Assembly: GCA_050303415.1 (NCBI GenBank)
Contig: JBNLBS010000019.1
Location: 16,545-80,544, forward strand
Direction of reading: 5' to 3'
DNA from: Methylococcaceae bacterium
GTDB taxonomy: Bacteria > Pseudomonadota > Gammaproteobacteria > Methylococcales > Methylomonadaceae
Length of the DNA stretch: 64,000 nucleotides
Shown here: positions 1 to 64,000 of the stretch, one piece after another
How the letters are laid out: every line of letters starts with the position of its first letter
Position numbering within the stretch: position 1 is the stretch's first letter
Translations under genes and position numbers: made by a program
Notes under the pieces: model-generated
Database searches by the model: none
Told to the model about the DNA's origin: nothing
What the model saw: the letters and a program-made list of their open reading frames with translations, nothing else

Positions 1-1
1 T

Positions 2-982
2 TTAAAGATCGTCAGGCGTCAGTTTATTTTGTATTTGTACAGCATAATTACCATCGGAAATACCAATTTTACCTTCAAAAACCGGTACACCAGCCGCCTT
101 TAATATTACCGTTTCAGGTAATTCCACAGGAATCACATCACCCTGCTTGAATTCCATAATCTGTTTCAATGGAAGTGTTTTTTCCAGCAATAAGCTATTC
201 ACTTCCACTTCTGTACGTAACAACTCAAAGCGCAAAGAATCCTGCCAACGACTATCTACTTCTCCACGATCACTGGATACCGCATCAAGCAAATCCCTGA
301 TTGGCTCAATCATTGAATACGGCATGGTGATATTAATGTCACCGCCACCACCTTCCAATTCAACATGAATTGTCGAGATAACCACAATTTCAGATGGGCT
401 GACTATATTGGCAAACTGCGGATTCACTTCGGAGTTCATATATTCCAAATCCACATCCATAACAGGCTTCCAGGCTTCTTTAATATCCTTAAAAATCATT
501 TCCATCATCATCCTGATGACGCGCATCTCAGTTGGAGTAAACTCCCGCCCTTCAACCTTATTATAAAATTGTCCGGTACCACCAAAAAAATTATCCACCG
601 CCGTAAAAACCAGTCGTGGCTCCATCACAATTAGAGCTCTCCCACGTAAAGGCGAAAATTTAATTACATTCAGATTGGTCGGAACAAACAAGCCCTGAAC
701 ATATTCAGAAAATTTTTGCACCTGAATACCGGAAATAGAGATTTCCGCCGAACGCCGCAAAAAGTTGAACAAGGTAATACGAAAATATCTGGCAAAGCGC
801 TCATTAATCATCTCCAGAGTCGGCATTCGACCACGAACGATACGCTCCTGACTGTTAAAGTCATAGCTTTTCGCTCCGGCATCAGTTTCCTGACCATCAC
901 CTTCAGTATCTATATCGCCATCATCAACACCATGCAATAAGGCATCGATTTCATCTTGTGAGAGTAAATCAGCTGTAGCCAT
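2..982 (-). CDS. fliM: Flagellar motor switch protein FliM (complete; stop at 2-4)
   Basis: Translation MATADLLSQDEIDALLHG...FliM N-terminal CheY-P binding motif and overall length ~326 aa; adjacent to fliL. Confidence 0.9.
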   Translation of the reverse strand: MATADLLSQDEIDALLHGVDDGDIDTEGDGQETDAGAKSYDFNSQERIVRGRMPTLEMINERFARYFRITLFNFLRRSAEISISGIQVQKFSEYVQGLFVPTNLNVIKFSPLRGRALIVMEPRLVFTAVDNFFGGTGQFYNKVEGREFTPTEMRVIRMMMEMIFKDIKEAWKPVMDVDLEYMNSEVNPQFANIVSPSEIVVISTIHVELEGGGGDINITMPYSMIEPIRDLLDAVSSDRGEVDSRWQDSLRFELLRTEVEVNSLLLEKTLPLKQIMEFKQGDVIPVELPETVILKAAGVPVFEGKIGISDGNYAVQIQNKLTPDDL

Positions 983-983
983 G

Positions 984-1481
984 TTATTGCATTACAAACG
1001 CTGTAAAAAAAACTTCTTTAATTTGAGTCTTTTCTTCCATTTTTTCCATTACCTTTATAATTTCCTGCTTGATCGCATTACGCAATTGTTCCTTGCCTTC
1101 TCGTGTAGCAAAGCCATTAACATCCTGGGAACCAATCAACATTAATAAATTATTTCGAATCATCGGTTCATGTTTGGTCAAAATATCCGGGGTTCCATCA
1201 TCCTCAACAAGTAATGACAAAGACACCTGTACAAGCTTGGCAATCGACCCCGAAGGAAAGTCTACAATTAAAGGGTCCGCCATATAAAAGTAAGTTTCAT
1301 TTTTAACGGCAACCTGCTCTTCATCAACAGAGTCTTTGGGCGTATCAGTCATTAAAAAAAAGTAAACCGCTATTCCACCCGCACTTAATAACAAGACGGT
1401 TGCTACTATTATGATCAGCTTTTTAAAGGAACGCTTTCCACCCTCTTCACCCAATTCAAATTCCTGCTCACTCTCTGCCAT
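984..1481 (-). CDS. fliL: Flagellar basal-body-associated protein FliL; real start probably the ATG at 1479-1481 (MAESEQ...) preceded by GGAGAAGGG RBS, not the TTG at 1499
   Basis: Single TM helix after charged N-terminus, FliL-like C-terminal domain, position upstream of fliM. Confidence 0.8.
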   Translation of the reverse strand: MAESEQEFELGEEGGKRSFKKLIIIVATVLLLSAGGIAVYFFLMTDTPKDSVDEEQVAVKNETYFYMADPLIVDFPSGSIAKLVQVSLSLLVEDDGTPDILTKHEPMIRNNLLMLIGSQDVNGFATREGKEQLRNAIKQEIIKVMEKMEEKTQIKEVFFTAFVMQ

Positions 1482-1771
1482 ATTAAGACCCTTCTCCAAT
1501 TTTTAAATGCAAGCAAAACCTAAGCCAAATTATATTATTTTATAAAAAACAATACATTACCAATGCGCTAGAAAATACCCTATCAATAAATGCTTTGTCA
1601 AAAAACAGATATTTGACGCTCGGCCACACTATCCACACCTATTTTAACCGACTATAGTACACAATTAATGGACAGTATATACATAAAGCATGATTTACTA
1701 CAGTCACAAAAAAAGGGTAAAACCATAAAAGTATTACCCTTATTTTAAATGTTTGATTCAACACATTACAT

Positions 1772-1972
1772 TTAAAATGCGCTCCCCGGTTTAACGCCCA
1801 TTTTTTTCAAAATTATCGCCAAGGGACAAAAGCCTGTTATTGCGGACTGTAATAAATTCAAACCGACAAAACCGGTAAACCATAGCCAATACAATGAATG
1901 TAAATGTGCCAGTAATACACTGGTTAAAATAAACATGCCCGCAACAGCCAATACCATTCGATCTATCGTCAT
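1772..1972 (-). CDS. Small inner-membrane protein, DUF2892/YgaP-like
   Basis: 66 aa, two TM segments, GFCP motif typical of DUF2892. Confidence 0.5.
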
Positions 1973-2151
1973 AAAATCTCCTAGCTCTGATAAAACAAGT
2001 ACTAATTCTCGCTTCGTTAATGTAGCTTTAACAACCCAACATTAACTGCTATAATCATTCACTATTTTCACATCGTTCCATTTTATACTCACAAAAGCAC
2101 ACCTAATAATTTGATTTAAATAACAAATCCTCTTTTTAACGCATCAAGGAC

Positions 2152-2928
2152 TTGCTTATGTTAAAAGAAACTCAACTTTTTTCCATTCTGATTGCGGATG
2201 ACAATGAAATCAATCGTTTATTACTCAGTCATCAACTGGAACAGTACACGCAAAATATTACCATGGCCAAAAATGGAAATGAAGCTTTGGAATATTTTCA
2301 AAAAAACAAATTTGATCTTATCTTACTTGACCTGCAAATGCCCGGCTATAGCGGCTTTGAATTGATTAAACAATGCCGCGTTAAAGATTGTATTAACACC
2401 AATACACCAACCGTCGCTATAACCGCTCACGCCAGAGACAGCCAACGTAAAGATATCATCGCCCTGGGCTTTGATGAATGTCTGATAAAACCCGTATTAG
2501 CTGAACAGCTGGCTGAAATTATCAATCTATGGTTGCCGGAGAAACCCGAGGATAAAAATATATCGTCATCACCAGACTACATACAAATCATGTTAGACAA
2601 AACTAACTATAATTACGCACTTACTCACACGATATTCGACAAACTATTTAGCGAACTGCCCGAACAACTGGCTTCCATTAAAAACCTAATGGAAATAGAA
2701 CAATTTAAAAATGCAATGGATTTAGCTCACAAACTTTTAGGCACCGTCAGTTTTTGTGGTTTTAATGATATAAAAGAACCCTGTGCACAATTGGAAAGCG
2801 CTCTGTTAAACCAACAAAACTCTGAAGGATGGTACTATTTCAACCTGGTTCAAGAACGGACCGAGGAATTATGCGCTCAACAAGACGATATTATGAATAA
2901 ACTTAATAATGCACTGAGCCCACAATAA
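2152..2928 (+). CDS. Response-regulator receiver domain fused to C-terminal Hpt (histidine phosphotransfer) domain
   Basis: N-terminal ILIADDNEINRLLL...LDLQMPGYSGFEL receiver signature with conserved Asp; C-terminal helical Hpt-like region. Confidence 0.7.
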   Translation: MLMLKETQLFSILIADDNEINRLLLSHQLEQYTQNITMAKNGNEALEYFQKNKFDLILLDLQMPGYSGFELIKQCRVKDCINTNTPTVAITAHARDSQRKDIIALGFDECLIKPVLAEQLAEIINLWLPEKPEDKNISSSPDYIQIMLDKTNYNYALTHTIFDKLFSELPEQLASIKNLMEIEQFKNAMDLAHKLLGTVSFCGFNDIKEPCAQLESALLNQQNSEGWYYFNLVQERTEELCAQQDDIMNKLNNALSPQ

Positions 2929-2945
2929 GCCCATTTATTTTAAGC

Positions 2946-2980
2946 TATAAAAAAAGCCCTTTCGGGCTTTTTTTATAGCT
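2946..2980. terminator. Bidirectional rho-independent terminator between the convergent receiver/Hpt gene and fimV
   Basis: AAAAAGCCCTTTCGGGCTTTTT perfect hairpin flanked by A-run and T-run. Confidence 0.7.
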
Positions 2981-2994
2981 AAATGCTTAACACT

Positions 2995-5919
2995 TTAACC
3001 TAAACTGTCGATTATCGATTGAGCCACTTCTTTTTGTTTTTCATTCCCTTTCTCTAAAACTTCCCGGGCCATTGACTCAGCTGCTTCCTTATCATCCATT
3101 CCCAAATAGGCTCTTGCTAAATCAATCTTGGTTTCAAATTCATCCATGTCGGTTAGGTCAGTAACATTTTGCTCTGAACTCTGCTCTTGATTTTCAGTAT
3201 CAGGAAAATCAAGATCAAAATCGAAGTCGGATTCATCAATTGTCTTTTCCTCTTCAGCGTCAGATTCTTGTTCCAAGCCTTCCGGTAATTCAAGCGAATC
3301 TAATGAAATGCCTGACTCTTCTGTCTTCTCAAGAGTTCCTTCCTCCTCAAGAGGCAACTCAAAATCAAAATCTATTGATTCAATTTCTTCAGTATTTTCC
3401 GATGCAGCCTGTACTGAACTATCTGATGTATCAGCGACGTTTTCATTCGGCAAATCCAGTGAATCTAAATCAAAGTCCAGTGTCCGGTCTTCAGCTATTT
3501 CAGGCTTTTCCTTAGCCTCAACCTGCATATCGGAGTCCAAATCAAAGCTATCCAAATCAAAGTCTAACGTATGATTATCAATTTCCTGCACAGTCTCAGT
3601 CTCGGCCTTTATCTCAGTGACAGAGTCAGCCATAAAACTTTCTTCCGGTTCAGCTTCTGATGATTGCACCTCATCCTTCGGCTCATCAACAGCGGGTTCT
3701 TTTTCCAAATCCTCCGCCATAATATCTTCAACCGAATCATCTAAAGATAAATCAAAATCCAAAGCATCCAAGTCATCCGTATCCTCAAACTCTGACTGCT
3801 TTTCCTGTTCAAGATCATCATTTACCTGCTCAGCAGGGGATGCCTTTGCTTCTGTGTCGGAAGCTGCATTTTCAGCTGTCGTTCCAGCTTCGGACAAGCT
3901 TAACTCCGAATCAGGACTGAGTTCTTTTCTCATCTCCAACAACTTATCCCAAAAAGCACTGTCTTCCTGCTTTCCTTCGGCGGCCAGCTGATTACTATAC
4001 TCGTCAAACGCCTGCAAATTTTCATTGGCATAAAAAATTTCAAGCAATTTTAATTTGCATTCATCGCGCTCCGGCTGATCTATTATTGCCTGACGCATTA
4101 ATTCTTCAGCTTGTTGATACCGACCATAAGCTAAATAAACATCTGCTTCAGAGACGGGGTCCACTTCCGTTTGTTCGGTTTCAAAAGCATCAAAATCTGT
4201 TGCTGAAGAAAAATCGCTGATAAACGAACTTTCGCCAGTATTGCCGATATCATAACTGGCATTATCTTCCATAATAGGAACAGCCAGCGCTTCATCCGTA
4301 TTAGGCAGATTAATTTCAGACGTTGCAGCAAACATGCTTTCGCTATTGGTTTGCTCCTCAACTTTGCGCTTACGCCACCACAACACACCTAATCCGCCAA
4401 AAATTAGTGCCGCCCCCCCTGCAATAATCCATGTAAACAGTCCTATTCCCGAATCATCCGTTATAACTTCGGGTTTTGGTTTTACTCTTGTACGTACTTT
4501 TTCTTTTTTCGGTTCTTCGGATTTGATTACAGCGGGCTTGCTTGCCTCAGGAGTCGCTTCCGGTTTTTTTACTGTGGGTTTGGCTGCAGTAGCCGGTGCA
4601 GTAGTAGCTGTCGCTGTTGTTGATGCAACTTTTCCCTGGTCACCCTGTGTCTGCTGTGCTACTTGTTTTGAAGTTTCCTCTGCAACCTGATCCGGTTGAA
4701 TACTTGTCTGTGATTTTGCAACTGAATCGATTGACGCCTTCTCTTCTTCACTTACTGTTGCTTCCTTCGGCTGTGTTCTATTTTGTAATGCAGCTATCTG
4801 GGCATCTTTTAATGCCAACATTTTCTGCATCATCATCAGTTGCTGTTCCAGGCGCTCTAACTTAATTCTCAAACTAGCCGTTTCTTCAGTCTCAGCAGTT
4901 TTTGTTTCAACAGTCACTGCCGTTTCATCAACCTTAGCACCTTCATCACCCGGCACATCATCCGTCTCACCGGCGGCCAGAACAACATCTTCTGCAATAT
5001 CCTCTTCTGTTGGTGCAACTAACGTTAATTTACTGTCAATTTCCGGTTGTTTCTCCTCAGCAACTGGTTCAGACTTTTTCTCAGAAACCGGTTGTATCCG
5101 GCCCTGCCACACTTTATTTTGTCTGTTATACTCCGCCAACGCCTGCGTACGTGAAATTTTAATAATTTCATTCTTTTCAGGAACGTCTATAGAGGCATTT
5201 GCCATCAGGGCATTAATATTCTTCTTATAGAAAGCTTTCGGATTTGCCTCATATAAAGCAATAACCATCTGTTCCGTGGCAACATCATCATTATTATTGA
5301 CCCTTTCAGCCACTTTCCAAAGCGTATCGCCTTTATCAGCAGTTGTCGTCTTTACCTGTCCCTCTGTTGTCACGGCAGTCTGCTGCACTTCCTTAGCAGG
5401 AGCCTCCGGTGACTCCACCTGAAAGTCCTTAGTCACAGCCGCCGCTTTAGGTTCAGTTTTTTCAACAGCAGGTTTGGACGTTACGGTTACTGGCACCACA
5501 GTTTGCTGATAAGTAGCCGGTGGATCCACCAAAACTGTAAATTCACGATAAAGCCTGCCTTTAGGCCAGGTTACCTCCAGCATAAAATCAAGAAAGGGCT
5601 CTTTTAAAGCTTCTGATGATGTTAGCTTGATACTAATTGAACCATCTGCTCGAGCTATTTTTTCAAATTTAATTTTTGATAAAAAATAGTTCCAGGTAAT
5701 ACCGGCTTCGTCAAACTTATCAGGAGAAGCCAGTTTTACCTTAATATCATCAATATGCTCACCAACGGAAACTTCCAAACCGATCTCTGCATCGAGATTT
5801 TGATTAAGAGCCGAATGCAATTTTATATCGCCAATTCCCAATGGATACCCGCTCGCCGGAGCCAATAACGATACTAGCGCTATAGTCTTAGTTAAATTGC
5901 GCACTACATTCTCCTTCAC
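2995..5919 (-). CDS. fimV: FimV/HubP-like polar landmark protein (N-terminal periplasmic FimV domain with LysM, TM helix, very acidic repeat-rich cytoplasmic region, C-terminal TPR/FimV-C motif)
   Basis: N-terminus MKENVVRNLTKTIALVSLL...FTVLVDPP matches the FimV N-domain. LysM-like GDTLWKVAERV is present. D/E-rich low-complexity repeats follow a single TM (FGGLGVLWWRKRK). Conserved asd-leuB neighbours, as in Pseudomonas and Vibrio. Confidence 0.8.
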   Translation of the reverse strand: MKENVVRNLTKTIALVSLLAPASGYPLGIGDIKLHSALNQNLDAEIGLEVSVGEHIDDIKVKLASPDKFDEAGITWNYFLSKIKFEKIARADGSISIKLTSSEALKEPFLDFMLEVTWPKGRLYREFTVLVDPPATYQQTVVPVTVTSKPAVEKTEPKAAAVTKDFQVESPEAPAKEVQQTAVTTEGQVKTTTADKGDTLWKVAERVNNNDDVATEQMVIALYEANPKAFYKKNINALMANASIDVPEKNEIIKISRTQALAEYNRQNKVWQGRIQPVSEKKSEPVAEEKQPEIDSKLTLVAPTEEDIAEDVVLAAGETDDVPGDEGAKVDETAVTVETKTAETEETASLRIKLERLEQQLMMMQKMLALKDAQIAALQNRTQPKEATVSEEEKASIDSVAKSQTSIQPDQVAEETSKQVAQQTQGDQGKVASTTATATTAPATAAKPTVKKPEATPEASKPAVIKSEEPKKEKVRTRVKPKPEVITDDSGIGLFTWIIAGGAALIFGGLGVLWWRKRKVEEQTNSESMFAATSEINLPNTDEALAVPIMEDNASYDIGNTGESSFISDFSSATDFDAFETEQTEVDPVSEADVYLAYGRYQQAEELMRQAIIDQPERDECKLKLLEIFYANENLQAFDEYSNQLAAEGKQEDSAFWDKLLEMRKELSPDSELSLSEAGTTAENAASDTEAKASPAEQVNDDLEQEKQSEFEDTDDLDALDFDLSLDDSVEDIMAEDLEKEPAVDEPKDEVQSSEAEPEESFMADSVTEIKAETETVQEIDNHTLDFDLDSFDLDSDMQVEAKEKPEIAEDRTLDFDLDSLDLPNENVADTSDSSVQAASENTEEIESIDFDFELPLEEEGTLEKTEESGISLDSLELPEGLEQESDAEEEKTIDESDFDFDLDFPDTENQEQSSEQNVTDLTDMDEFETKIDLARAYLGMDDKEAAESMAREVLEKGNEKQKEVAQSIIDSLG

Positions 5920-5973
5920 ACAAATTCGCCATACTCTCTATCTATAACAATAAAATATACAACTAAGCTTAGC

Positions 5974-6996
5974 CTAGATGTAATTTTTTACTAGTTCTTC
6001 GGCAATTTGAACGCTATTTAATGCCGCTCCTTTACGAACATTATCTCCAACCACCCATAAATCAATACCTTTTGGATGTGAAATATCTTCGCGAATCCGG
6101 CCAACAAAAACATCATCATTCCCTGAAGACTCGGTAACAGCCGTTGGATATCCGCCATCTTTATGCTCATCCATTACCGTTACACCAGGCGCGTTAATTA
6201 ATAAATTGCGCACACTGTCTGCATCAATTTTATTTCGTGTTTCAATATGCACAGCTTCAGAGTGACCATAAAAAACCGGCACCCTAACCGCAGTAGGGTT
6301 GACATTGATAGTTTCATCACCCAGAATTTTGCGCGTCTCCCAAACCATTTTCATTTCTTCTTTGGTATAGCCATTGTCCATAAACACATCAATTTGCGGC
6401 AATACATTAAAAGCAATCTGCTTTGGATAAACTTTTGCTTCAATTGGCTTACCATTCAAAAGCCTAGAGGTTTGTTGAACAACCTCCTCTATACCTTGCT
6501 TCCCCGTACCGGAAACCGCCTGATAAGTACAAACATTGATTCGCTCAATACCCACCGCATCATAAATCGGTTTTAATGCCACTAACATTTGAATTGTGGA
6601 ACAATTCGGGTTGGCAATAATCCCTCTCGTCGTGTATTCAGCAACTTTATCCGGGTTAACCTCAGGGACCACCAGGGGAATATCATCGTCATAACGAAAT
6701 TGTGAGGTGTTATCAATCACCACACAACCTGCTGCCGCAGCTTTAGGAGCATATTCAGCAGAAATGGACGCGCCGGCAGAAAACAATCCGATTTGAACTT
6801 TGGAAAAATCAAATTCGGCCAAATCCTGAACCGTTAAACTGCCGCCATTAAAGGCTATTTTCTTTCCCACCGAACGACTACTGGCCAGGGCATATACCTC
6901 ACCGACTGGAAATTTACGTTCTTCCAGTATTGACAACATGGCTTCACCAACCGCACCGGTTGCACCGACAACGGCAACATTATATTTTTTACTCAT
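5974..6996 (-). CDS. asd: Aspartate-semialdehyde dehydrogenase
   Basis: [21 protein letters not shown]-binding motif, 340 aa, active-site Cys region. Confidence 0.92.
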   Translation of the reverse strand: MSKKYNVAVVGATGAVGEAMLSILEERKFPVGEVYALASSRSVGKKIAFNGGSLTVQDLAEFDFSKVQIGLFSAGASISAEYAPKAAAAGCVVIDNTSQFRYDDDIPLVVPEVNPDKVAEYTTRGIIANPNCSTIQMLVALKPIYDAVGIERINVCTYQAVSGTGKQGIEEVVQQTSRLLNGKPIEAKVYPKQIAFNVLPQIDVFMDNGYTKEEMKMVWETRKILGDETINVNPTAVRVPVFYGHSEAVHIETRNKIDADSVRNLLINAPGVTVMDEHKDGGYPTAVTESSGNDDVFVGRIREDISHPKGIDLWVVGDNVRKGAALNSVQIAEELVKNYI

Positions 6997-8084
6997 TAAA
7001 CTGCTCCATTCTGTAAGGCGGCAACAATCGCATCACCCATTTCAGATGTATTCACTTTTCTCATACCCTCAGAATATATATCCTCGGTACGAATATTTGC
7101 ATCCAATGCAGCATTAACTGCCGCTTCAATTCTATCTGCGGCTTCCGCCTCATCAAAGGTATAACGCAACATCATTGCTGCGGACAGAATAGTTGCAATC
7201 GGATTGGCAATACCCTGTCCTGCAATATCCGGTGCTGAACCATGAATCGGCTCATACATACCCTTACCATTAGCATCTAACGACGCCGATGGCAGCATGC
7301 CAATCGAACCGGTCAACATTGCAGCGGTATCTGACAAGATATCACCGAACATATTGGTGGTAACCATCACATCAAACTGCTTCGGGGCCCTAACCAACTG
7401 CATGGAAGCATTATCAACATACATATGAGTAACGTCTACATCCGGATAATCTTTTGCCACTTCATCAACCACTTCTCGCCACAATTCCGTGCACTCCAAC
7501 ACATTTGCCTTATCCACAGAACATAAGCGTTTATTACGCTTTTGTGCAATGTCAAAGGCTGAATGAGCGATACGCCTTATTTCCGACTCGGTATAAACCA
7601 GCGTGTTATACCCCTGACGCTCACCATCTTCCAGTATTTTTATGCCGCGAGGCTGGCCAAAATAAATACCACCGGTTAACTCTCTTACAATCATTAAATC
7701 CAAACCGGAAACCACTTCCGGTTTTAAGGTAGACGCATCCACCAATTGTGGATATAGAATGGCCGGCCGTAAATTGGAAAACAATTCCAATACCGATCTT
7801 AAACCCAGCAAACCTTTTTCCGGTCTAAGCGCAATATCCAACGACTCCCATTTTCGCCCCCCAACTGCACCCAATAACACGGCATCTGCTTGTTTAACCA
7901 ACTCTATAGTGTGCTGTGGAAACGGCGAACCATACTCATCAAAGGCTGCCCCACCGATTAAGCCATTTTCAAACTCCAGACCCAAACCCATTTGATTATT
8001 TAAACACTGCAAAACCTTAATCGCTTCTGCAATGATTTCCGGGCCTATCCCGTCCCCCGGTAGAACTGCAATTTTTTTCGTCAT
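6996..8084 (-). CDS. leuB: 3-isopropylmalate dehydrogenase
   Basis: [17 protein letters not shown]..., 362 aa, leuCDB synteny. Confidence 0.93.
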
Positions 8085-8126
8085 TAATTAACCCTATTTT
8101 CGTACAAATTGTTGTTTGTCAGAATA

Positions 8127-8762
8127 TTAATCAGCAAACAACCATGGTGCTCTTTTCGCACGTTCTTTTTCATAGGCTTTGATTTTGTCGGCATGTTGCA
8201 GAGATAAGGCAATATCATCCAAACCATTTAACAGGCGATATCTGCGATTTTCATCGACCTCAAAACTCAAACTGCGGCCTGACGGTGTGGTAATGGTTTG
8301 CTGTTCCAAATCAATGGTTAATTGGTAGCCGGGCTCCAGTTCCTTAAACAATTCATCGACCAGGTCGGCAGCCAGAACAATCGGCAACAAACCGTTCTTA
8401 AAACAGTTGTTATAAAAAATATCGGCAAAACTGGGCGCTATAATGGCTCTAAAACCATAATCCTCCAATGCCCAGGGTGCATGCTCTCGGGATGAACCAC
8501 AGCCGAAATTTTCCCGGGTTAATAAAATCTCAGCGCCTTGATATTCAGGCTTGTTCAAGACAAAATCCTGATTCAAAGGTCGGTTGGTACAATCCATTTC
8601 CGGCTCACCATGATCCAGATACCGCCATTCATCAAATAAATAGGGGCCAAAACCGGCACGTCTGATGGATTTTAAAAACTGCTTGGGAATAATGGCATCT
8701 GTATCTATGTTTGCCCTATCCAAAGGTGCAACCAATGCGCTTACTTTTTTAAATGCTTTCAT
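8127..8762 (-). CDS. leuD: 3-isopropylmalate dehydratase small subunit
   Basis: 211 aa, aconitase swivel domain, downstream of leuC. Confidence 0.92.
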
Positions 8763-8777
8763 GACTACAACACCTGA

Positions 8778-10181
8778 TTAAAGAGATCTGACATCAACAA
8801 AATGACCGGCTATAGCCGCGGCTGCCGCCATAGCAGGGCTAACCAGATGAGTACGACCACCGTATCCTTGTCTGCCTTCAAAATTACGGTTGGAGGTTGA
8901 AGCACAACGCTCTCCTTCGTCCAGCCTGTCGGCATTCATAGCCAAACACATGGAGCAACCCGGCTCACGCCATTCAAACCCTGCGTCAATAAAGATTTTG
9001 TCCAGACCTTCCGCTTCGGCTTGCTGTTTAATCAAACCGGAGCCCGGTACCATTAAAGCCAGCTTGATATTATCAGCCACCTTTTTGCCCTTGATCACTT
9101 CTGCAGCGGCACGAATATCTTCAATTCTTGAATTGGTACACGAACCGATAAACACCTTATCCAGCTTAATATCGGTAATCGCCTGCCCTGCTTTAAGATC
9201 CATATATTGCAATGCTCGCGTAATACTTTGCTTTTTAACTTCATCGGCTTCATTAGCCGGATCCGGCACCACATCATCAATCGCTACCACCATCTCCGGC
9301 GACGTCCCCCAAGTGACTTGCGGTTTAATGCTGGCAGCATCGAATTCAATCACTTTATCAAATACCGCATCAGCATCAGAATGCAATTGACGCCACATAC
9401 GTTCAGCCATAAACCAGTCATCACCCTTCGGAGATAAAGGCCGGTCTCGATAATAATCGATAGTAGTATCATCGACCGCGATTAAACCTGCACGGGCACC
9501 GGCTTCGATCGCCATATTACAGACAGTCATTCTGCCTTCCATCGACAACGCCTGAATCGCCTCACCGGCAAACTCGATGGCATAGCCGGTACCACCGGCA
9601 GTACCGATTTCACCAATAATGGCCAACACAATATCTTTGGCCGTGATACCGGCTTTAACCTGACCATTGACTTTTATCAGCAGATTTTTCGATTTTTTCT
9701 GCATCAAACACTGCGTAGCCAAGGCATGTTCCACTTCTGATGTCCCTATACCGAACGCTAAAGCCCCGGATGCGCCATGGGTTGAAGTATGCGAGTCACC
9801 ACAAACCACTGTCATACCGGGTAAAGTGGCGCCTTGTTCCGGCCCCACAACATGGACGATGCCCTGACGGATATCAGCCATATTAAACTCGGTAATACCG
9901 AACTCGGTACAGTTCTTTTCCAGCGTTTCCACCTGTAGACGGGAAACCGGATCAACGATGCCTTCATTCCGGTCGGTCGTAGGTACATTATGATCGGCCA
10001 CCGCCAGATTTCTTGACGTACGCCAGGGTTGCCTTCCGGCCAGACGCAAACCTTCAAATGCCTGAGGTGAAGTCACCTCATGGACTAATTGACGATCAAT
10101 ATAAATAAGGCAGGAACCATCATCTTCTGTATAAACAACATGATCGTCCCATAATTTGTCATATAAAGTTTTACCTGACAT
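8778..10181 (-). CDS. leuC: 3-isopropylmalate dehydratase large subunit
   Basis: [16 protein letters not shown]... 467 aa, Fe-S cluster Cys residues of the aconitase family. Confidence 0.93.
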
Positions 10182-10258
10182 AGAAGCTTCTTTAGTATCG
10201 TTACTACAACTGTTTGCAATAAATTATTCCACTGTAAAACAAGCGAAATAAACCTGAA

Positions 10259-10924
<666 letters not shown>

Positions 10925-11067
10925 TTAAAATTATAAATCGTAAAAATATTAAGGTATTTTTACCAGTCAACGTCTATTTTATAACAAATAGATGGTTTAA
11001 TCTCTTGTAAAAAAAGCTTCACTTCCTTATTCTTAGCACTTTGACATCAATTCTGGAGAAAAAAATT

Positions 11068-11541
11068 ATGCGCGTCGGAGATTTAATGACCACACAAGTG
11101 TTTACTGTCGAACCGCATGACATGATTGATCGCGTTTTTTTCTTGATTCATTATGAAAAAATTCGCCATTTACCCGTCATAGAAAAAGGTAAAGTAGTGG
11201 GTATCGTATCCGATAGAGATCTATACAAAACACTAGGCCCAAAAAGCAATTCCAATACAATTACAACAGCCGCTCCCGGTAGCACCGAACTTCATGTTAT
11301 TCCCAAAAAAGTTCAAAATATCATGCACCGTGGCGTGATTACCGTTACTGCTGACACCTATGCTTCAGAAGCAGCAGCATTAATGGCCGACAAAAAAATC
11401 GGCGCACTTCCTGTGGTCGATGACAAAAACAAAATTATCGGCATATTATCGGCTACTGATATTCTGAGAGTCTTTTCCAAAATTGAAAAAGCCAAAGAAA
11501 AAAGAGAAGAAAGAATTGCTGCCGGTGTAAGTCACACATAG
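11068..11541 (+). CDS. CBS-domain pair protein; start at ATG 11068 after GGAGAAAAAAATT
   Basis: Two CBS repeats (DLMTTQVFTV..., GALPVVDDKNKIIGILSATDILR). Confidence 0.7.
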   Translation: MRVGDLMTTQVFTVEPHDMIDRVFFLIHYEKIRHLPVIEKGKVVGIVSDRDLYKTLGPKSNSNTITTAAPGSTELHVIPKKVQNIMHRGVITVTADTYASEAAALMADKKIGALPVVDDKNKIIGILSATDILRVFSKIEKAKEKREERIAAGVSHT

Positions 11542-11606
11542 AACAACAGAGCAACATGTATTAGATTAAAAGCCCCTCATAATGGGGCTTTTTTAATGGA
11601 AAAAGC

Positions 11607-12173
11607 ATGGACACAGAAAATATTATTGCGCAAACCCAGTTATGGCTGGAAAAAGTTATTATTGCTTACAATATCTGCCCATTTGCCAAACCCGTACAGC
11701 AACAACGGCGAATACACTACATTGTTATCTGCAGCAATGATATAGAATCCGGTTTGCAAGCATTAATCCAGGCCTGCCATCAGCTGGATACCGAGACAAA
11801 AATTGAAACCACGTTGCTCATTTACCCAAACGCCTTTAGCAAATTTGACGACTACCTGGAGTTTTTAGACTATGCCAACGCACTGTTAGTTGACCAAGGC
11901 TATGAAGGCATTTACCAACTGGCCAGCTTTCATCCCGACTATTGTTTTCAAAATGCACCGGATGATGACCCGGCCAACTACACCAACCGTTCACCTTATC
12001 CAATGCTGCATCTGATCCGCGAGGCCAGCATAGAAAAAGCCCTGCAAAGTTACCCGGATCCGGAACAAATTCCACAACGCAATATAAAACTAACCCGAAA
12101 ACTGGGGCTAAAAAAAATGCAGGACCTGCTAGCAGCTTGCTATCAAACTTCAGTCGCAAAAAACGATAACTAA
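11607..12173 (+). CDS. Conserved hypothetical protein (DUF1415-like)
   Basis: 188 aa soluble protein with ICPFAKP motif; family assignment from memory only. Confidence 0.35.
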   Translation: MDTENIIAQTQLWLEKVIIAYNICPFAKPVQQQRRIHYIVICSNDIESGLQALIQACHQLDTETKIETTLLIYPNAFSKFDDYLEFLDYANALLVDQGYEGIYQLASFHPDYCFQNAPDDDPANYTNRSPYPMLHLIREASIEKALQSYPDPEQIPQRNIKLTRKLGLKKMQDLLAACYQTSVAKNDN

Positions 12174-12287
12174 TAACCTCCGGCTTCGGCACATTATGAG
12201 TTCGGTGATTAAATTGTTTGCATAGACTTATGTTCGGAAAAATATTGACACATCATATTCGATTCACTATCTTTCATAACACACAGT

Positions 12288-12307
12288 GTAAGTAAGCAAT
12301 TACTTAC
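12288..12307. promoter_or_regulatory. Perfect 8-bp inverted repeat GTAAGTAAgcaaTTACTTAC 25 nt upstream of the GGDEF gene start
   Basis: Seen directly in the sequence; candidate operator or leader hairpin. Confidence 0.4.
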
Positions 12308-12331
12308 AATCCTTTCAATTATTTTTCAACC

Positions 12332-13624
12332 ATGAATAAAACTACAGCTGAAGCCTTTGTTTTGCATTTTGCGCAAAAATATTTTTCTTATTTATTACCT
12401 CGCGAAGTACTTGATGCATTAAATACAAAGGAATCCACTGACACAAAAAAACAAAATCAAACCGAATCCAATCCCATTATAGATTGGGAAAATAGGATTT
12501 CTATCCAGTCTCACTGGCAGGGTGTAATTGAAGATAAAGAATCTGACAGAGAAAGATCTATTGCCGAAATTGTTAAACAAGCGCTATTTCACAATAAGAA
12601 ACTGGACGTTAATACCGTAGAAGAGCGATCTTTTTCATTCAACCCTTTTGGAATAGCCGTTAGAAACGAGAAGTTTTTTCTTGTCGGTTCTTATGAAAAC
12701 AGCCTGACGCCCTGCCTGATAAGCCTGGCTAAAATTGTAAACGTAAATCTAACGGATGAAAATTCCATTCCGCCTAAAAAAGACTTTGATTTAAATAGTT
12801 TTTCTGAAACCTACCTCAATCACCCGACCGAACCGAAAATCATTGACACACTCATCGTCGAGTTTCCAAACAAAGCATACTTTTATGTAAAATCACATCC
12901 TCTTAAGTGTGATGAGCTGATCTTATCTGAGCCGACAGGAACGCTAGGCTACTTTACCTTAACGGCCAAAAAGGTAAAAAATACTTTTTTATTACATCAA
13001 TGGTTAAGTTCATTTCATGATGATGCTCAAGTATTAAACCCGCCTTTTATTCGCTATCAAATTAACCGTTCATTCGTTGATAAATTAACCAATTTATACA
13101 ATCGTCAAGCATTCGAACGCCTTGGAACCAGGGAAATTGATCGATATTATCGTGACCATAATAGCTATTTCTCCATCTTGGTAATGGATATAGATCATTT
13201 TAAAAACATAAATGATCTGCATGGCCATTTGTTTGGCGATGAAGTCTTAATAAATGTATCTAACTGCTTACGCGATTATGATGCAATTCGTTATGGTGGA
13301 GAAGAATTTGTTATTTTATTGCCTAATACACATGCTTTCGAGGCAAAGCGAGCAGCCGAACGAATTAGAGAAAATATAGAGTCATTAACTCTAAAAAACA
13401 AGGAAAATGCATTAGTGCCTGTAACCATAAGTATTGGCATAGCTGAATTTCCAACACATTTGCCCGATAAAAACCTAATCAATTTACATGGTAAAGAAAA
13501 CCATAAAACGGATGAAAAAGTAAAAAACAGTTTAATGTTACTAATTACCGAACAAGCTGATAAAGCCCTTTATCAAGCCAAGCAAAAAGGACGAAACAAA
13601 TCGTTTATTTTTTCAAAAGAATAA
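12332..13624 (+). CDS. Diguanylate cyclase (GGDEF domain) with unrecognised ~250-aa N-terminal domain
   Basis: C-terminal LYNRQAFE...MDIDHFKNINDLHGH...RYGGEEFVILLP, a GGEEF active-site motif. Confidence 0.85.
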   Translation: MNKTTAEAFVLHFAQKYFSYLLPREVLDALNTKESTDTKKQNQTESNPIIDWENRISIQSHWQGVIEDKESDRERSIAEIVKQALFHNKKLDVNTVEERSFSFNPFGIAVRNEKFFLVGSYENSLTPCLISLAKIVNVNLTDENSIPPKKDFDLNSFSETYLNHPTEPKIIDTLIVEFPNKAYFYVKSHPLKCDELILSEPTGTLGYFTLTAKKVKNTFLLHQWLSSFHDDAQVLNPPFIRYQINRSFVDKLTNLYNRQAFERLGTREIDRYYRDHNSYFSILVMDIDHFKNINDLHGHLFGDEVLINVSNCLRDYDAIRYGGEEFVILLPNTHAFEAKRAAERIRENIESLTLKNKENALVPVTISIGIAEFPTHLPDKNLINLHGKENHKTDEKVKNSLMLLITEQADKALYQAKQKGRNKSFIFSKE

Positions 13625-13674
13625 AGCAATCTCAAACAACCGCCCCCTGCCGTTTCATTGTTGAATTCAAATTT

Positions 13675-14541
13675 TCAAGCCATCTGCATGGCTTTTAAGG
13701 TTTTAGAACTAAACTCGCGCCTATACAAAACCAACACCACCCATAGTGTCAACAGCATAAACAATACAGGATGCATAAACCACGATAGCGCTGCAAGACT
13801 GAAATAATAGGCTCTCAGACCGTAATTAAAGGTATTGCTGGCCAAATGCAGCACATTTGCGACTTTTTCTGCATATTTTTGACGCACCCTTTCATCCTCA
13901 CCTACTTGTGGCGCACCGCCAACCATCATGATCACCATATTGTATTGACGCATAGACCAGGTAAAAGTGAACACCGCATAGATATAAATAGCAATCAGCA
14001 ACAGCAGTTTTGCAGCTAAAAGATCAAGTGTTTTACAGTCAAAAAAGGCCATTTTGTTCATTGTCGACATGATCTGCTCCAAATTCATCAATCCGGACAA
14101 TAAACCGATCAAAACCAACATCGAAGTTGAGGCAAAAAACGCCACATTTCTTTCCAAAATGGTAAAAAAAGTCGCATCAGCAATACGTATTTCCCGATTG
14201 TTAAACGACTGCATCCAACGCAAAATATATTCATTACGAATATTTTTTAAGCAACTGACATGATGACTTCTGATCCCGGAATAATAACTGTATCCCATCC
14301 AAGCCAAAACCAGCCAAAGTACCGCTATAACATCCAAAAGATACTGATTACTCACATTATTTACTCCATAAATAAAATTTGAGCCTAACACAGTTTTATG
14401 ACACAACAATGACTCAATCAAGGCTGCAATTATATTTAATTTAAGCTTTAACACATAAAAAAAATATCCCACAACAGCCTTTAACGATAAAATAGATATC
14501 CAAGTCCTTCCCGCATATACAGCCTCCCAGATATTTATCAC
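13675..14541 (-). CDS. Polytopic integral membrane protein of unknown function
   Basis: 288 aa, 6-7 predicted TM helices; no recognised motif. Confidence 0.4.
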   Translation of the reverse strand: MINIWEAVYAGRTWISILSLKAVVGYFFYVLKLKLNIIAALIESLLCHKTVLGSNFIYGVNNVSNQYLLDVIAVLWLVLAWMGYSYYSGIRSHHVSCLKNIRNEYILRWMQSFNNREIRIADATFFTILERNVAFFASTSMLVLIGLLSGLMNLEQIMSTMNKMAFFDCKTLDLLAAKLLLLIAIYIYAVFTFTWSMRQYNMVIMMVGGAPQVGEDERVRQKYAEKVANVLHLASNTFNYGLRAYYFSLAALSWFMHPVLFMLLTLWVVLVLYRREFSSKTLKAMQMA

Positions 14542-14565
14542 TTAAGTTTGAGAACATAAAACCCA

Positions 14566-15867
14566 ATGACCTTTAATGAATTAGAGCTATCAGAACCTTT
14601 GCTTAAAGCTATTGCCGAACAAGGTTACACACAACCAACCCCGGTACAGGAACAAGCAATACCTTATATTTTACAAGGCAGAGATATGCTCGCCGGCGCT
14701 CAAACCGGCACAGGGAAAACGGCAGGATTTACTTTACCCCTATTACAACTGCTTCATAATCAAGAGCCGGGAAAAAAACCACGCCCGGTAAGAGCCTTAA
14801 TACTTACCCCGACTCGGGAATTAGCGATTCAGGTCTATGAAAGCGTGTGTACCTATGGCAAACATTTGCCTTTACATGCTGAAGTTGTCTTCGGTGGGGT
14901 CAGCATCAATTCTCAAATTAAACGCTTACAACGCGGCAGCGATATACTTGTCGCCACGCCCGGCCGACTGTTGGACTTGATGTATCAAAAGAAAGTTAAT
15001 CTGTCTCAAGTACAATTCTTTATCCTGGATGAGGCTGACCGGATGCTGGATATGGGCTTTATCAGAGATATTCGCAAAGTCATCGACGCCCTACCCGATC
15101 AAAGACAAAATCTGATGTTTTCAGCAACCTATTCCAAAGAAATAAAAGTTCTGACCGAACAATTGCTGAATGACCCCGCTGAAGTTGCCGTCGCCAGAAA
15201 AAATGCCGCTGCCGACACCGTATCACAACTGGTCTATGCCATTCAAAAAGAAAACAAACGCGAATTAATATCCTGGCTGATTGGCGATGGCAACTGGCAG
15301 CAAGTGTTGGTTTTTGTCAGAACCAAACATGGTGCAGATCGTTTATGTAAACAACTTATTCATGATGGCATTCGCTGTGCCGCGCTACACGGCAACAAAA
15401 GTCAATCGGCCCGCACCAAGGCACTGGAAGGTTTTAAAAACGGGAACATTACCGCGTTAATTGCAACTGATATAGCCGCTCGGGGTATTGATATAGATCA
15501 ACTACCACATGTGATTAATTTTGACCTGCCGGCAGTCGCCGAAGATTACGTTCATCGTATAGGTCGTACGGGTAGAGCCGGTTCACAAGGCCAGGCTATT
15601 TCATTTGTGTCCCCTGAGGAAGCACATTTACTCGGTGCCATTGAAAAACTGCTAAACAAACAAATCCCCAGAGTCGCAGATACGGGATATGCACCAGTTG
15701 CTTTGGATACGGGTAAAAAACCCAAAAACAAGCCAAAGCAAAACAACCATAAACCAGCCGCCAGAAAAAAGGTAAAAACTAAATCTCCCTACGATAACCG
15801 TTCACCAAGAACGAATAAACCCAACAAAAACCGTATCCGAAATAAAACCAGACGATTAAGCAGTTAA
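14566..15867 (+). CDS. rhlE: ATP-dependent DEAD-box RNA helicase (RhlE-like) with basic C-terminal tail
   Basis: Q-motif, AQTGTGKT Walker A, DEAD box ([13 protein letters not shown]), [13 protein letters not shown] motif VI, K/R/N-rich tail. Confidence 0.85.
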
Positions 15868-15940
15868 TTTACTCTGTCTAAAGCAAAAAAGGCAAGTATT
15901 GCCGAACAAGAAAAAATAAATTTGTTTAAAAGTTATCGGC

Positions 15941-15999
15941 TTGTAATCCATAGATTACAAAACATTGATTTTTTTGTAATCTATGGATTACAAAACATA
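15941..15999. repeat. Two 25-nt near-identical repeats (TTGTAATCCATAGATTACAAAACAT / TTGTAATCTATGGATTACAAAACAT) 9 nt apart. Each core is a 16-nt imperfect palindrome and the two cores are reverse complements of each other
   Basis: Read directly from the sequence; lies in the intergenic region between rhlE and the GlcG-like gene. Confidence 0.6.
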
Positions 16000-16239
16000 A
16001 TTTTTCATGATTTTGCACCAAAATAGTACTTTTGTACAATACAAACACAAAAAACTTGTCCTTATAATCAGATTCAGATTCACTCAGAATGAATCATAAC
16101 AACCAACCGGCATTGCCAACGGATTGGAGGTGATAAGAGAGGGGGGTGGACTTTCCTTATGCTGGAGGGGTTAATTTGAATAGGAATATCTGTATTCCAT
16201 AATGTTTAATTTAATACTCCAAGTTCAGAGGATAATAAT

Positions 16240-17034
16240 ATGAAAAAATATATTTCAATTTTGACGACAAGTTTAATCTTGGCTTCTTCATCCGTTTTTG
16301 CTGATGATGACGATGATGCAAGAGCAATTTGTCAGGATGTCCCAACGCACGAACAACTTAAAACCGCTTTAGATGCTTCTGGTTATAATTCTAATGGTGG
16401 TTTCAACCTTCATATGTGGGGCACCATCGTCAACAGAGACGGTTTTGTTTGTGCAGTTGCCTTCACAGGAACAGAGCGTGGAGACCAATGGCCTGGCAGC
16501 CGTGTAATTTCTGCTGCTAAAGCTTATACAGCAAATGCATACAGTTTAGAAGGCTATGCCCTTTCTACTGCTAATCTGTATGCTTCAGGACAGCCTGGTG
16601 GCAGCTTATGGGGCTTACAGTTCAGCAACCCGACTGACACCAAAGCCGCCTATCGAGGTAACCCAGAAAACTACGGCCAACCCAATGATCCTATGGTAGG
16701 AAGAAAAGTGGGGGGGCAAATCGTCTTTGGTGGCGGTTTTGCACTCTATAATTCAGATGGAGAAATTGTTGGCGGACTCGGTGTCAGTGGAGACACATCC
16801 TGTAAAGACCATAATTTTGGTTGGAAGGTCCGTGACAATCTGAATTTGGACTACGTTCCTAATGGTCCTAGCGGAGCCGGAGACGATAACATCATTTATG
16901 ATATGATTGGCGGAGATATTGACTTTTTAGCTTCTCATGACAACACTATTAGTCCATCGGCTTTCGGACATGTTGATTGTGATTTGGGTGAATCTGGAAT
17001 ATTATTGCCTCCAGTCAAAAAGAACGAACTATAA
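16240..17034 (+). CDS. Secreted protein with GlcG/DUF336-like (putative heme-binding) domain
   Basis: Signal peptide MKKYISILTTSLILASSSVFA followed by a DDDDD run; central GFVCAVAFTG...SRVISAAKAYTANAYS pattern resembles DUF336. Confidence 0.4.
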   Translation: MKKYISILTTSLILASSSVFADDDDDARAICQDVPTHEQLKTALDASGYNSNGGFNLHMWGTIVNRDGFVCAVAFTGTERGDQWPGSRVISAAKAYTANAYSLEGYALSTANLYASGQPGGSLWGLQFSNPTDTKAAYRGNPENYGQPNDPMVGRKVGGQIVFGGGFALYNSDGEIVGGLGVSGDTSCKDHNFGWKVRDNLNLDYVPNGPSGAGDDNIIYDMIGGDIDFLASHDNTISPSAFGHVDCDLGESGILLPPVKKNEL

Positions 17035-17168
17035 TAAATCTGCTCTTTATAGTACTGCATATGTCCGATAGAAACACTATCGGGCATATGTTGATATACT
17101 TAGGATCATTCAATCCATATCTAGTAAAAACAAAAACTTTCAAACTTAAAACTGCTTTAAACTTTCAA

Positions 17169-17963
17169 ATGGCATGCAAAAAATTGTCAATATTGTTTTT
17201 CCCAGTATTATTTTTAATAATTACGGGCTGCAGCATAAAAAAAAACCTTGATCCCGATATATCTTCATTTAGTTGCGCAATTTCTTCGCCTCAAGGTACC
17301 TCAGATAAAGCCACAGAGCTTGCTCATACGATTCAGTTGGAAAACGAAGGCGATAAACAGTTTTTTGCTAAAGACTACGACAACGCTTTCGATTGTTATA
17401 ACCATGCGTTAGAACTTAAAATAAAAAAGTTTGGTTCCAAACATCTATCTCTGATTCCGAATTTATATAATTTGGCTACTGTTTACGAAGTTAAGCAAGA
17501 TTATAAAGCCGCCAATTCTTTATATGGAAGATCACTGAATATTTTAAAAAAACAAAAACGAGCATCTGCTTATAATTCATATCAGGGCTATCAGACAGCC
17601 ATCTACTATAAAACAAACACTTCAAACGATATCATGCAGCTTCAAAACGCATTGTTAGCTTTTCAGCAGATTCATAATCCCACTAATATTCGTGTTGCAG
17701 CAATTCAACATAGACTGGCAAATATTTACCTGACAAACAAAAATTTCTTAAAATCTGAAAACGCTTTCCAGAAAGCTATTTCTATATTGCATAGATATAC
17801 GGGTAACAAACATCCATACTATGCAAAAATATTAACTGATTTTACCAAGCTTCTTGAATTAACAGATAGAACCCAACAGGCATCAAAGTTTAAAAAACAA
17901 GCTGACGTAATTTTTCAAAGCTATCCCAAAAAACTACATACCAAACTTTATTCACCAGATTAA
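17169..17963 (+). CDS. Lipoprotein with TPR-like repeats; likely start MACKKLS at 17169 (lipobox LIITGC)
   Basis: Signal peptide with lipobox, repeated Y/A/L-rich helical motifs (AFDCYNHALELK, LYNLATVYEVKQDYKAANSLYGRSL). Confidence 0.5.
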   Translation: MACKKLSILFFPVLFLIITGCSIKKNLDPDISSFSCAISSPQGTSDKATELAHTIQLENEGDKQFFAKDYDNAFDCYNHALELKIKKFGSKHLSLIPNLYNLATVYEVKQDYKAANSLYGRSLNILKKQKRASAYNSYQGYQTAIYYKTNTSNDIMQLQNALLAFQQIHNPTNIRVAAIQHRLANIYLTNKNFLKSENAFQKAISILHRYTGNKHPYYAKILTDFTKLLELTDRTQQASKFKKQADVIFQSYPKKLHTKLYSPD

Positions 17964-18043
17964 AAAAAGGATTTAGGTTTCCCAAAAATCGACGGGGTCA
18001 AGACTTGCATAGTGCATTTATAAAAAAAGCTTTGGCCATTACC

Positions 18044-18300
18044 CACTCCCCTTACACCACGCCGAGCATCGCAGTTTTTCGGTAAAATAGCCCGAAGGGT
18101 GATCACAAGGATGAGATCATTTGACAGCGGGGCTTGGATGCCCCGTTTGGCAAACCTAGTGAAAAACAAGAAGCTCAGGGGGCTTTCGTGGTGTAGGGTC
18201 GATTTTATTTGGTTACTTTCTTTTGTCGACGCAAAAGAAAGTGACTCGGCTTCGCGGACGAGCCCGCGATTAAAACAGAGGATTCGAAAAAAAATTAAAC
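18044..18300. other. Highly structured non-coding region: long-range inverted repeat (CCCTTACACCACG at 18048 / CGTGGTGTAGGG at 18187) and an 11-bp perfect hairpin ACTTTCTTTTG-tcgacg-CAAAAGAAAGT (18214-18241)
   Basis: Complementarity read directly; no convincing ORF (only repeat-derived antisense ORF). Confidence 0.4.
18106..18167. repeat. Copy A of a ~55-nt hairpin repeat family (core CGGGGCTTGGATGCCCCG)
   Basis: About 80% identical to 37683-37745 over the aligned ~55-nt core (ca. 37683-37741); GGGGC-N6-GCCCC stem-loop. Confidence 0.55.
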
Positions 18301-18606
18301 AAATTGGCTGAAAAACATGATTTAATTTCTCCTCCGCCAAACCCTCTCGGCAATTGCTCCTTCTTTGCCCTACCTTCTGCATCCTTGCAGTTGTCCATCA
18401 GGAGAGGGCTTATCTTCAAATGAAATTGAGAAAAAGGAGGCAAGCCTTAAATTTGACGTTTCATTTTTCCACTACTCAGTTTTTTGACCAAGTGCTAATA
18501 TAGCTCTAGATGATTCACTTTTTCTAAGCTATGTCTAACCGGCTCCAGAATGAAACACTTTGTACTGCAAACCAACATTACCCCACCCTTTCCAAAGCAT
18601 TTAAAA

Positions 18607-19101
18607 ATGGCTTTATTCGGGATGGGCTGCTTTTGGGGGGCGGAACGATGCTTCTGGCAAATTCCGGGTATCTACACTACTGCGGTAGGTTACAGCAATG
18701 GCGAGATTGAAAACCCGACTTATAAACAGGTTTGTACGGGATTAACCGGACATAATGAGGTGGTCAGGGTGGTTTATGATCCAAAACTGACACCCTACCA
18801 GCAATTACTGGAAACTTTTTGGCAAGCACATAATCCTACTCAAGGTATGAGGCAAGGCAATGATATTGGCAGCCAGTACCGCTCCGGTATTTATACCTAT
18901 GATCAACAGCAACTGGAAACAGCGGAAGTATCCAAGCTGCATTATCAAAAGCGTTTGTCACCAGGAGGATTTGCTTCTATTACCACCGAAGTAATACCAG
19001 CCACTACCTTTTATTATGCTGAAGATTACCATCAACAATACCTGGCAAAAAACCCTGACGGATATTGCGGTCTGGGCGGCTTGGGAATACCGTTTAATTA
19101 A
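18607..19101 (+). CDS. msrA: Peptide methionine sulfoxide reductase A; start likely [11 protein letters not shown] at 18607
   Basis: GCFWG catalytic motif, ~165 aa. Confidence 0.9.
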
Positions 19102-19683
19102 AACCAACACAATACTATCACAAGTGAAATAGCGTATTAATACTGATCTCAAACCAAATAAAGAAATCTTTTTTATACAATGAAAATTATTTTATTGGCT
19201 TTAAAACATTAAAGCTGGATATTATAACCGTGAAATAAAAAGGGATAATATTGCAATAAGTACTTATAACTACCAGCCTAATAAAAAAGCAATATAATTG
19301 ATTTATATCAATAGGTTATGAATTTTATGCTGATTTTTTTACAAAAAAAAGGTGGTTTAAAACCACCTCAGGATATTAGGAAGGATATAACGCAACTTTT
19401 AGCTGTTAACCTTAAAAATTTAAGGCCTTAAAAGTTAGAATAATAATAGCAATACTTTTTGCAAAGAAAAATGTGACATATTGTCGCACCCCTGATATTG
19501 CACTATTAAATATTCATACTACTTCACATAATCTATAAAAAAATTAGTTTAATTACTTTTATTTATTATCTAAATTACTGACTAAAAATCTTTATTTTCA
19601 ATGTGTTAACAATTTGGCGCATTTTTTTTCATTCAATGTCATAATAAATCGACTAGCAGCAACCGCTTTTTTATATTTAATCC

Positions 19684-21042
19684 ATGTTTGCACAAATATT
19701 ACCCAAATCAGGGCTATCGGCCAGACAAAACCTGGAATGGTTATTCATTCTCAGAAGCCTGATGATCGCCAGTGAAGTCATTCTAATTCTCATTTCCATT
19801 CATGTGTTAAGGATTCACCTACCCCAGGAACAGCTCTGGATGGTAATCATGTCTGTAGCTGCAGTAAACCTCTATACCTGGATGCGATTACAGACCGACG
19901 ATCCGGTGACCGAACTGGAGATTTTTTCCCAACTGGTGATTGATGTTTTCGGCATTGCCTCGTTGCTTTATCTGACTGGCGGCGCCTCCAACCCTATTAT
20001 TTGGGTTTTTTTGTTACCGCTGATTATTACTGCCATAACTTTGCCCCAGTCTTATGCCTGGTATATGGTGATACTTACCAGCTCCATGTATACCATTTTA
20101 ATTGCATACAACATTCCGCTACCCACGATTGAACCCCATATGCCAGATCCGGAACCGGAATTAAGTGATTATGAAATGCTGCTTAAAGCACACACAATAA
20201 GTGACAAGCATTACTTTAACCTACATGTCTTTGGCATGTGGTTTGGTTTTGTTTTCAGTGCCGGTCTGGTTGCTTATTTTGTCGTCGAGTTGGCAAGAAC
20301 CCTAAAGGTTCAGGAACGCAGCCTGGCTGATGCCAGGGAAAATGCACTGCGCGATGAAAAAGTCGTTTCACTGGGCACATTGGCTGCCAGTGCCGCACAT
20401 GATATGGGAACACCGCTGGCCACTATTGCCATCTGTGCTCACGAACTGGAAAAAGATTACCCGGCTCACCGTTTCCCGGATTTGCAACAAAAAACCCAGA
20501 TCATCCAGCAACAATTGGCTCGCTGTAAAGAAGCGTTATCGGTTATGTCGGCCTCAGCCGGAGAAATGCGGGCAGAGTCCGGCGAAGTTATGTTATTAAC
20601 CGAATATATCGATGAAATTTTCAACCAGTGGCGAACTCAAAAACCGGAAACCAAATTAAATTTTTTTATCTCACCCGAGGTTGCTGTCGATGCTAAAATC
20701 ATTGCTGACAGAACGCTGACCCATTCTTTTATTAATATTTTGAATAATGCCGCCGATGCAACGCCAATTGATAAAGGAATAGAGTTTCATGCTGAATGGA
20801 ATTTAAACGAAGCACATTTTAAAATCCGCGACTATGGCCCTGGCTTCCCCCCAGATTTCGACGAATTTGCAGGAAAAAAACCGGTTACCAGCAATAAGAG
20901 CGGCCTTGGGGTGGGCTTGTTCTTAACCAATACAGCAATCAAACGACTGGGTGGAACTATAAGGTTTTATAATATGGAGACGGGTGGTGCTTGCGTTGAA
21001 ATTTCACTACCCCTGTTAATGAGTGAGAATAACCATGACTGA
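19684..21042 (+). CDS. regB: Redox-responsive sensor histidine kinase, RegB/PrrB-like (multi-TM N-terminus)
   Basis: H-box LGTLAASAAHDMGTPLATI, N/G1/G2 boxes (NILNNAADA, GLGVGL), paired with RegA-like regulator with 8-nt overlap. Confidence 0.65.
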   Translation: MFAQILPKSGLSARQNLEWLFILRSLMIASEVILILISIHVLRIHLPQEQLWMVIMSVAAVNLYTWMRLQTDDPVTELEIFSQLVIDVFGIASLLYLTGGASNPIIWVFLLPLIITAITLPQSYAWYMVILTSSMYTILIAYNIPLPTIEPHMPDPEPELSDYEMLLKAHTISDKHYFNLHVFGMWFGFVFSAGLVAYFVVELARTLKVQERSLADARENALRDEKVVSLGTLAASAAHDMGTPLATIAICAHELEKDYPAHRFPDLQQKTQIIQQQLARCKEALSVMSASAGEMRAESGEVMLLTEYIDEIFNQWRTQKPETKLNFFISPEVAVDAKIIADRTLTHSFINILNNAADATPIDKGIEFHAEWNLNEAHFKIRDYGPGFPPDFDEFAGKKPVTSNKSGLGVGLFLTNTAIKRLGGTIRFYNMETGGACVEISLPLLMSENNHD

Positions 21043-21580
21043 AGACATAGACAAGCCCAGGCTGTTACTGGTCGATGATGATGAAACCTTTTGTTTGGTA
21101 TTAAAAAGTGCACTGGAAAAACGTGATTATGAAGTTTTGGTGGCTAATGATGTACAAACAGGTATTGCATTGGCGGAACAACAAGAGCCGGAATATGCCG
21201 TGATTGATCTGCGAATTGGTCATGAATCCGGCCTGGAACTGGTAAAAAAGCTGATCACCCTGGACGGCAACACACAGATAGTGATGCTGACCGGCTTTGC
21301 CAGCATTGCCACAGCCGTTGAAGCCATTAAGCTCGGTGCGATTCATTACTTAACCAAACCGGCCAATGCCGATGAAATTTTAACAGCTCTGCATAAAAAC
21401 GAAGGAGATTCTTCAGTTACGATCAGTGAAAACCCGCTCTCGATAAAACGGCTGGAATGGGAGCATTTACAAAATGTATTAATGCAACACGATGGTAATA
21501 TTTCCGCAGCAGCCAGAGCATTGAATATGCACAGACGAACATTACAACGAAAGCTTGAAAAAAAACCGGTACGGGAATAA
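21035..21580 (+). CDS. regA: Response regulator RegA/PrrA/ActR-like (receiver + Fis-type HTH); start ATG 21035 overlapping kinase stop
   Basis: LLLVDDDETF receiver, C-terminal ISAAARALNMHRRTLQRKL HTH typical of RegA family. Confidence 0.7.
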   Translation: MTEDIDKPRLLLVDDDETFCLVLKSALEKRDYEVLVANDVQTGIALAEQQEPEYAVIDLRIGHESGLELVKKLITLDGNTQIVMLTGFASIATAVEAIKLGAIHYLTKPANADEILTALHKNEGDSSVTISENPLSIKRLEWEHLQNVLMQHDGNISAAARALNMHRRTLQRKLEKKPVRE

Positions 21581-21621
21581 CCCAACAAGGTAAAGGTATG
21601 CCTGAACTATGGAGGAATCCG

Positions 21622-22422
21622 CTATTTCTTTAACACCTGTTTAGCCTCATCCCATAAGGCGTCCAGCTCGGCCAAGCGGCAATCCCTTAAACTTCGCCCT
21701 GATACCTCAACCTGTTGTTCTATATATTGAAAACGACCGGAAAACTTTTTGGTCGCTTCTTTTAACGCAATTTCAGGGTTTACTTTTAAATGTCGGGCCA
21801 GATTAACCACAACCAGTAATAAATCTCCTACTTCTTCCTGAATATGCGCCTGGTCACCCGACTCCCAGGCTTCTTTCACCTCAGACAGTTCTTCTTCCAC
21901 CTTGTCAAAAACCGGCAGCACTTCAGGCCAGTCGAAGCCATGACTGGCCGCCCGGTTTTGTATTTTTTCACATTGCACCAGGGCAGGAAGATTATTGGCT
22001 ACCCCGGATAACACACTATCCGGTTCCCTGCCGTGTCTTTTCCCCTGCCGTTCCTGTGCTTTAGCTTCTTCCCAGGCTTGTTGACGTTGTTCGTCATTGT
22101 CATAAACCACATCGAAAAAAACATGCGGATGACGTCGCACCAGTTTGTCGGAAATGCTTTCCGCCACCTGATCAAAATTAAACAACCCCAGCTCTTCCGC
22201 AATGCGCGAATGAAACACCACTTGCAGCAACAAATCACCCAGCTCCGAGCGCAGATCGTCCAGATCATTACGCTCAATGGCATCGGCAACTTCATAGGCT
22301 TCTTCTATGGTATAAGGAATCAGACTGTAAAAATCCTGCTTAACATCCCATGCACAACCGTCATCAGGATGGCGCAGTTGAGCCATAATTTCCAATAATC
22401 GTTGAGTATTATTAAGACTCAA
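21622..22422 (-). CDS. mazG: Nucleoside triphosphate pyrophosphohydrolase MazG
   Basis: Two MazG EExxE repeats (EEAYEVADAI, EELSEVKEAW), 266 aa. Confidence 0.85.
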   Translation of the reverse strand: MSLNNTQRLLEIMAQLRHPDDGCAWDVKQDFYSLIPYTIEEAYEVADAIERNDLDDLRSELGDLLLQVVFHSRIAEELGLFNFDQVAESISDKLVRRHPHVFFDVVYDNDEQRQQAWEEAKAQERQGKRHGREPDSVLSGVANNLPALVQCEKIQNRAASHGFDWPEVLPVFDKVEEELSEVKEAWESGDQAHIQEEVGDLLLVVVNLARHLKVNPEIALKEATKKFSGRFQYIEQQVEVSGRSLRDCRLAELDALWDEAKQVLKK

Positions 22423-23348
22423 AATGTTGAACCAAAATTTTCCTGATAGCGTTGTTTAAAAGCATCCATAGTAAAAGAATGATTCTGAGTACCATGGTGT
22501 TCAATTTTTATCGCCCCCATTAAAGAAGCAATACGCCCGGTCACATCCCAGTCATATTCATTCACCAAGCCATACAACAAACCGGCTCTATAAGCATCAC
22601 CACAACCGGTAGGATCACAAATTGCTTTAACCTGTGCCGATGGAATATCAATACATTGCCCGTTATAATAAATTTTAGAACCTTGTGCACCCATAGTTAT
22701 AATCAGGGCTTCCACTTTTTCTGCCAGTTGTTCCAATGACAGCCCGGTACGCTCCTGCATTAATTCAGACTCATAGTCATTAAATGTAGCCCAGGTTGCC
22801 TGTTCCATAAAAGCCAACAGCTCTTCACCACTAAACATAGGCATACCCTGACCCGGGTCAAAAATAAACGGAATATCTGCGTCGGCAAATTGTTGAGCAT
22901 GTAACTGCATCCCTTCTTTACCATCCGGTGACACTATGCCGATTTCAACCCCGTCTGTTACAACATCATTTAAATGGGAGGAATTCATCGCACCCGGATG
23001 AAACGCAGTAATCTGGTTATCATCCTCATCCGTGGTTATATACGCCTGACCGGTGAATTCACCATCGACAATACGAATATACTTGTTGGAAAGGCCGCAT
23101 TGACTCATCCAGTTGGCATAAGGACCAAAATCGTGTCCGACCGTCGCCATTACTAAAGGCGTCTCTCCCAGCAAATTGAGATTATAGGCAATGTTACCGG
23201 CACAACCGCCATATTCGCGACGCATCACCGGTACTAAAAATGACACATTCAAAATATGCACTTTTTCCGGCAATATATGATTTTTAAATTTGTCATGAAA
23301 AACCATAATGGTGTCATATGCCATAGAACCACAAATTAATGCGCTCAT
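22419..23348 (-). CDS. PfkB-family carbohydrate/nucleoside kinase
   Basis: GGCAGNIAYNL N-motif and DPTGCGDAYRAG C-terminal anion-hole motif; 4-nt overlap with mazG. Confidence 0.7.
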   Translation of the reverse strand: MSALICGSMAYDTIMVFHDKFKNHILPEKVHILNVSFLVPVMRREYGGCAGNIAYNLNLLGETPLVMATVGHDFGPYANWMSQCGLSNKYIRIVDGEFTGQAYITTDEDDNQITAFHPGAMNSSHLNDVVTDGVEIGIVSPDGKEGMQLHAQQFADADIPFIFDPGQGMPMFSGEELLAFMEQATWATFNDYESELMQERTGLSLEQLAEKVEALIITMGAQGSKIYYNGQCIDIPSAQVKAICDPTGCGDAYRAGLLYGLVNEYDWDVTGRIASLMGAIKIEHHGTQNHSFTMDAFKQRYQENFGSTF

Positions 23349-23364
23349 TTATTCCCTCTTAACT

Positions 23365-23724
23365 CTAAATTAAAATAAAAATCCAAGTAGCCGCCGCCCA
23401 TATACAAGCCAACATTACCGCCGCAGAACCTATATCTTTTGCCCGACCCGACAATTCATGCCGTTCCAAGCCAATTCTATCAACTATGGCTTCAATTGCC
23501 GAATTTAACAGTTCCACCAGTAAAATTAAGACGACACTGCCAAGCATTAATACCCTTTCTACTGATGTATTTGCCAACCAGAAAGTCAAAGGTGTAGCAA
23601 CAATCAATAAATAGACTTCCTGTCGAAAAGCCTCTTCATGCTGCCAGACCGCTTTAAAACCGGAAATTGAAAAAAAAACTGCATTTACCAGTCGTTTTAT
23701 TCCCTTTGCATTTTGATTAGCCAT
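23365..23724 (-). CDS. dgkA: Diacylglycerol kinase
   Basis: 119 aa, three TM, ELLNSAIEAIVDRI motif. Confidence 0.85.
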   Translation of the reverse strand: MANQNAKGIKRLVNAVFFSISGFKAVWQHEEAFRQEVYLLIVATPLTFWLANTSVERVLMLGSVVLILLVELLNSAIEAIVDRIGLERHELSGRAKDIGSAAVMLACIWAAATWIFILI

Positions 23725-23981
23725 AAAACCTACCTGTTACGAAAAAAAACGGCCAGTTTGTACTGGTATTAGTATAAATACACACATGCTGTACGCAACA
23801 AACTACAATATTTATAAAGATTCGTTTACAACCCCTAAAACAAAGCCTAAGTTATTGATTTTTATTTATCTTAGCAAGATGATAAAATTCAATACAATCT
23901 AAAAAAACATCAATAAAGTCAGCTTTTTATGATCTTTACACCAAACTTTCCCACAGAGTTATCCACAAAATATGTGGATAA

Positions 23982-24365
23982 CTAAGCTTCCACCATCTTT
24001 TGATAAGCATCCGCGTCCATCAACAAATCCAACGCCGATAAATCATCCGCTTTAATACAAAATATCCAGCTTTCATAAGGGTCATCATTAACCCGTTCAG
24101 GTTCATCATTCAGGCTGTCATTAATTTCTACCACTTCACCGGCAACAGGGCTGAATAAATCAGACGCCGTTTTGACTGATTCAACAACTGCGCATTGCTC
24201 ACCTGCCGCCAGTTTTTTCCCCAGCTCAGGCATTTCAACAAAAACCAAATCACCCAGCTCTTCTTGTGCAAAATCGGTAATACCAACCCGCACAAGATTA
24301 TTATCTTCCAACTTGGCCCACTCATGAGTTTTTGCATATTTTAAATTTTCCGGAAAATCGCTCAT
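23982..24365 (-). CDS. gcvH: Glycine cleavage system H protein (lipoyl carrier)
   Basis: KYAKTHEWAKLED...VESVKTASDLFSPV lipoyl-lysine motif. Confidence 0.85.
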   Translation of the reverse strand: MSDFPENLKYAKTHEWAKLEDNNLVRVGITDFAQEELGDLVFVEMPELGKKLAAGEQCAVVESVKTASDLFSPVAGEVVEINDSLNDEPERVNDDPYESWIFCIKADDLSALDLLMDADAYQKMVEA

Positions 24366-24522
24366 TTTCTCTCTCAAAATATTGTTTTAACGGGATAAGC
24401 ATAACCTGCTATTTTTTAAACACAACTAAAAAATCTATTAATTCTTCACTATCGAATACACATAACCAAATTAAGATTCGGGTTATAATTTAGCGCTAAC
24501 TTTTTAGTGACTGACAGCAAGC

Positions 24523-25575
24523 ATGTTTTCTAGCCCTTTATTTTACCTTCTCTTTGCCATTTACTTACTAACTAATGCAGATTTTTTTTCCGCACCCGCC
24601 TATGCTCAGCCAGTGCTAAACGAAGAAGAACGGATAGAAACAGATGAAGATAACAACGATGAAAAACATCAATTTATAGTCAAATTAAACCCAAACGCAC
24701 AAAAAACAGCCGGTTTAAAAACCCTGGTTTTACCAATTAGCCACTATCAGGCAGAACGGCTAAGTTACGGCAGGGTTGTATCCATTCAACCCTTATTAGA
24801 GTTACGCAAACGCTATTTTTTAGCTCAGTCTGAACAAAGTAGCGCCAAAGCCAAATTTAATCAGGCACAACAGAGCGTTAGACGTTTACAGGATTTATAT
24901 AACAATCAAGTGGTATCCGAACGCCAGATTCAAAGTCAAAAATCCAAATGGCAGGCGGATAAAGCTCAGTTTAACGCTGTTCACTTTCAGCTTAAGGCAA
25001 TTTATGCTGAATCCCTAGTCTGCTGGGGACCCGAGCTTACCGACAAAATATTATCCGATAGTAAAGAAGACGCATTAGCCGGATTTATTAGCGGTCAGCA
25101 ACATTTATTGGAAATCACCCTGCCTGCCGGTCAAGTATTAGCTGATTCGGTTACCCAGATCGTAGTCAGTCCAAATGGAGACAGACAACAGGCGATAACT
25201 GCCGATTACATCTCCATGTCACCACGCACCGGCGAAATCAACCAGGGTAATAGTTATTATTTTGTCAGCCAAAGCCCAATGTTAAAAACCGGCATGCAGA
25301 TTAGCGCATGGTTACCGGAGCATCAAAATGCACAACAAGGCGTCATTATCCCCAAGTCGGCTGTTTTCTGGCATATGGGGCAAACATTTGTTTATGTGAA
25401 ATCCGATGACGATGAATTTACCCGTATTGCTATCCCCAGATTAATTAGCACGCCGACCGGCTATTTTAACCAGCATCAACTCAAGCCTGATGATGAACTG
25501 GTCATTACCGGCGCCCAAATGCTGCTTTCCGAGGAATTTAGAGCATTAATTCCTGATGAAGACGATGACGATTAA
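24523..25575 (+). CDS. Periplasmic adaptor (membrane fusion protein) of RND efflux system
   Basis: Signal peptide, coiled-coil hairpin region, beta-barrel C-terminus; immediately upstream of RND pump. Confidence 0.6.
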   Translation: MFSSPLFYLLFAIYLLTNADFFSAPAYAQPVLNEEERIETDEDNNDEKHQFIVKLNPNAQKTAGLKTLVLPISHYQAERLSYGRVVSIQPLLELRKRYFLAQSEQSSAKAKFNQAQQSVRRLQDLYNNQVVSERQIQSQKSKWQADKAQFNAVHFQLKAIYAESLVCWGPELTDKILSDSKEDALAGFISGQQHLLEITLPAGQVLADSVTQIVVSPNGDRQQAITADYISMSPRTGEINQGNSYYFVSQSPMLKTGMQISAWLPEHQNAQQGVIIPKSAVFWHMGQTFVYVKSDDDEFTRIAIPRLISTPTGYFNQHQLKPDDELVITGAQMLLSEEFRALIPDEDDDD

Positions 25576-25583
25576 TTGATAAA

Positions 25584-28500
25584 ATGCTGGCAGCTCTTGT
25601 ACGTTTCTCCATTCGTTTCTACGGTATAGTCATTGCCTTTGCGGTACTGATTCTGCTTTACGGTGTTTTTCGTTTTTCTTCAGCCGGTCTGGATATTTTT
25701 CCGGAATTTTCACCCAAGCAGGTGATTATTCAGACAGAATCGCCGGGACTGTCTTCCGAACAGGTGGAAATTCTAGTTTCACAGCAGATCGAAACCGCCA
25801 TCAGCGGTTTGATCGGACTCAAGTCGATACGCTCGGAATCCATTCAGGGCTTGTCTATCGTTACCGCCACCTTTGACGAACACAGTGATATCTATAGAAA
25901 CCGGCAACTGGTCAGCGAAAGATTGCTCAGTATTGCCGAACAATTACCGGACGGTGTCGCCACACCGGTTCCCGTCCCCTTATCCTCCTCCTCTGCCACG
26001 GTACTGACCATCGGCTTACGTTCCGACAGTAAAAGCCTGATGGCTTTACGCAGCCTGGTGGACTGGACCATCGTACCACGTTTAATGGCTGTATCCGGTG
26101 TATCAGATGTCAATGTTTTCGGCGGCGAAATCCAACAACTGCAAATTCAGCTCGATCCGGTTCAACTGCACCGCTTTAATTTATCCGTCGACGAAGTAAT
26201 CCGGGCCGCCTCACAGGCCGGGCAGATTCAGGGCGGCGGTTTTATCGAAAACAGCAACCAGCGCTTTACCGTACAGGTAACCGGACAACCGACCAGCCCT
26301 GAACAATTCAAAAAAATAATCATCCGCCATCAACAAGGCCAGCACCTTACCCTGGGGGATATCAGTCATATTCAATATGCCGCCGAACCGCCTATTGGCG
26401 CCGCGCAAATAATGGGCAAACCGGGTATTGTGATGATGGTCATCGGTCAATACGGTGCCAACACCCTGTCCGTATCCAGACAAGTAGAACAGGCATTAAC
26501 CGAATTTGACCGAATTTTTAAACAGCAGGATATTCAATTTTATTCGCATTTATTTCGTCCTGCCGACTATATTGAACGCTCGGTCAGTAACCTGTCCGGC
26601 CACCTATTGATAGGCGGTCTGTTTGTATTAATTATTTTGTATCTGTTTTTATTTAACTTCCGTACCGCCTTTATTTCCGCCGTCGCCATCCCATTGTCTT
26701 TAGTCAGTGCAATTATAATTCTGCTGGAAACAGGGGTTAATCTGAATATTATGGTATTGGGCGGATTGGCGATAGCACTGGGTGAAGTCGTCGATGACGC
26801 CATTATCGATACTGAAAATATTTTTCGCCGGCTGCGGGAAAATCGACTGCTAAAACAGCCCTTACCCATTGCCGAAGTGGTTTACAAAGCCTCAATGGAA
26901 GTCCGCAGCTCAGTGGTTTATGCCAGCTTTATCGTAGCCTTGGTATTCGTGCCGTTATTAACCCTTAGCGGGGTTGCCGGACGCCTGTTTGCACCGTTGG
27001 GCATGTCCTATATTCTGGCGATACTAATGTCGTTACTGGTCGCCCTGTCGTTAACACCGGCCTTGTGTTATCTGTTACTTGGCCAAAATCTCAACGATCA
27101 GGACGAACCGCCGATGATCAGCCGTATCAAACCTTATTATTTGCGTTTGCTACAGGGTACATTTGATCATTTTAAAACTGTTGCCATTAGTTGCGTTGCC
27201 ATCTGCGTTTTAGGCTTATTGTCATTTTTGTTTATCGACAGCAAATTTCTGCCCGAACTGCGCGAAGGCCATTATATAGTTCACACTACCAGTATCCCCG
27301 GCACCTCATTACAGGAATCCATTCGTCAAGGCTCAAAACTGACCGAACAGTTTGTAAAAATTGACGGTATCGAATCGGTCTCGCAATGGGCCGGCCGCGC
27401 CGAACGCGGAGCCGATACCTACGGCAGCCATTACAGCGAATACGAAGTACGTTTAAAACCGATGTCAGGCAGCGAACAACAACACGTGCTCGATCAGCTC
27501 AGAGAAATCCTGTCCGGTTTTCCAGGCATCTTGTATGAAGCCAACACCTTTTTAACCGAACGCGTTGATGAAACCATTTCCGGCTACACTTCACCGGTGG
27601 TGGTTAACGTTTATGGTAATGACCTCCCAACCATAGACAACAAAGCCCAAGCCATAGCAGAAATTATGCGCACCATACCCGGCGCGGCTGATGTGCAACT
27701 GCGATCTCCGCCCGGCACCCCGCTGCTACAAATCCAACTGGATATGGATAAGCTTAACCTGTGGGGAATACGCCCGGCGCAGGTAGTTAATACCATACAA
27801 GCCGCCTACGAAAGTAAAGTGGTGGGTAAAAACCTGCAAGGCAATCGTATTTATCCCATTGCCGTTGCACTGACACCGGAGCTTAGACAACGTCCCGAAG
27901 TCATTGGTCAACTGCCTATTCGTTCTATTAGCGGGCAACTCATCCGCCTTGAACAGATTGCCGATATTAAACACACCGCCAGCCGTTACAATATTCTGCA
28001 CCAAGGCGCTCAAAGACGGCAAACAGTCACCGCGAATGTGATTAATGCAGACCTGGATGAATTTATGCATACGTTAAAACAGCGCGTACTGCATGAAGTC
28101 AGTTTTCCGGCCAATATTTATCCGGAATTTACCGGTGCCGCCGTCGAGCAGGCAGAGGCACGCAAGGATTTAATTCTGCATTCCTTAATGGCCGGTGCCG
28201 GAGTATTGATTTTTATTTATATTGCCTTGGGCAGTGTGCGCCATGTTGCGCTGACACTGGCAAACCTTCCATTCTCATTAATAGGCGGCGTAGCAGCCGT
28301 TATCCTGACCGGTGCCACCCTGTCAGTTGGTTCCATCGTCGGCTTTGTTACACTGTTCGGCATCACCGTACGCAACAGTATTATGCTGCTGTCTCATTTT
28401 CGCCATTTGGTCGAAGAGGAACAATTACCCTGGAACCAATCCACCGCCATACGCGGCGCCCAGGAAAGGCTTCCATCTATATTAATGACCGCACTGGTAA

Positions 28501-28664
28501 CCGCCCTGGCCATGTTCCCAATCGCCTTTAATAGCGATAACCCCGGGCGGGAAATCATGGGGCCCATGGCCGCCATTATTATCGGCGGGCTGTTTTCCTC
28601 AACCCTATTAAACCTGTTATTGCTACCGGTTATATTGGTGCGCTATGGACAGTTTAAAAGATAG
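25584..28664 (+). CDS. Heavy-metal-efflux (HME) RND transporter, CzcA/CusA family
   Basis: 1026 aa, 12 TM with two large periplasmic loops, conserved TM4 region ALGEVVDDAIIDTENIFRRL. Confidence 0.85.
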   Translation: MLAALVRFSIRFYGIVIAFAVLILLYGVFRFSSAGLDIFPEFSPKQVIIQTESPGLSSEQVEILVSQQIETAISGLIGLKSIRSESIQGLSIVTATFDEHSDIYRNRQLVSERLLSIAEQLPDGVATPVPVPLSSSSATVLTIGLRSDSKSLMALRSLVDWTIVPRLMAVSGVSDVNVFGGEIQQLQIQLDPVQLHRFNLSVDEVIRAASQAGQIQGGGFIENSNQRFTVQVTGQPTSPEQFKKIIIRHQQGQHLTLGDISHIQYAAEPPIGAAQIMGKPGIVMMVIGQYGANTLSVSRQVEQALTEFDRIFKQQDIQFYSHLFRPADYIERSVSNLSGHLLIGGLFVLIILYLFLFNFRTAFISAVAIPLSLVSAIIILLETGVNLNIMVLGGLAIALGEVVDDAIIDTENIFRRLRENRLLKQPLPIAEVVYKASMEVRSSVVYASFIVALVFVPLLTLSGVAGRLFAPLGMSYILAILMSLLVALSLTPALCYLLLGQNLNDQDEPPMISRIKPYYLRLLQGTFDHFKTVAISCVAICVLGLLSFLFIDSKFLPELREGHYIVHTTSIPGTSLQESIRQGSKLTEQFVKIDGIESVSQWAGRAERGADTYGSHYSEYEVRLKPMSGSEQQHVLDQLREILSGFPGILYEANTFLTERVDETISGYTSPVVVNVYGNDLPTIDNKAQAIAEIMRTIPGAADVQLRSPPGTPLLQIQLDMDKLNLWGIRPAQVVNTIQAAYESKVVGKNLQGNRIYPIAVALTPELRQRPEVIGQLPIRSISGQLIRLEQIADIKHTASRYNILHQGAQRRQTVTANVINADLDEFMHTLKQRVLHEVSFPANIYPEFTGAAVEQAEARKDLILHSLMAGAGVLIFIYIALGSVRHVALTLANLPFSLIGGVAAVILTGATLSVGSIVGFVTLFGITVRNSIMLLSHFRHLVEEEQLPWNQSTAIRGAQERLPSILMTALVTALAMFPIAFNSDNPGREIMGPMAAIIIGGLFSSTLLNLLLLPVILVRYGQFKR

Positions 28665-29364
28665 TCTCAGCCCGATTGAACAAAACTGCGAGAGTATAAT
28701 CCTGCTCCATGGACTGGCCCGGACTTATCGCTGTATGAACAAAGCAGCGCATATTTTTTCTTCTTACGGCTACCATGTCATCAATGTCAGTTATCCGTCC
28801 AGGCGTAAAACCATTGAGCAGCTTGCAATAGAAGCGATCAAACCAGCGATTGAAGAGGCCGAACAAAAACACTGCCGGCGCATACATTTTTTAACCCATT
28901 CCATGGGCGGTATACTGCTGCGTTATTATTTATCAAAAAAAACGGTTAAGAATTTGGGCCGCACCGTCATGCTGGCACCCCCCAACCGAGGCAGCGAAAT
29001 AGTCGACAAAATAGGCCACTGGAAATTATTTTATCTATGCAACGGCCCCGCCGGTTTGCAACTGGGAACCGATCAAAACAGCATACCCAGGCAACTAGGC
29101 GAATTAAACTTTGAAACCGGCATTATCACCGGCAACAAAAGCTGGAATCCATTATTATCCGACTTAATTTCAGATGCCAATGACGGCAAGGTATCGGTCA
29201 GCAGCGCCAGACTTGAAGGCATGAAAGATTTTCTGCTGCTGCCCTATTCCCACACATTTATCATGCAACATAAGTCAGTAATCGAACAGGCTCTATATTT
29301 TATTCAGCAGGGTTGTTTTGATCATAAACAATTATTTGGCAACGATACTATAAAGAATATTTGA
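28645..29364 (+). CDS. Alpha/beta-hydrolase fold protein (lipase/esterase-like, GHSMGG nucleophile elbow); overlaps RND gene 3' end by 20 nt
   Basis: IILLHGL oxyanion region, THSMGG serine motif. Confidence 0.6.
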   Translation: MDSLKDSLSPIEQNCESIILLHGLARTYRCMNKAAHIFSSYGYHVINVSYPSRRKTIEQLAIEAIKPAIEEAEQKHCRRIHFLTHSMGGILLRYYLSKKTVKNLGRTVMLAPPNRGSEIVDKIGHWKLFYLCNGPAGLQLGTDQNSIPRQLGELNFETGIITGNKSWNPLLSDLISDANDGKVSVSSARLEGMKDFLLLPYSHTFIMQHKSVIEQALYFIQQGCFDHKQLFGNDTIKNI

Positions 29365-29642
29365 TCGGTGACGACATAAAATTCATCATCATATAAATGA
29401 CATTCATTTTGAAAAAAATTGGGGCAAAGGAGTAGGTTTTGAGTAAGGCAATATTTATGGAGAAAATATTGACAAGCATTTTTAATAACATGCCAAAACA
29501 TAATGCCGGATATCTTCGTCAGCCTACGAGCAGCCTCGTATTCAAAGTCACGATCGAATATACTTCACCGGATACGGTATTTCTCAGGCACCATTATCGT
29601 CATGGTTTTTTATAATTCAGTTTTGCCTAAATTGATCCGTTT

Positions 29643-29666
29643 AAATGTAGATCGAAATCTACGTTT
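29643..29666. promoter_or_regulatory. 10-bp inverted repeat AAATGTAGAT-cgaa-ATCTACGTTT ~100 nt upstream of the MCP gene
   Basis: Read directly; candidate operator. Confidence 0.35.
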
Positions 29667-29771
29667 GAATTCCTTTTATATAAGCATTTTGCTAATCGAG
29701 GAAGGTTATAGTTTTTAGATAAAAAACCGGCCGGATCAATACATCGTTTATTAATTTTTAAAGAGACTTAT

Positions 29772-32105
29772 ATGAAAATAAAGCACAAACTCACACTTGG
29801 CACAGTTTTGTTAACCCTTTTTTCAACAATTGCCGCCTGCGTGGGTTTAGGCTGGCTTGCAATACAGTCATCCAACGAAACATTACGCTCCGAAGCAATG
29901 CGCCACATGGTCTCTGTTCGTGAAATCAATAAATTACGGATTGAACAATATTTTAAACAAATAAACAACCAGCTACTGACCTTGGCTAATGACCGTATGA
30001 TCATAGATGCCGCCAATAGTTTTAAAGCTGCAACCGCTAGTCTGGATAATGAATTCATGCCAAATACAACAAGCGGCTTGCGCGAACAGTTAAGCCAATA
30101 TTACACGCGCCAGTTTGCTGTTGAATACAACAAACAAAACGACAGCCAACAGCAGATCAATACCCGCTCGTTTTTAGAAAGATTAGACTCTACCGGTACC
30201 ACCCTGCAATACCTGTATATTCAAAACAACCGTCATCCATTAGGAGGTAAAGATGCTTTAATGCAAGCCGATGACGGAAGCCAATATAGTCAACTGCATG
30301 GTTTGTACCACCCACACATTAGAGACTACCTGAAGAAATTCGGTTATTACGATATTTTTATCGTGGATCCAGATACCGGAATGGTCGTTTATTCGGTTTT
30401 TAAAGAAATCGATTTTGCAACCTCACTCAAAAACGGTTCTTTTGCTAAATCCGGGCTGGGTAAAGCATTCGAACGGGCTAACAGGCTTTCCTCACCAAGT
30501 ACTGTGCTGGAAGATTTTGAGCCCTATGCACCGTCTTACGACTCGTCCGCAGCTTTCATGGCGACGCCTATTTTTGACCACGGCCAAAAAGTTGCCATTC
30601 TTATTTTCCAAATGCCAATCGATAAAATCAACAATATAATGACGAATAACGGCAACTGGGAATCTGTCGGCATGGGAAAATCGGGCGAGTCCTATATAGT
30701 TGGCGCCGATTTTAAAACCCGCAGTATGAGTCGATTTTTAATTGAAGACAAACCCGGCTATCTTCAAGCGTTAGAGAAAACCGGGGTTGACAAACAAATC
30801 ACCAATACGATCAGCAGCAAAAACTCCAATATCGGCCTGCAATCTGTTCGAACTAAAGGTGTGCAAGCCGCGTTGTCCGGCATATCGGGAAGTGATATTT
30901 TTACCGACTATCGCGGCGTATCGGTTTTATCAGCCTATGCGCCACTCAATATATTCGGCGTTAATTGGGCTATATTGACAGAAATAGATGAAGCCGAAGC
31001 CTTTGCACCGGCAATAAAACTGCAAAATACTATAATTATTGTTGCCTTAGCCGTTCTGGTGGCAGTCGCTATTGTTTCCACTTTTGCCGCAACACTGTTC
31101 ACCAATATATTGTCGCGTCCAATTACTGCATTTAGTAAGGCAATTGAAAAAATCGTAGCAGGTAATCGGATTGATTTAACGCAACGACTGGACACTTCCG
31201 CCAAAGATGAATTTGGTGAGTTGGCCACGCATATTAATCATCTGTTGGTAAAAAAACAGGATGCCGTACATAAAATTCTGGAGGCCAGCAACCAACTGAG
31301 TGCCGCTACTGATAGAGTAATGGCGGTTTCCACTCGAACCCAACAAAATATCTTTGAGCAGCAGCAACAAACCGAATCGGTTGCGACTGCTATGAATGAA
31401 ATGACCGCAACCGTTAACGATGTCGCCAAAAATGCCGCTCAAACTGCAAGCAGAGCAAATGATGGTGACCTACAAGCCCAAAGCGGAAAAAATGATATTT
31501 CCAATACCATTATTTCAATTAACCAGCTCTCTTCTGATATTTCATCAGCCGAAAATGTCGTTAAAGAACTGGAAAAACAAAGTAACGATATTGGCTCGGT
31601 GTTGGATGTTATTAGAGGTATTGCCGAGCAAACCAATCTATTAGCACTGAACGCGGCGATTGAAGCTGCGCGCGCGGGCGAACAAGGCCGTGGCTTTGCC
31701 GTAGTTGCTGATGAAGTTAGAACGCTTGCCAGTCGGACCCAGGTATCCACTGAAGAAATCCAGTCCATGATTGAGAAATTGCAACAAGGTGCTAAAAATA
31801 GTGCCGATGTGATGACCCGAAGCTCACAAAATGCGTTGGAAACAGCCAAGCAGGCTCAAACAGGTCAACAGGCACTGGATAATATTACCGACATGATCGC
31901 AGAAATTAATGACATGACAGCCATGATCGCCAGTGCTTCGGAAGAGCAATCAGCTGTGGCGGAAGAAATTAATGCTAATGTCATCAAGATCAGCAATTAT
32001 GCACAAGAGACATCGGAAGGTAGCCAGGAAACAACCCTCAGCAGCCAGGAAATGCAAAATCTATCTGCCCAGCTGTTAACCACTATGCAAACATTTATTG
32101 TTTAA
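29772..32105 (+). CDS. Methyl-accepting chemotaxis protein with large periplasmic sensor domain, HAMP and MCP signalling domain
   Basis: Two TM helices flanking ~390-aa periplasmic region, HAMP, highly conserved [31 protein letters not shown]. Confidence 0.85.
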
Positions 32106-32125
32106 TCATTACTGCGCTTGATATT

Positions 32126-32162
32126 AAAAACGAGGAAAAACAAAATGTTTTCCCTCGTTTGG
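32126..32162 (+). terminator. Rho-independent terminator of the MCP gene
   Basis: CGAGGAAAAACA-aaa-TGTTTTCCCTCG hairpin followed by TTTGG. Confidence 0.55.
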
Positions 32163-32326
32163 CTATCTGGCTTAGTAGAGTGGAAAACGTGGGGTGGAAA
32201 AACGCAGTGCATTCCACCAATCCCACCGACATTGTTTTAGGCATTTGTGGTTACCCAGTGTCGGATTATACCCAAAGGGCACAAGCGCTATCGCTCATCC
32301 AACCTACGCTCCTTCCGGCTTAATGG

Positions 32327-32920
32327 TTAATCCATTCGATTAAGCGCTGAGCTTAATGTTTTTACTGTTTCCAATACCAGTTTACGTTGTGCTTGATCCA
32401 AGGATGAATATAAGGTCATCAGTTCGCGTATATCTTCCGGAAATGACAAGCACAATGGATCGTGCTCAACATGCTGTTCATCCATCCAGCCCTTAGGAAG
32501 TGAAAAATGACTTTCATATTTTCTCGCAATGGTTCTGGAGATGGTTTTAAACGGGTTATCAATAAATAACAAAAGTTTATCAATATCGATGTCTAAAGAG
32601 TGTACGAATTCATTTAATTTTTTTTCCTGGTCTTTGATTTCTTCATAACTATTACACAGGTTTTGATGCCGGATGGCCTGCAGATCCCTGGCATTGGGCC
32701 GAATAGGTCCGAGCCCGAACATCAGCCAGCAGGGTGAACTTTGTGTGGCTTTGGCAATTCGTAATATATCATCCGGCCCCGGGGTTGATATACCGGCTTC
32801 ATAATTACCGATTCGTGATGCGCTCCAGCCCGGTATTTGTTCCAATAGCGCAGCCTGAGTATTAAGCCCGGCCATTTTTCTAGCCATTTTTATCCGTGCC
32901 GCAATCGTTTTTTCGCTCAT
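32327..32920 (-). CDS. XRE/Cro-CI-family HTH transcriptional regulator with unrecognised ~140-aa C-terminal domain; start probably MSEKTIA at 32920
   Basis: HTH_XRE pattern IAARIKMARKMAGLNTQAALLEQIPGWSASRIGNYEAGISTPGPDDILRIAKA. Confidence 0.7.
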   Translation of the reverse strand: MSEKTIAARIKMARKMAGLNTQAALLEQIPGWSASRIGNYEAGISTPGPDDILRIAKATQSSPCWLMFGLGPIRPNARDLQAIRHQNLCNSYEEIKDQEKKLNEFVHSLDIDIDKLLLFIDNPFKTISRTIARKYESHFSLPKGWMDEQHVEHDPLCLSFPEDIRELMTLYSSLDQAQRKLVLETVKTLSSALNRMD

Positions 32921-32999
32921 AATTTTGCTTTTTAACCTTGGTGTGAACAATCAATTCATTTATTGGCACAACATTTTACAAGAAACTTGAAAAAAAATA

Positions 33000-33027
33000 T
33001 TGACAATCTTGATTTTAATTTTATAAT
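33000..33027 (+). promoter_or_regulatory. Near-consensus sigma-70 promoter TTGACA-16 nt-TATAAT with upstream A-tract
   Basis: TTGACA 33000-33005, TATAAT 33022-33027, AAAAAAAAT UP-like element 32991-32999; divergent from XRE gene. Confidence 0.55.
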
Positions 33028-33034
33028 GCCACCA

Positions 33035-33248
33035 ACATTTAATTTATTAGGATTATTCCCTGATGACTTTTAACAACGGAAAACTAAATATACGCAAGCA
33101 GCCGGCAATAGCAATGCTTTATACATTGCATGCTGTTTGTTACAGGTTGAGTTAGGTCTTCCGTTTCAGGAAGGCCGTGCAGTTGCCTTCCAACTTATTA
33201 AAGTTTCAGTAGAAACCCCGGTTGGATCTCTGCCAACCGGGGTTTTTT
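33035..33248 (+). ncRNA. Candidate small transcript (sRNA or mRNA for a 28-aa peptide MTFNNGKLNIRKQPAIAMLYTLHAVCYRLS) ending in a strong rho-independent terminator
   Basis: Consensus promoter upstream. Internal hairpins are present. Terminator AAACCCCGGTTGG-atctctg-CCAACCGGGGTTTTTTATT lies at 33213-33250. Confidence 0.3.
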
Positions 33249-33530
33249 ATTGCCCAAGGACAGGCTACCTACTTTAACCGTTAGTTCTTGAGGTAGATTT
33301 GTCAGTCAGGTTTTGGATGCACTTAACGTGACCGGTATCAGCCTGACCGCAGAATTCAGGTAACTGACATGATTGCAAAAAGCTTGTTGTTATAACTAAA
33401 CATTAATCATCGATAATCCGATGTACCGAATTGGACGGATGCTGTTAATCCAGCGGTTCAGGTTCTGTATACCTGTCCGGCGCACGATACATTTTGTTGA
33501 CTGTGTACCCGATTAATAGTGGTTCAATAA

Positions 33531-33603
33531 CTCGAGGATAGCTCAATGGGTAGAGCGGTTGACTCATAATCAACTTGTTAAGGGTTCAAGTCCCTTTCTT
33601 CGA
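33531..33603 (+). tRNA. tRNA-Met (anticodon CAT)
   Basis: Manual cloverleaf folds in full: 7-bp acceptor TCGAGGA/TCTTCGA with one G-U pair, D-arm GCTC-AATGGGTA-GAGC, anticodon stem GTTGA/TCAAC with loop CTCATAA, T-arm AAGGG-TTCAAGT-CCCTT. CCA is not encoded. Confidence 0.7.
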
Positions 33604-33606
33604 TCC

Positions 33607-33674
33607 TGGAAAAGTAGCTCTTGGTGAGCCCGGATGATAAATCCGTTTATGTAGGTTCGAATCCTACCTTTTCA
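33607..33674 (+). other. Degenerate tRNA-like element: intact acceptor, T-arm GTAGG-TTCGAAT-CCTAC, but D-loop and anticodon loop only 5 nt each; 3 nt downstream of tRNA-Met
   Basis: Manual folding: GGAAAAG...CTTTTCA acceptor with 1-72 mismatch, D GCTC-TTGGT-GAGC, AC-stem CGGAT-GATAA-ATCCG; 68 nt, too short for a canonical tRNA. Confidence 0.35.
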
Positions 33675-34005
33675 CTTTTAACCTGCAACACAGGTTTATT
33701 TTGATCTTCGGATCGTAGGGTCGGCGCCAGTCGGCGAATATGGAGTTTGTTTGACAAAGGATGTTGGAGACAACGGCGTATTGGCTTTGCATGGTGTCAG
33801 CCGGATAAAGTTCAGAACAGTTTATTGATACAGGTCCATTCGATGGGCGCGCTTGACAGGATGTCCACATCAGCAAACAGGTCTTTACTTTTTCCGCCAG
33901 ACAACATCCGCCAATAGGTCGTGGCGCCGAACCTAAATTTTTACCAATAAGGATTTAAACAATAATACTGCCTTAAAAGGCAACAAAAAGGGAATGGAGG
34001 GAACA

Positions 34006-35145
34006 ATGTTTATCAAACGATTTATCATTGCCGAAAATGAACGCGGTTTGTTTTTTCACAACCGGACTTTACAGGACATTATGGAATCCGGCGTCTACAC
34101 CTTTGTCGATTGGCGCAACCGGATTAAAGTCGAAATTTTCGACTTGAACGAACCGGTTTTTAAACACAGTCTGGAGGATGTGTTGTTAAAGCAGCACGAG
34201 GATTTATGCAAAACCTATTTCCAGGTCATCCAGCTGAATGAAAACCAAGTAGGTTTGGTCTACCGCAACGGCCTATTATCTGAGGTGTTACCGCCTTCTA
34301 CCAGAACGTTTTACTGGAAAGGTTTGATTGATATAGACGTTGAAGTCATCGACATTAAATCCGATTTTCAATTGGATGCAGACAAGACCCGGTTATTGAC
34401 CCGTGTGCGAGATGCTGCATTGGTCAGGGTTTTGGCTAACTACATCACTGTTGCCGAAGTGGCGGACCAGCATGTCGGTTTATTGATTGTCGACGGTCAG
34501 TTGATCAAGGAATTACAGCCTGGTGTCTATGCATTTTGGCGTTTCAACCGCTCGATTAAAGTCGAAATGGTCGATAAACGGGTTCAAATGATGGAAGTCT
34601 CAGGTCAGGAAATTTTGACCGGAGACAAAGTGTCATTACGAATCAATCTGTCAGTGGCCTTTCAAATACAGGATGCGGTGAAAATACGTTCAGCATTCAA
34701 GGATATGTTCGATTACTTGTACCGCGAATTGCAATTCGGTTTACGACAAGCGGTAGCCGGTAATACGTTGGATAATTTATTAGCGGAAAAAGGTTCGGCC
34801 GAACAATGTGTATTTAAATACATTTTGGAAAGGATTCAAGATTGCGGTATTCGCTTTATTACAGTCGGTATTAAAGACATTATTTTGCCGGGTGATATGA
34901 AGTCGATTTTAAACCAGTTAGTGGAGGCGGAAAAACAGGCTCAGGCCAATGTTTTAAAACGCCGCGAAGAAACCGCAGCAACCCGGTCATTGCTGAACAC
35001 TGCAAAATTGATGGATGAAAATCCAACTTTAATGCGTTTGAAAGAGCTGGAGGTTTTGGAAAAAGTCACCGGCAAAATTGACCGCATGACCGTTTTCGGC
35101 GGTTTGGAAGGTGTCTTAAAAGATACCGTTAAAATCAATGTGTAA
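34006..35145 (+). CDS. SPFH/band-7 (stomatin-prohibitin-flotillin) domain protein. Its N-terminus has two extra tandem copies of the SPFH N-terminal beta-unit. Start ATG 34006 after GGAGGG
   Basis: C-terminal LRINLSVAFQIQD...ITVGIKDIILPGDMKSILNQLVEAEKQAQANVLKRRE SPFH core is present. Three internal repeats begin ERGLFFHN..., ENQVGLVYRNG... and DQHVGLLIVDG..., each followed by G-Y-F-W and the [IV]KVE/DVEV motif. Confidence 0.7.
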   Translation: MFIKRFIIAENERGLFFHNRTLQDIMESGVYTFVDWRNRIKVEIFDLNEPVFKHSLEDVLLKQHEDLCKTYFQVIQLNENQVGLVYRNGLLSEVLPPSTRTFYWKGLIDIDVEVIDIKSDFQLDADKTRLLTRVRDAALVRVLANYITVAEVADQHVGLLIVDGQLIKELQPGVYAFWRFNRSIKVEMVDKRVQMMEVSGQEILTGDKVSLRINLSVAFQIQDAVKIRSAFKDMFDYLYRELQFGLRQAVAGNTLDNLLAEKGSAEQCVFKYILERIQDCGIRFITVGIKDIILPGDMKSILNQLVEAEKQAQANVLKRREETAATRSLLNTAKLMDENPTLMRLKELEVLEKVTGKIDRMTVFGGLEGVLKDTVKINV

Positions 35146-35172
35146 CTATCAGATCTTCTTGGTTAAGCACCA

Positions 35173-35193
35173 TTGCAGTGTTAAACACTGCAA
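35173..35193. promoter_or_regulatory. 21-nt perfect palindrome TTGCAGTGTTaAACACTGCAA in the SPFH-rtcB spacer, followed by a second GC hairpin (GACCCGGGcaatggGGCTCGGGTC)
   Basis: Read directly from sequence. Confidence 0.4.
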
Positions 35194-35260
35194 ACTGATT
35201 TGTTACATAGAGCAGGAATAAGACCCGGGCAATGGGGCTCGGGTCGATGAGGATAAGATT

Positions 35261-36457
35261 ATGCCTATAAAAATGAAAATGACAAAAGGCAAGGTACCGG
35301 TCAAAGTTTGGACCGAAGATATTGAATACGGTGCCATTCAGCAATTATGCAATATCGCGCAAATGCCGTTTATCCATAGTCATGTTGCGGCCATGCCTGA
35401 TGTGCATCAGGGGATTGGCGCAACCGTGGGTTCGGTGATACCGACCAAGGGCGCCATTATACCTACCGCAGTGGGTGTTGATATCGGCTGCGGAATGAAT
35501 GCGGTCAGGTTAACGCTTAAAGCTGAACAATTACCGGACACTCTAAAACCGGTGCGTAACGCCATTGAAGCGGCCGTACCTGTCGGCTTTGCCATGCATA
35601 ACAAAGATATGGCCAGACATTCGACCATTATTGCTTTGGCCGAACCATTGGGCCGATTACAGGAAAAGCATCCGGCGATCAAAAAAATGCAGAAAAAGCC
35701 ATTTCAAACCTGGGTTAGACAACTGGGTACTTTGGGTGGCGGCAACCATTTTATTGAACTGTGCCTGGATGAAAGCAACGACGTCTGGATTATGCTGCAT
35801 TCCGGCAGTCGGGGTATTGGTAATGCGATCGGACGTTACTTTATCCAGTTGGCCAAAAAAGATATGGGGCAACAACTGGGACATTTACCGGATAAGGATC
35901 TGGCCTATTTTACTGAAGGTGCACAATACTTTGAGGATTATGTCGAAGCCGTGCATTGGGCGCAGGATTATGCCATGTGGAATCGCAGGGAAATAATGCG
36001 TTCGATAGTTGATGCATTGAAAGACGTCCTGCCGCGATTTCAAGTCAGCAAGGAAGCGATTAATTGCCATCATAATTATGTTGCGCTCGAACAGCATTTC
36101 GGGGAACAGGTTTATCTGACCCGCAAAGGGGCGATCAGTGCCGGCCAAGGCGAGCTGGGTATTATTCCCGGCAGCATGGGGGCCAAGTCCTATATCGTTC
36201 GGGGTAAAGGTTGTGCCGCTTCATTTCATTCCTGCTCACATGGTGCTGGCCGGGTAATGAGTCGTTCACAGGCCAAAAAACGCTACAGTTATCGGGATGT
36301 CGAAGCGCAGACTGAAGGCATTGAATGCCGAAAAGACAGCGGCGTTATCGATGAAATTCCGGCGGCCTATAAGGATATTGATCACGTAATGGAGAACCAA
36401 TCAGACTTGGTTGAGATTGTACATACCCTGAAACAAGTCGTTTGCGTCAAAGGATAA
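35261..36457 (+). CDS. rtcB: RNA-splicing ligase RtcB (3'-phosphate/5'-hydroxyl RNA ligase)
   Basis: Conserved metal/GTP-binding residues pattern: VGVDIGCGM, GGGNHFIE, HSGSRG, CHHNY, full length 398 aa. Confidence 0.9.
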   Translation: MPIKMKMTKGKVPVKVWTEDIEYGAIQQLCNIAQMPFIHSHVAAMPDVHQGIGATVGSVIPTKGAIIPTAVGVDIGCGMNAVRLTLKAEQLPDTLKPVRNAIEAAVPVGFAMHNKDMARHSTIIALAEPLGRLQEKHPAIKKMQKKPFQTWVRQLGTLGGGNHFIELCLDESNDVWIMLHSGSRGIGNAIGRYFIQLAKKDMGQQLGHLPDKDLAYFTEGAQYFEDYVEAVHWAQDYAMWNRREIMRSIVDALKDVLPRFQVSKEAINCHHNYVALEQHFGEQVYLTRKGAISAGQGELGIIPGSMGAKSYIVRGKGCAASFHSCSHGAGRVMSRSQAKKRYSYRDVEAQTEGIECRKDSGVIDEIPAAYKDIDHVMENQSDLVEIVHTLKQVVCVKG

Positions 36458-36506
36458 GCCGGATGTTCGGTTGGGCATCCGGTTTTATTGCAACAGGAAA
36501 ATTGTT

Positions 36507-37484
36507 ATGAAACTGGAAACTATTAAAGAAATTATTGAAATCATGCCTAAAGGTAAAACCAGATTTCACTATTTTAAAGATCGCTACGCTTTAATGTTGT
36601 TATCCGATTTAATTGAAGACGGGATTAAACTTTCCGAGCTTAAGACGACACCTTGGGCAAAACTGTTGAACCGACCGCTGGTTAAAAGCTTGAGCTCCCA
36701 GTGTGGTGACGGTGTGCTTTATAAGCATGATCTGGACAGTATCTGGCCGGATTTTACCAGGCAGTTTTTACTTACATTAAGCCAATGGGGCGGAGAACGG
36801 GCAAGCTGGCAACAAACCTGCCGACATGGCTACAATCTGGTATTGCAACTGAATTTCAGCAATCAGCATCATGCCTTGTTTAACAAACTGCTAAGGCCGA
36901 TGAAACATCATAGCCTACGCAGTTGCGGGCATCCGGTTATGCAGCCGGATGAACGTGAGTTATTTCGGGAAACACTGGCCTGGGCACGTATAGATCTGGA
37001 TTTTGACCGCAATGAAGCCCTGATTGAAGAAATTCAAAACGACTGGCTTAGGAATGCGCTATGGTGGTTGAGTTATGTCAAAAGATGTCAAAAAAATCAA
37101 CGACGGTTACCCGCAAATTACTGTTTGCAGACCGACTTGGAAAAAGTCCAAAGCTATTGCGATAAAGTATTAATGCCATACCGCAAAATGTGGGATGAAG
37201 CGATGTTGGCGGCCAGCATCGATTTTATCTACAAGCAGCTGGGTATAAACGTCATTTATTATCACAGCTACGAAAGCGGCGCCTGGTTAAAGTCCATCTC
37301 ATCTACGCTGCCGCCTCGGTCTTTATATACCGATTTACCTAAGCGCTTTTGTTTTACCTGTACCGAACAGGAGCCGACTTTCCTATCTGAAGATCGGTAC
37401 TTTAGAAACCGTAAACGCAAGGGTAAACACCTAAACTATTACTGGTATAGGATGGATTTGGGAGCTGGTCATGTTACGGCCTAG
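36507..37484 (+). CDS. Hypothetical Cys/His/Trp-rich protein co-transcribed with rtcB (start probably MKLETIKEI at 36507 after AGGAAA)
   Basis: 325 aa, no recognisable motif; CGDG, CRHG, CGHP, CFTCTEQ Cys clusters; 50-nt gap from rtcB. Confidence 0.45.
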   Translation: MKLETIKEIIEIMPKGKTRFHYFKDRYALMLLSDLIEDGIKLSELKTTPWAKLLNRPLVKSLSSQCGDGVLYKHDLDSIWPDFTRQFLLTLSQWGGERASWQQTCRHGYNLVLQLNFSNQHHALFNKLLRPMKHHSLRSCGHPVMQPDERELFRETLAWARIDLDFDRNEALIEEIQNDWLRNALWWLSYVKRCQKNQRRLPANYCLQTDLEKVQSYCDKVLMPYRKMWDEAMLAASIDFIYKQLGINVIYYHSYESGAWLKSISSTLPPRSLYTDLPKRFCFTCTEQEPTFLSEDRYFRNRKRKGKHLNYYWYRMDLGAGHVTA

Positions 37485-37682
37485 GAACTATGTCGCTCGT
37501 TCACCGATGTTACGCAAAGGCGGCGTGCACGAGCGTTGTCAATCCGGTAAACGCCAACAGCAAAAACAGGATCTAAAGGGTGAACTGGACTCTTTGGCGT
37601 TGACTGATCATGACCTGGAAGAAAATCAGCTAAACCCAGATGCCAATAAAAATACCGAGGAGTTTTTTAGTTAATTAACTCA

Positions 37683-37745
37683 AAGGGATAAGAGCATGTG
37701 ACAACGGGGCCTGGATGCCCCGCCTGACAAAACCACTTAAAAAAT
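37683..37745. repeat. Copy B of the ~55-nt hairpin repeat family (core CGGGGCCTGGATGCCCCG)
   Basis: Aligns with 18106-18167; generates spurious antisense ORF sharing RGIQAPLS. Confidence 0.55.
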
Positions 37746-37771
37746 AGTTAAGTACCAGAGATACTAGACAC

Positions 37772-39469
37772 TTATATAGAGGTTCTTCTATATTGCCGGT
37801 ATTCAGGAAACCAAAAGTTTTCAGCGATAGCCTGTTTAAGTTCCTCGGCGGATATTTTTTTGGCAACCTTATCTTCCATCGCCTGCATCCCTACAGCAAA
37901 GGCAATCGTCCGGCTCAGCTTACGAATATCCTTCAAAGCGGGCAACAAATCCTGACTGTCCCCCAATACCCAGGGCGAACAATCTGCCAACGCCTTACTG
38001 GCTGCCATAAACATATTATCGGTCACATACTCCGCAGCGCAGGCCACAACACCCAAGCCGACACCCGGAAAAATATAACTATTATTGCATTGGGCAATAG
38101 CGTAAGATTGCCCCTCAAAAACAACGGGCTGAAAAGGACTGCCGGTAGCCACTATCGCATTTCCCTCTGTCCAGTTGATGACATCCTCAGGCAACACCTC
38201 AACCCGTGAAGTGGGGTTAGAAAGCGGTAAAACAATGGGTCTGGAGCAATGTTGATAGATGAACTCGATCATCTCCTGCGTAATCATTCCAGGCTGACCG
38301 GAAACGCCAATGATAATGCTGGGCTTGGCTCCTTTAACAGTATCCAGTAAATCCACTTTCGGGCTCGACATTCCCCAGTCATCTAGGATAGTCACGGGCT
38401 TGGCAAATTTTTCCTGAAAATCCTGAATTCTCTCATTTCCCTCCAGCAACAGACCCTGGCTATTACAAAGGAAAATGCGATCCAAAGCCTGCTGTTCCGA
38501 TACCCCCTCCAGTTGCATATGCGCAATAATTTGTTCGGCAATACCACAACCGGCGGAACCCGCACCGACAAACACAATGGTTTGATCTTTTAACGCTTTC
38601 TTCTGTACCCGGCAAGCGGCTAACAACGTGCCGACGGCAACAGCCGCCGTACCTTGTATATCATCATTAAAGGTACAAATATTCTGACGATATTTTTGCA
38701 GCAAAGGTGTGGCATGATGCTGGGCAAAATCTTCAAATTGAATCATGGCATGCGGCCAGCGACGCTTAACTCCAGCAATAAATTGATCTATAAACCGGTA
38801 ATATTCATCGCCGGTAATTCGCTCATGCCGCCACCCCATATATAAAGGATCACTTAGTAATTGCTGATTATTGGTACCTACGTCCAGGGTAACAGGCAGA
38901 GTATAGGCCGGACTGATACCACCGCAGGCGGAATACAATGCCAGTTTGCCGATAGGAATCCCCATACCGCCTATGCCCTGGTCGCCCAACCCCAAAATAC
39001 GTTCGCTATCAGTCACCACTATAATCTTGATTTTTTGTTTGGTCACATTTTGCAGAATATCGTCTATCTGATCACGTTCGGGGTAAGCAATAAAAATCCC
39101 CCGTTTGCGCCGATAAATTCGGGAAAACAACTGGCAGGCCAGACCAACAGTGGGTGTATAGATAACCGGCATCATTTCCGGCAGATAGGTAATAATCAAA
39201 CGAAAATACAAGGTCTCATTGGCATCCTGAATATTACGCAGATAAATGTGCTTATCCAGATCATTATTAAACTGGGAAAACTGTTGATAAGCACGCTCGA
39301 CTTGCTGCTCAATGGTTTCAACAACTTCCGGCAGCAAACCTTGCAAATTGAACGTCTGCCGTTCCTCCTGACTGAATGCGCAATCTTTGTTTAGCAGCGA
39401 AGTTTCTAATAAAGACTGCCCGGAATAATGAATGTATATAGGGCGTTTTTGATGATCTTCACTATTCAT
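37772..39469 (-). CDS. maeA: NAD-dependent malic enzyme; start ATG 39467-39469 (MNSEDHQ) after AAGGA
   Basis: 565 aa, malic-enzyme N-terminal and NAD-binding domains ([11 protein letters not shown] Rossmann motif). Confidence 0.8.
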
Positions 39470-39909
39470 AGTAATTCCTTTATAAACTGACTGTTGCTGA
39501 TTCAAACCATTAATCGAGTTAATAATACAGTGTATTTTTACTCAATTTCCTCTTATTGCCTGAAAAAAGATTAAAGCGCAAAAACTCTTGGATTGATAAA
39601 CAGGTTTTTCTGAAACTTTCTTGAACCCGGACAAGAACGATAGTAGCAATTTTTACCCGTATGAACACTAGATTAGTTTTTTATCATTGCTGATTCGGGC
39701 GGAACAGCATGCTTAATACTGAATTCACATTAATAAATTTCGACCCTCCTAAATCGTTCCCTGTTTATCGACTGACCTACAATCTTAAATGTGTTCACCA
39801 AGCGAAATGTCTATGAGCTAAAACTCCAGCCAAAACCAGGGGGTTAAGGGAGAAAAAGACCGGTTTAAACTACCGCAAAGTTAAATAGTTTTGCTCAGGC
39901 TTTTGAATC

Positions 39910-40275
39910 TCACCTATATTTAAGTGATTTTAAAGCAGCTGCATATTTTTTTTTATTAAACCCTTTTAGAACTTTTCCATTGATAACGGCTAAAGGTATT
40001 CCGCTGTAACCGGGCGCTATTTCTTTTTTACGTGCAGCAGCATCCCAATCCTCTTCAATATCATATTTATTATATGAAATACCGTTGGCATCCAGATAAG
40101 CAATGGCCTTCCGACAATAAGGACACCAGCTGGTTACATAAATATCAACTTGAGCTTGGGAATCAGTTTCAGAGTAACTTCCGCTAGAACCGGAATCCCA
40201 TTCAATCACGTCAATATCTGCATAACAGGGTTGTAATGCCATAATAAAAACAACTAATAACTTCACAATATTCAT
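39910..40275 (-). CDS. Secreted glutaredoxin-like thioredoxin-fold protein
   Basis: Signal peptide + CPYC active site (VTSWCPYCRKA). Confidence 0.55.
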   Translation of the reverse strand: MNIVKLLVVFIMALQPCYADIDVIEWDSGSSGSYSETDSQAQVDIYVTSWCPYCRKAIAYLDANGISYNKYDIEEDWDAAARKKEIAPGYSGIPLAVINGKVLKGFNKKKYAAALKSLKYR

Positions 40276-40373
40276 TTTAAAATGCCCTTAATGAGTTATA
40301 GCGTCGTCGCCTGATTACCAACATTTGTATTGCTCTGACAAAAGAGCATAAAAGAAGCACGGCTTGTCAGCAA

Positions 40374-42374
40374 TCAGATTTCGCTCAGCCAGTAAAAACC
40401 GAATGACGGAATAACCAAGGTATTCTTAAAAATATCCGGTTCCTGTCCGGTATATAAGTCGATCAGATGTCCATATTGGGCTTTGGCCCAGTCACCTATC
40501 TCGTCCAGATTTAGATGTTGGGGTTTATTACTGAAATTAGCGATGACCAATACCCGCTCACTTGGTTTACTGGGTTGATAACGCCCTATTATAAATAAGT
40601 GGGGATTTTTAACTTCAATCAACTCACGGTTATTAAAATCGGCAAAGACTTCTATTTCCTTGCGTACCGCAATCATTCTTTTTAATGCCATGAATATTTC
40701 ATATTCAACGGTTCCTGTAGAATGCCTTAGCTCAGCTTTTTCCCAGTCAATGATCGGTCTATGCACCCAGCGTGAATCATCGGCTTTATTGGGGTCATTC
40801 AGATAACTACTGTCATTTATTGTGCCTAATTCATCACCATAGTAAAGTAACGGAATACCGCCGAAAGATAAAATCATTCCGTGCAACAACAGTATAATTT
40901 TGACCGCATCTGCTGTTGCCTTTTCATCCCCCGTTTCCAAAGCATATTGCAAGCCGACCAAAGATGCCAATGAACCGGAAATACGCGCATCCCCGGTTTT
41001 TTCATTCTGGCTGAAAGGCAGCCCTCTGGCGTGGGAATCATCAAATTTGCCGGTGTAATAATCAATCAGGAACTTTCGATGGGAAAACGGTTCGTACCCT
41101 GCCTGCACAATGTCTCTATCATCGAATCCCAGACCGATATCATCATGACAGCGAACATAGTTCAACCAGGTTGCCCGCTCAAGTTTAACCGGCAGACTTT
41201 TAATGCCCCGATTGAGAAGCTGGGTGTTTTTAGTGGCCACAGCATCCCATAATAAAGCCATAAACGTTGCATTATAGGCAATCTCACACTCCTTGGCGAT
41301 AACCGCATCTTCACCAAAATATTTAATGACTTCCACCGGGGCAACGATAGCTTCGGCAATAAAAACCACGCCCGGTGCTGTTACCTGACAGCAGTCTTTC
41401 ATTAATTGCAGAATTAAATGAGCATCCCGCTCATTCTGACAGGTGCTGCCAATTTTTTTTCCTAAAAAAGCGACGGCATCAAGCCGTAATATATCAGCGC
41501 CGTGATTTGCCCAATACAGCAGTACATCGAGCATTTCTATAAAAACAGTAGGATTACTGTAATTCAAGTCCCATTGATAATTGTTAAAAACCGTCATCAC
41601 CCAACGCTTCATGGTATTGTCCCAGGTAAAATTGCCCGGGGCATGTTCCGGAAATACTTCAGGCATGTTTTGCTCAAACATATCGGGGATATTCCGGTTT
41701 TTAAAGGTATAAAAATAATTCCGGTATTTTTTCTCACCTGCGCGTGCTTTTTGCGCCCATTCATGTTCATCTGAGGTATGGTTAACCACCACATCCAGAA
41801 CCAGTAGAATTTCTCTCTGGCGCATCTCAGACGTCAACTGCTGTAAATCGTCTAAGTTGCCGGCACGCTCATCTATTTTCCTGAAGTCACTGACTGCATA
41901 TCCGCCATCACTATTGCCTTCCGGACAGCTCATGATCGGCATAATATGAATCAGGTTTACACCCAGTTCTTGAAAATAATGTAAATGCTCTTTAACGCCA
42001 TTAAGGTTGCCGGCAAAACCGTTACAATATAAAGCCATGCCAACCCATTTTTGCGATAGAAACCAGTTATAGTCCTCCTCTCTGTCAAGATCGAGCTGTT
42101 TTAAATAATCGGGGCGTTTAATGTATTGACGCGCCATCGTTTCCACAAGAGCCAGGGTTTGTTGTTCAAAATCATCCCTATCCCCGTAAAGTCGTTGGAA
42201 TAGTGAATGAATCGCATAAAAATTGGCTCCCAGTCGGGTATAGAAATGGCGTAAGTCCTGTTTGGAAATTTCAGGTTTTATTTGATTAAGAATTTTGTTT
42301 AACAGTGTGTGCGAAACCTGTTCGTACATAATCCATCCTGTCACCGGTGCAAAGAAAAGAGAAGTGATAAACAC
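40374..42374 (-). CDS. ams: Amylosucrase (GH13 sucrose glucosyltransferase)
   Basis: The protein aligns along its full length with Neisseria amylosucrase, with matches at YFQELG, MPIMSCPEG, SDGGYAVSDFR, HTSDEHEWAQ and QWDLNYSNP. GH13 region ILRLDAVAF is present. It neighbours sps, spp and fruK. Confidence 0.8.
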   Translation of the reverse strand: MFITSLFFAPVTGWIMYEQVSHTLLNKILNQIKPEISKQDLRHFYTRLGANFYAIHSLFQRLYGDRDDFEQQTLALVETMARQYIKRPDYLKQLDLDREEDYNWFLSQKWVGMALYCNGFAGNLNGVKEHLHYFQELGVNLIHIMPIMSCPEGNSDGGYAVSDFRKIDERAGNLDDLQQLTSEMRQREILLVLDVVVNHTSDEHEWAQKARAGEKKYRNYFYTFKNRNIPDMFEQNMPEVFPEHAPGNFTWDNTMKRWVMTVFNNYQWDLNYSNPTVFIEMLDVLLYWANHGADILRLDAVAFLGKKIGSTCQNERDAHLILQLMKDCCQVTAPGVVFIAEAIVAPVEVIKYFGEDAVIAKECEIAYNATFMALLWDAVATKNTQLLNRGIKSLPVKLERATWLNYVRCHDDIGLGFDDRDIVQAGYEPFSHRKFLIDYYTGKFDDSHARGLPFSQNEKTGDARISGSLASLVGLQYALETGDEKATADAVKIILLLHGMILSFGGIPLLYYGDELGTINDSSYLNDPNKADDSRWVHRPIIDWEKAELRHSTGTVEYEIFMALKRMIAVRKEIEVFADFNNRELIEVKNPHLFIIGRYQPSKPSERVLVIANFSNKPQHLNLDEIGDWAKAQYGHLIDLYTGQEPDIFKNTLVIPSFGFYWLSEI

Positions 42375-42427
42375 TTTGACTTTTAGACTACCAGTTTAAA
42401 GCAGGGCAAGTCGAATAAAAAAACTCG

Positions 42428-43303
42428 TCAAAACTTCAGCTCATGATAAAAATCAACTGTCGCAGGCGTTGCACCGCGTAAACCAACAATCTTGCCGGCA
42501 AATTGCTGGGCTGCAGTCAGGGTGTCGGTAATTGACCATGCATGCAGTAAACCATGAATAAAAACCGCACTGAATGCATCTCCCGCACCGACGGTATCAA
42601 CGACGTTTTTAACGGTTTCCGGTTGGCTGTAGTGAAATTCCCCGGCCTCAGTTCGCAGTAACACGCCCTGCTCGCCCTGAGTGACAATCAATTGCTCGAT
42701 GCCAAATTGCTGCTGAAGATCTGTCATTGCCTTTTTAATATCGCCGTCTGAAAAACCTAAAAGCTGTAATTCAGCCTGATTTAATTTGACCCAACGAGCC
42801 TGCCCCAGGCACCGGTAAACATCTTCTTTTTGCCACCAGGGACTGCGTAAATTCACATCCAAAAATACGGAAAATTGTGAATTTTCCCTAAGTCGGTTAA
42901 ATGCCGCATTCGAAACGGCATTACGCAATCCCAGAGTGCCATGATACAAAATAGAGTCTGAAGCCAAAGGCTCAAGCTTGTCTGCATCTATGAAATCATA
43001 GGCACAATCCGGTGTAATAGTGTAATGCGGTTCATCATCTGTAAAACTAACCTCAACCTGCCCCGTCGGATACTTTAAATTTCGTTGCACGAAGCCCGTA
43101 TCCAGTCCCCATTCATCCATTGCCAGCAAAATGTGTTGCGCCATCTCATCATCCCCGACAGCTGAGATAAAGCTAGGCTTGTCGCCTAAAGCCTGTAGAT
43201 GCCAGGCAACATTAAAAGGAGCACCGCCCAGGACTTTTTCACCGCTTGGGAAACAGTCAAATAATACTTCGCCAAAGATATAAATTTTTTTATTGTTCAT
43301 CAT
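42428..43303 (-). CDS. fruK: Fructokinase (PfkB/ROK-less ribokinase family); start MMNNKKIY at 43303 after GAGAGG
   Basis: GGAPFNVAWHL N-motif, DTVGAGDAFSAVFIHGLL C-motif; sucrose cluster context. Confidence 0.7.
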   Translation of the reverse strand: MMNNKKIYIFGEVLFDCFPSGEKVLGGAPFNVAWHLQALGDKPSFISAVGDDEMAQHILLAMDEWGLDTGFVQRNLKYPTGQVEVSFTDDEPHYTITPDCAYDFIDADKLEPLASDSILYHGTLGLRNAVSNAAFNRLRENSQFSVFLDVNLRSPWWQKEDVYRCLGQARWVKLNQAELQLLGFSDGDIKKAMTDLQQQFGIEQLIVTQGEQGVLLRTEAGEFHYSQPETVKNVVDTVGAGDAFSAVFIHGLLHAWSITDTLTAAQQFAGKIVGLRGATPATVDFYHELKF

Positions 43304-43314
43304 GAAGCCTCTCT

Positions 43315-44157
43315 TTATTGCAGTTGACTGCGAAATTCGGGCATAAAATGCCATACGCCTTCCAAGACGCCTGCCGCGTAATTCCCATTCATTGTTAAAT
43401 ATTGGGCTTTGGCAAGATAAAGCCGGTCTTCAAGATTGTGTTGTTTGGCAAGTTTACATGCCATTTGTTTTACTTCATCGGTTGCATTTGCGACCAATAC
43501 CGATGGAATCTCGCTACTGAGTACCGGTAAATCATTACCGCTATCACCGGCAAAAATAACCTCCTTCGTGTCATAACCCAATTGCTGATATAAAAATTCG
43601 ATTGCATGTAGTTTGGTCGCGTTTTTCGGCAACACATCCAACAGTCCTATACCCTTGGGCTCATCTATACTCCAGATTAAACTGGCATCAACACCAACTT
43701 CATCCAAACAACGCTGCATCTGAGCAATAACATTATCCTTATTAACTTGTAACGGTAAGTAATAACTTAACTTATAGGTATTTTGTTTACTGACTTCCTG
43801 CAAGTTTAAGTTCTTTATATGGCGGAATAACTGTTTGATCTGTTCGTGACTTTTGCCTTTCCAGTCTTTGGCAATTTCTTCATTCCAACTCAGCAATTCG
43901 AGCCAATGCTGATTTTGAAATTGATAAATATTGGTTCCTACATCGGTAATCAGAAAATCTGGTTCTGGTAATGCATAATTTTTAATCGCCTGCTTGACCA
44001 GCGCCAGATGTCTTCCGGTTACATAGACCAATGTTACTTCCGGCAATGCACAGAAGTCAGAAAATCGTTGTCGGGCATCCAGCGACTCCGGCTGCTTTCC
44101 ATTGGGAATGACCGTTCTATCCATGTCGGAGCAGAGAAGTAATCTTGACTGATTCAT
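43315..44157 (-). CDS. spp: Sucrose-phosphate phosphatase (HAD superfamily)
   Basis: LLCSDMDRTV HAD motif I, ~280 aa, immediately downstream of sps. Confidence 0.8.
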   Translation of the reverse strand: MNQSRLLLCSDMDRTVIPNGKQPESLDARQRFSDFCALPEVTLVYVTGRHLALVKQAIKNYALPEPDFLITDVGTNIYQFQNQHWLELLSWNEEIAKDWKGKSHEQIKQLFRHIKNLNLQEVSKQNTYKLSYYLPLQVNKDNVIAQMQRCLDEVGVDASLIWSIDEPKGIGLLDVLPKNATKLHAIEFLYQQLGYDTKEVIFAGDSGNDLPVLSSEIPSVLVANATDEVKQMACKLAKQHNLEDRLYLAKAQYLTMNGNYAAGVLEGVWHFMPEFRSQLQ

Positions 44158-46314
44158 TTAACTGACCTCCTCTCTGGGGTCTTTGCATTGGTTGAAAAAA
44201 TCGTAGAAGTCCAGGGCCTCTATAATTCCGGCAGCAAATTTTTGCTTGGCAAAATAAATGCGCTCGACATCCAGTAATTGTGACAATTCCTCATAATGAC
44301 GATTAGCGACGACCGCAGCCAGCGTATTCCCTCGCATCATATCTTCATCGGCCCCCGAACCACCGGCAACAAAGATGCGTTCTAATGGAATACCCCATCT
44401 ATCCGCTACATAACGTAATGCCAAGCCTTTAGAGGCACGCTGGGGTAAAACATCCAAATATTGGCCAAATGCCAACTGTACATACACAGACTGTTCTTCC
44501 TGGTGCAATAAACTTTTAATTTCTTCTATATCCGTTGTTGAAGTATCGATGTAATAACTTAACTTGAAACGGCTTTGTTCTGTTTTGGGTTGTTTCTGCA
44601 AGCCCGGATAATTATCCAGAATTTTTCTGATCTTATGCGGCGTCCAATGAAAGTCGATATGTTTTTCCCAGGCAATATCTGTCGCTAATTTCGGCGAGTA
44701 ATTAATTTCTGTACCGCTACTGGTGATTAAAATATCCGGCTCAGGGATTTTATACTGTTTCATCAGTTTTAAGGCGGAATCTAATCGACGCCCCGTCGCT
44801 ACAGAAAATTTTGTGCTTTTACGGTGTTTACGTATCAAACCCGTCAATTCCTGCAGTGCTTCCATATCACCCAATAAGTTTTGATCCAAATCACTGACTA
44901 TGGCGCGGTCGGAATAAAGTTGATTTCGCCTGTTAACAGGCTCCCGGGTTAACCGTTCGGAATGTTGCACAATCGGCTGGACTAATTCCATATAGCGTTT
45001 GGCATGGGATTTCCAGGAATAATGTTCACGGACATTTGTTAAACCCTGTTTACTGAACTTGCACCATAGTTTCTTATCGGTCAACAACCTTAACAAGGCA
45101 TCACTGATTGATTCCGGTTCCAACGGGTCGATTAAAAAACCATTATGGCAATTTCCAATAATATCCCTTGGCCCGCCGTCTTCAGTAGCTACAATCGGCA
45201 ATCCGGTCGCCGCAGCTTCAATTAAAGTCAAACCAAAAGGTTCAGTCAGAGCCGGATTAACAAACACACCACCTAATGCAGCTGCAATTCGGTAAAACAA
45301 CACCACCTGTTGGCGTCGGTGATGTTTTGGCATGGAGACTTTTCCGTAAAGATCATAACGGTCAATGGCGACTAATAATTCATGAAAAACCTCTTGTGCA
45401 CCATCATCCAAATCGTCAATATCATCGCGGTTTCCAGCAACTATGACTAAATTGGCCAATTCCTGCAAGCGCGCCGACTGACCGTACGCTTCAACCAAAG
45501 CGGTGATATTTTTACGTTTATCAGGTCTTGAAAGAGCCAGAATAATTGGCTTTTGAGCATCTTTTAAATGATAAGTAATCTTGTCAAACAAGGGCGAGTC
45601 AAGATCATCCTGTTCCGGCGGGGTAAACTGGGTTAAATCAGTTCCAGGCGGAATAACCCGCATCTGCTCGGGTTGATAATAATCATAAAGCTCGTATTGC
45701 TCTTTAATTTCTTGACGGGTACTGGTAATGACACGTTCTGCACTTGCCAAGACCTGCTCTTCAGCTTCAATTCTGCGGGCAATATGATAACGTTCTTCAA
45801 TTTCAACACTTGAAAGACCGCTGGCCAATAAACGGTAACGCTTGACTCTGCCCAAAGAATGCCCGGTATAAATCAGAGGAACGCCAAGCAAACTGGTTAA
45901 ACGAACACCGACATAACCGGCGTCAGCATAATGACTGTGAATAATATCCGGCAGCGTATCGCTTTGTTTAAAAAAGCTGGTTACATTATCAACAAACGCA
46001 TCCATATAATCCCATAACTGCTCCTTTGGGATATATTTATCAGGGCCGGCATCGATTCGTATTATGCGTAAATTTTCTGACAAGGTTTCAACCGGTTCGG
46101 CATATTCAGGCGCTATCGTACTATCGACTATCCGTCGGGTAATCAAATCGACTCGACAAACCCCGGGTTCACTGGCCAAGGCTTTTGCCAGTTCCAGGAC
46201 ATATAATGTTTGCCCGCCGGTATCAGCATCCCGTCCTAATTCAAGGTTTTTTCCGCGAATCAAACCATGAATACTCAGTAGCACGATATACAATTGATCT
46301 TTTACTTTACTCAT
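44158..46314 (-). CDS. sps: Sucrose-phosphate synthase (GT4 glycosyltransferase with C-terminal SPP-like domain)
   Basis: 718 aa; the N-terminus (GGQTLYVLELAKAL) and the GT-B fold E-x7-E region (EPFGLTLIEAAATGLPIVAT) match SPS-family features. Confidence 0.85.
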   Translation of the reverse strand: MSKVKDQLYIVLLSIHGLIRGKNLELGRDADTGGQTLYVLELAKALASEPGVCRVDLITRRIVDSTIAPEYAEPVETLSENLRIIRIDAGPDKYIPKEQLWDYMDAFVDNVTSFFKQSDTLPDIIHSHYADAGYVGVRLTSLLGVPLIYTGHSLGRVKRYRLLASGLSSVEIEERYHIARRIEAEEQVLASAERVITSTRQEIKEQYELYDYYQPEQMRVIPPGTDLTQFTPPEQDDLDSPLFDKITYHLKDAQKPIILALSRPDKRKNITALVEAYGQSARLQELANLVIVAGNRDDIDDLDDGAQEVFHELLVAIDRYDLYGKVSMPKHHRRQQVVLFYRIAAALGGVFVNPALTEPFGLTLIEAAATGLPIVATEDGGPRDIIGNCHNGFLIDPLEPESISDALLRLLTDKKLWCKFSKQGLTNVREHYSWKSHAKRYMELVQPIVQHSERLTREPVNRRNQLYSDRAIVSDLDQNLLGDMEALQELTGLIRKHRKSTKFSVATGRRLDSALKLMKQYKIPEPDILITSSGTEINYSPKLATDIAWEKHIDFHWTPHKIRKILDNYPGLQKQPKTEQSRFKLSYYIDTSTTDIEEIKSLLHQEEQSVYVQLAFGQYLDVLPQRASKGLALRYVADRWGIPLERIFVAGGSGADEDMMRGNTLAAVVANRHYEELSQLLDVERIYFAKQKFAAGIIEALDFYDFFNQCKDPREEVS

Positions 46315-46786
46315 AATTGTATTCCACCCCCTGTTTTATAGATATATGTCAGACACTAATCAATATATCCACACTATATCAGATAAAAACACCTAATAAA
46401 TCATAACCTAGTAAACAAGTTTATGCGACCGGGCTAAAATATTAGGAAGTCAAACCTCGCACGAAGCCGGGAATTTCAGTTTTATATTTAACATATCCGT
46501 GGAGTTGATACCGGTATCGTTACTGCTTTACTGTTGGAGCAATCTTGAACAGGGGGACGATGAAATTCCTGCTGCACAAGAGGAAAATGTGGATCACCCG
46601 TTTGCAAATAATTTTGTGGTAGCAATACGCTTATAGAATACTGAAACGGCTTTCATTGGTCTGCAGTGAAAACACGATCGCCTGATATCCGAGGAAAAAA
46701 TAGTAAGTGTCGACAGCATGAGCCAACCCAGTATCTGATATGATTGGACACAGAAAACCGCTAATTCAATTAATATATAAATGAAG

Positions 46787-46808
46787 CAGGACACTCGAAA
46801 GTGTCCTG
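46787..46808 (-). terminator. Rho-independent terminator downstream of the 46833-47177 gene
   Basis: CAGGACACT-cgaa-AGTGTCCTG hairpin. Confidence 0.5.
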
Positions 46809-46832
46809 AAATGAATACCCGGCTATAATAAA

Positions 46833-47177
46833 TTAAAATTGACTTCTTAAATCAGCAAAGCCTTTACTCGCCTCGGCTAAATGTTGTTTAGCAACATCTA
46901 AGTTACCTTTTTGTGCTGCAAAGCGTGCTTGTTTTAAATGCCCGTTAGCCCGTTGACGCTTTATGTCAATGTTGTCACCTTGTGGTATTTCCTTAACTAC
47001 TTTTGCCGCCGTTCTGATTAACAGAATAACGTCTTCTTTAGATGAGCCATTGTCAATAGCCTTTGATGCTTCAGTAACTTTCTCTGATACCAGGTCTATA
47101 ATCTCACCAACGCCGGCAAAAACAACAGAAGAAGTAACGATAAAAAGAACAAACGTAATATTTTTTAAAAGTTTCAT
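46833..47177 (-). CDS. Small secreted alpha-helical protein of unknown function
   Basis: Signal peptide MKLLKNITFVLFIVTSSVVFA, 114 aa, K/A-rich. Confidence 0.4.
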   Translation of the reverse strand: MKLLKNITFVLFIVTSSVVFAGVGEIIDLVSEKVTEASKAIDNGSSKEDVILLIRTAAKVVKEIPQGDNIDIKRQRANGHLKQARFAAQKGNLDVAKQHLAEASKGFADLRSQF

Positions 47178-47505
47178 TTATTAGTCCCTATATTATTTAA
47201 CAAAATCAAAGACATATAAAAACAACTATATACCCATCTGCATTCTACCATAGATAATATAAGGAAATATTTTAAAACTGGTATTCTCTATAACAAATAT
47301 TACCCATTTTAAAAACCGTATATTTTCTTATACATTTATAATCACAATTAGAAAATATTAATACGGCTAATAAATATCCTGGCTAATTCATTGCCAAGAT
47401 CCAACCTGACAGCTATTACTAAGCTTTTTATAGCAATATATTTACTCCCCTTCATTTATACCATTATTATTTTTTATGATGCCATGAATAAGTATTTAAC
47501 AGCCA

Positions 47506-48999
47506 TTACGCATAAATGCTCAACAAGCCGTTACTGGCTACAGCCCTGCCGTTGTCAATTTCATTCGCTAGATCGTCAGCAACATCACCAGAATCACCCA
47601 CATTAGTCTGATTGCCCTGGTTCTGCCCCTGTCTCTCTTCCTGCGCCATCCGATCAAACCCCCTAGACTGACCCTGGTCAGACGATTGGTGCTGAGTCAC
47701 AGTAACTTCAGTCAAATTTAATTGCTGTGTATTGAGCATTTCTCTTAATTTAGGTAAAGCCTGTTCAAGCGCCTCCTTTACCACCGCATTTTGTGCGGTA
47801 AAAGCGATACTGGCCTGATCATGATTGACATCAAGCTTTATTGATATCGGACCAAGGTGCTGCGGATTTAACCTGACTTCTGCAGATGGAATAGTTTTAT
47901 TAAACATCCAAACCACTTTTTCACCCAACTCTTTATTCCAGCCGGGAGAGTTTACCGGTTGATTCATGGCCGGGATTTCCACCTTGTTATTCGCTGCTAC
48001 GGATGACCTGTTTTCAGGCAGCATATTCAAGACCAGTTTACTGACCGAATGTTCTTCACTGGATTTTGGCAGACTTGCCTCCGTTATCTCCAATTTTCCC
48101 TGTTTGGCAGCCGCAATCATTTCATTCGTTTTGCTTATTTTGGCTGCAAATGCATCTTTATCAAAGGGCATGTTATCGGGTTCTTTATCCAATAACGAAG
48201 CATTCGAACTTAAGCTAGCAGTTGCCTGATTTTGTGTACTCATTACTGCTTTACCCTGTTCATTATTATCTAATTGAGACAGAACCTGTTTTGCGCCCTG
48301 ACCAATTGCCACTTTTAATTTACTCAGTTCTTCACCGTCAACATGTGTTGATATACCAGGGCTACCCTCAGAATTTTTACTGAATGCCCCAGAATGTTCT
48401 GATTGAGGCTGCTCCGATGATTGAGACTGTTTAAGCAAAGATGCCAATAATGCCGCCCCCTGCGTGTCTTTCTCTAAGCCATGTTCAAGTTCATCTATTT
48501 CACCATTGACCAGTTTGACTATATTTTGTAAAGCTTCGGTGTTCTCTTCCGATGCCAGCATCTGTTTTATATCCGCCAATCCTTTGGCATTATCGATTGA
48601 CACCAGCAATTGTTTTATTTCTGCAATATTTTCTTCTGACAATTCTGCTGTTAAGGCCGCCTCGGAATCGGCAGCGGCCATTTCGATATGTTCCAGAACT
48701 TCAGTTAAAGCGGCAAGCGTCTGTTCCAGGTCTATATCCATCATACCTTCCGGCAATTCTTTGCCGGTCAGCGAGGCAAGAATTTGCGCACCGGTCAAAC
48801 CTTGTTTTTGTTGTTGTGCAATCAGTGCCTCGGCGTCAATACCGGTTAGTTGTTCAAGCTGTTCCTTAAAAGCTTCAGAGAAACCCTCGGCACCCTTTGT
48901 TCCAGACAATAATGATGAAGCTCCCGCTTCTGATTTAAACAGTTTTGCCAGTACACCTGAGTTTTCAATATTCATATTATTTCTCGCAATAATTGACAC
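47506..48999 (-). CDS. fliK: Flagellar hook-length control protein FliK
   Basis: Q/S/E-rich central region, conserved C-terminal FliK domain (LNPQHLGPISIKLDVNHDQASIAFTAQNAVVKEALEQALPKLREML). Confidence 0.8.
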   Translation of the reverse strand: MSIIARNNMNIENSGVLAKLFKSEAGASSLLSGTKGAEGFSEAFKEQLEQLTGIDAEALIAQQQKQGLTGAQILASLTGKELPEGMMDIDLEQTLAALTEVLEHIEMAAADSEAALTAELSEENIAEIKQLLVSIDNAKGLADIKQMLASEENTEALQNIVKLVNGEIDELEHGLEKDTQGAALLASLLKQSQSSEQPQSEHSGAFSKNSEGSPGISTHVDGEELSKLKVAIGQGAKQVLSQLDNNEQGKAVMSTQNQATASLSSNASLLDKEPDNMPFDKDAFAAKISKTNEMIAAAKQGKLEITEASLPKSSEEHSVSKLVLNMLPENRSSVAANNKVEIPAMNQPVNSPGWNKELGEKVVWMFNKTIPSAEVRLNPQHLGPISIKLDVNHDQASIAFTAQNAVVKEALEQALPKLREMLNTQQLNLTEVTVTQHQSSDQGQSRGFDRMAQEERQGQNQGNQTNVGDSGDVADDLANEIDNGRAVASNGLLSIYA

Positions 49000-49028
49000 A
49001 TTACGCTTTTTTTAGCTTTGCCTTAATA

Positions 49029-49493
49029 TTAAGCATTTCCCATGCCATTTGTACTATTCTGTCTGGCACTGGAAACCCGGTCATCCTGTTCGTTCTGCTC
49101 CTGCTTTGCCTGTTGCTTTTGTTCCTGTGCTAAAGCCGAGTCTGAAACCTTCTGCAAGCCTTTAATATTAAAGTGAATTTTTTCCCATCCTTGTCTACAC
49201 ATCTGCAATTTTGAATTAGCTTGTTTAACCACCTGTTCTTGTTCTTTTATCGCCTTATCCAGCTTATCCATAAAAGACCGGTATTCCAGCAACTGTTTAA
49301 TATTGACGCCACCATCTGCCAGCGCTTGATATTTCTTTAAATAATCCAGTCGGTATTGAATCAGGCTTTGCAACTGGTTTTGTTTTTGTTGATGATTTTT
49401 TTGCGACTCAGCGAAAATTTGTAAGGCCTTGCTTTCTTCAATCCCTTTGAGTTCAACAATATCGTTAATTCGTTGAGATTTTTTCTTCATCAT
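49029..49493 (-). CDS. fliJ: Flagellar export chaperone FliJ
   Basis: 154-aa coiled-coil protein between fliI and fliK. Confidence 0.8.
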   Translation of the reverse strand: MMKKKSQRINDIVELKGIEESKALQIFAESQKNHQQKQNQLQSLIQYRLDYLKKYQALADGGVNIKQLLEYRSFMDKLDKAIKEQEQVVKQANSKLQMCRQGWEKIHFNIKGLQKVSDSALAQEQKQQAKQEQNEQDDRVSSARQNSTNGMGNA

Positions 49494-50854
49494 TCACCTG
49501 CCGGAGGCTGCACATCTAGAAGCGTAGCCAGTTCGTTTAGACTACGTTCAAAATCAACTGGTTGATTCATACTTTGCTGTAAAAACTCCATAATCAGCGA
49601 ATATTTTTCAATCGCCTGATCCACTCTCGGATCAGAGCCGGGTTGATAAGCACCAACACTGATAAGGTCGCGGTTTTGTTGATATAGGGAATACATGCGT
49701 CTGAGCTCTCTGACTAACAGCATATGCTGTTCATCAACTATATCCGGCATTACCCGGCTGATGGAGCCTTCTATATCAATCGCCGGAAAATGACCGGAAT
49801 CGGCCAGGGTTCTGGATAATACAATGTGACCGTCCAAAACACCTCGAGCAGCATCGGCAATGGGATCATTGACGTCATCGCCTTCGGTTAATACGGTATA
49901 AAAAGCGGTAATTGAGCCTCCGCCCACATCGGCATTACCCGCCCGTTCGACCAAGTGAGGTAATTTAGCAAACACTGAGGGCGGGTAGCCTTTAGTGGCT
50001 GGCGGTTCATTGATGGCCAGGGCAATTTCCCGATGCGCCTGGGCATAACGAGTCAATGAATCCATTAATAACAGAACATCCAGGCCCTGGTCTCGAAAAT
50101 ATTCGGCAATACTGGTGGCCATTAATGCACCATTGGCTCTGACCAAAGGCGGATAATCAGCCGGTGTGGCAACGACAACAGCTCGCTTCATGCCTTCCTC
50201 ACCCAATGTTTTCTGGACAAATTCATTAACTTCCCGCCCCCTTTCACCAATCAACCCGACGACGACGACATCCGCATTGGTAAATTTGGTCATCATGCCT
50301 AACAAGACACTCTTACCGACCCCGGTTCCGGCAAACAGCCCCATTCTCTGCCCACGACCCACACTTAGAATTGAATTGATGCACCGAACCCCAACATCCA
50401 GATATTCTCTGATGGGTTTACGGGATAAAGGATTAATTGCCGTTCCATGCAAAGGCATTCCCGCATCTGTTCTTAACGGACCTTTGTCATCCAGCGGTTT
50501 TCCCGAACCATCCAGCACCCTGCCCAGCATACCGTAACCCACTTTTACCAGACTGTCTTTACCTAACGGGATGACTCTACACTCGGGCTCCAAACCATGC
50601 GTGTCGCCACTTGGCATCAAAAAGATTCTGTCTCCGGCAAAACCGACGACTTCGGCCTCAATTAATTCTCCGCTGACATTCTCGACTTGGCATCTGGAAC
50701 CGATTGATGCTCTGCAGCCAACGGCTTCCAATGTTAAACCGACCATGCGCGACAACTTGCCTTCTACCACCATTTCCACCGGTGCATCCAGCCTATCAGT
50801 ATACGTTTTCAACTGATTGAGCCAGGTTTCAGATCGATCAGCAGAAACTTTCAC
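49490..50854 (-). CDS. fliI: Flagellum-specific ATPase FliI
   Basis: Walker A GLFAGTGVGKS, Walker B DVLLLMDSLTR, F1-ATPase beta-like fold. Confidence 0.92.
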   Translation of the reverse strand: MKVSADRSETWLNQLKTYTDRLDAPVEMVVEGKLSRMVGLTLEAVGCRASIGSRCQVENVSGELIEAEVVGFAGDRIFLMPSGDTHGLEPECRVIPLGKDSLVKVGYGMLGRVLDGSGKPLDDKGPLRTDAGMPLHGTAINPLSRKPIREYLDVGVRCINSILSVGRGQRMGLFAGTGVGKSVLLGMMTKFTNADVVVVGLIGERGREVNEFVQKTLGEEGMKRAVVVATPADYPPLVRANGALMATSIAEYFRDQGLDVLLLMDSLTRYAQAHREIALAINEPPATKGYPPSVFAKLPHLVERAGNADVGGGSITAFYTVLTEGDDVNDPIADAARGVLDGHIVLSRTLADSGHFPAIDIEGSISRVMPDIVDEQHMLLVRELRRMYSLYQQNRDLISVGAYQPGSDPRVDQAIEKYSLIMEFLQQSMNQPVDFERSLNELATLLDVQPPAGE

Positions 50855-50856
50855 CG

Positions 50857-51570
50857 TTAACGATCCTCTCTACGTTCACCACCCATCACCTGAGCAATGA
50901 CCAAAGATAATTTGTTTTCCACAGTTGCATCTACATGAGATTGCTCGGTATCGATTTTACAGCCACCTCTAGTGATTAACGGATCTTCCTGTATATTCCA
51001 GGGTGAACTTTCTGTGTCCAGTTCCAATGCATTACGAACTAAAACAGCATCATCTGGATGTAAAGTTACCGTTACTTTTTGCGAGGACATGGGTAAAACC
51101 TCCACGCCCTGTTTAACCGCCGCAACAACCTGCCCAGGATCCATTTTTAACTCTCGCCTGAGCAGTTTTGTCGCAATAGCGATAGACAGCTTGACCAGTT
51201 CTTTCTCTACCTTTTCATCCAGGTCCTTAAACGGTTCAGCCAGAGTTTCCATCAGTCTGGAAAACTCAGCAGCCTGCTCTTGTAACAAATGCTTATTTTC
51301 TTCATAGCCATCTTTCAAACCCTGGTCATAACCTTGCTTCCTGCCTTCTTCCATACCTTGTTTAAAGCCATCTTCCTTACCCTGGGCAAAACCTTCATCA
51401 TAGGCACTTTTTTGAATGGCTTCGATCTGCTCAACGGTGACCATCGGCACTTGCTCTTCCGTATCCTGATCCGAACCATCACCATTAACCCCGGGTAAAG
51501 TCCAGACCGTTAATGTTTCAAGCTCTTCTTCGGAAAATTTCGTTACATTAGATGAGTTCATCTGATCCAC
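50857..51570 (-). CDS. fliH: Flagellar assembly protein FliH
   Basis: E/Q/K-rich coiled-coil N-terminal half, FliH C-domain, between fliG and fliI. Confidence 0.75.
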   Translation of the reverse strand: MDQMNSSNVTKFSEEELETLTVWTLPGVNGDGSDQDTEEQVPMVTVEQIEAIQKSAYDEGFAQGKEDGFKQGMEEGRKQGYDQGLKDGYEENKHLLQEQAAEFSRLMETLAEPFKDLDEKVEKELVKLSIAIATKLLRRELKMDPGQVVAAVKQGVEVLPMSSQKVTVTLHPDDAVLVRNALELDTESSPWNIQEDPLITRGGCKIDTEQSHVDATVENKLSLVIAQVMGGERREDR

Positions 51571-52579
51571 CGCTTAACATAATGTCCCCGGCATCGGCCA
51601 GTTTTTTGGCTATTGCCAACACATCTTTTTGTGCCAATTCAACTTCACTGAGTTTGACAGGGGCAGCTGCCTCCAGATCATCACGCAACATTTCTGCCGC
51701 ACGTTTAGACATGTTGTTAAAGATTTTATCTTTCAAGGAGTCATCCACCCCTCGCAGGGCAACCAATAATTGATCGGTGGATACTTCGCGTAACAACGTT
51801 TGCATACCTCGGTCATCAATATTGGCCAAGTCATCAAAGACAAACATTTTATCCTGAATTTGTTGCCCCAGTTCGGCACTGCTGTCCAGAATATCTTCCA
51901 TGATTAATTCACCGCTGGAAGCCTCCATAAAGTTCAAAATACTGGCCGCAGCATCAATACCACCTATTGAAGATGACTTCATGCTGTCACTACCGGTCAG
52001 CTGTTTCTCCATAATTTCATCCAGTTCACGTAAAGCAGCAGGCTGTACACCTTCCAGCGTGGCAACTCGCATTAAAATATCGGCACGCATATTTTCAGGT
52101 AAAAACTGTAATACTTCCGCAGACTGATCACTATCGAGCAAAGATAAAACTATGGCTATAATCTGAGGATGTTCCAAACGAATTAAATCAGCAATGGAAC
52201 GGGTATCCAGCCATTTTAATTGTTCAATTCCTTTACTGTCGGCCCCCATTAAGATTCGGTCAATAATACCGCCGGCTTTTTCAGCACCCAGCGCCTCGGT
52301 CAGCATTTTACGAATAAAATCATCTGATTTTAAACCCAGTCCTGTTTGAGTTTTGATCAGCGTGATAAATTCACTCAGTACATCATCAACGGTTGCCGCT
52401 GAGATATTCGAGATCCCCACCATGGTCGAACCCAACAGCTGTACATCTTTAGGCCCCAAATGCCTTAAAACATCCGCCGCCCGACTTTCGCCAACCGCCA
52501 ATAGAATTAATGCGGCTTTCTCAACTTGAGAAATATCACTTTCTTTTTTTCTAATATCGCTTAAATCAGCCATTGTCAT
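51548..52579 (-). CDS. fliG: Flagellar motor switch protein FliG
   Basis: 343 aa, armadillo repeats, conserved charged torque helix region. Confidence 0.9.
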   Translation of the reverse strand: MTMADLSDIRKKESDISQVEKAALILLAVGESRAADVLRHLGPKDVQLLGSTMVGISNISAATVDDVLSEFITLIKTQTGLGLKSDDFIRKMLTEALGAEKAGGIIDRILMGADSKGIEQLKWLDTRSIADLIRLEHPQIIAIVLSLLDSDQSAEVLQFLPENMRADILMRVATLEGVQPAALRELDEIMEKQLTGSDSMKSSSIGGIDAAASILNFMEASSGELIMEDILDSSAELGQQIQDKMFVFDDLANIDDRGMQTLLREVSTDQLLVALRGVDDSLKDKIFNNMSKRAAEMLRDDLEAAAPVKLSEVELAQKDVLAIAKKLADAGDIMLSGGSDELI

Positions 52580-54374
52580 TCAGCCATTGTTTTATAACCT
52601 GAGCAACCAACGCGGCATCTTCTTTAATTAATTCCTGCACATATTCCAGACGTGCGTCATAACTGATTGGCGCTTCCAATAACAATAAATCTTCTGTTGC
52701 CGCACTATATCTTCCTTCCCCTTCCTGGCCGGCCGGTACAGCAATGGGTACCCCTTTCTCATCGACAGGTTTCCCCTTGTCATCGACACGTACCGCCATC
52801 GGGTTGCCGTTTTTGTCAAACATGACTATGCCGCCAATTTCTTTAGCCTGTTGCTGAACAAGTAATAGCTGTTGAGCCTTTTCCTCTTCTTCAGATCGAC
52901 CAATCAAACCACGCATAGTTGGTTTTAAAACACCAAACACTAAAAATACAATAACCAAAGCGGCCGCGAGTTGTTTCATTAAATCAATAAACCAGCCTTG
53001 CTCCCAGAGCGGAATGTCCGGCAATGCTTCCATTTTTTCCGGCATTTTAAAAGCCACATTGGTTACAGTTACCTGGTCCCCCCGGGTACTGTCAAAGCCT
53101 ACCGCCTGTTTGACCAGGTCGGCGAAACGATTGATATCTTCCTGCGCATAGACCTGACTGATTACAGTACCGTCTTCAGCCGGAACATGCCGATTATCAA
53201 TAACCACGGCAACCGACAAGCGACGCAAGACCCCGCTGGCCAGCCGAGTATGAGTAATTGTTTTATCCAATTCATAATTTCGTGTTGCACTTTTGCTGGC
53301 AGAACCGGGCGAGGCAACGGTACCGCCTCCGGCTTCATCACCACCAGATACCTTCTCCGGTGCAACACCTGCAGGTGGCGGTTGATTGGATAATGCGCCG
53401 GGCACCCCCTGGACAGAAGACATATTACTGCTGTCTTCCTGCACCTGTTCACTTCGTAGAGCAGGTAAATCAGGATTAAACATTTCCTGGGTTCTTTCTG
53501 TAACGGCAAAATCCACATCGGCACTAACCTGGGCTCGCATGCCGTTACTGCCCACTAGCGGTATCAATATATTTTCAATGCGGGCGGTTAAATGTTCCTC
53601 TACATTTTTTTTGTATTCAAATTGCTTGGTCGATAAACCTAATTCAGTCGAAGATTCTTTTGAATTTAGTAACCGTCCTTTCTGATCGACAACAGTCACC
53701 TGACTGGATTCCATCATGGGAACACTGGAAGAAACCAAATGAATAATCGATTCAATCTGGCCCTTTTCCAATATCCTTCCCGGATAAAGATTAACCACAA
53801 CCGAGGCGCTGGGTTTTTTACGCTTACGTAAAAAAACGGATTGTTCCGGTAAAGCCAATAATACTCTTGCGGTCTTTACATTCTGAATCGCCATGATAGT
53901 CCGGGCGATTTCACCCTCCAAAGCCCTTTGATAACGGGTTCTTTCTGCACTTTTACTGGAACCAAACCCCTGTTCCTTATCCAGTAACTCATAACCTGTA
54001 CCGGTGGTTCTTGGCAAACCTTGCGCCGCCAGTTGCAGCTTGATTTTACGCACATCATCAGTCGGCACCATGATCGCGCCTGAACCGGTATCAACTTTAT
54101 ATTCAATGTTCTGCTGTTGGAGAATTTCCAGAATTTCGGCAGAGTCAGCCTCGGAAACATTGCTATACAATAAATCGTACGAATCTTCTTGTGACCATAG
54201 AACAACAGCCACAGCGATAGCAACACTAAAAGCCAAACCCAGCATCAAACCGATTTGTCTGACCATATTCATACCGGACAGACCTTTTATTGCCGGATGT
54301 ATAAAAGGTGGCTCGGAGGCAGCTTGTTTAGAACCGACTTCTACCAGATTATTGACGTTTTGCTGTTCACTCAT
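52566..54374 (-). CDS. fliF: Flagellar MS-ring protein FliF
   Basis: 602 aa, two TM helices flanking large periplasmic domain, overlaps fliG start. Confidence 0.9.
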   Translation of the reverse strand: MSEQQNVNNLVEVGSKQAASEPPFIHPAIKGLSGMNMVRQIGLMLGLAFSVAIAVAVVLWSQEDSYDLLYSNVSEADSAEILEILQQQNIEYKVDTGSGAIMVPTDDVRKIKLQLAAQGLPRTTGTGYELLDKEQGFGSSKSAERTRYQRALEGEIARTIMAIQNVKTARVLLALPEQSVFLRKRKKPSASVVVNLYPGRILEKGQIESIIHLVSSSVPMMESSQVTVVDQKGRLLNSKESSTELGLSTKQFEYKKNVEEHLTARIENILIPLVGSNGMRAQVSADVDFAVTERTQEMFNPDLPALRSEQVQEDSSNMSSVQGVPGALSNQPPPAGVAPEKVSGGDEAGGGTVASPGSASKSATRNYELDKTITHTRLASGVLRRLSVAVVIDNRHVPAEDGTVISQVYAQEDINRFADLVKQAVGFDSTRGDQVTVTNVAFKMPEKMEALPDIPLWEQGWFIDLMKQLAAALVIVFLVFGVLKPTMRGLIGRSEEEEKAQQLLLVQQQAKEIGGIVMFDKNGNPMAVRVDDKGKPVDEKGVPIAVPAGQEGEGRYSAATEDLLLLEAPISYDARLEYVQELIKEDAALVAQVIKQWLNDNG

Positions 54375-54398
54375 GCTATAAAATCACTAAATAGTCCA

Positions 54399-54716
54399 TT
54401 ACATCGGCATGTTCATAATGTCTTGATAAGCGTCGACTAATTTATTTCTGACTTGAACCATGGCCTGAAAAGAAACATTGGCTTTTTGTAAAGACACCAT
54501 TACTTCTGCGACACTGGCATCTGATTCGCCGGTTTCAAATGCATTGACCATCTTTCCCGCTGTTTGTTGGGTTTCATTAACAGCATCTATCGACTGTTTT
54601 AATAACGCGCCAAAATCCGCCCCGCTACCTGACTCGGCCGGCTGCGGTTTACTACCGGCATCAACAGACATTGCCCGCATTTGTGCCAAAACTTGATTTA
54701 CATTTATATCACTCAT
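54399..54716 (-). CDS. fliE: Flagellar hook-basal body protein FliE
   Basis: 105 aa, conserved C-terminal FliE helix (VSLQKANVSFQAMVQVRNKLVDAYQDIMNM). Confidence 0.85.
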   Translation of the reverse strand: MSDINVNQVLAQMRAMSVDAGSKPQPAESGSGADFGALLKQSIDAVNETQQTAGKMVNAFETGESDASVAEVMVSLQKANVSFQAMVQVRNKLVDAYQDIMNMPM

Positions 54717-54778
54717 GAACTGTCTCCTGACGGTTAAAGCATACTAACAGAACGATAAGCATTTTTCACGCCAACTTT

Positions 54779-56137
54779 TCAGCATGGAATAACAACTCCG
54801 GCATCTTTCATTCTGGCAATTTTATAGCGCAAAGTCCTTGGGCTGATACCTAATTTTTCTGCTGTCGATTTACGGCTGCCTTTTTCCTCATTCAAAGTTT
54901 GTAAAATAATTTTTTCCTCTGCTGAACGAATACCGTCACCTAAACTGGAAACTGAATCCTGCTCTTGTTTTTCAAAAACTTGGCTATCATCTGAGATTTT
55001 ATCCGTCAAAACAAAAGGCATATCATCCAAAATCAGGTCGTCGACTGTTATTTCGGATCCTGAAGACAAAATCAGCGCTCTTTGAACAACATTTTCCAAC
55101 TCGCGCACATTTCCCGGCCAGCTATAAGCTCGCATTTTTTCGACCGCATCCGCTGAAAAAACAGGGCGCTTTTGACCATTAGAACAATGCCTCTGCATCA
55201 ATTCCATTGCCAGTGGCAAAATATCATCAACCCGCTCTCGTAGAGCCGGTATACGCATAGGAAAAACATTTAAGCGATAATACAAATCTTCCCTAAACAA
55301 GCCATTATCAACTTGCTGTTTTAATTGCTGATTCGTTGCCGCCAAAATTCTGACATTTAATTTTATTTTTTTCTGGCTACCAATGCGCTCCACTTCTTTT
55401 TCCTGAAGCACACGTAACAGTTTAGCTTGTAATGCTAAATCCATTTCGGCAATCTCATCCAAAAACAAAGTACCCCCCTGAGCTTGTTCAAACTTGCCGG
55501 CCATCGATTGCACGGCACCGGTAAAGGCGCCTTTTTCATAACCAAATAACATGGCTTCCAGCATATTTTCAGGAATAGCTGCACAATTTACCGCGACAAA
55601 AGGTCCTTGATATTTGGAGTTGTGATGAATAAATTGGGCAAAAACTTCTTTACCAACACCGCTTTCACCCTGTAAAAACACCGCCACATCAGTTTTAGCC
55701 ACCTTTGCCGCCAGGGTATACAGTTTTTTCATACTATTATCATGAACCACCCTGTCATTAGCCGCACTTGGTTTAGCGGTCACATAATCATTCACCTTTG
55801 AAACCAGCGCACTGGCCTCAAAAGGCTTAATCAAATAATCGCTGGCGCCTGACTGCATCGCCTTTACCGCTTTGGACACTGTGCCATATGCTGTCATCAA
55901 CACCACCGGCGTTTCGCTGTATTGATTTTTAATGTTATACAATAACTGAAAGCCATCCATCACCGGCATTTGTACATCACTAATGACTATTTTAAATTTG
56001 TCTTTTGCCAGACAGGACATTGCTTCTGTTCCATTATTAGCCGAAATAACCCGATAACCTTCAATTTCCAAGGTATCGCACAATGCTTCGCACAAGGCTA
56101 TATCATCCTCAACAACTAACACATCATACTGATTCAT
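54779..56137 (-). CDS. fleR: Sigma-54-dependent two-component response regulator FleR/FlrC
   Basis: Receiver (LVVEDD..D53 region), AAA+ GESGVGKE, GAFTGA motif, C-terminal Fis HTH. Confidence 0.8.
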   Translation of the reverse strand: MNQYDVLVVEDDIALCEALCDTLEIEGYRVISANNGTEAMSCLAKDKFKIVISDVQMPVMDGFQLLYNIKNQYSETPVVLMTAYGTVSKAVKAMQSGASDYLIKPFEASALVSKVNDYVTAKPSAANDRVVHDNSMKKLYTLAAKVAKTDVAVFLQGESGVGKEVFAQFIHHNSKYQGPFVAVNCAAIPENMLEAMLFGYEKGAFTGAVQSMAGKFEQAQGGTLFLDEIAEMDLALQAKLLRVLQEKEVERIGSQKKIKLNVRILAATNQQLKQQVDNGLFREDLYYRLNVFPMRIPALRERVDDILPLAMELMQRHCSNGQKRPVFSADAVEKMRAYSWPGNVRELENVVQRALILSSGSEITVDDLILDDMPFVLTDKISDDSQVFEKQEQDSVSSLGDGIRSAEEKIILQTLNEEKGSRKSTAEKLGISPRTLRYKIARMKDAGVVIPC

Positions 56138-57371
56138 GAGTCACCTCTTGTTCGATCAGGCTTTTACCGGAAAACCCTCCCGGCAAGAAAGAGAATTTAT
56201 TGTTCTTATTCGGCAGGGATAAGGTAAAAGCCGTCCCCTTTCCGGGTTCCGAATCACAACGAATGATGCCGTTGTGGGCTCGAATAACATTCTCAACTAC
56301 CGCCAGGCCAAGACCGGTACCCTGTGATTTGGTAGTATAAAACGGTTCAAAAATTCGTTCACATTGGGCATTATTAATACCCGGACCATTATCAGAAATA
56401 ACGATGTCAATATTTTGTCCTGTCTGCTTTACCTTCATTTCTATTACTCCGGCTGAATCGGCCAAAGCCTCAACAGCATTGGTCAAAATATTCATTAAAG
56501 CACCCCGCAAGGCATTTTCATTACCTTGAAATTCGTCTTCAGCCAAACAACTTTGTAACCTGAAATTAATTGCTGATCCGACAAGGTCTTCCGCCATGTT
56601 TTCTTTTATCCGTTCAAATAAACCGGTCAAGGAAAAAGCCGTCATGGACAAACGGCCTTCCTTGGCAAACACCAGCATATCACTGACTTGTCTCTCCAAA
56701 TGCTGTAAACGTTCCAGAATTTTTTTCGAATAACGTTGACGTTTACCCTCATTTAATGCGGGATTACTCATTTGAGATGCATAGAGAATAGCGGTGGATA
56801 ACGGAGTTCTTACCTGGTGCGCCATACTGGCTACCATTTCACCCATTGAGGATAAATGCTTCTGCTGATTGACCATATCCTGTAAAGCATGCATTTCAGT
56901 GACATCAGATAATAAAATAACCTGTTCAGAATGCCCGGCCAATTGACTGCTGGTCAAACTGACCCGCTGACCATTTTTTAACTGCCTTTCATGCGGACTG
57001 TTAGATACAGACATCAAGCTGCGTTCAACTACTTGCTCCCAGGGTAAACCGATTAAAGGCTCTGCCAAATACTCCACGGCAATGGCATTACAATCCAACA
57101 CCTGTGAATGCGCATTTAAAATAACCACCGCCGCAGGTAAAGCGGCCATAATTTCCTGCAAACGATTGGCTATTTTCTCTTTCTCAACCAGTGTATTAAT
57201 ACGTTCTGTTCGTGCAGCAGAGAGCTCTTGGTGTAATTTGGCGACCTGTGCTTCCAGGCCTTGATAGGACTGGGTCAGGTTTTGAGATAACTGATTAAAG
57301 ATGCGAAACGCATCGGTCAGTTGTTCGGTCTTATGATTGTGCTGATGATCTAATGTACTCATTTTGCTCAT
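56124..57371 (-). CDS. fleS: Sensor histidine kinase FleS/FlrB (PAS + HisKA + HATPase)
   Basis: H-box MAHQVRTPL, G-boxes GTGLGL, soluble PAS-containing N-terminus; overlaps fleR start. Confidence 0.75.
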   Translation of the reverse strand: MSKMSTLDHQHNHKTEQLTDAFRIFNQLSQNLTQSYQGLEAQVAKLHQELSAARTERINTLVEKEKIANRLQEIMAALPAAVVILNAHSQVLDCNAIAVEYLAEPLIGLPWEQVVERSLMSVSNSPHERQLKNGQRVSLTSSQLAGHSEQVILLSDVTEMHALQDMVNQQKHLSSMGEMVASMAHQVRTPLSTAILYASQMSNPALNEGKRQRYSKKILERLQHLERQVSDMLVFAKEGRLSMTAFSLTGLFERIKENMAEDLVGSAINFRLQSCLAEDEFQGNENALRGALMNILTNAVEALADSAGVIEMKVKQTGQNIDIVISDNGPGINNAQCERIFEPFYTTKSQGTGLGLAVVENVIRAHNGIIRCDSEPGKGTAFTLSLPNKNNKFSFLPGGFSGKSLIEQEVTHESV

Positions 57372-57625
57372 TTCACTTTAAACAGATGTTTTTGTGAAAA
57401 AAGCAATTTTCAGGCCAAGACAATAAAATCAGACTAGGCAAACCTTCTGAATCCTGTATAAGAATGTCTTAAAACCGGAATATTCTTACCTCCATACCGG
57501 CCATTCCCACTCACTCCATATCCCAACGATCAATGTACCAGGAATCACGCAGTGATTTTGCCAGCACCCTTATTTATAAAGAAATTTAACGATAATTCCA
57601 ACCGTCAAAATAATGACATCTCCAA

Positions 57626-59062
57626 TTAACGATTTAAATCCAATTTTCGCATTTTCTCAACCAAGGTAGTACGTCCCATATTTAATCGCTTGGCGGCATG
57701 TGCGACTACACCATTACACTCAGCCAAGGCCTGTTTTATCAGCACACTTTCCATATCATTCAGATATTCTTTTAAATCGATACCCTGTTCCGGTATACCC
57801 GGTATAACGGAAGTAACCGTAACAGGAGCCTCCATTTCTGCCTCTGTCTGATTAATTTCAGGCTCTGGTTCATCCCGGTCAATTTTAAAATCCTCAGGAA
57901 CCACATAATTCTGAAATTTTTCCGGTAAATCTATGCAGTCAACCACGCCTTTGGGATTAATAATTGCCAAGCGTTCCACCAGGTTTGCCAGTTCCCTGAC
58001 ATTACCCGGCCAATTGTGCTGCATTAATAGCGCCAACGCATTATCGGTCAGCCTCACTGAACCACGATTTGCTGCTTCCATTCTGGCAATCAAATCCTTT
58101 ACCAGCAATGGAATATCTTCGGTACGCTCTCTTAAGGCAGGCATTTCAATAGGAAATACATTTAACCGGTAGAACAAATCCTCTCTAAAGCGGTTTGCAT
58201 TGATCTCATCTTCAAGATGCCTATGCGTGGCGGCAATAATGCGTACATCACAGTCAATTGTTTTATTACTGCCCACCCGTTCAAAAGTTCTTTCCTGCAG
58301 CACCCGGAGTAACTTCACCTGCATTGCCATAGGCATATCACCAATTTCATCCAGAAACAGCGTTCCACCCTCTGCCATCTCAAACCGCCCCTGCCGAGAA
58401 GTTAAGGCTCCGGTAAATGCACCTTTTTCATGCCCGAATAATTCACTTTCCAGTAATTCACCTGGAATCGCACCGCAATTAACCGGCACAAAAGGTTTGC
58501 TTCTCCGAGTTGATGAATCATGTAAAGATCTGGCCACAACCTCTTTACCGGTACCGGACTCACCCAGTATCAATACTGTGGCGTCCGACTCGGCAACCTG
58601 CTCGATCAATTGACATACTTGAGAAATCCCCTGGCTCTTACCCTTCAATTTCTGCCGGGCAATTGATGGTTTTGAGAATGCTTGAACAACCGTAGAAGTT
58701 TTTTCAGGTACTGGGATTTTTGCCATAAATGACTGCAAAACAGGATATGTTAAGGGCCATTCCAAAATACTTGATACGGTGTTATTTATCGCACTGGGTA
58801 CTTTTAGCGCTGTTCCCTTATCTATCAGTAAAACCAAAGGGATGTCACCAACCTGAGCCGATATATTTTTAATAATGGCGGCTTGTTTTTCCATCCCACT
58901 GCCGATAAATACAACGGACACGTCAGAAATATCGTTTAATCTGTCTTCATAATTTTCAGAATCACTTTGTTCTACAGAATATTCCATGAACTGGAAAATT
59001 GTTTCAAATTGCGATGACCTGAGTTTGCTATCATCAATTAACAAAATACCTGGCAATGCCAT
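57626..59062 (-). CDS. fleQ: Sigma-54-dependent master flagellar regulator FleQ/FlrA
   Basis: Atypical receiver-like FleQ N-domain, AAA+ sigma-54 activation domain ([14 protein letters not shown]), Fis HTH. Confidence 0.8.
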
Positions 59063-59368
59063 ATTATTTAACTCATCCGATAATTATGAAGTAAAACTAG
59101 ACGCTAAACTTAATTCAACCTTGTAATTAAGTAAAGTGACTGAATCCCAAAAAGAACCTTAACATTTAAATTTGCTTAAATTCCAGCTGGTCATCCTACA
59201 ATTAAACATAAAGTTAAGCATCGATTATAAAGCCTGTCAAAAATTCTTTTATATCAACTTGTTCAGACAGTTTCTTAATTCATTTTAATACCATTCGCCA
59301 GCAACATTATAGCTTAGATACTTGACAAATTTTTCTCATCATAGAAACTAGGGTTGTTTTAATAACTA

Positions 59369-60628
59369 TTGAGTACCCCTTCGTTGAACGATATTCCCCT
59401 TAGTATGCTATTTGGCATACTTGCATTAATGCTAGTACTGTCTGCTTTTTTTTCCGGCTCTGAAACTGCATTAATGTCTCTAAACCGCTATCGCCTGCAA
59501 CACTTAGTCAAGAAAAAGCATGCTGGAGCTATTAGGGCAAACCGCTTATTAAAAAGACCGGATCGCTTGATTGGTCTTATTTTATTAGGTAATAATTTTG
59601 TTAATGTCCTGGCTTCGGCATTAACCACTATCATAGCAATGCGTATTGCCGGAGAATCAGGTATTGCTATCGGCGCCCTGTTATTAACCCTGATCATTCT
59701 TATTTTCTCCGAAGTCACACCTAAAACGCTGGCGGCCATAAAACCAGAAGTGCTTGCTTTTCCTGCGGCCCGGATATATGGGCCGTTACTCAAACTTTTA
59801 TACCCTTTTGTCTGGCTGGTTAACTTATTTACCAATTTATTACTTAGAATTATCGGTATCAACGCCAGCAAACACCAGGAAGACACACTAAGTAAAGAGG
59901 AGTTAAAAACTGTGGTTTCAGAGGCGGGTAATTTAATGCCTACTCGTTATCAAAACATGCTGTTGGGTATTTTAGATCTAGAATCTGCGACGGTGGAAGA
60001 CATAATGACTCCACGCAATGAAATCAAAGGCATTAATCTTGACGACTCGATTGAAGATATTATCGATCAAATTCAGCGCAGCAATTTAACACGTTTACCC
60101 GTTTATAGAAAAAGCATTGATCGCGTTATCGGATTTCTGCACTTAAGGCGCGTGCTGATTCTTATCAATAAGGATAAATTAGATAAACAACATATTGTCA
60201 GTAGCTTAATTAAGCCTTTTTTCATTCCTGAAAATACGCCTTTACACCAACAGATGCAAAATTTTAAAGCTGAAAAGCAACGGATCGGTTTAGTCGTTGA
60301 TGAATATGGCGACGTACAGGGACTGGTCAGCATGGAAGATCTGTTACAGGAAATAGTCGGTGGTTTAACTGTAGAAAAAAACCATATAAGAAAACAGACA
60401 GATGGCAGTTTTCTGGTCGATGGCAGTGTAACTGTTAGAGAGCTTAACCGGGAAACCAATTGGTCCTTACCAACAGAAGGTCCAAAAACCATTAACGGCC
60501 TGATTATTGATGTAATGGAAACCATCCCCGAACCGGGAACCAGCGTCAGACTCTACGGTTATCCTTTGGAAATCATCAAGCGTGATAAAAACACCATTAA
60601 ACTGGTCAGGTTTCACCCGCAGACCTAA
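59369..60628 (+). CDS. CNNM/CorC-HlyC family transporter (DUF21 membrane domain + CBS pair + CorC_HlyC)
   Basis: FFSGSETALMSLNR DUF21 signature, CBS pair, C-terminal transporter-associated domain. Confidence 0.75.
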   Translation: MSTPSLNDIPLSMLFGILALMLVLSAFFSGSETALMSLNRYRLQHLVKKKHAGAIRANRLLKRPDRLIGLILLGNNFVNVLASALTTIIAMRIAGESGIAIGALLLTLIILIFSEVTPKTLAAIKPEVLAFPAARIYGPLLKLLYPFVWLVNLFTNLLLRIIGINASKHQEDTLSKEELKTVVSEAGNLMPTRYQNMLLGILDLESATVEDIMTPRNEIKGINLDDSIEDIIDQIQRSNLTRLPVYRKSIDRVIGFLHLRRVLILINKDKLDKQHIVSSLIKPFFIPENTPLHQQMQNFKAEKQRIGLVVDEYGDVQGLVSMEDLLQEIVGGLTVEKNHIRKQTDGSFLVDGSVTVRELNRETNWSLPTEGPKTINGLIIDVMETIPEPGTSVRLYGYPLEIIKRDKNTIKLVRFHPQT

Positions 60629-60745
60629 GTACAATAATGCCGATAAAGAAATCGGTAATTGTTCGCGAAATTATGTTTTTTTTTAAGCACAAAAAACAAA
60701 CCGGACTATACTTAGTTTCTGTGGACGGGGTGATAAAAACAAATA

Positions 60746-61369
60746 ATGGCTAAATTTACTGTTTTTTTTAAAGATAAGGCAATCCAATCAGATTTGATTG
60801 ATAGTGGTGTTGCGCATATTGGTCGAGATGAAACCAATGATATAACTGTCGATAGTTTGGCAGTAGCGCCTGCGCACGCGGCTGTCATCATTAACGATCA
60901 GGAATGTATTATTAAACAGCTTAACGATGATTATCCATTGATCATCAATGGCGAAGAAACTAAATCCTGTACATTACAGGATAATGACAAAATAACCATT
61001 GGAAAACACTACATAATATTCAATACCGCCGAGTCATTTGTTGATGAGGAAATCCGACAGCCCGAACAGGAAGAAGATAGTTTCCATCTTGAAACGGAAC
61101 ACTCTTTGCCGGAAGGTAATTTGCAAATTATGAATGGCAAACATATCGGTAGAATTTTACCGCTAAAAAAAGTCATGACTAAACTTGGTCATAAAGGCAG
61201 CGGTGTTATTGTTATAGCAAAAAGAAAAGAAGGTTATTTTGTATCTGCGTTGGAGAACAATGCATCCTTGGCTATTAACAAAACGCCGTTAGGCGATACC
61301 ACTGTTAAATTGAACAATAATGATATTATTGTGGTTGACAACGCTACAATGCAGTTTTTTCAGGATTAA
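60746..61369 (+). CDS. Protein with two FHA-like domains
   Basis: HIGRDETNDITVDS...SRAHA-like APAHAAVI...INGEE...DKITIGKH pattern, repeated in C-terminal half. Confidence 0.4.
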   Translation: MAKFTVFFKDKAIQSDLIDSGVAHIGRDETNDITVDSLAVAPAHAAVIINDQECIIKQLNDDYPLIINGEETKSCTLQDNDKITIGKHYIIFNTAESFVDEEIRQPEQEEDSFHLETEHSLPEGNLQIMNGKHIGRILPLKKVMTKLGHKGSGVIVIAKRKEGYFVSALENNASLAINKTPLGDTTVKLNNNDIIVVDNATMQFFQD

Positions 61370-61375
61370 TTCAGC

Positions 61376-61744
61376 ATGACCATTGAAAAAAAAGATCATC
61401 AGCGACATTTTCATCGCATTCTTTATCATGCCAATGCAAAGTTAAGTTCACAACAACAAATCTGGGACTGCGAAATTCTGGACTTGTCTTTAAAAGGCTG
61501 TCTGCTGAAATTTGAAAATACCTGGCATGAAGACCCGGATCAAAACTATACCTTAACTCTTGAGCTATCTGTGGATGCAAAAATACAAATGACACTGTCT
61601 GTATCACATGCCATAGACAATAAAGTCGGATTCAAATGTGAACATATAGATATCGACAGCATCTCACAGTTACGCAGACTGGTCGAATTAAACCTGGGCG
61701 ATAGCGAAATACTTGAAAGAGATTTACTGGCTTTAGCCGAATAA
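61376..61744 (+). CDS. PilZ-domain c-di-GMP receptor
   Basis: RxxxR (QRHFHR) and DxSxxG (DLSLKG) motifs. Confidence 0.7.
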   Translation: MTIEKKDHQRHFHRILYHANAKLSSQQQIWDCEILDLSLKGCLLKFENTWHEDPDQNYTLTLELSVDAKIQMTLSVSHAIDNKVGFKCEHIDIDSISQLRRLVELNLGDSEILERDLLALAE

Positions 61745-62003
61745 CCAGGCAGGAAAAAGACTCTTTAACTGTTGCCGGGCTTTCAAACCGTAGGCACCAC
61801 TGCCACGTGATAGATTTTGGAGCATCCCAGCCAGCCAAAATCGACGTCGCTGACGTAGCAACCATTATTTCCCCGATTCGTCTTGCACCCGGACTCAGCA
61901 AATCTCTATTGAATAAACAAGAAGGTCCCTAGGGCTTCAGATCTTTAAGTTGTTGTAAAATAGCCTTTTCAGTAACAAAGCCTATATCACAGGTATTTTC
62001 TAT

Positions 62004-62100
62004 TTACTCTATTTCCTGACTGCGCAAGTAATCTTCATAATTACCCCTAAAATCGACAATACCGGAGGGTGTCAGCTCCAGCATACGGGTGGCCAGCAAG
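62004..62100 (-). pseudogene. 3'-terminal remnant of an ABC-F (YbiT/Uup-like) ATPase gene (encodes ...[31 protein letters not shown]) with no upstream body
   Basis: In-frame translation of minus strand; resemblance to ABC-F C-termini is from memory; rest of gene absent. Confidence 0.35.
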
Positions 62101-62231
62101 AATCAAGGGGGCCTGATTTTAAATTGTGGTGATTTAAATTAATCAGATTCTTGCGATGCCTTATTACCTAGTAAAAGTGTTGCACTTGGAACTTGAATTC
62201 ACCTAAACTAGGGGAGCTTCATTTTGACCCC

Positions 62232-62741
62232 CTATTTTTCGGGTTCCTTCTTACGTGCTGACCTAGTAGAAATGAAAGCAGATAATAATTCATCATCTGA
62301 AGCTAAACTAATTCTGCTTTTCCTTTCAAGATACTTGCCTTTAGGTCTGGCTTCAATAGAAATAAACCCAGACATTTCTTTGGCTTTTATACTTATTTCT
62401 TTAGATGGATATTTATGTATAGAATCATCATCGGAAAAAGATGGCAAGAGCCCCCAAAATTTATAGATTTGGAAATTATCAGATAGCTTTTCAATAGTTA
62501 TTTGACTAATTAATCCGCAACCATTTGGCAAACGTGCATTGAGCAAAGGCCAATATAATTCTGATATACCTTCAAACACAATCCAAGCACGACGGAGTGG
62601 AGCATCAGCAGCTTCAGAAACTGGAACATCAAGATCTAAAACAAGACACCAAGGTATTAAGTCCCAGCGCAAGGCTAACAATCTAGCGTCAATAGTTAAT
62701 TTTTTTGTTTTCTCTTGATCAAGTTCAGTAATGTTTTTCAA
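62232..62741 (-). CDS. Hypothetical 169-aa protein; candidate immunity protein of the adjacent orphan Rhs toxin tip
   Basis: No recognised motif; position downstream of Rhs-CT (separated by inserted transposase). Confidence 0.35.
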   Translation of the reverse strand: MKNITELDQEKTKKLTIDARLLALRWDLIPWCLVLDLDVPVSEAADAPLRRAWIVFEGISELYWPLLNARLPNGCGLISQITIEKLSDNFQIYKFWGLLPSFSDDDSIHKYPSKEISIKAKEMSGFISIEARPKGKYLERKSRISLASDDELLSAFISTRSARKKEPEK

Positions 62742-62786
62742 TGTATCCTCTACATTATCTTTTCATCGGTGGAGCAGGTTTTGCTA

Positions 62787-63607
62787 GTCCTGATTGAAGG
62801 GGTCAGCCAACTTGATTTTTATAGTTTTCACTTTTTCTATCTCCTCCATGTGATGTAAGCTTTGTTGTTCTTGAAATTAACTGACTGATTTTATGGTGAA
62901 ACTCACTACTACCATAAACTTCGCCTCGTATAGTTGCTTCCGTAATTTGTTGGTCTTGTGATTTGCTACTTGGAGTATTAAATATTTTCTGATAATTCGC
63001 TGTCCGGCTCGCTACACTTTCGCCCAAACTCCTATATAACTCATGTTCCGTAATTAAACTATTTTCTTCGCCTAATGCATTATGTCGATAACTCGACCAT
63101 GGATAATCAGCCATTTTCTTAACCATATTCGCTTTGACAGGATTCATTTCAATATAGCGATAGAGACTAAAAAGGTAATTTTCACTGTCAATTAAACATG
63201 ACTTAAACCGACCTTCCCAGATAGTGCCTGTTCTATTTCGGGTGGCATTAAAATAACGAACATATCGATTAGCCATTGTTTGCATAAACTGACTCAGCTG
63301 TGTTTTTTCAGCAGGCGTGATTAGCAAATGTAAATGATTGGTCATGATGACATAAGCATGTAGAGAACAGCTTGATTTGGCTAGGGCATAGGCTATATCT
63401 TCTTTGATGCGAATCATATCCTCTTCAGATTCAAAGATATCCTGTCTATTATTTCCACGGTGCATAATATGCAACGGTTGATTGGGAACAACAATTCGGG
63501 GTAATCTGGCCATTTATGAACTTTAGTAAACCTTTGTCTCCAAATCAAGTTGGCTGACCCCTTGATTTCTTTGTCTCCAAATCAAGTTGGCTGACCCCTT
63601 GATTTTT
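62787..63607 (-). mobile_element. RAYT/IS200-like unit: Y1 (HUH) transposase gene flanked by inverted REP-like hairpin repeats, one copy on the left and a tandem doublet on the right
   Basis: Left flank GATTGAAGGGGTCAGCCAACTTGATTT (62791-62820). Right flank carries 2 copies of TTTGTCTCCAAATCAAGTTGGCTGACCCCTTGATTT (63534-63607). Each forms an AAATCAAG/CTTGATTT stem. Confidence 0.7.
62803..63513 (-). CDS. IS200/IS605-family Y1 tyrosine transposase (REP-associated tyrosine transposase-like), extended C-terminus
   Basis: HUH motif HLHLLI, catalytic Tyr region (NYLFSLYRYIEMNPVKA), 236 aa; stop codon lies inside the left hairpin repeat. Confidence 0.8.
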   Translation of the reverse strand: MARLPRIVVPNQPLHIMHRGNNRQDIFESEEDMIRIKEDIAYALAKSSCSLHAYVIMTNHLHLLITPAEKTQLSQFMQTMANRYVRYFNATRNRTGTIWEGRFKSCLIDSENYLFSLYRYIEMNPVKANMVKKMADYPWSSYRHNALGEENSLITEHELYRSLGESVASRTANYQKIFNTPSSKSQDQQITEATIRGEVYGSSEFHHKISQLISRTTKLTSHGGDRKSENYKNQVG

Positions 63608-63932
63608 GTTGTTCAATTATGTAACTTCCCGTTGGTAATGGTCCATGATCCTGAACATCAGTATGATCAGGGTTATTTTGGCAATCCTTACATGAGGAAC
63701 TTTGGTTATTTCCTGCTGTGTATTCATTGCTAGAAAAATAGGGGTTCTTAGGATCGTTCGGTGTACAACTCATAAAATGCAGGCTTATTGAATAATAGCA
63801 ATAATATAAGCCTGATGGGTCCACTATTTTCATCGGATTCCCCCCAACATAAGCATAAGTATTAAGACCACCGACTAGGTCGATAGGATCACTGGTAATA
63901 TACCTCCCTTGTTCAGGATCATATGTAGTGGT
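63582..63932 (-). CDS. Orphan Rhs/YD-repeat C-terminal toxin fragment (end of RHS core [41 protein letters not shown] followed by ~70-aa Cys-rich variable tip); no N-terminal body, in-frame stop at 63933-63935
   Basis: Manual minus-strand translation of 63834-63932 extends the listed ORF upstream through the canonical Rhs core terminus and PxxxxDPxGL demarcation; upstream frames lack YD repeats. Confidence 0.6.
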
Positions 63933-64000
63933 TTAATAGCACCGGACACTTTAATGAGAGACAATACACGTCAAACATTAAGGTATCAAAATGGGACAGA

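Follow-up and report, generated by a model that had tools for sequence, protein, structure and literature searches.

We report a large, unnamed family of bacterial proteins, carrying no annotation, whose genes accompany those of the RNA ligase RtcB and of ribosome-rescue factors. Gene context and fold make it, on balance, somewhat probable that its members are accessory subunits of RtcB-centred rescue-and-repair modules for the translation apparatus (rRNA, tRNA). The member studied here, called X below, is encoded in a stretch of 64,000 nucleotides from a bacterium of the Methylococcaceae, which is referred to as the window. The subunit is probably enzymatic, because it carries an invariant cluster of charged residues. 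Since a GNAT-like family lies beside RtcB and ribosome-rescue genes in many bacteria, X is probably an undescribed component of the machinery by which damaged ribosomes and tRNAs are repaired.

The operon of X

In the window X belongs to an operon which is a minimal RtcB–Band-7–b7a-tRNA repair system. Its order is as follows: a divergent HTH gene, a promoter, two tRNA-like genes, then the genes of an SPFH protein, of RtcB, of X and of a small protein, the latter being called the small partner.

32327..32950, minus strand: HTH_3/DicA-like regulator (PF01381, E = 4e-6; NF007257 DicA, E = 2.5e-10)
33000..33027, plus strand: sigma-70 promoter-like site, TTGACA-16-TATAAT, with 12/12 consensus matches, facing the operon
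33532..33606, plus strand: tRNA gene, CAU anticodon (ARAGORN; Rfam tRNA, 68.6 bits)
33608..33675, plus strand: second, degenerate tRNA-like element (Rfam tRNA, 31.4 bits; gathering score 29)
33994..35145, plus strand: SPFH/Band-7 (slipin-like) protein (PF01145, E = 3.4e-24), 115 nt before rtcB
35261..36457, plus strand: RtcB 3'-phosphate/5'-OH RNA ligase, 398 aa (PF01139, E = 4e-131)
36453..36489, plus strand: stable RNA hairpin then UUUUAUU, in the rtcB–X spacer (MFE -20.6 kcal/mol)
36507..37484, plus strand: gene of X, 325 aa, with its ATG at 36507 and its stop ending at 37484
37471..37674, plus strand: ORF of the small partner (67 aa; 14-nt overlap with the end of X), also called by an independent gene caller

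RtcB–Band-7 systems with a "band 7-associated tRNA" are credited to Burroughs and Aravind (2016) as quoted in bioRxiv 10.1101/312249. All three parts of such a system (tRNA-like gene, SPFH/Band-7 and RtcB) are present in one co-directional unit of the window, in which X and the small partner are extra conserved genes. Unlike that system, X is also found without Band-7 or tRNA, in operons of the order RbfA-like gene, rtcB, X and small partner.

Around this operon we fetched 80 related X loci and clustered their flanking ORFs; as these loci are the closest relatives, among at least 569 genomes, and are phylogenetically clustered, the counts and Fisher tests given below overstate independence. 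Homologues of the HTH protein (about 50% identity) occupy the same divergent position in 10 of the related loci, and this protein, for which the public gene call (L084) is a 186-aa version ending near 32887, is the probable repressor of the operon. The support for the promoter consists of its position and its perfection, because promoter-like sites are no more numerous in the region than in shuffles. The tRNA at 33532-33606 is the sole tRNA called by ARAGORN in the 64-kb window; the degenerate element follows it after 1 nt and receives no ARAGORN call. Together with the tRNAs found directly upstream of SPFH in other loci, the tRNA of the window forms one family (74% mean column identity) in which the anticodons differ, and a tRNA or tRNA-like gene lies 300-450 nt upstream of SPFH in 14 of the 15 evaluable related loci. 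The SPFH protein itself has homologues with 55-58% identity in 16 related loci. As for the RtcB of the window, it scores below the NCBIfam cutoffs of both PRK09588 (184 against 407) and TIGR03073 (152.8 against 271.8), scores by which it is placed outside the clade of E. coli RtcB1 as well as outside the PrfH-coupled RtcB2 clade. The hairpin between rtcB and X has z = -3.4, with 2 of 200 shuffles folding equally well; it could be a partial terminator, an attenuator or a processing site.

A preliminary description of this DNA, made from the sequence alone, had proposed a 325-aa ORF about 50 nt 3' of rtcB, and both points are borne out. The same gene is predicted by an independent gene caller on the public contig (L084), the homologues share the start Met of X, and the upstream gene is indeed that of RtcB; the spacer from its stop (36457) to the ATG of X measures 49 nt, with an AGGA 9 nt 5' of this ATG. 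X is basic (pI 9.1; family median pI 9.2, net charge +10). It had also been described as rich in Cys, His and Trp with many Tyr, and rightly so: Cys, Trp, Tyr and His make up 2.5%, 3.4%, 5.2% and 3.4% of its residues, which corresponds to the 97th, 97th, 90th and 87th percentiles among the ORFs of the window of at least 200 aa. The four Cys clusters pointed out at the same time fared otherwise as a family feature. In our two alignments, A1 (47 sequences) and the divergent A3 (41 sequences, 34% mean column identity), C282 is the sole conserved Cys among the 8 of X (46/47 and 34/41 sequences). The clusters are therefore a peculiarity of the window sequence and not a trait of the family. Binding of Zn or Fe-S through them was rejected, as 7 of the 8 Cys are not conserved.

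A large family without annotation

We found 1,791 homologues of X in a collection of 5.8 billion proteins, all of them "hypothetical" wherever they are named. When 1.84 billion representatives were searched exhaustively with a profile, 845 clusters at 50% identity were obtained, 476 of them at E <= 1e-30. Nearly all members are single-domain proteins of 300-335 aa. They are encoded in at least 569 species-level genomes, mostly of sulfur-oxidising and methanotrophic Gammaproteobacteria, with further hosts among the Desulfobacterota, Alphaproteobacteria, Aquificaceae and Planctomycetota.

No motif had been recognised by eye, and database searches agree: X has no match at E <= 1 among the families of Pfam and NCBIfam, none in PADLOC or PHROG, and none among PDB sequences at E <= 10, whether the single sequence or the profile is used. 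There is no tblastn match in plasmid and phage collections, and full-text searches, the scope of which did not extend to Burroughs and Aravind (2016, NAR), returned no paper describing X. One significant match was obtained in BFVD, to an unnamed viral protein of 1,008 aa (A0A516LVQ9, E = 2e-4).

A divergent subfamily is extended at its N-terminus by a fused basic segment of 80-90 aa and is encoded by a stand-alone gene in varied contexts, none of the five sampled having any linkage to RtcB. The idea that this extension (P0187, P0217, P0248, P0260; 'KKGGMGGRLGRSNMSH') is a Rosetta-stone fusion of the small partner is unsupported: the HMM of the small family scores 6.4 bits on it against 5.7 for shuffles, so that homology is not demonstrable. 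Genes for tRNA anticodon-loop modification (TcdA-like, TrmO, TruA) were seen near the divergent subfamily, an anecdotal observation because it concerns only 2 of the 5 contexts.

X travels with RtcB and with ribosome-rescue factors

The preliminary description took linkage to rtcB as the mark of a functional partner. Counting as adjacent two co-directional genes separated by at most 400 nt, we found RtcB adjacent to X in 43 of the 80 loci, upstream of it in 41, with a median gap of 101 nt. When the count is restricted to the 59 loci which have at least 1.5 kb on both sides, RtcB is present in 38 and adjacent in 33. At least one of RtcB, SPFH, small partner and HTH occurs in 64 of the 80 loci, and in about a quarter of the loci X is alone, with none of the partners. 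Three different RtcB clades are paired with X: the 398-aa clade of the window, a 469-aa clade (Woeseiaceae) and the PrfH-coupled RtcB2. The proposal of a functional partner is thus strengthened. Assignment to a housekeeping family and absence of linkage had been named beforehand as the outcome that would count against it; we obtained no housekeeping assignment and a conserved linkage.

Several other genes recur at the X loci. An RbfA-like gene (about 150 aa, PF02033, above the gathering score) stands directly upstream of RtcB in 18 of them. Besides the SPFH/Band-7 genes (16 loci) and the divergent HTH_3/DicA-like regulators (10 loci) already mentioned, we found an HNH endonuclease in 10, RtcA in 5 and a mini-protein with a SEC-C motif in 5. 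X thus co-occurs with 30S-directed (RbfA-like) and with tRNA-like components.

Two further arrangements involve release factors. Four loci of Desulfobacterota (L030, L031, L053, L060) have the order SEC-C–RtcB2–PrfH–X, where TIGR03073 (cutoff 272 bits) gives the RtcB2 of L030 and L060 scores of 473 and 461, and TIGR03072 (cutoff 167 bits) gives the PrfH upstream of X a score of 244. Five loci of Gammaproteobacteria (L035, L042, L055, L059, L067) carry an ArfB, identified by its equivalog profile (NF006718, 143 bits, cutoff 100), which overlaps X or starts 10 nt after it; in these five loci ArfB is translationally coupled to X. To sum up the immediate surroundings, the gene of X shows translational coupling with the gene of a small, basic, helical protein, for which ArfB is substituted in some loci; in others it directly follows the gene of PrfH.

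A GNAT-like fold without the acetyl-CoA loop

The predicted fold of X is GNAT-like (acyltransferase-type) and strongly derived. The alpha/beta architecture of a GNAT, with a mixed sheet, a helix after beta4 and a helix after beta5, is present in it, and the fold searches gave only GNATs. Of the original interpretation the functional partnership with RtcB is supported, and the Cys clusters and the nuclease module are not. Because the fold searches gave only GNATs, we also rejected a PD-(D/E)xK nuclease, a candidate which had come from the stretch "RIDLDF...ALIEEIQSDW". The likeness to GNATs lies at the level of the fold. Foldseek against the PDB was not significant (best E = 0.19), and the sequence-profile similarity which the GNAT superfamily would lead one to expect is lacking, since no GNAT profile of Pfam or NCBIfam detects any member of the X family. 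X is also about twice the size of a GNAT; it contains large insertions (residues 130-155 and 197-222), and its N-terminus is elaborated by some 80 aa.

The pattern of conservation is informative. The 41-sequence alignment contains 23 invariant columns: Y22, Q103, R106, V112, H142, P143, T156, W159, R161, D163, L172, E174, E175, Q177, D179, W229, G258, K262, P270, Y274, L277, P278 and P290. Almost invariant are N116, H121, W180, R182, Y217, E231, H253 and S272. The invariant residues are mostly polar and cluster, according to the predicted secondary structure, on the beta-hairpin 156-177, on the start of the next helix, and on the end of strand 249-253 together with the helix 255-261. On and around the strands lie R161, D163, E174, E175, Q177 and D179, then H253, G258 and K262, then Q103, R106 and H142. 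In GNAT enzymes those strands and helices frame the active-site cleft. From the predicted secondary structure we infer that the invariant residues of X sit in or around a cleft of this type, and X looks catalytically constrained.

What X lacks is the pyrophosphate loop of motif A (Q/R-x-x-G-x-G/A, at the beta4/alpha3 junction), which is conserved at no column of the alignments: no column of A3 has the pattern in 3 or more sequences, and in A1 it occurs at two columns, in 3-4 of the 47 sequences. At the junction one finds instead E174-E175-(I/V)-Q177-(N/S/T)-D179-W180-x-R182, where Trp and Arg replace the small residues. Because the acetyl-CoA loop is missing, we regard X as a strongly derived GNAT-like protein, for which binding of acetyl-CoA in the standard mode appears unlikely from the alignments.

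This bears directly on the possibility that X is a canonical acetyl-CoA-dependent GNAT, which would put a protective mark on RNA or on a ribosomal protein after repair, or else acetylate aminoacyl-tRNA and so pause translation. A precedent for the first activity exists, as Hen1 methylation protects after repair in Pnkp-Hen1 systems. Given the altered loop, the silence of all GNAT profiles and the non-significant Foldseek result, we consider this explanation improbable.

The same features open another route. Since its GNAT likeness is at the level of the fold only, with no profile match and no motif A, X could be a non-catalytic adaptor or specificity factor, namely a catalytically dead GNAT-like scaffold that links RtcB and a rescue factor with the damaged ribosome or RNA. 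The lost cofactor loop, the basic charge and the tight translational coupling to interchangeable partners are all in agreement with such a scaffold. Burroughs and Aravind are said to have counted scaffold or cofactor proteins among the RNA-repair systems in 2016. Against it stands the persistence, at 34% mean column identity, of R161, D163, E174, E175, Q177, D179, H142, H253, K262, Q103 and R106. This unusually large set of invariant charged and polar residues is what one typically sees in an active site and would seldom expect of a pure scaffold, and we judge the dead scaffold unlikely.

The small partner

The small partner belongs to a family of 1,096 proteins, typically of about 70 aa, none of which is named and for which the 24 members searched gave no Pfam match. 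An N-terminal motif is invariant in this family: R-N-x-x-A-x-x-P-L-L-R-K-G-G-x-H-x-K-S…R. The N-terminal 35 aa have a pI of about 12 and the C-terminal tail is acidic; in the AlphaFold prediction the N-terminus is unstructured and residues 24-53 form one long helix. In a profile recount over 81 loci, the family was found in 50, directly downstream of X in 43. The remaining 31 loci have X without it, and in 9 of these ArfB or PrfH is present instead. The small partner and PrfH/ArfB are mutually exclusive (0/9 against 50/72; Fisher p = 8e-5, an optimistic value as the loci are phylogenetically clustered), and the small basic family appears to substitute for a rescue factor.

The small partner resembles ArfA, ArfT and BrfA in being small and in combining a strongly basic segment with a helix, and it fills the slot held elsewhere by ArfB or PrfH. 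This likeness is an analogy, homology being not detectable. Descent from ArfA was rejected, as the family profile scores 0.8 bits on validated ArfA (PF03889) and 30 of 200 shuffles do equally well; so was descent from ribosomal protein L34, with scores no better than those of shuffles. Small positively charged helical proteins of RFH-RtcB operons were proposed to be ArfB-like "tails" (Burroughs and Aravind, PMC6514570), and by analogy the small partner fits this proposal.

A basic ORF with an acidic tail that overlaps the gene of a GNAT-like protein also calls to mind a toxin-antitoxin system of the GNAT-toxin type (TacT/AtaT-like), made of X and the small partner and merely located near RtcB in a mobile island. 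The association of X with horizontally spread tRNA arrays and HNH genes would suit such a pair. Several observations weigh on the other side: there is no toxin or antitoxin match in PADLOC, Pfam or NCBIfam, the only hit being a non-significant one to AbiEii (E = 0.063); GNAT toxins are half as large as X and have a CoA motif which X lacks; the supposed antitoxin is missing, or exchanged for ArfB or PrfH, in the loci counted above; the plasmid and phage collections contain no X; and X keeps its order and orientation with respect to RtcB. We therefore hold a toxin-antitoxin pair to be very improbable.

Relation to known systems

A close parallel is the RtcB2-PrfH module, which was shown experimentally to rescue and then religate ribosomes damaged by colicin E3 (PMC9304027). 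It is described there as a two-gene operon, and other papers deal with the module as well (PMC9223846, PMC13166195). The logic shared with our loci is the combination of a rescue factor of the peptidyl-tRNA-hydrolase type with an RtcB ligase. In the four loci of Desulfobacterota X directly follows a bona fide RtcB2-PrfH pair, of which it would be a third component. The window differs from the module in that its RtcB is not RtcB2, being below the cutoff of TIGR03073, and in that it contains no PrfH.

A second parallel is provided by the L-arrays of Anabaena (PMC8421152) and by its translational-stress regulon under TrcR (PMC10272220), which bring together a tRNA array, rtcB, HNH, slipin and GNAT genes. 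The arrays are induced by translational stress along with the rtcB, HNH, slipin and GNAT genes, TrcR being the repressor (PMC10272220). In three of our loci (L005, L011, L036) the operon of X contains 18-20 tRNA genes, among which the small partner, a 58-aa ORF and HNH are embedded; by analogy, these operons look like the horizontally spread "L-arrays" of PMC8421152, and the operon of the window is a reduced form of the same module. Across the X loci one recovers the co-directional tRNA array, HNH, rtcB, slipin/SPFH, a GNAT-type gene and a divergent repressor. The window itself departs from Anabaena, for it keeps only two tRNA-like genes and its regulator is HTH_3/DicA-like; identity of this regulator with TrcR is ruled out, TrcR being a ribbon-helix-helix protein. 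The likeness is thus one of parts lists, X itself having no demonstrated cyanobacterial homologue.

The Anabaena regulon includes stress-induced GNATs, one of them in a BMAA-export operon (PMC10272220). X might likewise modify a small molecule, such as an antibiotic or toxin which targets translation or a metabolite, and be co-regulated with translational stress without acting on RNA or ribosomes. GNAT-fold enzymes mostly do act on small molecules, aminoglycosides included. Such a role accords poorly with the translational coupling of X to ArfB or to a small basic protein and with its place directly after PrfH, with the fact that no transporter or resistance gene is recurrent near X in the related loci, and with the basic character of a protein devoid of the CoA motif. 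We regard it as very unlikely.

Proposed role of X

If X is an accessory subunit of RtcB-centred modules, the following course can be imagined. The small partner, ArfB or PrfH would bring X to ribosomes which have stalled or been damaged by nucleases, or to the tRNAs of such ribosomes, the small partner being perhaps a probe of the ribosome resembling ArfA or the tail of ArfB. There X would perform an acyl-transfer-type step, or a related one, without canonically bound acetyl-CoA. Plausible donors or substrates are the ester of an aminoacyl- or peptidyl-tRNA and the end of an RNA. This step would clear, prepare or protect the substrate before RtcB reseals the RNA. It would thus be distinct both from the release of the peptide, by PrfH, by ArfB or by a factor which the small protein recruits, and from the sealing by RtcB.

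In a narrower version of this role, to which we attach a low probability, X and the small partner form a new rescue/repair pair in which X is a CoA-independent enzyme of GNAT fold acting on the tRNA ester or on an RNA end. The small protein, interchangeable with ArfB or PrfH, would probe a damaged or empty decoding centre or the mRNA channel, and the chemistry of X could be, for example, an aminoacyl- or peptidyl-tRNA-dependent transfer or hydrolysis. If such a pair exists, the known RtcB2-PrfH pathway of "release then religate" would gain a third enzymatic step through X.

Repair of ribosomes and tRNAs by RtcB is a recently opened field, RtcB2-PrfH having been worked out in 2022. Into this field enters a widespread unannotated family which travels with three RtcB clades and with both GGQ rescue factors (PrfH and ArfB), as well as with an RbfA-like 30S-binding factor and with Band-7/b7a-tRNA and tRNA-array systems. 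The family of X is new; it varies the GNAT fold within a type of system that was known before, and X is a candidate third component of ribosome/tRNA repair. This provides candidates which can be tested, namely the residues E174/E175, H253 and K262 and, as partners, ribosomes, RtcB and ArfB. Should X be an adaptor, it may account for the way in which the various RtcBs reach their substrates; if it is an enzyme, it would carry out a further, so far unrecognised chemical step in the repair of the damaged translation machinery.

Surroundings and non-coding stretches of the module

The repair module of the window, which includes RtcB and X (the 325-aa GNAT-like protein encoded directly downstream of rtcB), looks like an insertion amid unrelated chromosomal genes. 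A gene for a methyl-accepting chemotaxis protein is found upstream of the module, and the genes found downstream of it are of the housekeeping type.

37772-44157 (minus strand): housekeeping-type genes, namely those for malic enzyme, a glutaredoxin-like protein and a sucrose-metabolism cluster (amylosucrase-like alpha-amylase, PfkB fructokinase, sucrose-6-phosphate phosphatase)

The following elements were located in the operon itself:

33028-33531: leader
33532-33606: tRNA
33608-33675: degenerate second tRNA-like element
36453-36489: hairpin in the spacer between rtcB and X

The leader extends over about 500 nt from the perfect-consensus promoter to the first tRNA-like gene; it contains no conserved ORF, and the only Rfam match within it, His_leader (33142-33250, E = 0.45), is non-significant. 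The hairpin is stable (-20.6 kcal/mol, z = -3.4), is followed by UUUUAUU and lies only about 20 nt upstream of the start codon of X. One possible role is that of a partial terminator or attenuator, which would set the ratio of RtcB to X expression.

Unusual features of the tRNA are its U1-A72 pair and U73; its CCA is not encoded, and the degenerate element starts 1 nt past it. When the tRNAs lying directly upstream of SPFH genes are aligned (alignment A4), their body is conserved, with a mean column identity of 74%, and their anticodons vary (CAT, GAT, TAG, TGT, CAA and TCT).

Relatives of X

We searched structural libraries with the model of X by Foldseek. The sole significant match in any of them was to part of an unnamed viral protein of 1,008 aa, the BFVD entry A0A516LVQ9_1 (E = 2e-4 over 274 aligned columns). 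This part may represent an X-like domain of a large polyvalent protein from a phage.

A divergent subfamily of X (P0187, P0217, P0248 and P0260; loci L081-L083 and L088-L090) carries a fused N-terminal extension of 80-90 aa, in which a separate motif is conserved: K-K-G-G-M-G-G-R-L-G-R-S-N-M-S-H … A-R-K-x-R-R … acidic … K-rich. RtcB is never adjacent to it in these loci. A TcdA-like ThiF gene shares an overlap with the stop of the divergent X gene in L081; in L088 TruA and TrmO are encoded nearby.

tRNA arrays in related operons

Three related loci have an array of 18-20 co-directional tRNA genes in one operon with HNH, SPFH, X and RtcB:

L005:2452-6412
L011:475-4954
L036:4008-6037

These arrays look like proteobacterial counterparts of the translational stress-induced cyanobacterial "L-arrays". 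Between their tRNAs one finds the small basic ORF (the partner family of X, about 70 aa) and a conserved 58-aa ORF, MNNIELNKFQRL…NPKLDELLDLIRPYA, for which the family search gave no significant match. The latter lies either within a tRNA array or in the interval separating the small ORF from X:

L001:7657-7833
L005:3877-4053
L011:2267-2443
L017:4681-4857

Genes beside RtcB

A SEC-C-motif mini-protein of about 60-90 aa is encoded in several related loci:

L030:2209-2472
L060:5560-5814
L053:6322-6615
L011:8964-9152
L017:9013-9195

In Desulfobacterota it precedes RtcB2-PrfH-X; in two gammaproteobacterial loci it is found between X and RtcB. It may be equivalent to the accessory Zn-ribbon proteins described near RFH-RtcB operons.

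In Woeseiaceae, RtcB of a third clade (469 aa) comes after an HNH gene, and X follows it within 30 nt; its best NCBIfam match is an intein-containing RtcB-related model, the intein itself being absent:

L040:1277-2686
L071:6565-7974
L078:1597-3006

Finally, in 18 loci (L013, L014, L016, L019, L023-L025, L029, L039, L041, L043, L046, L047, L049, L051, L063, L065 and L068) the gene directly preceding RtcB, and often overlapping it, codes for an RbfA-like paralogue (PF02033, 36.6 bits) whose N-terminus is extended by about 45 aa. This position suggests that the RtcB clade concerned is directed to the 30S subunit.

Follow-up and report, generated by a model that had tools for sequence, protein, structure and literature searches.

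The window (the whole 64-kb stretch of DNA that was analysed; its source contig finishes 64 nt beyond it) carries near its right-hand end an intact gene for a Y1 HUH tyrosine transposase of 236 aa (62803–63513, minus strand), flanked by inverted repeats and lying among Rhs toxin and immunity sequences. The ORF matches Pfam Y1_Tnp (E 2.3e-14) and the NCBIfam model REP_Tyr_transpos (86.1 bits, above the cut-off of 80), which bears out the RAYT-like Y1 HUH identity proposed in an earlier, sequence-only reading of this DNA. Its motifs are N-H-L-H-L for HUH, W-E (within IWEGRF) and Y-I-E-M-N-P for the tyrosine (residues 120–125, with Y, I, E, N and P unvarying in 26 homologues), and the catalytic residues show no variation across the same homologues. 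An AF2 model (pLDDT 82) had E. coli TnpA-REP (4ER8) as its top PDB fold match (E 9e-8), followed by the TnpA proteins of IS608 and ISDra2, while phmmer against 4ER8 aligned the HUH and Y motifs and placed YIEMNP opposite YIYINP. Beyond this core, a C-terminal extension comprises confidently modelled helices (residues 140–212) and a disordered tail (215–236) with an unvarying HGGDRKS; a search of the extension for Pfam HTH families returned none at E values up to 1.

By length, motifs and its GGGGTCAG-bearing repeats, the predicted protein fits TnpA-Y1 subclass 2.1 (Quentin et al. 2018, PMC6006769), the second-largest TnpA-Y1 group, which corresponds to the TIRYT proteins of TIRtrons (Di Nocera et al. 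2013, PMC3733652) and to Group 1 of the RAYTs (Bertels et al. 2017, PMC5581495). Table 1 of PMC6006769 lists for this subclass a median length of 238 aa and the motifs NH[VYF]H, W[EQ] and YIELNP, and for class 2 the tyrosine motif Y-x-x-x-N-P (YIELNP or Y[IV]HLNP), the form that YIEMNP takes here. As TIRYTs are described in these sources, the likeness covers one Y1 HUH gene encoding ~238 aa, its Y-I-E-x-N-P and W-E motifs, the extension at its C terminus, inverted repeats containing GGGGWSAS, one of them overlapping the 3′ end of the gene, and a low copy number with patchy taxonomy that is consistent with horizontal transfer. Two details differ: the hydrophobic HUH residue is L, which PMC6006769 lists among class 2 residues, whereas the subclass 2.1 consensus is V, Y or F, and no DnaA-C or HTH Pfam domain was detected in the tail, whereas the ~238-aa subclass 2.1 proteins are tabulated with an HTH-like C-terminal extension (Bac_DnaA_C, HTH_23 or HTH_28). 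The element itself is an ordinary member of a known transposase class. Its closest homologue (91% identical) lies in another, housekeeping context with one intact repeat on each side, and within the source assembly the exact protein is on one contig only. Plasmid homologues were all below 46% identity, and a search of viral contigs found none bearing the repeat. Many homologue-bearing contigs are ~1 kb long or stop just 5′ of the transposase gene.

On the 5′ side of the gene, repeat search and folding identified two exact tandem units of 37 nt (63532–63605, plus strand; 63532–63568 and 63569–63605), each consisting of 10 nt of local sequence, CTTTGTCTCC, and the palindromic core AAATCAAGTTGGCTGACCCCTTGATT(T). 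The outer end of this doublet (…CCCCTTGATTT) points toward the truncated toxin described below. A partial inverted copy lies at the 3′ end of the gene (62792–62818, minus strand): AAGGGGTCAGCCAACTTGATTT occurs at 62797–62818 and its reverse complement twice, at 63542–63563 and 63579–63600, so that the left copy is either 22 nt and perfect (62797–62818) or 27 nt with three mismatches, all in the outer arm. In shuffled sequence, 0 such matches were expected, and the window contains only these three copies, all beside the transposase gene. As had been proposed, the left copy overlaps the end of the transposase ORF, encoding its last residues and stop codon (…NQVG*; stop at 62803–62805), and the same overlap of gene and repeat is present at the 3′ end in homologous loci. 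The complementary strand of the right units reads GGGGTCAG, in agreement with the TIRYT motif GGGGWSAS as it is given in PMC3733652, and terminal inverted repeats sharing this motif are found at both flanks of the gene.

The repeats had been described as 36-nt hairpins; their inverted arrangement and the tandem doublet on the right hold, but the unit conserved across genomes is ~26 nt, the other 10 nt being local sequence that was co-duplicated, and the left copy is not a complete hairpin-forming unit. That copy finishes after CCCCTT (…GACCCCTT) and therefore lacks the outer stem arm; it folds no better than shuffled sequences (−1.4/−0.9 kcal/mol, z +0.4/+0.9). Each right copy can pair into an 8-bp stem, AAATCAAG/CTTGATTT, that is weak and AT-rich (−5.9/−6.3 kcal/mol, z −3.2), and a GTAG or GTGG foot was looked for beside the stem and was absent.

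A 20-mer of the repeat was then scanned against a genome collection that excludes the source genome, which gave 89 exact copies spread over 72 stretches of DNA; these come from a wide range of beta- and gammaproteobacterial genomes, including Methylophaga, Methyloprofundus, Methylomonas, Methylophilaceae, Nitrosomonas and Pseudocolwellia. Exact-core copies number 1–9 per genome (1–3 in five complete chromosomes), and these counts indicate a low-copy family rather than a classic high-copy REP family. Conservation extends to the outer-arm G-A-T, which lay outside the search pattern and is kept in 85, 80 and 75 of 87 copies; the flanking sequence is random. The stem is invariant between copies, which precluded a covariation test of the hairpin. 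The repeat flanks transposase homologues that are 61–75% identical, in the same inverted arrangement as in the window, and also occurs as solo copies, with no transposase gene within 8 kb at 45 of the 72 loci; some of these are REPIN-like inverted pairs 30–50 nt apart (L043, L054, L056 and L022). A further property is a one-sided "stutter": in the other genomes, exact tandem duplications are present at the outer end of 20 of 84 copies and at the inner end of 1 of 84. The outer-end duplications have a period of 7–23 nt, are often nested, start inside the repeat and finish 0–8 nt past …CCCCTTGA(T)(T). Such one-sided nested duplications are not mentioned in the sections on these elements in the published TIRYT accounts (PMC3733652, PMC6006769 and PMC5581495). 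Quentin et al. (PMC6006769) found no REP-like structures beside subclass 2.1 genes, in contrast to the short palindrome seen here, with its dispersed solo copies and clusters.

In Rhs arrays, a variable toxin and then a small immunity gene come after the end of the core (…DPSGL). To the right of the transposase lies a fragment of such an Rhs gene (63582–63926, minus strand; from translation, TIGR03696 and Tlde1_dom), which encodes the last 40 residues of the core (YDPEQGRY…DPSGL; positions 37–76 of 76 in the TIGR03696 Rhs_assc_core profile) and then the first ~66 residues of a Tlde1-type domain, which we take to have an L,D-transpeptidase fold (compare the Tlde1/Tldi1 T6SS effectors). The reading frame enters the repeat and terminates there (…IIEQQ|KSRGQPT*). 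Only positions 10–41 of the 120 in the Tlde1_dom profile are matched (23.1 bits, cut-off 30.1), and the Tlde1 domain after the DPxGL motif is thus incomplete. Homologues with Tlde1 matches above the cut-off (P0141–P0149, 48–65% identical) run 67–71 residues longer, and the toxin is thereby short of ~70 C-terminal residues that include the conserved HGC motif. A word-index protein search for an intact allele returned only the window's own 83-aa product, a metagenome scan gave 308 pattern matches and no tblastn-confirmed relative, and the toxin fragment had no match among PDB sequences. Exhaustive HMMER searching was the sole route to homologues (≤65% identity), and the right-hand junction rests on these more distant proteins because no intact Tlde1 allele was found in a close relative. 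The Rhs tip is truncated at both ends: on its other side the core is interrupted by the left end and orfA start of an IS3-family element (MGQKRTYKQYSKEFKGEAVNLVLE…; 63928–64000, plus strand), recognised by HTH_Tnp_1 (E 0.013 over 25 residues) and by 79% identity (E 1e-20) to a DNA sequence that carries the annotation "IS3 family transposase".

To the left of the transposase, by contrast, a nearly identical uninterrupted allele is available. The contig L082 matches window positions 62208–62796 at 584 of 589 nt (99%) and encodes a whole second Rhs toxin upstream, of which the window retains the last 13 codons and the stop (QSGLAKPAPPMKR*; 62755–62796, minus strand). The homology begins at 62796, adjoining the repeat at 62797–62818. 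Comparison with uninterrupted relatives, which had been suggested as a check, thus yielded an intact second toxin in L082 but no close-relative intact allele of the Tlde1 toxin. Downstream of the residual codons, a 169-aa ORF (62232–62741, minus strand) is intact. It has no Pfam or NCBIfam match, yet its 19 homologues align with 20 invariant columns, and members of the family lie directly 3′ of Rhs toxin genes in L075, L076 and L077 (10 nt), L080 and L081 (0 nt) and L082 (13 nt). It is therefore reasonable to call it a candidate immunity gene, apparently orphaned, and from gene order in these alleles the second toxin is its predicted cognate partner. More distant cognate toxins finish …APPRGR* or …PPPPKNR*. 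The cognate toxin domain matches no Pfam family above cut-off, the sole hit being a weak Ntox10 match (E 5e-4, below cut-off) located upstream of the actual toxin region. Past the Rhs core, the two toxins are not related to each other, and the toxins beside homologues of the 169-aa ORF are unrelated to the Tlde1 domain.

Further left lie the last 31 codons of a gene for a ybiT-like ABC-F ATPase (62004–62096, minus strand; blastn and ORF), with 76% identity to E. coli ybiT over these positions and a weak ABC_tran_Xtn match; the remainder of the gene is absent. This fragment adjoins the outer end of a tentative, degenerate repeat-like remnant (62100–62120, minus strand, reading AAAATCAGGCCCCCTTGATTC), an inverted match that folds weakly and resembles the GGCCTGACCCCTTGATTC repeat beside a second transposase gene in L082. 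The ybiT homology begins at 62096, 3–4 nt from …CCCCTTGATTC. A composite element with the immunity gene as cargo and outward-facing repeat ends at 63605 and ~62100 was considered and not adopted: its distal end is no more than a degenerate remnant, damage affects the internal repeat, and in L082 the immunity gene is in its native toxin context, with the homology finishing 95 nt before the remnant.

Taken together, the locus is probably a TIRtron, that is, one Y1 HUH gene with inverted ~26-nt GGGGTCAG repeats, at a deletion scar in a decaying Rhs array. Judged from the alignments above, the leading part of one Rhs toxin gene lies on one side of this apparent scar, and the terminal codons and immunity gene of a different toxin lie on the other; the element is not cleanly inserted. 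Since the outer flanks of the repeats come from different modules, the arrangement calls for one or more deletions, or for an unequal exchange with its endpoint at the repeats. Lost in this way would be the 3′ end of the first toxin, presumably the immunity gene of that toxin, and nearly all of the second toxin, leaving two dead toxins and one orphan immunity gene; the ybiT gene, ending at the degenerate remnant, would be a third truncation. If the enzyme works as E. coli TnpA-REP and IS608 TnpA do, it would bind the repeat folded into a small hairpin on a single strand, and would cut and rejoin one strand beside it via a 5′-phosphotyrosine intermediate. We infer that these repeats, as single-stranded hairpins, would be the substrate of catalysis, and that the deletions may be the work of the enzyme and not of general recombination. 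Points against the assignment are the L in the HUH motif, the absence of a Pfam HTH match in the extension, the weakness of the hairpin and the report of Quentin et al. that REP-like structures are missing beside subclass 2.1 genes. The biochemistry described in PMC8266576 covers groups 2 and 3 only.

It is possible, though we hold it only tentatively, that the junctions and duplications at repeat ends are natural footprints of an active subclass 2.1 enzyme. The 37-nt doublet and the three gene truncations would then be products of one process, in which the enzyme nicks at a constant position immediately beyond the hairpin and rejoins to non-equivalent sites on a sister copy, so that one product would gain duplications and the other would suffer deletions next to the repeat. 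If so, these elements would rearrange or inactivate the genes beside them, in this case Rhs toxin cassettes; the site of cleavage would be readable from genome data alone, and the 26-nt repeat, which is identical across bacterial classes while protein identity falls to ~61%, would be a tightly constrained substrate.

The alternative that survives best, although we think it rather unlikely, is that the element is a passive bystander or relic, and that ordinary processes, without the transposase, account for the truncations and for the 37-nt doublet: homologous recombination between Rhs core repeats or dispersed copies, IS3 activity, or slippage at the palindrome. Rhs arrays rearrange by recombination, an IS3-family element is present within the same locus, and slippage can produce tandem duplications. 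The left repeat is moreover damaged and unable to fold, and the unit may therefore no longer be mobile. Against this, the three independent truncation points (63607, 62796 and 62096) all lie within a few nt of the outer end of a repeat, the gene is intact with conserved catalytic residues, and symmetric slippage at a palindrome would not predict a bias of the kind seen between outer-end and inner-end duplications.

A domesticated REP/RAYT system is improbable. Under this explanation, a vertically inherited single-copy RAYT would maintain a large population of REP doublets (REPINs) with a host function, and the locus would be its home REPtron. The name of the NCBIfam model (REP-associated tyrosine transposase), the inverted palindromic repeats on both sides of the gene and the many loci lacking a nearby transposase, some with REPIN-like pairs, all speak for it. 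However, the handful of exact-core copies per genome compares poorly with the 57–140 copies associated with Group 2 and Group 3 RAYTs in the figures given in PMC5581495, the GTAG/GTGG foot is missing from a weak, AT-rich stem, and the few copies in the window are all at the gene. The same repeat is also found with 61–75% identical proteins across Beta-, Gamma- and Zetaproteobacteria, which fits horizontal spread and not lineage-specific coevolution. Rhs sequence lies near the repeat at only 1 of the 72 other loci, which rules out a general tie of the repeat to Rhs loci. Domestication at a polymorphic-toxin locus and disruption by a mobile element had both been offered; disruption fits better.

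A related known system is the E. coli REPtron (TnpA-REP/RAYT; subclass 2.2, Group 2). The fold and catalytic motifs of 4ER8 and the inverted palindromic repeats beside the gene are shared, and so, probably, is the chemistry of single-strand cleavage beside a hairpin. In contrast to E. coli, there is neither a GTAG foot nor a bulged GC-rich stem here, genomic copies are few rather than hundreds, and the protein is 70 aa longer and ~16% identical by structural alignment.

It is very improbable that the locus carries a conventional IS200/IS605 element that moves as a unit, with distinct left- and right-end hairpins on one strand. The Pfam Y1_Tnp match, the resemblance to the Y1 HUH core fold of IS608 and ISDra2 TnpA, and homologue contigs that are often ~1 kb or end just 5′ of the gene, as those of repeated elements often do, are points in its favour; the family also shares ends defined by small hairpins and not by long terminal inverted repeats. 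Nevertheless, the NCBIfam IS200 model NF033573 scores 19.3 bits (cut-off 55), the tyrosine motif is Y…NP and not the Y…Q of Table 1 in PMC6006769, tnpB is absent, the protein, at 236 aa including its C-terminal extension, exceeds the ~150 aa typical of IS200 transposases, and its exact sequence occurs on a single contig of the source assembly. The sequence-only reading would have given way to this explanation had the repeat been confined to the locus with IS200/IS605-type left and right ends; instead, the repeat occurs in 72 other stretches and the ends are inverted copies of one repeat. Least credible of all is that the element simply inserted itself between a complete Rhs toxin tip and the immunity gene belonging to it, as had originally been read from the order of Rhs tip, element and immunity-family ORF on one strand and as the position of the 169-aa family after Rhs genes elsewhere might suggest: the longer Tlde1 homologues and the L082 allele refute it, since the Tlde1 toxin is truncated, the codons upstream of the 169-aa ORF belong to a different toxin that is intact in L082 and is the predicted partner of the ORF, and toxins beside homologues of the ORF are unrelated to Tlde1.

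As regards annotation, the gene should be labelled a TIR/REP-associated Y1 tyrosine transposase and not IS200, the neighbouring 83-aa "gene" a dead toxin fragment, and the 169-aa ORF an orphan immunity gene. For Rhs biology, the locus offers a concrete, allele-supported case of how an immunity gene comes to be an orphan, its toxin having been lost in a deletion that reaches a transposase-associated repeat. Orphan immunity genes remain after toxin loss in Rhs arrays, and the locus resembles such arrays in its core end, variable toxin and persisting small immunity gene; it departs from the usual arrays in that neither toxin survives and the breakpoints coincide with transposase-associated repeats instead of Rhs core homology, and from known Rhs pairs in that neither the 169-aa family nor its cognate toxin domain matches a Pfam family above cut-off. 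For research on HUH enzymes, a 26-nt palindrome that is invariant across many genera is an unusually well-defined candidate substrate, and its natural end-specific duplications suggest where the DNA may be cut. None of these points alters the classification of the element as ordinary.

The surroundings of the locus add minor observations. Searching the other contexts of the PilZ neighbour for an "empty" locus returned only the same genome and sample, and Rfam gave nothing at the locus, its only matches being two tRNAs at 33.5 kb. A compositional island was rejected as the GC difference (36–39% at the locus versus ~40–43% nearby) is not distinctive. The toxin/immunity array adjoins flagellar regulators.

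The transposase gene is an intact ORF encoding 236 aa on the minus strand (62803-63513), and its product matches Pfam Y1_Tnp (E 2.3e-14) and the NCBIfam equivalog 'REP-associated tyrosine transposase' (86.1 bits, cut-off 80). Alignment with E. coli TnpA-REP (PDB 4ER8) using phmmer placed HLHLL over HMHCI and YIEMNPVK over YIYINPVK. 4ER8 was also the best PDB match (E 9e-8) for an AlphaFold model built from an alignment of 26 homologues (pLDDT 82), followed by the IS608, ISDra2 and IS200 transposases. The protein carries NHLH, WE and YIEMNP motifs, where L is the hydrophobic residue of the HUH motif, and a helical C-terminal extension in which a Pfam search found no HTH match. Its tail (residues 215-236, window 62803-62880) is predicted to be disordered (pLDDT below 50), a C-terminal HGGDRKS motif is invariant across the 26 homologues, and the terminal repeat supplies the last four codons. 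The family comprises 2058 proteins at E up to 1e-20, the 120 best of which are almost without exception about 236 aa in length; homologues on plasmids stay below 46% identity. The nearest relative (91%) lies beside the TauE, DUF502 and LpxC housekeeping genes with a single intact repeat on each side, while an 83% relative occupies a different context again, with decayed repeats.

Two exact tandem 37-nt units (63532-63568 and 63569-63605) lie 5' of the gene, and an inverted copy with 22 perfectly matching nt (62797-62818) lies 3' of it, overlapping the stop codon; the complementary strand of the repeat reads GGGGTCAG. Shuffled sequence gave zero comparable matches, and the 64-kb window holds three copies, all at the transposase gene. 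As single-stranded DNA, the right-hand units are predicted to form an 8-bp AT-rich stem (AAATCAAG/CTTGATTT, -5.9 to -6.3 kcal/mol, z about -3.2). The flanking repeats proposed in the sequence-only reading are therefore real, but the left one is a damaged partial copy rather than a hairpin: it stops after …GACCCCTT, has no outer arm, and its predicted fold is no more stable than those of shuffles.

Di Nocera et al. 2013 (PMC3733652) describe 'TIRtrons' as RAYT-like genes between terminal inverted repeats, many of which share GGGGWSAS. TnpA-Y1 subclass 2.1, as set out in Table 1 of Quentin et al. 2018 (PMC6006769), has a median length of 238 aa, the HuH motif NH[VYF]H, W[EQ], the tyrosine motif YIELNP and a C-terminal extension; its members are low in copy number and patchily distributed. 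It equals Bertels' Group 1, and the paper treats it as identical with the TIRYTs that Di Nocera et al. described. On the basis of its 236-aa length, its NHLH, WE and YIEMNP motifs and the GGGGTCAG repeat, we file the element by sequence as a TIRtron of subclass 2.1, although its HUH residue is L where the published profile has V, Y or F. It is a real feature of this already known kind. Assignment to IS200/IS605 was rejected because the ends are inverted, the Y…NP motif is present, TnpB is absent and the IS200 model scored 19.3 bits, below its cut-off of 55. A classic REP/RAYT system was also rejected, since there is no GTAG foot, the stem is weak and copy number is low; according to Bertels et al. 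(PMC5581495), Groups 2 and 3 have 57-140 copies, versus about 12 for Group 1.

The DNA on the two sides of the element comes from different toxins. Beyond the tandem units, an Rhs fragment (63926 to 63582, minus strand) begins just past a stop codon and comprises the last 40 core residues (profile positions 37-76 of 76) to DPSGL, followed by about 66 residues matching Tlde1 profile positions 10-41 of 120; this reading frame then enters the repeat and stops (…GSYIIEQQ/KSRGQPT-stop). An exhaustive HMMER search with the fragment returned 110 homologues, the best of which (48-65% identical) range from orphan fragments to a 1413-aa Rhs protein. Because Pfam scores a full Tlde1 domain above its cut-off in these, and they are 67-71 residues longer, conserved HGC motif included, the toxin in the window is, by comparison, truncated. 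An IS3-family end with the start of orfA (63928-64000, plus strand; HTH_Tnp_1, E 0.013 on 25 residues) interrupts the Rhs core-coding region. This DNA continues in the stretch L001 (1-64) and shares 79% identity with a region bearing an IS3 family transposase annotation; the rest of the rhs gene, if any, is out of view because the source contig, JBNLEW010000056.1 (GCA_050305215.1), ends 64 nt past the window.

On the opposite side, thirteen codons and a stop (QSGLAKPAPPMKR; 62796 to 62755, minus strand) are the last part of a second toxin gene and are not in frame with the 169-aa ORF that follows (62741 to 62232, minus strand). The latter has no match in Pfam or NCBIfam and 19 homologues, and in five independent contigs an Rhs gene or an orphan Rhs C-terminal ORF precedes the homologue at a distance of 0-10 nt. 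The toxins that precede these homologues end in …APPRGR or …PPPPKNR at the stop codon; outside the Rhs core they are not related to Tlde1. The decisive comparison comes from L082, a 1259-bp contig from a separate sequencing run that is identical to window 62208-62796 at 584 of 589 positions. Upstream of the immunity gene, L082 encodes a complete toxin ending …DIQNIQSGLAKPAPPMKR before the stop, and its homology to the window starts at 62796, the base adjoining repeat 62797-62818.

Toxins of this second kind share a conserved C-terminal region, RFIVDxxGxxVDxxxTPxGS…GGRTDILQ…HGAGxxHTH[DN]P… (L080 2450-3340, L075 ~5300-5991 and L082 2-526), on which Pfam gave no family above cut-off, the sole match being a weak Ntox10 hit upstream. 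Together with the 169-aa family, this domain may constitute an undescribed Rhs toxin/immunity pair. In L082 the immunity gene is followed (1074-1259) by a further GGGGTCAG-type repeat (GAATCAAGGGGTCAGGCC) and then by the beginning of another, different Y1 transposase gene (MARPLRIEFAGALYHITSRGN…) that, about 22 codons in, is broken by one more GGGGTCAG-like sequence; there is therefore a second such element at the same toxin module.

The sequence-only reading had the element inserted between an Rhs toxin tip and its candidate immunity gene. The anatomy it described was mostly right, but a clean insertion between partners does not hold: the outer DNA belongs to two different toxin/immunity modules, both toxins are cut, and L082 pairs the 169-aa ORF with the other toxin, with homology running up to the repeat edge. 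Both cuts lie at, or a few nucleotides from, repeat ends. Judged from these junctions, the region must have gone through one or more deletions or unequal exchanges with an endpoint at the repeats. Lost in this way were the last 70 codons of the Tlde1 toxin, presumably the immunity gene belonging to it, and the whole of the next toxin except 13 codons. By sequence, both toxins are now dead and one immunity gene survives intact as an orphan. A ybiT-like ABC-F fragment nearby (62004-62096, minus strand) is, on alignment, a third gene truncation at a repeat-like end: its 93 nt, comprising 31 codons of the 3' end, are 76% identical to the E. coli ybiT 3' end and lie 3-4 nt off the outer end of a degenerate repeat-like remnant (62100-62120, AAAATCAGGCCCCCTTGATTC in minus-strand reading), and the remainder of the gene is absent.

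A scan of 185,579 representative genomes for exact matches to the 20-mer ATCAAGTTGGCTGACCCCTT gave 89 copies in 72 stretches, from genomes that include Methylophaga, Methyloprofundus, Methylomonas, other Methylococcales, Methylophilaceae, Methylotenera, Nitrosomonas, Nitrincola, Pseudocolwellia and 'Poriferihabitaceae'; none of the viral contigs searched carries one. Aligned on this core, the copies share a conserved unit of ~26 nt (AAATCAAGTTGGCTGACCCCTTGATT) with random sequence on both sides, and the outer-arm G, A and T, which lie outside the search pattern, are kept in 85, 80 and 75 of 87 copies. At about 20 loci the repeats flank a homologue of the transposase (61-75% identity) in inverted orientation with …CCCCTTGAT ends outward, as in the window, and the 3' copy encodes the final residues and stop (…NQVG-stop). 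A further ~45 have no transposase gene within 8 kb; such solo repeats are sometimes clustered or form inverted pairs 30-50 nt apart. Exact copies are scarce within any one genome: M. lonarensis has nine, several MAGs have 3-4, and five complete chromosomes carry 1-3. The repeat is a very strongly conserved candidate substrate of the transposase. Its location in an Rhs array appears incidental: just one of the 72 other repeat-carrying loci has Rhs sequence nearby.

Exact tandem duplications of period 7-23 nt, in two or three copies and often nested with each progressively shorter, occur in 20 of 84 repeat copies of other genomes (stretches L003-L074). They all begin within the repeat and extend to a point 0-8 nt past the outer …CCCCTTGA(T)(T); examples past …CCCCTTGAT(T) are found at L017 672, L025 1071, L027 6750, L014 4188, L034 1960 and L013 6303-6360. 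The equivalent test on the inner side found one in 84. Such one-sidedness suggests that breakage or joining happens at a fixed position immediately outside the putative hairpin. Whole-unit doublets that take in a few inner nucleotides (L007, L039, L068 and L064) resemble the 37-nt doublet of the window (63532-63605), which may be another case of the one-sided duplication. The available parts of PMC6006769, PMC3733652 and PMC5581495 do not mention one-sided duplications. TnpA-REP and IS608 TnpA act on single-stranded DNA, where they bind a hairpin and cut and rejoin beside it via a phosphotyrosine intermediate (PMC8266576), and by analogy we infer a similar mechanism for the window transposase, in which cutting and rejoining at non-equivalent sites would yield adjacent deletions and duplications. 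That ordinary recombination or slippage made these rearrangements is rather unlikely, though a real minority prospect. The locus is of value for its allele-supported deletion scar, the very strongly conserved candidate substrate and the one-sided end duplications.

In several genomes, pieces of the transposase gene adjoin repeats, either its N-terminal 17-62 codons or partial copies in tandem (L017 ~630-700, L035 657-782, L063 6168-6412, L029 6901-7998 and L061 2326-2641), which suggests frequent internal deletions or rearrangements of such units. Contigs carrying close homologues (L084, L085, L086, L087, L088 and L002) often break off 50-250 nt 5' of the gene or measure only ~1 kb, and L002 starts inside the repeat doublet; this looks like assembly breakage at the repeats. 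In the wider neighbourhood, two adjacent tRNA genes (33532-33675) are the only Rfam matches at the gathering threshold in the 64-kb window. The stretch 54779-61744 is a flagellar regulatory cluster with genes for a FleQ-like protein, a HisKA sensor kinase and a sigma-54 response regulator and, after these, CNNM/CorC, FHA and PilZ genes; FliE and FliF are just outside it, below 54779. The decayed toxin array begins directly after the PilZ gene.

Follow-up and report, generated by a model that had tools for sequence, protein, structure and literature searches.

A short Rhs toxin-like gene in a Methylococcaceae bacterium is very probably the eroded remnant of a toxin/immunity array

The region from 62232 to 64000 of the window (the whole 64,000-nucleotide stretch of DNA analysed here) is very probably an eroded remnant of an Rhs polymorphic-toxin/immunity array and not a functional orphan cassette. 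All that survives of the Rhs frame runs from a YDP codon through DPSGL and on into some 67 residues of a toxin domain of the Tlde1 (L,D-transpeptidase-like) type. An IS3-family insertion sequence (IS) cuts it on the 5' side, and on the 3' side it breaks off at a REP-REP-RAYT-REP unit, so that neither the catalytic His/Cys half of the toxin nor a periplasmic Tldi-type immunity gene is present. Beyond the last REP lie the stump of a second toxin (toxin X) and then an intact 169-aa immunity gene (ImmX). All of these components (Rhs core end, Tlde1 tip, IS3-family element, REP/RAYT unit, and orphan immunity gene) are of known kinds, and the main value of the analysis is one of correction: an apparently miniature and novel Rhs toxin would be a pseudogene left over from a toxin of known type, and the annotated 83-aa open reading frame (ORF) at this site should not be taken as a toxin candidate.

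Translation of the minus strand between 63500 and 63998 reproduced the peptide described in the initial annotation, with stops in frame just upstream. The NCBIfam model TIGR03696 (Rhs_assc_core) matched what are the final 39 codons of an RHS repeat-associated core (YDPEQGRY...DPSGL; 63807–63923, minus strand) with 51.4 bits, the cut-off being 32.5 (E 1.2e-13), over profile positions 38–76 of 76 only. The core end reported initially is thus present, and its match is not due to chance. The DPSGL motif at 63807–63821 is a DPxGL-type core/tip boundary and aligns with DP(T/L)GL in both relatives and solved Rhs proteins; in a profile search of the PDB, the core-end motif was likewise matched in solved Rhs and Tc proteins, at the ends of their shells. 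When six Rhs relatives were compared with the whole 64-kb window by tblastn, every alignment began exactly at 63923, and with full-length Rhs proteins as queries no Rhs DNA was found upstream of that position or elsewhere in the window. No YD/RHS repeat shell was detected by tblastn in the available sequence of the window, in which the core end is preceded by the IS and then by the end of the contig. The residues that precede YDP in the translation, TT(T), are encoded by the terminal bases of the IS (...ACC ACT ACA, followed by TAT GAT CCT), so genuine Rhs sequence begins at the TAT codon, 63923–63921.

The tip that follows the core end (63606–63806, minus strand) was assigned by Pfam, phmmer, and tblastn to the N-terminal part, about 67 residues, of a Tlde1-type toxin domain (PF10908) whose catalytic C-terminal half is missing. 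The HMM search proposed with the initial annotation returned Pfam Tlde1_dom at 23.1–24.4 bits, below the gathering score of 30.1, with fragment residues 81–112 aligned to profile positions 10–41 of 120; the score is sub-threshold because the fragment covers just a quarter of the model, and the family was assigned through phmmer and tblastn matches to proteins that do reach the Pfam threshold. A phmmer search with the 67-aa tip retrieved 57 cluster representatives at E <= 1e-3 (best E 2.4e-19, 66% identity), and of 14 aligned sequences, one of them the window fragment, 13 matched Tlde1_dom at E <= 0.01. The initial reading of a toxin tip after an RHS core end holds. Two of the relatives, P0080 (1413 aa; 44.5 bits) and P0123 (1616 aa), are full-length Rhs proteins with RHS_repeat and a C-terminal Tlde1_dom. 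Searches of metagenome contigs with the tip and of PDB sequences with its profile returned matches to Rhs core ends only.

Nearly all relatives, P0080 and P0123 among them, continue for 63–73 residues beyond the point where the window tip ends, and this additional stretch carries a ...RRNLTP...GR..FQ.HGCPNP..CS.GCI... block (an H...CSxGC motif). The catalytic motif of Tlde1a has been described as HXX14-17-(S/T)HGCh (PMC9638812), to which the conserved ...HGCPNP..CS.GCI block of the relatives corresponds. In a tblastn comparison with a 208-aa Tlde1 protein from metagenome contig L004, residues 19–142 aligned to 63923–63615 of the window (E 5e-28), and residues 143–208, which carry LHFCPNMETCSDGCI, had no counterpart anywhere in 60001–64000; in general, nothing in the window corresponds to the catalytic motif region (e.g., LHFCPNMETCSDGCI in L004 and HGCPNPATCSDGCI in P0073). 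A Tldi-like gene was looked for in 60001–64000 and was not found. Because the catalytic motif is absent, the fragment does not qualify as an active Tlde1. What had been described as an unusually small (~70 aa), uncharacterised tip is better described as a truncated Tlde1-type toxin, the front ~60% of a known toxin type with the active site gone, and the annotated 83-aa ORF (MKIVDPSGL...) is presumably a by-product devoid of toxin activity.

The fragment has much in common with the Tlde1 (DUF2778, PF10908) effectors of Rhs and type VI secretion (T6SS) systems, namely a DPxGL core end followed by a Cys-rich N-terminal subdomain and a GP(I/L)PxGxY segment, and its identity to Rhs-Tlde1 relatives, full-length proteins included, is 58–66%; it differs from them in having no catalytic half, no adjacent periplasmic immunity gene, and no Rhs shell in the available sequence. 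From what is established for Rhs effectors, the Tlde1-type tip, when intact, would have been released from the Rhs shell at the DPxGL boundary. Its target would then have been peptidoglycan in the periplasm of the recipient (PMC9638812). Judging by its sequence, the window fragment would be capable of neither release nor peptidoglycan attack.

The 5' boundary of the fragment is that of a mobile element. The left end of an IS3-family element, recognised by its identity to complete relatives, occupies 63924–64000 on the plus strand and continues to the contig end; it comprises a terminal inverted repeat (TGTAGTGGTTTAATAGCACCGGACAC...), a leader, and the start of OrfA (ATG at 63991), and it abuts the YDP codon at 63923/63924. 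The window is contained in contig JBNLEW010000056.1 (GCA_050305215.1; 80,655 nt), which ends 64 nt past position 64000 (= position 1 of L001), so the assembled piece of the IS between the YDP codon and the contig end amounts to 141 nt. Read on the plus strand, this piece starts TGTAGTGGTTTAATAGCACCGGACAC..., contains an ORF from its position 68 that encodes MGQKRTYKQYSKEFKGEAVNLVLE, and shares 80–82% identity with the left ends of numerous copies found in genomes of gammaproteobacteria. The complete relatives, each 1235 bp in length, have OrfA, a frameshifted OrfB, an imperfect right repeat (right end ...TTGACCAG(A/T)ACA), and 3-bp target duplications; they terminate in ...CCACTACA, and in the window ...CCACTACA is followed by TATGATCCT, i.e., TAT GAT CCT comes directly after it. 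The peptide MGQKRTYKQYSKEFKGEAVNLVLE lies near OrfA proteins with HTH_Tnp_1 (PF01527), its matches being related, non-identical OrfA fragments obtained with a query of 24 residues plus 25 invented filler residues. A scan of a collection of genome contigs with the inverted-repeat pattern gave 44 loci, none of them from the source assembly, with a pattern too strict for right ends (TGTTCT/TGTACT). IS3-family insertion sequences and the copy in the window have in common an inverted repeat with terminal TG and an OrfA whose N-terminus is of the HTH_Tnp_1 type; of this copy, only 141 nt are assembled. The left repeat and 24 OrfA residues are present in the copy itself, and the full set of IS3 features is seen in the 1235-bp relatives, from which an element of about 1.24 kb belonging to the IS3 family is predicted.

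The length of the overhang, 141 nt, equals the k=141 that appears in contig names (k141_) of metagenome-assembled genomes from the same accession series, and the contig end is presumably an ordinary assembly break at a multicopy repeat. The stops upstream of the core end and the missing YD repeats, which had been regarded as the hallmark of a displaced orphan, are explained by the IS insertion abutting the YDP codon together with the contig end, and they are uninformative about an Rhs body some 1.24 kb further on. The description of the gene as an orphan without an Rhs body therefore stands in part: no body is attached in the available sequence, but the upstream features on which the description drew belong to the IS, and the assembly stops 141 nt inside it. 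Look-ups with the 169-aa, 83-aa, and RAYT proteins led back to this contig and otherwise to one short Logan contig. More generally, contig ends inside repeats can imitate "orphan" gene structures.

Two histories of this 5' side, judged about equal, may be envisaged. In one, at close to an even chance, the IS split a full-length rhs gene, whose YD-repeat body would lie about 1.24 kb on, on another contig of the assembly that ends in the right end of the IS. Rhs homology that extends right up to the IS boundary, the clean insertion of relatives of the IS with 3-bp duplications, the occurrence of the same tip type on the full-length proteins P0080 and P0123, and a contig break of the kind expected at a multicopy repeat are all consistent with such a split, against which it may be said that most database relatives of the tip are short ORFs (though many of these come from short contigs) and that the neighbouring portion of the window has no T6SS, VgrG, or PAAR genes in its gene list. 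In the other, a serious contender, the IS hit an already displaced orphan cassette that had only a short core fragment and no adjacent Rhs body; orphan arrays that keep only ~10–20 core residues before YDP occur in this tip family (L004, P0073), and at least two cassettes, those of Tlde1 and toxin X, were formerly present at the locus, yet nothing in the window separates this history from the former.

On the 3' side, homology to Tlde1 stops at tandem REP hairpins, the first components of a REP-REP-RAYT-REP unit that spans 62797–63605. Two tandem 37-nt REP units (AAATCAAGGGGTCAGCCAACTTGATTTGGAGACAAAG) lie on the minus strand at 63569–63605 (REP1) and 63532–63568 (REP2), together 63532–63605, as defined by sequence and DNA folding; each intact REP forms a hairpin with an 8-bp stem (-6.3 kcal/mol per unit, z = -3.2, DNA fold). 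The last seven residues of the 83-aa ORF (KSRGQPT) and its stop are encoded by REP1 and are not toxin sequence. An apparently intact RAYT gene of 236 aa follows (62803–63513, minus strand), which scored 86.1 bits against a cut-off of 80 with the NCBIfam equivalog NF047646 (REP_Tyr_transpos), matched Pfam Y1_Tnp at E 2.3e-14, and has, as read from its translation, the HUH motif NHLHLL and the catalytic Tyr in LYRYIEMNP. A third copy, REP3 (62797–62818, plus strand; copy search and fold), is truncated and runs in the opposite orientation to REP1 and REP2; it has lost the distal arm of its stem and cannot form the hairpin. With up to 3 mismatches allowed, these three are the only REP copies in the 64-kb window, and all flank the RAYT gene. 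A scan for promoters and terminators gave results no better than those for shuffled sequence.

Given that the genome was assembled from a metagenome and that both junctions of the tip fall at repeats, a chimeric assembly that joined the tip to the IS and to the REP unit has to be considered; it is improbable. The contig ends inside the IS and is not joined through it; the order REP2-RAYT-REP3-toxin-X tail-ImmX is reproduced in an independent Logan assembly, contig L002, which begins inside REP2; and a 37-nt repeat is much shorter than k=141, so no mis-joins are expected at that k. The junction of the Tlde1 fragment with REP1 is supported by one assembly plus a duplicate contig.

The sequence beyond REP3 belongs to an unrelated Rhs toxin system. 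The last 13–14 codons and stop of toxin X, (L)QSGLAKPAPPMKR, occupy 62755–62796 (minus strand; tblastn and contig L068), and the apparent cognate immunity gene, ImmX, is intact at 62232–62741 (minus strand; conserved adjacency and L068) and an orphan in this genome. The 169-aa protein had 19 homologues and no match in Pfam or NCBIfam. In seven loci (L051–L053, L057, L058, L056, and L068), homologues of ImmX directly follow an Rhs toxin-X tip: they begin 10 nt after full-length Rhs proteins in L051–L053 and abut 296-aa Rhs C-terminal ORFs in L057 and L058. The toxin-X tips are not of the Tlde1 type; common to them is ...GGRTDILQ..DHGAG.SHTH(D/N)P..., their last residues before the stop are ...PP(P)(K/R).R, and toxin X had no sequence match in the PDB. 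The ORF upstream of the homologue in L056 ends ...IKSGTAKPAPPMKR and stop, and the window reads LQSGLAKPAPPMKR and stop after the truncated REP (tblastn within the window, E 1.8e-4). Most informative is L068, a 1259-nt Logan contig from another sample that is 99.15% identical to window positions 62208–62796 and carries an intact toxin X, with the Rhs core end GGGLNSYGYVNQNPLYWVDPYGL followed by ~150 residues (...DHGAGRTHTHDP...QSGLAKPAPPMKR, then stop). Identity between L068 and the window ends exactly at 62796/62797, which is the edge of REP3.

A former single gene composed of the tip and the toxin-X tail was considered and rejected; Tlde1 relatives end ...NTLTVVP and not ...PAPPMKR, and in L068 the tail belongs to a different toxin with its own Rhs core end.

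The initial annotation had proposed a toxicity assay of the tip with or without the 169-aa downstream protein; a pairing of the two did not hold up, as the family of that protein is paired with toxin X in the seven loci and the toxin-X tail survives just upstream of it. An immunity protein against a toxin that acts in the periplasm is expected to have a signal peptide. The ORFs that follow the Tlde1 tips in L004 do carry signal peptides and the 169-aa protein has none, nor has it any similarity to those ORFs. From its sequence relationships, the 169-aa ORF is best regarded as the immunity gene of a different toxin and not as the partner of the tip. A PIM7-like fold was noted for the protein.

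The whole of this evidence bears on the reading put forward initially, a displaced and potentially functional orphan Rhs cassette that encodes a novel ~70-aa Cys-rich toxin and whose immunity protein is the 169-aa ORF. In its favour, the sequence does contain the core end and tip that were described, and Tlde1-type orphan cassettes exist elsewhere, three of them in the L004 array. Nevertheless, in alignments the tip matches the first ~60% of Tlde1-type tips and has no catalytic motif, the ORF ends in REP-encoded codons and its upstream stops lie within IS DNA, a RAYT gene lies between the tip and the 169-aa ORF, and the latter is partnered in seven loci with a different toxin, the tail of which survives here. 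Since the toxin domain is incomplete and no cognate immunity gene lies immediately downstream, the fragment does not qualify as a functional orphan cassette, and this reading is largely refuted and now very improbable.

Under the preferred reading, an eroded array, the ancestral locus would have consisted of at least two tandem cassettes, [Rhs core-Tlde1 tip][its immunity][core end-toxin X][ImmX]. All sequence between the middle of Tlde1 and a point near the end of toxin X may have been lost through a deletion or replacement whose ends fell at or within REPs, and with it the catalytic half of Tlde1, its immunity gene, and nearly all of toxin X; the IS3-family element would have inserted at the YDP codon either before or after this REP-bounded event. 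We infer, and did not observe, the order of these events and their origin in a single deletion. The REP-RAYT unit might itself have caused the rearrangement, with RAYT- or REP-mediated recombination deleting or replacing toxin and immunity genes in the array, and this would imply an active part of REP/RAYT elements in reshaping Rhs cassettes and in leaving immunity genes orphaned. That proposal is rather unlikely; the observations that bear on it are that one break-point lies inside a REP hairpin and that L068 has the cassette intact, bordered at its opposite end by a REP-like sequence and a RAYT-like gene that differs from the one here. Whatever the agent, the locus appears to document two mobile elements, one of the IS3 family and one REP/RAYT, eroding one Rhs array.

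Orphan Rhs toxin/immunity cassettes downstream of full-length rhs genes have been described in Salmonella Typhimurium (PMC7043789) and in bee-gut bacteria (PMC5727410). The window resembles them in having a short core-end fragment and a tip without a delivery body and, originally, more than one tip/immunity pair; it differs in that its 5' limit is an IS boundary and not a recombination scar, its toxin is incomplete, and the toxin's own immunity gene is missing (PMC7043789; PMC5727410). The concept of orphan immunity is likewise established, for example by the immunity proteins of Serratia Rhs NADases (PMC10539506), and ImmX is likely the only component of the locus that still works for a toxin system, as a predicted orphan immunity protein against toxin X from relatives. 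With such genes (PMC10539506) it shares an intact coding sequence beside a toxin reduced to 14 codons, with homologues directly after Rhs toxins, but its family is without a Pfam or NCBIfam model, and both the activity of toxin X and the protection are putative. The comparison of loci has in this way identified a pair, toxin X (DHGAGxSHTH(D/N)P motif) and the 169-aa immunity protein, that was unannotated.

The REP/RAYT unit, finally, agrees with known units in its RAYT above the equivalog cut-off and its REP hairpins flanking in inverted orientation, and differs from them in its site inside former coding sequence, the truncation of one flanking REP, and the presence of only three REP copies in 64 kb. 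Mildly unusual in the locus are only the location of such a unit in what used to be coding DNA, one break-point falling inside a REP hairpin, and the unannotated state of the toxin X/ImmX pair.

The second, unrelated Rhs toxin of this locus, toxin X, survives in the window only as a stump (62755-62796, minus strand), and related tips are found on L068, a 99%-identical contig from another sample on which the toxin is intact (1-529), and at two further loci, L057 (2450-3340) and L052 (4688-5587). These tips share a conserved block (...PNGGRTDILQ..DHGAG.SHTH(D/N)P...F(I/V)NGL...) and constitute a family of Rhs toxin tips that lacks existing annotation; the C-terminal domain of toxin X gave no match to Pfam, and a sequence search against the PDB likewise returned none. 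In every case, the toxin is followed downstream by an immunity protein of the 169-aa type, whose predicted fold is similar to that of PIM7, which confers immunity to the DNase toxin PT7. Nuclease activity for toxin X itself might be proposed, purely as a guess.

Identity between L068 and the window also ceases 24 nt past the stop codon of the immunity gene. From there, L068 (1074-1259) carries a REP-like sequence, aatcaaggggtcagg, and then the start of a RAYT-like ORF, MARPLRIEFAGALYHITSRGN, which differs from the RAYT of the window; the cassette is therefore flanked by REP/RAYT on differing sides between strains.

A textbook orphan array, useful for comparison with the Rhs remnant locus of the window, is provided by the metagenome contig L004, wherein three short Rhs C-terminal cassettes lie in tandem (1-4391). 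All three share the start M(R/P)(E/G)AKLPSVRPLYNWHRYYDP, and two of them bear Tlde1-type tips; an ORF that encodes a signal peptide lies directly behind each of these two. Within the window remnant, public annotation and the protein collection list an 83-aa "protein" (P0001, MKIVDPSGL..., 63582-63833, minus strand); as it opens at a Met inside the Rhs core end and its stop lies within a REP, P0001 is an annotation artefact.

The Rhs remnant adjoins a flagellar regulon block and its neighbours (52566-59062 and neighbours, minus strand), the block comprising genes for a FleQ-like sigma-54 activator, a sensor kinase, a response regulator, FliE, FliF, and FliG; PilZ, FHA, and CNNM/CorC genes are further neighbours, and no T6SS, VgrG, or PAAR genes are present in this part of the contig. 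Between the immunity and PilZ genes, a 32-codon open stretch following a stop codon (62007-62100, minus strand) resembles the 3' terminus of a gene for an ABC-F-type ATPase, matching Pfam ABC_tran_Xtn at an E-value of only 0.14, and may be a further gene remnant.

Lastly, relatives of the IS3-family element that abuts the Rhs core end were found very often at contig ends in draft genomes of gammaproteobacteria and Nitrosomonas (L008, L016, L017, L026, L037, L042, and other loci of the genome contig collection), which shows it to be a frequent source of assembly breaks.
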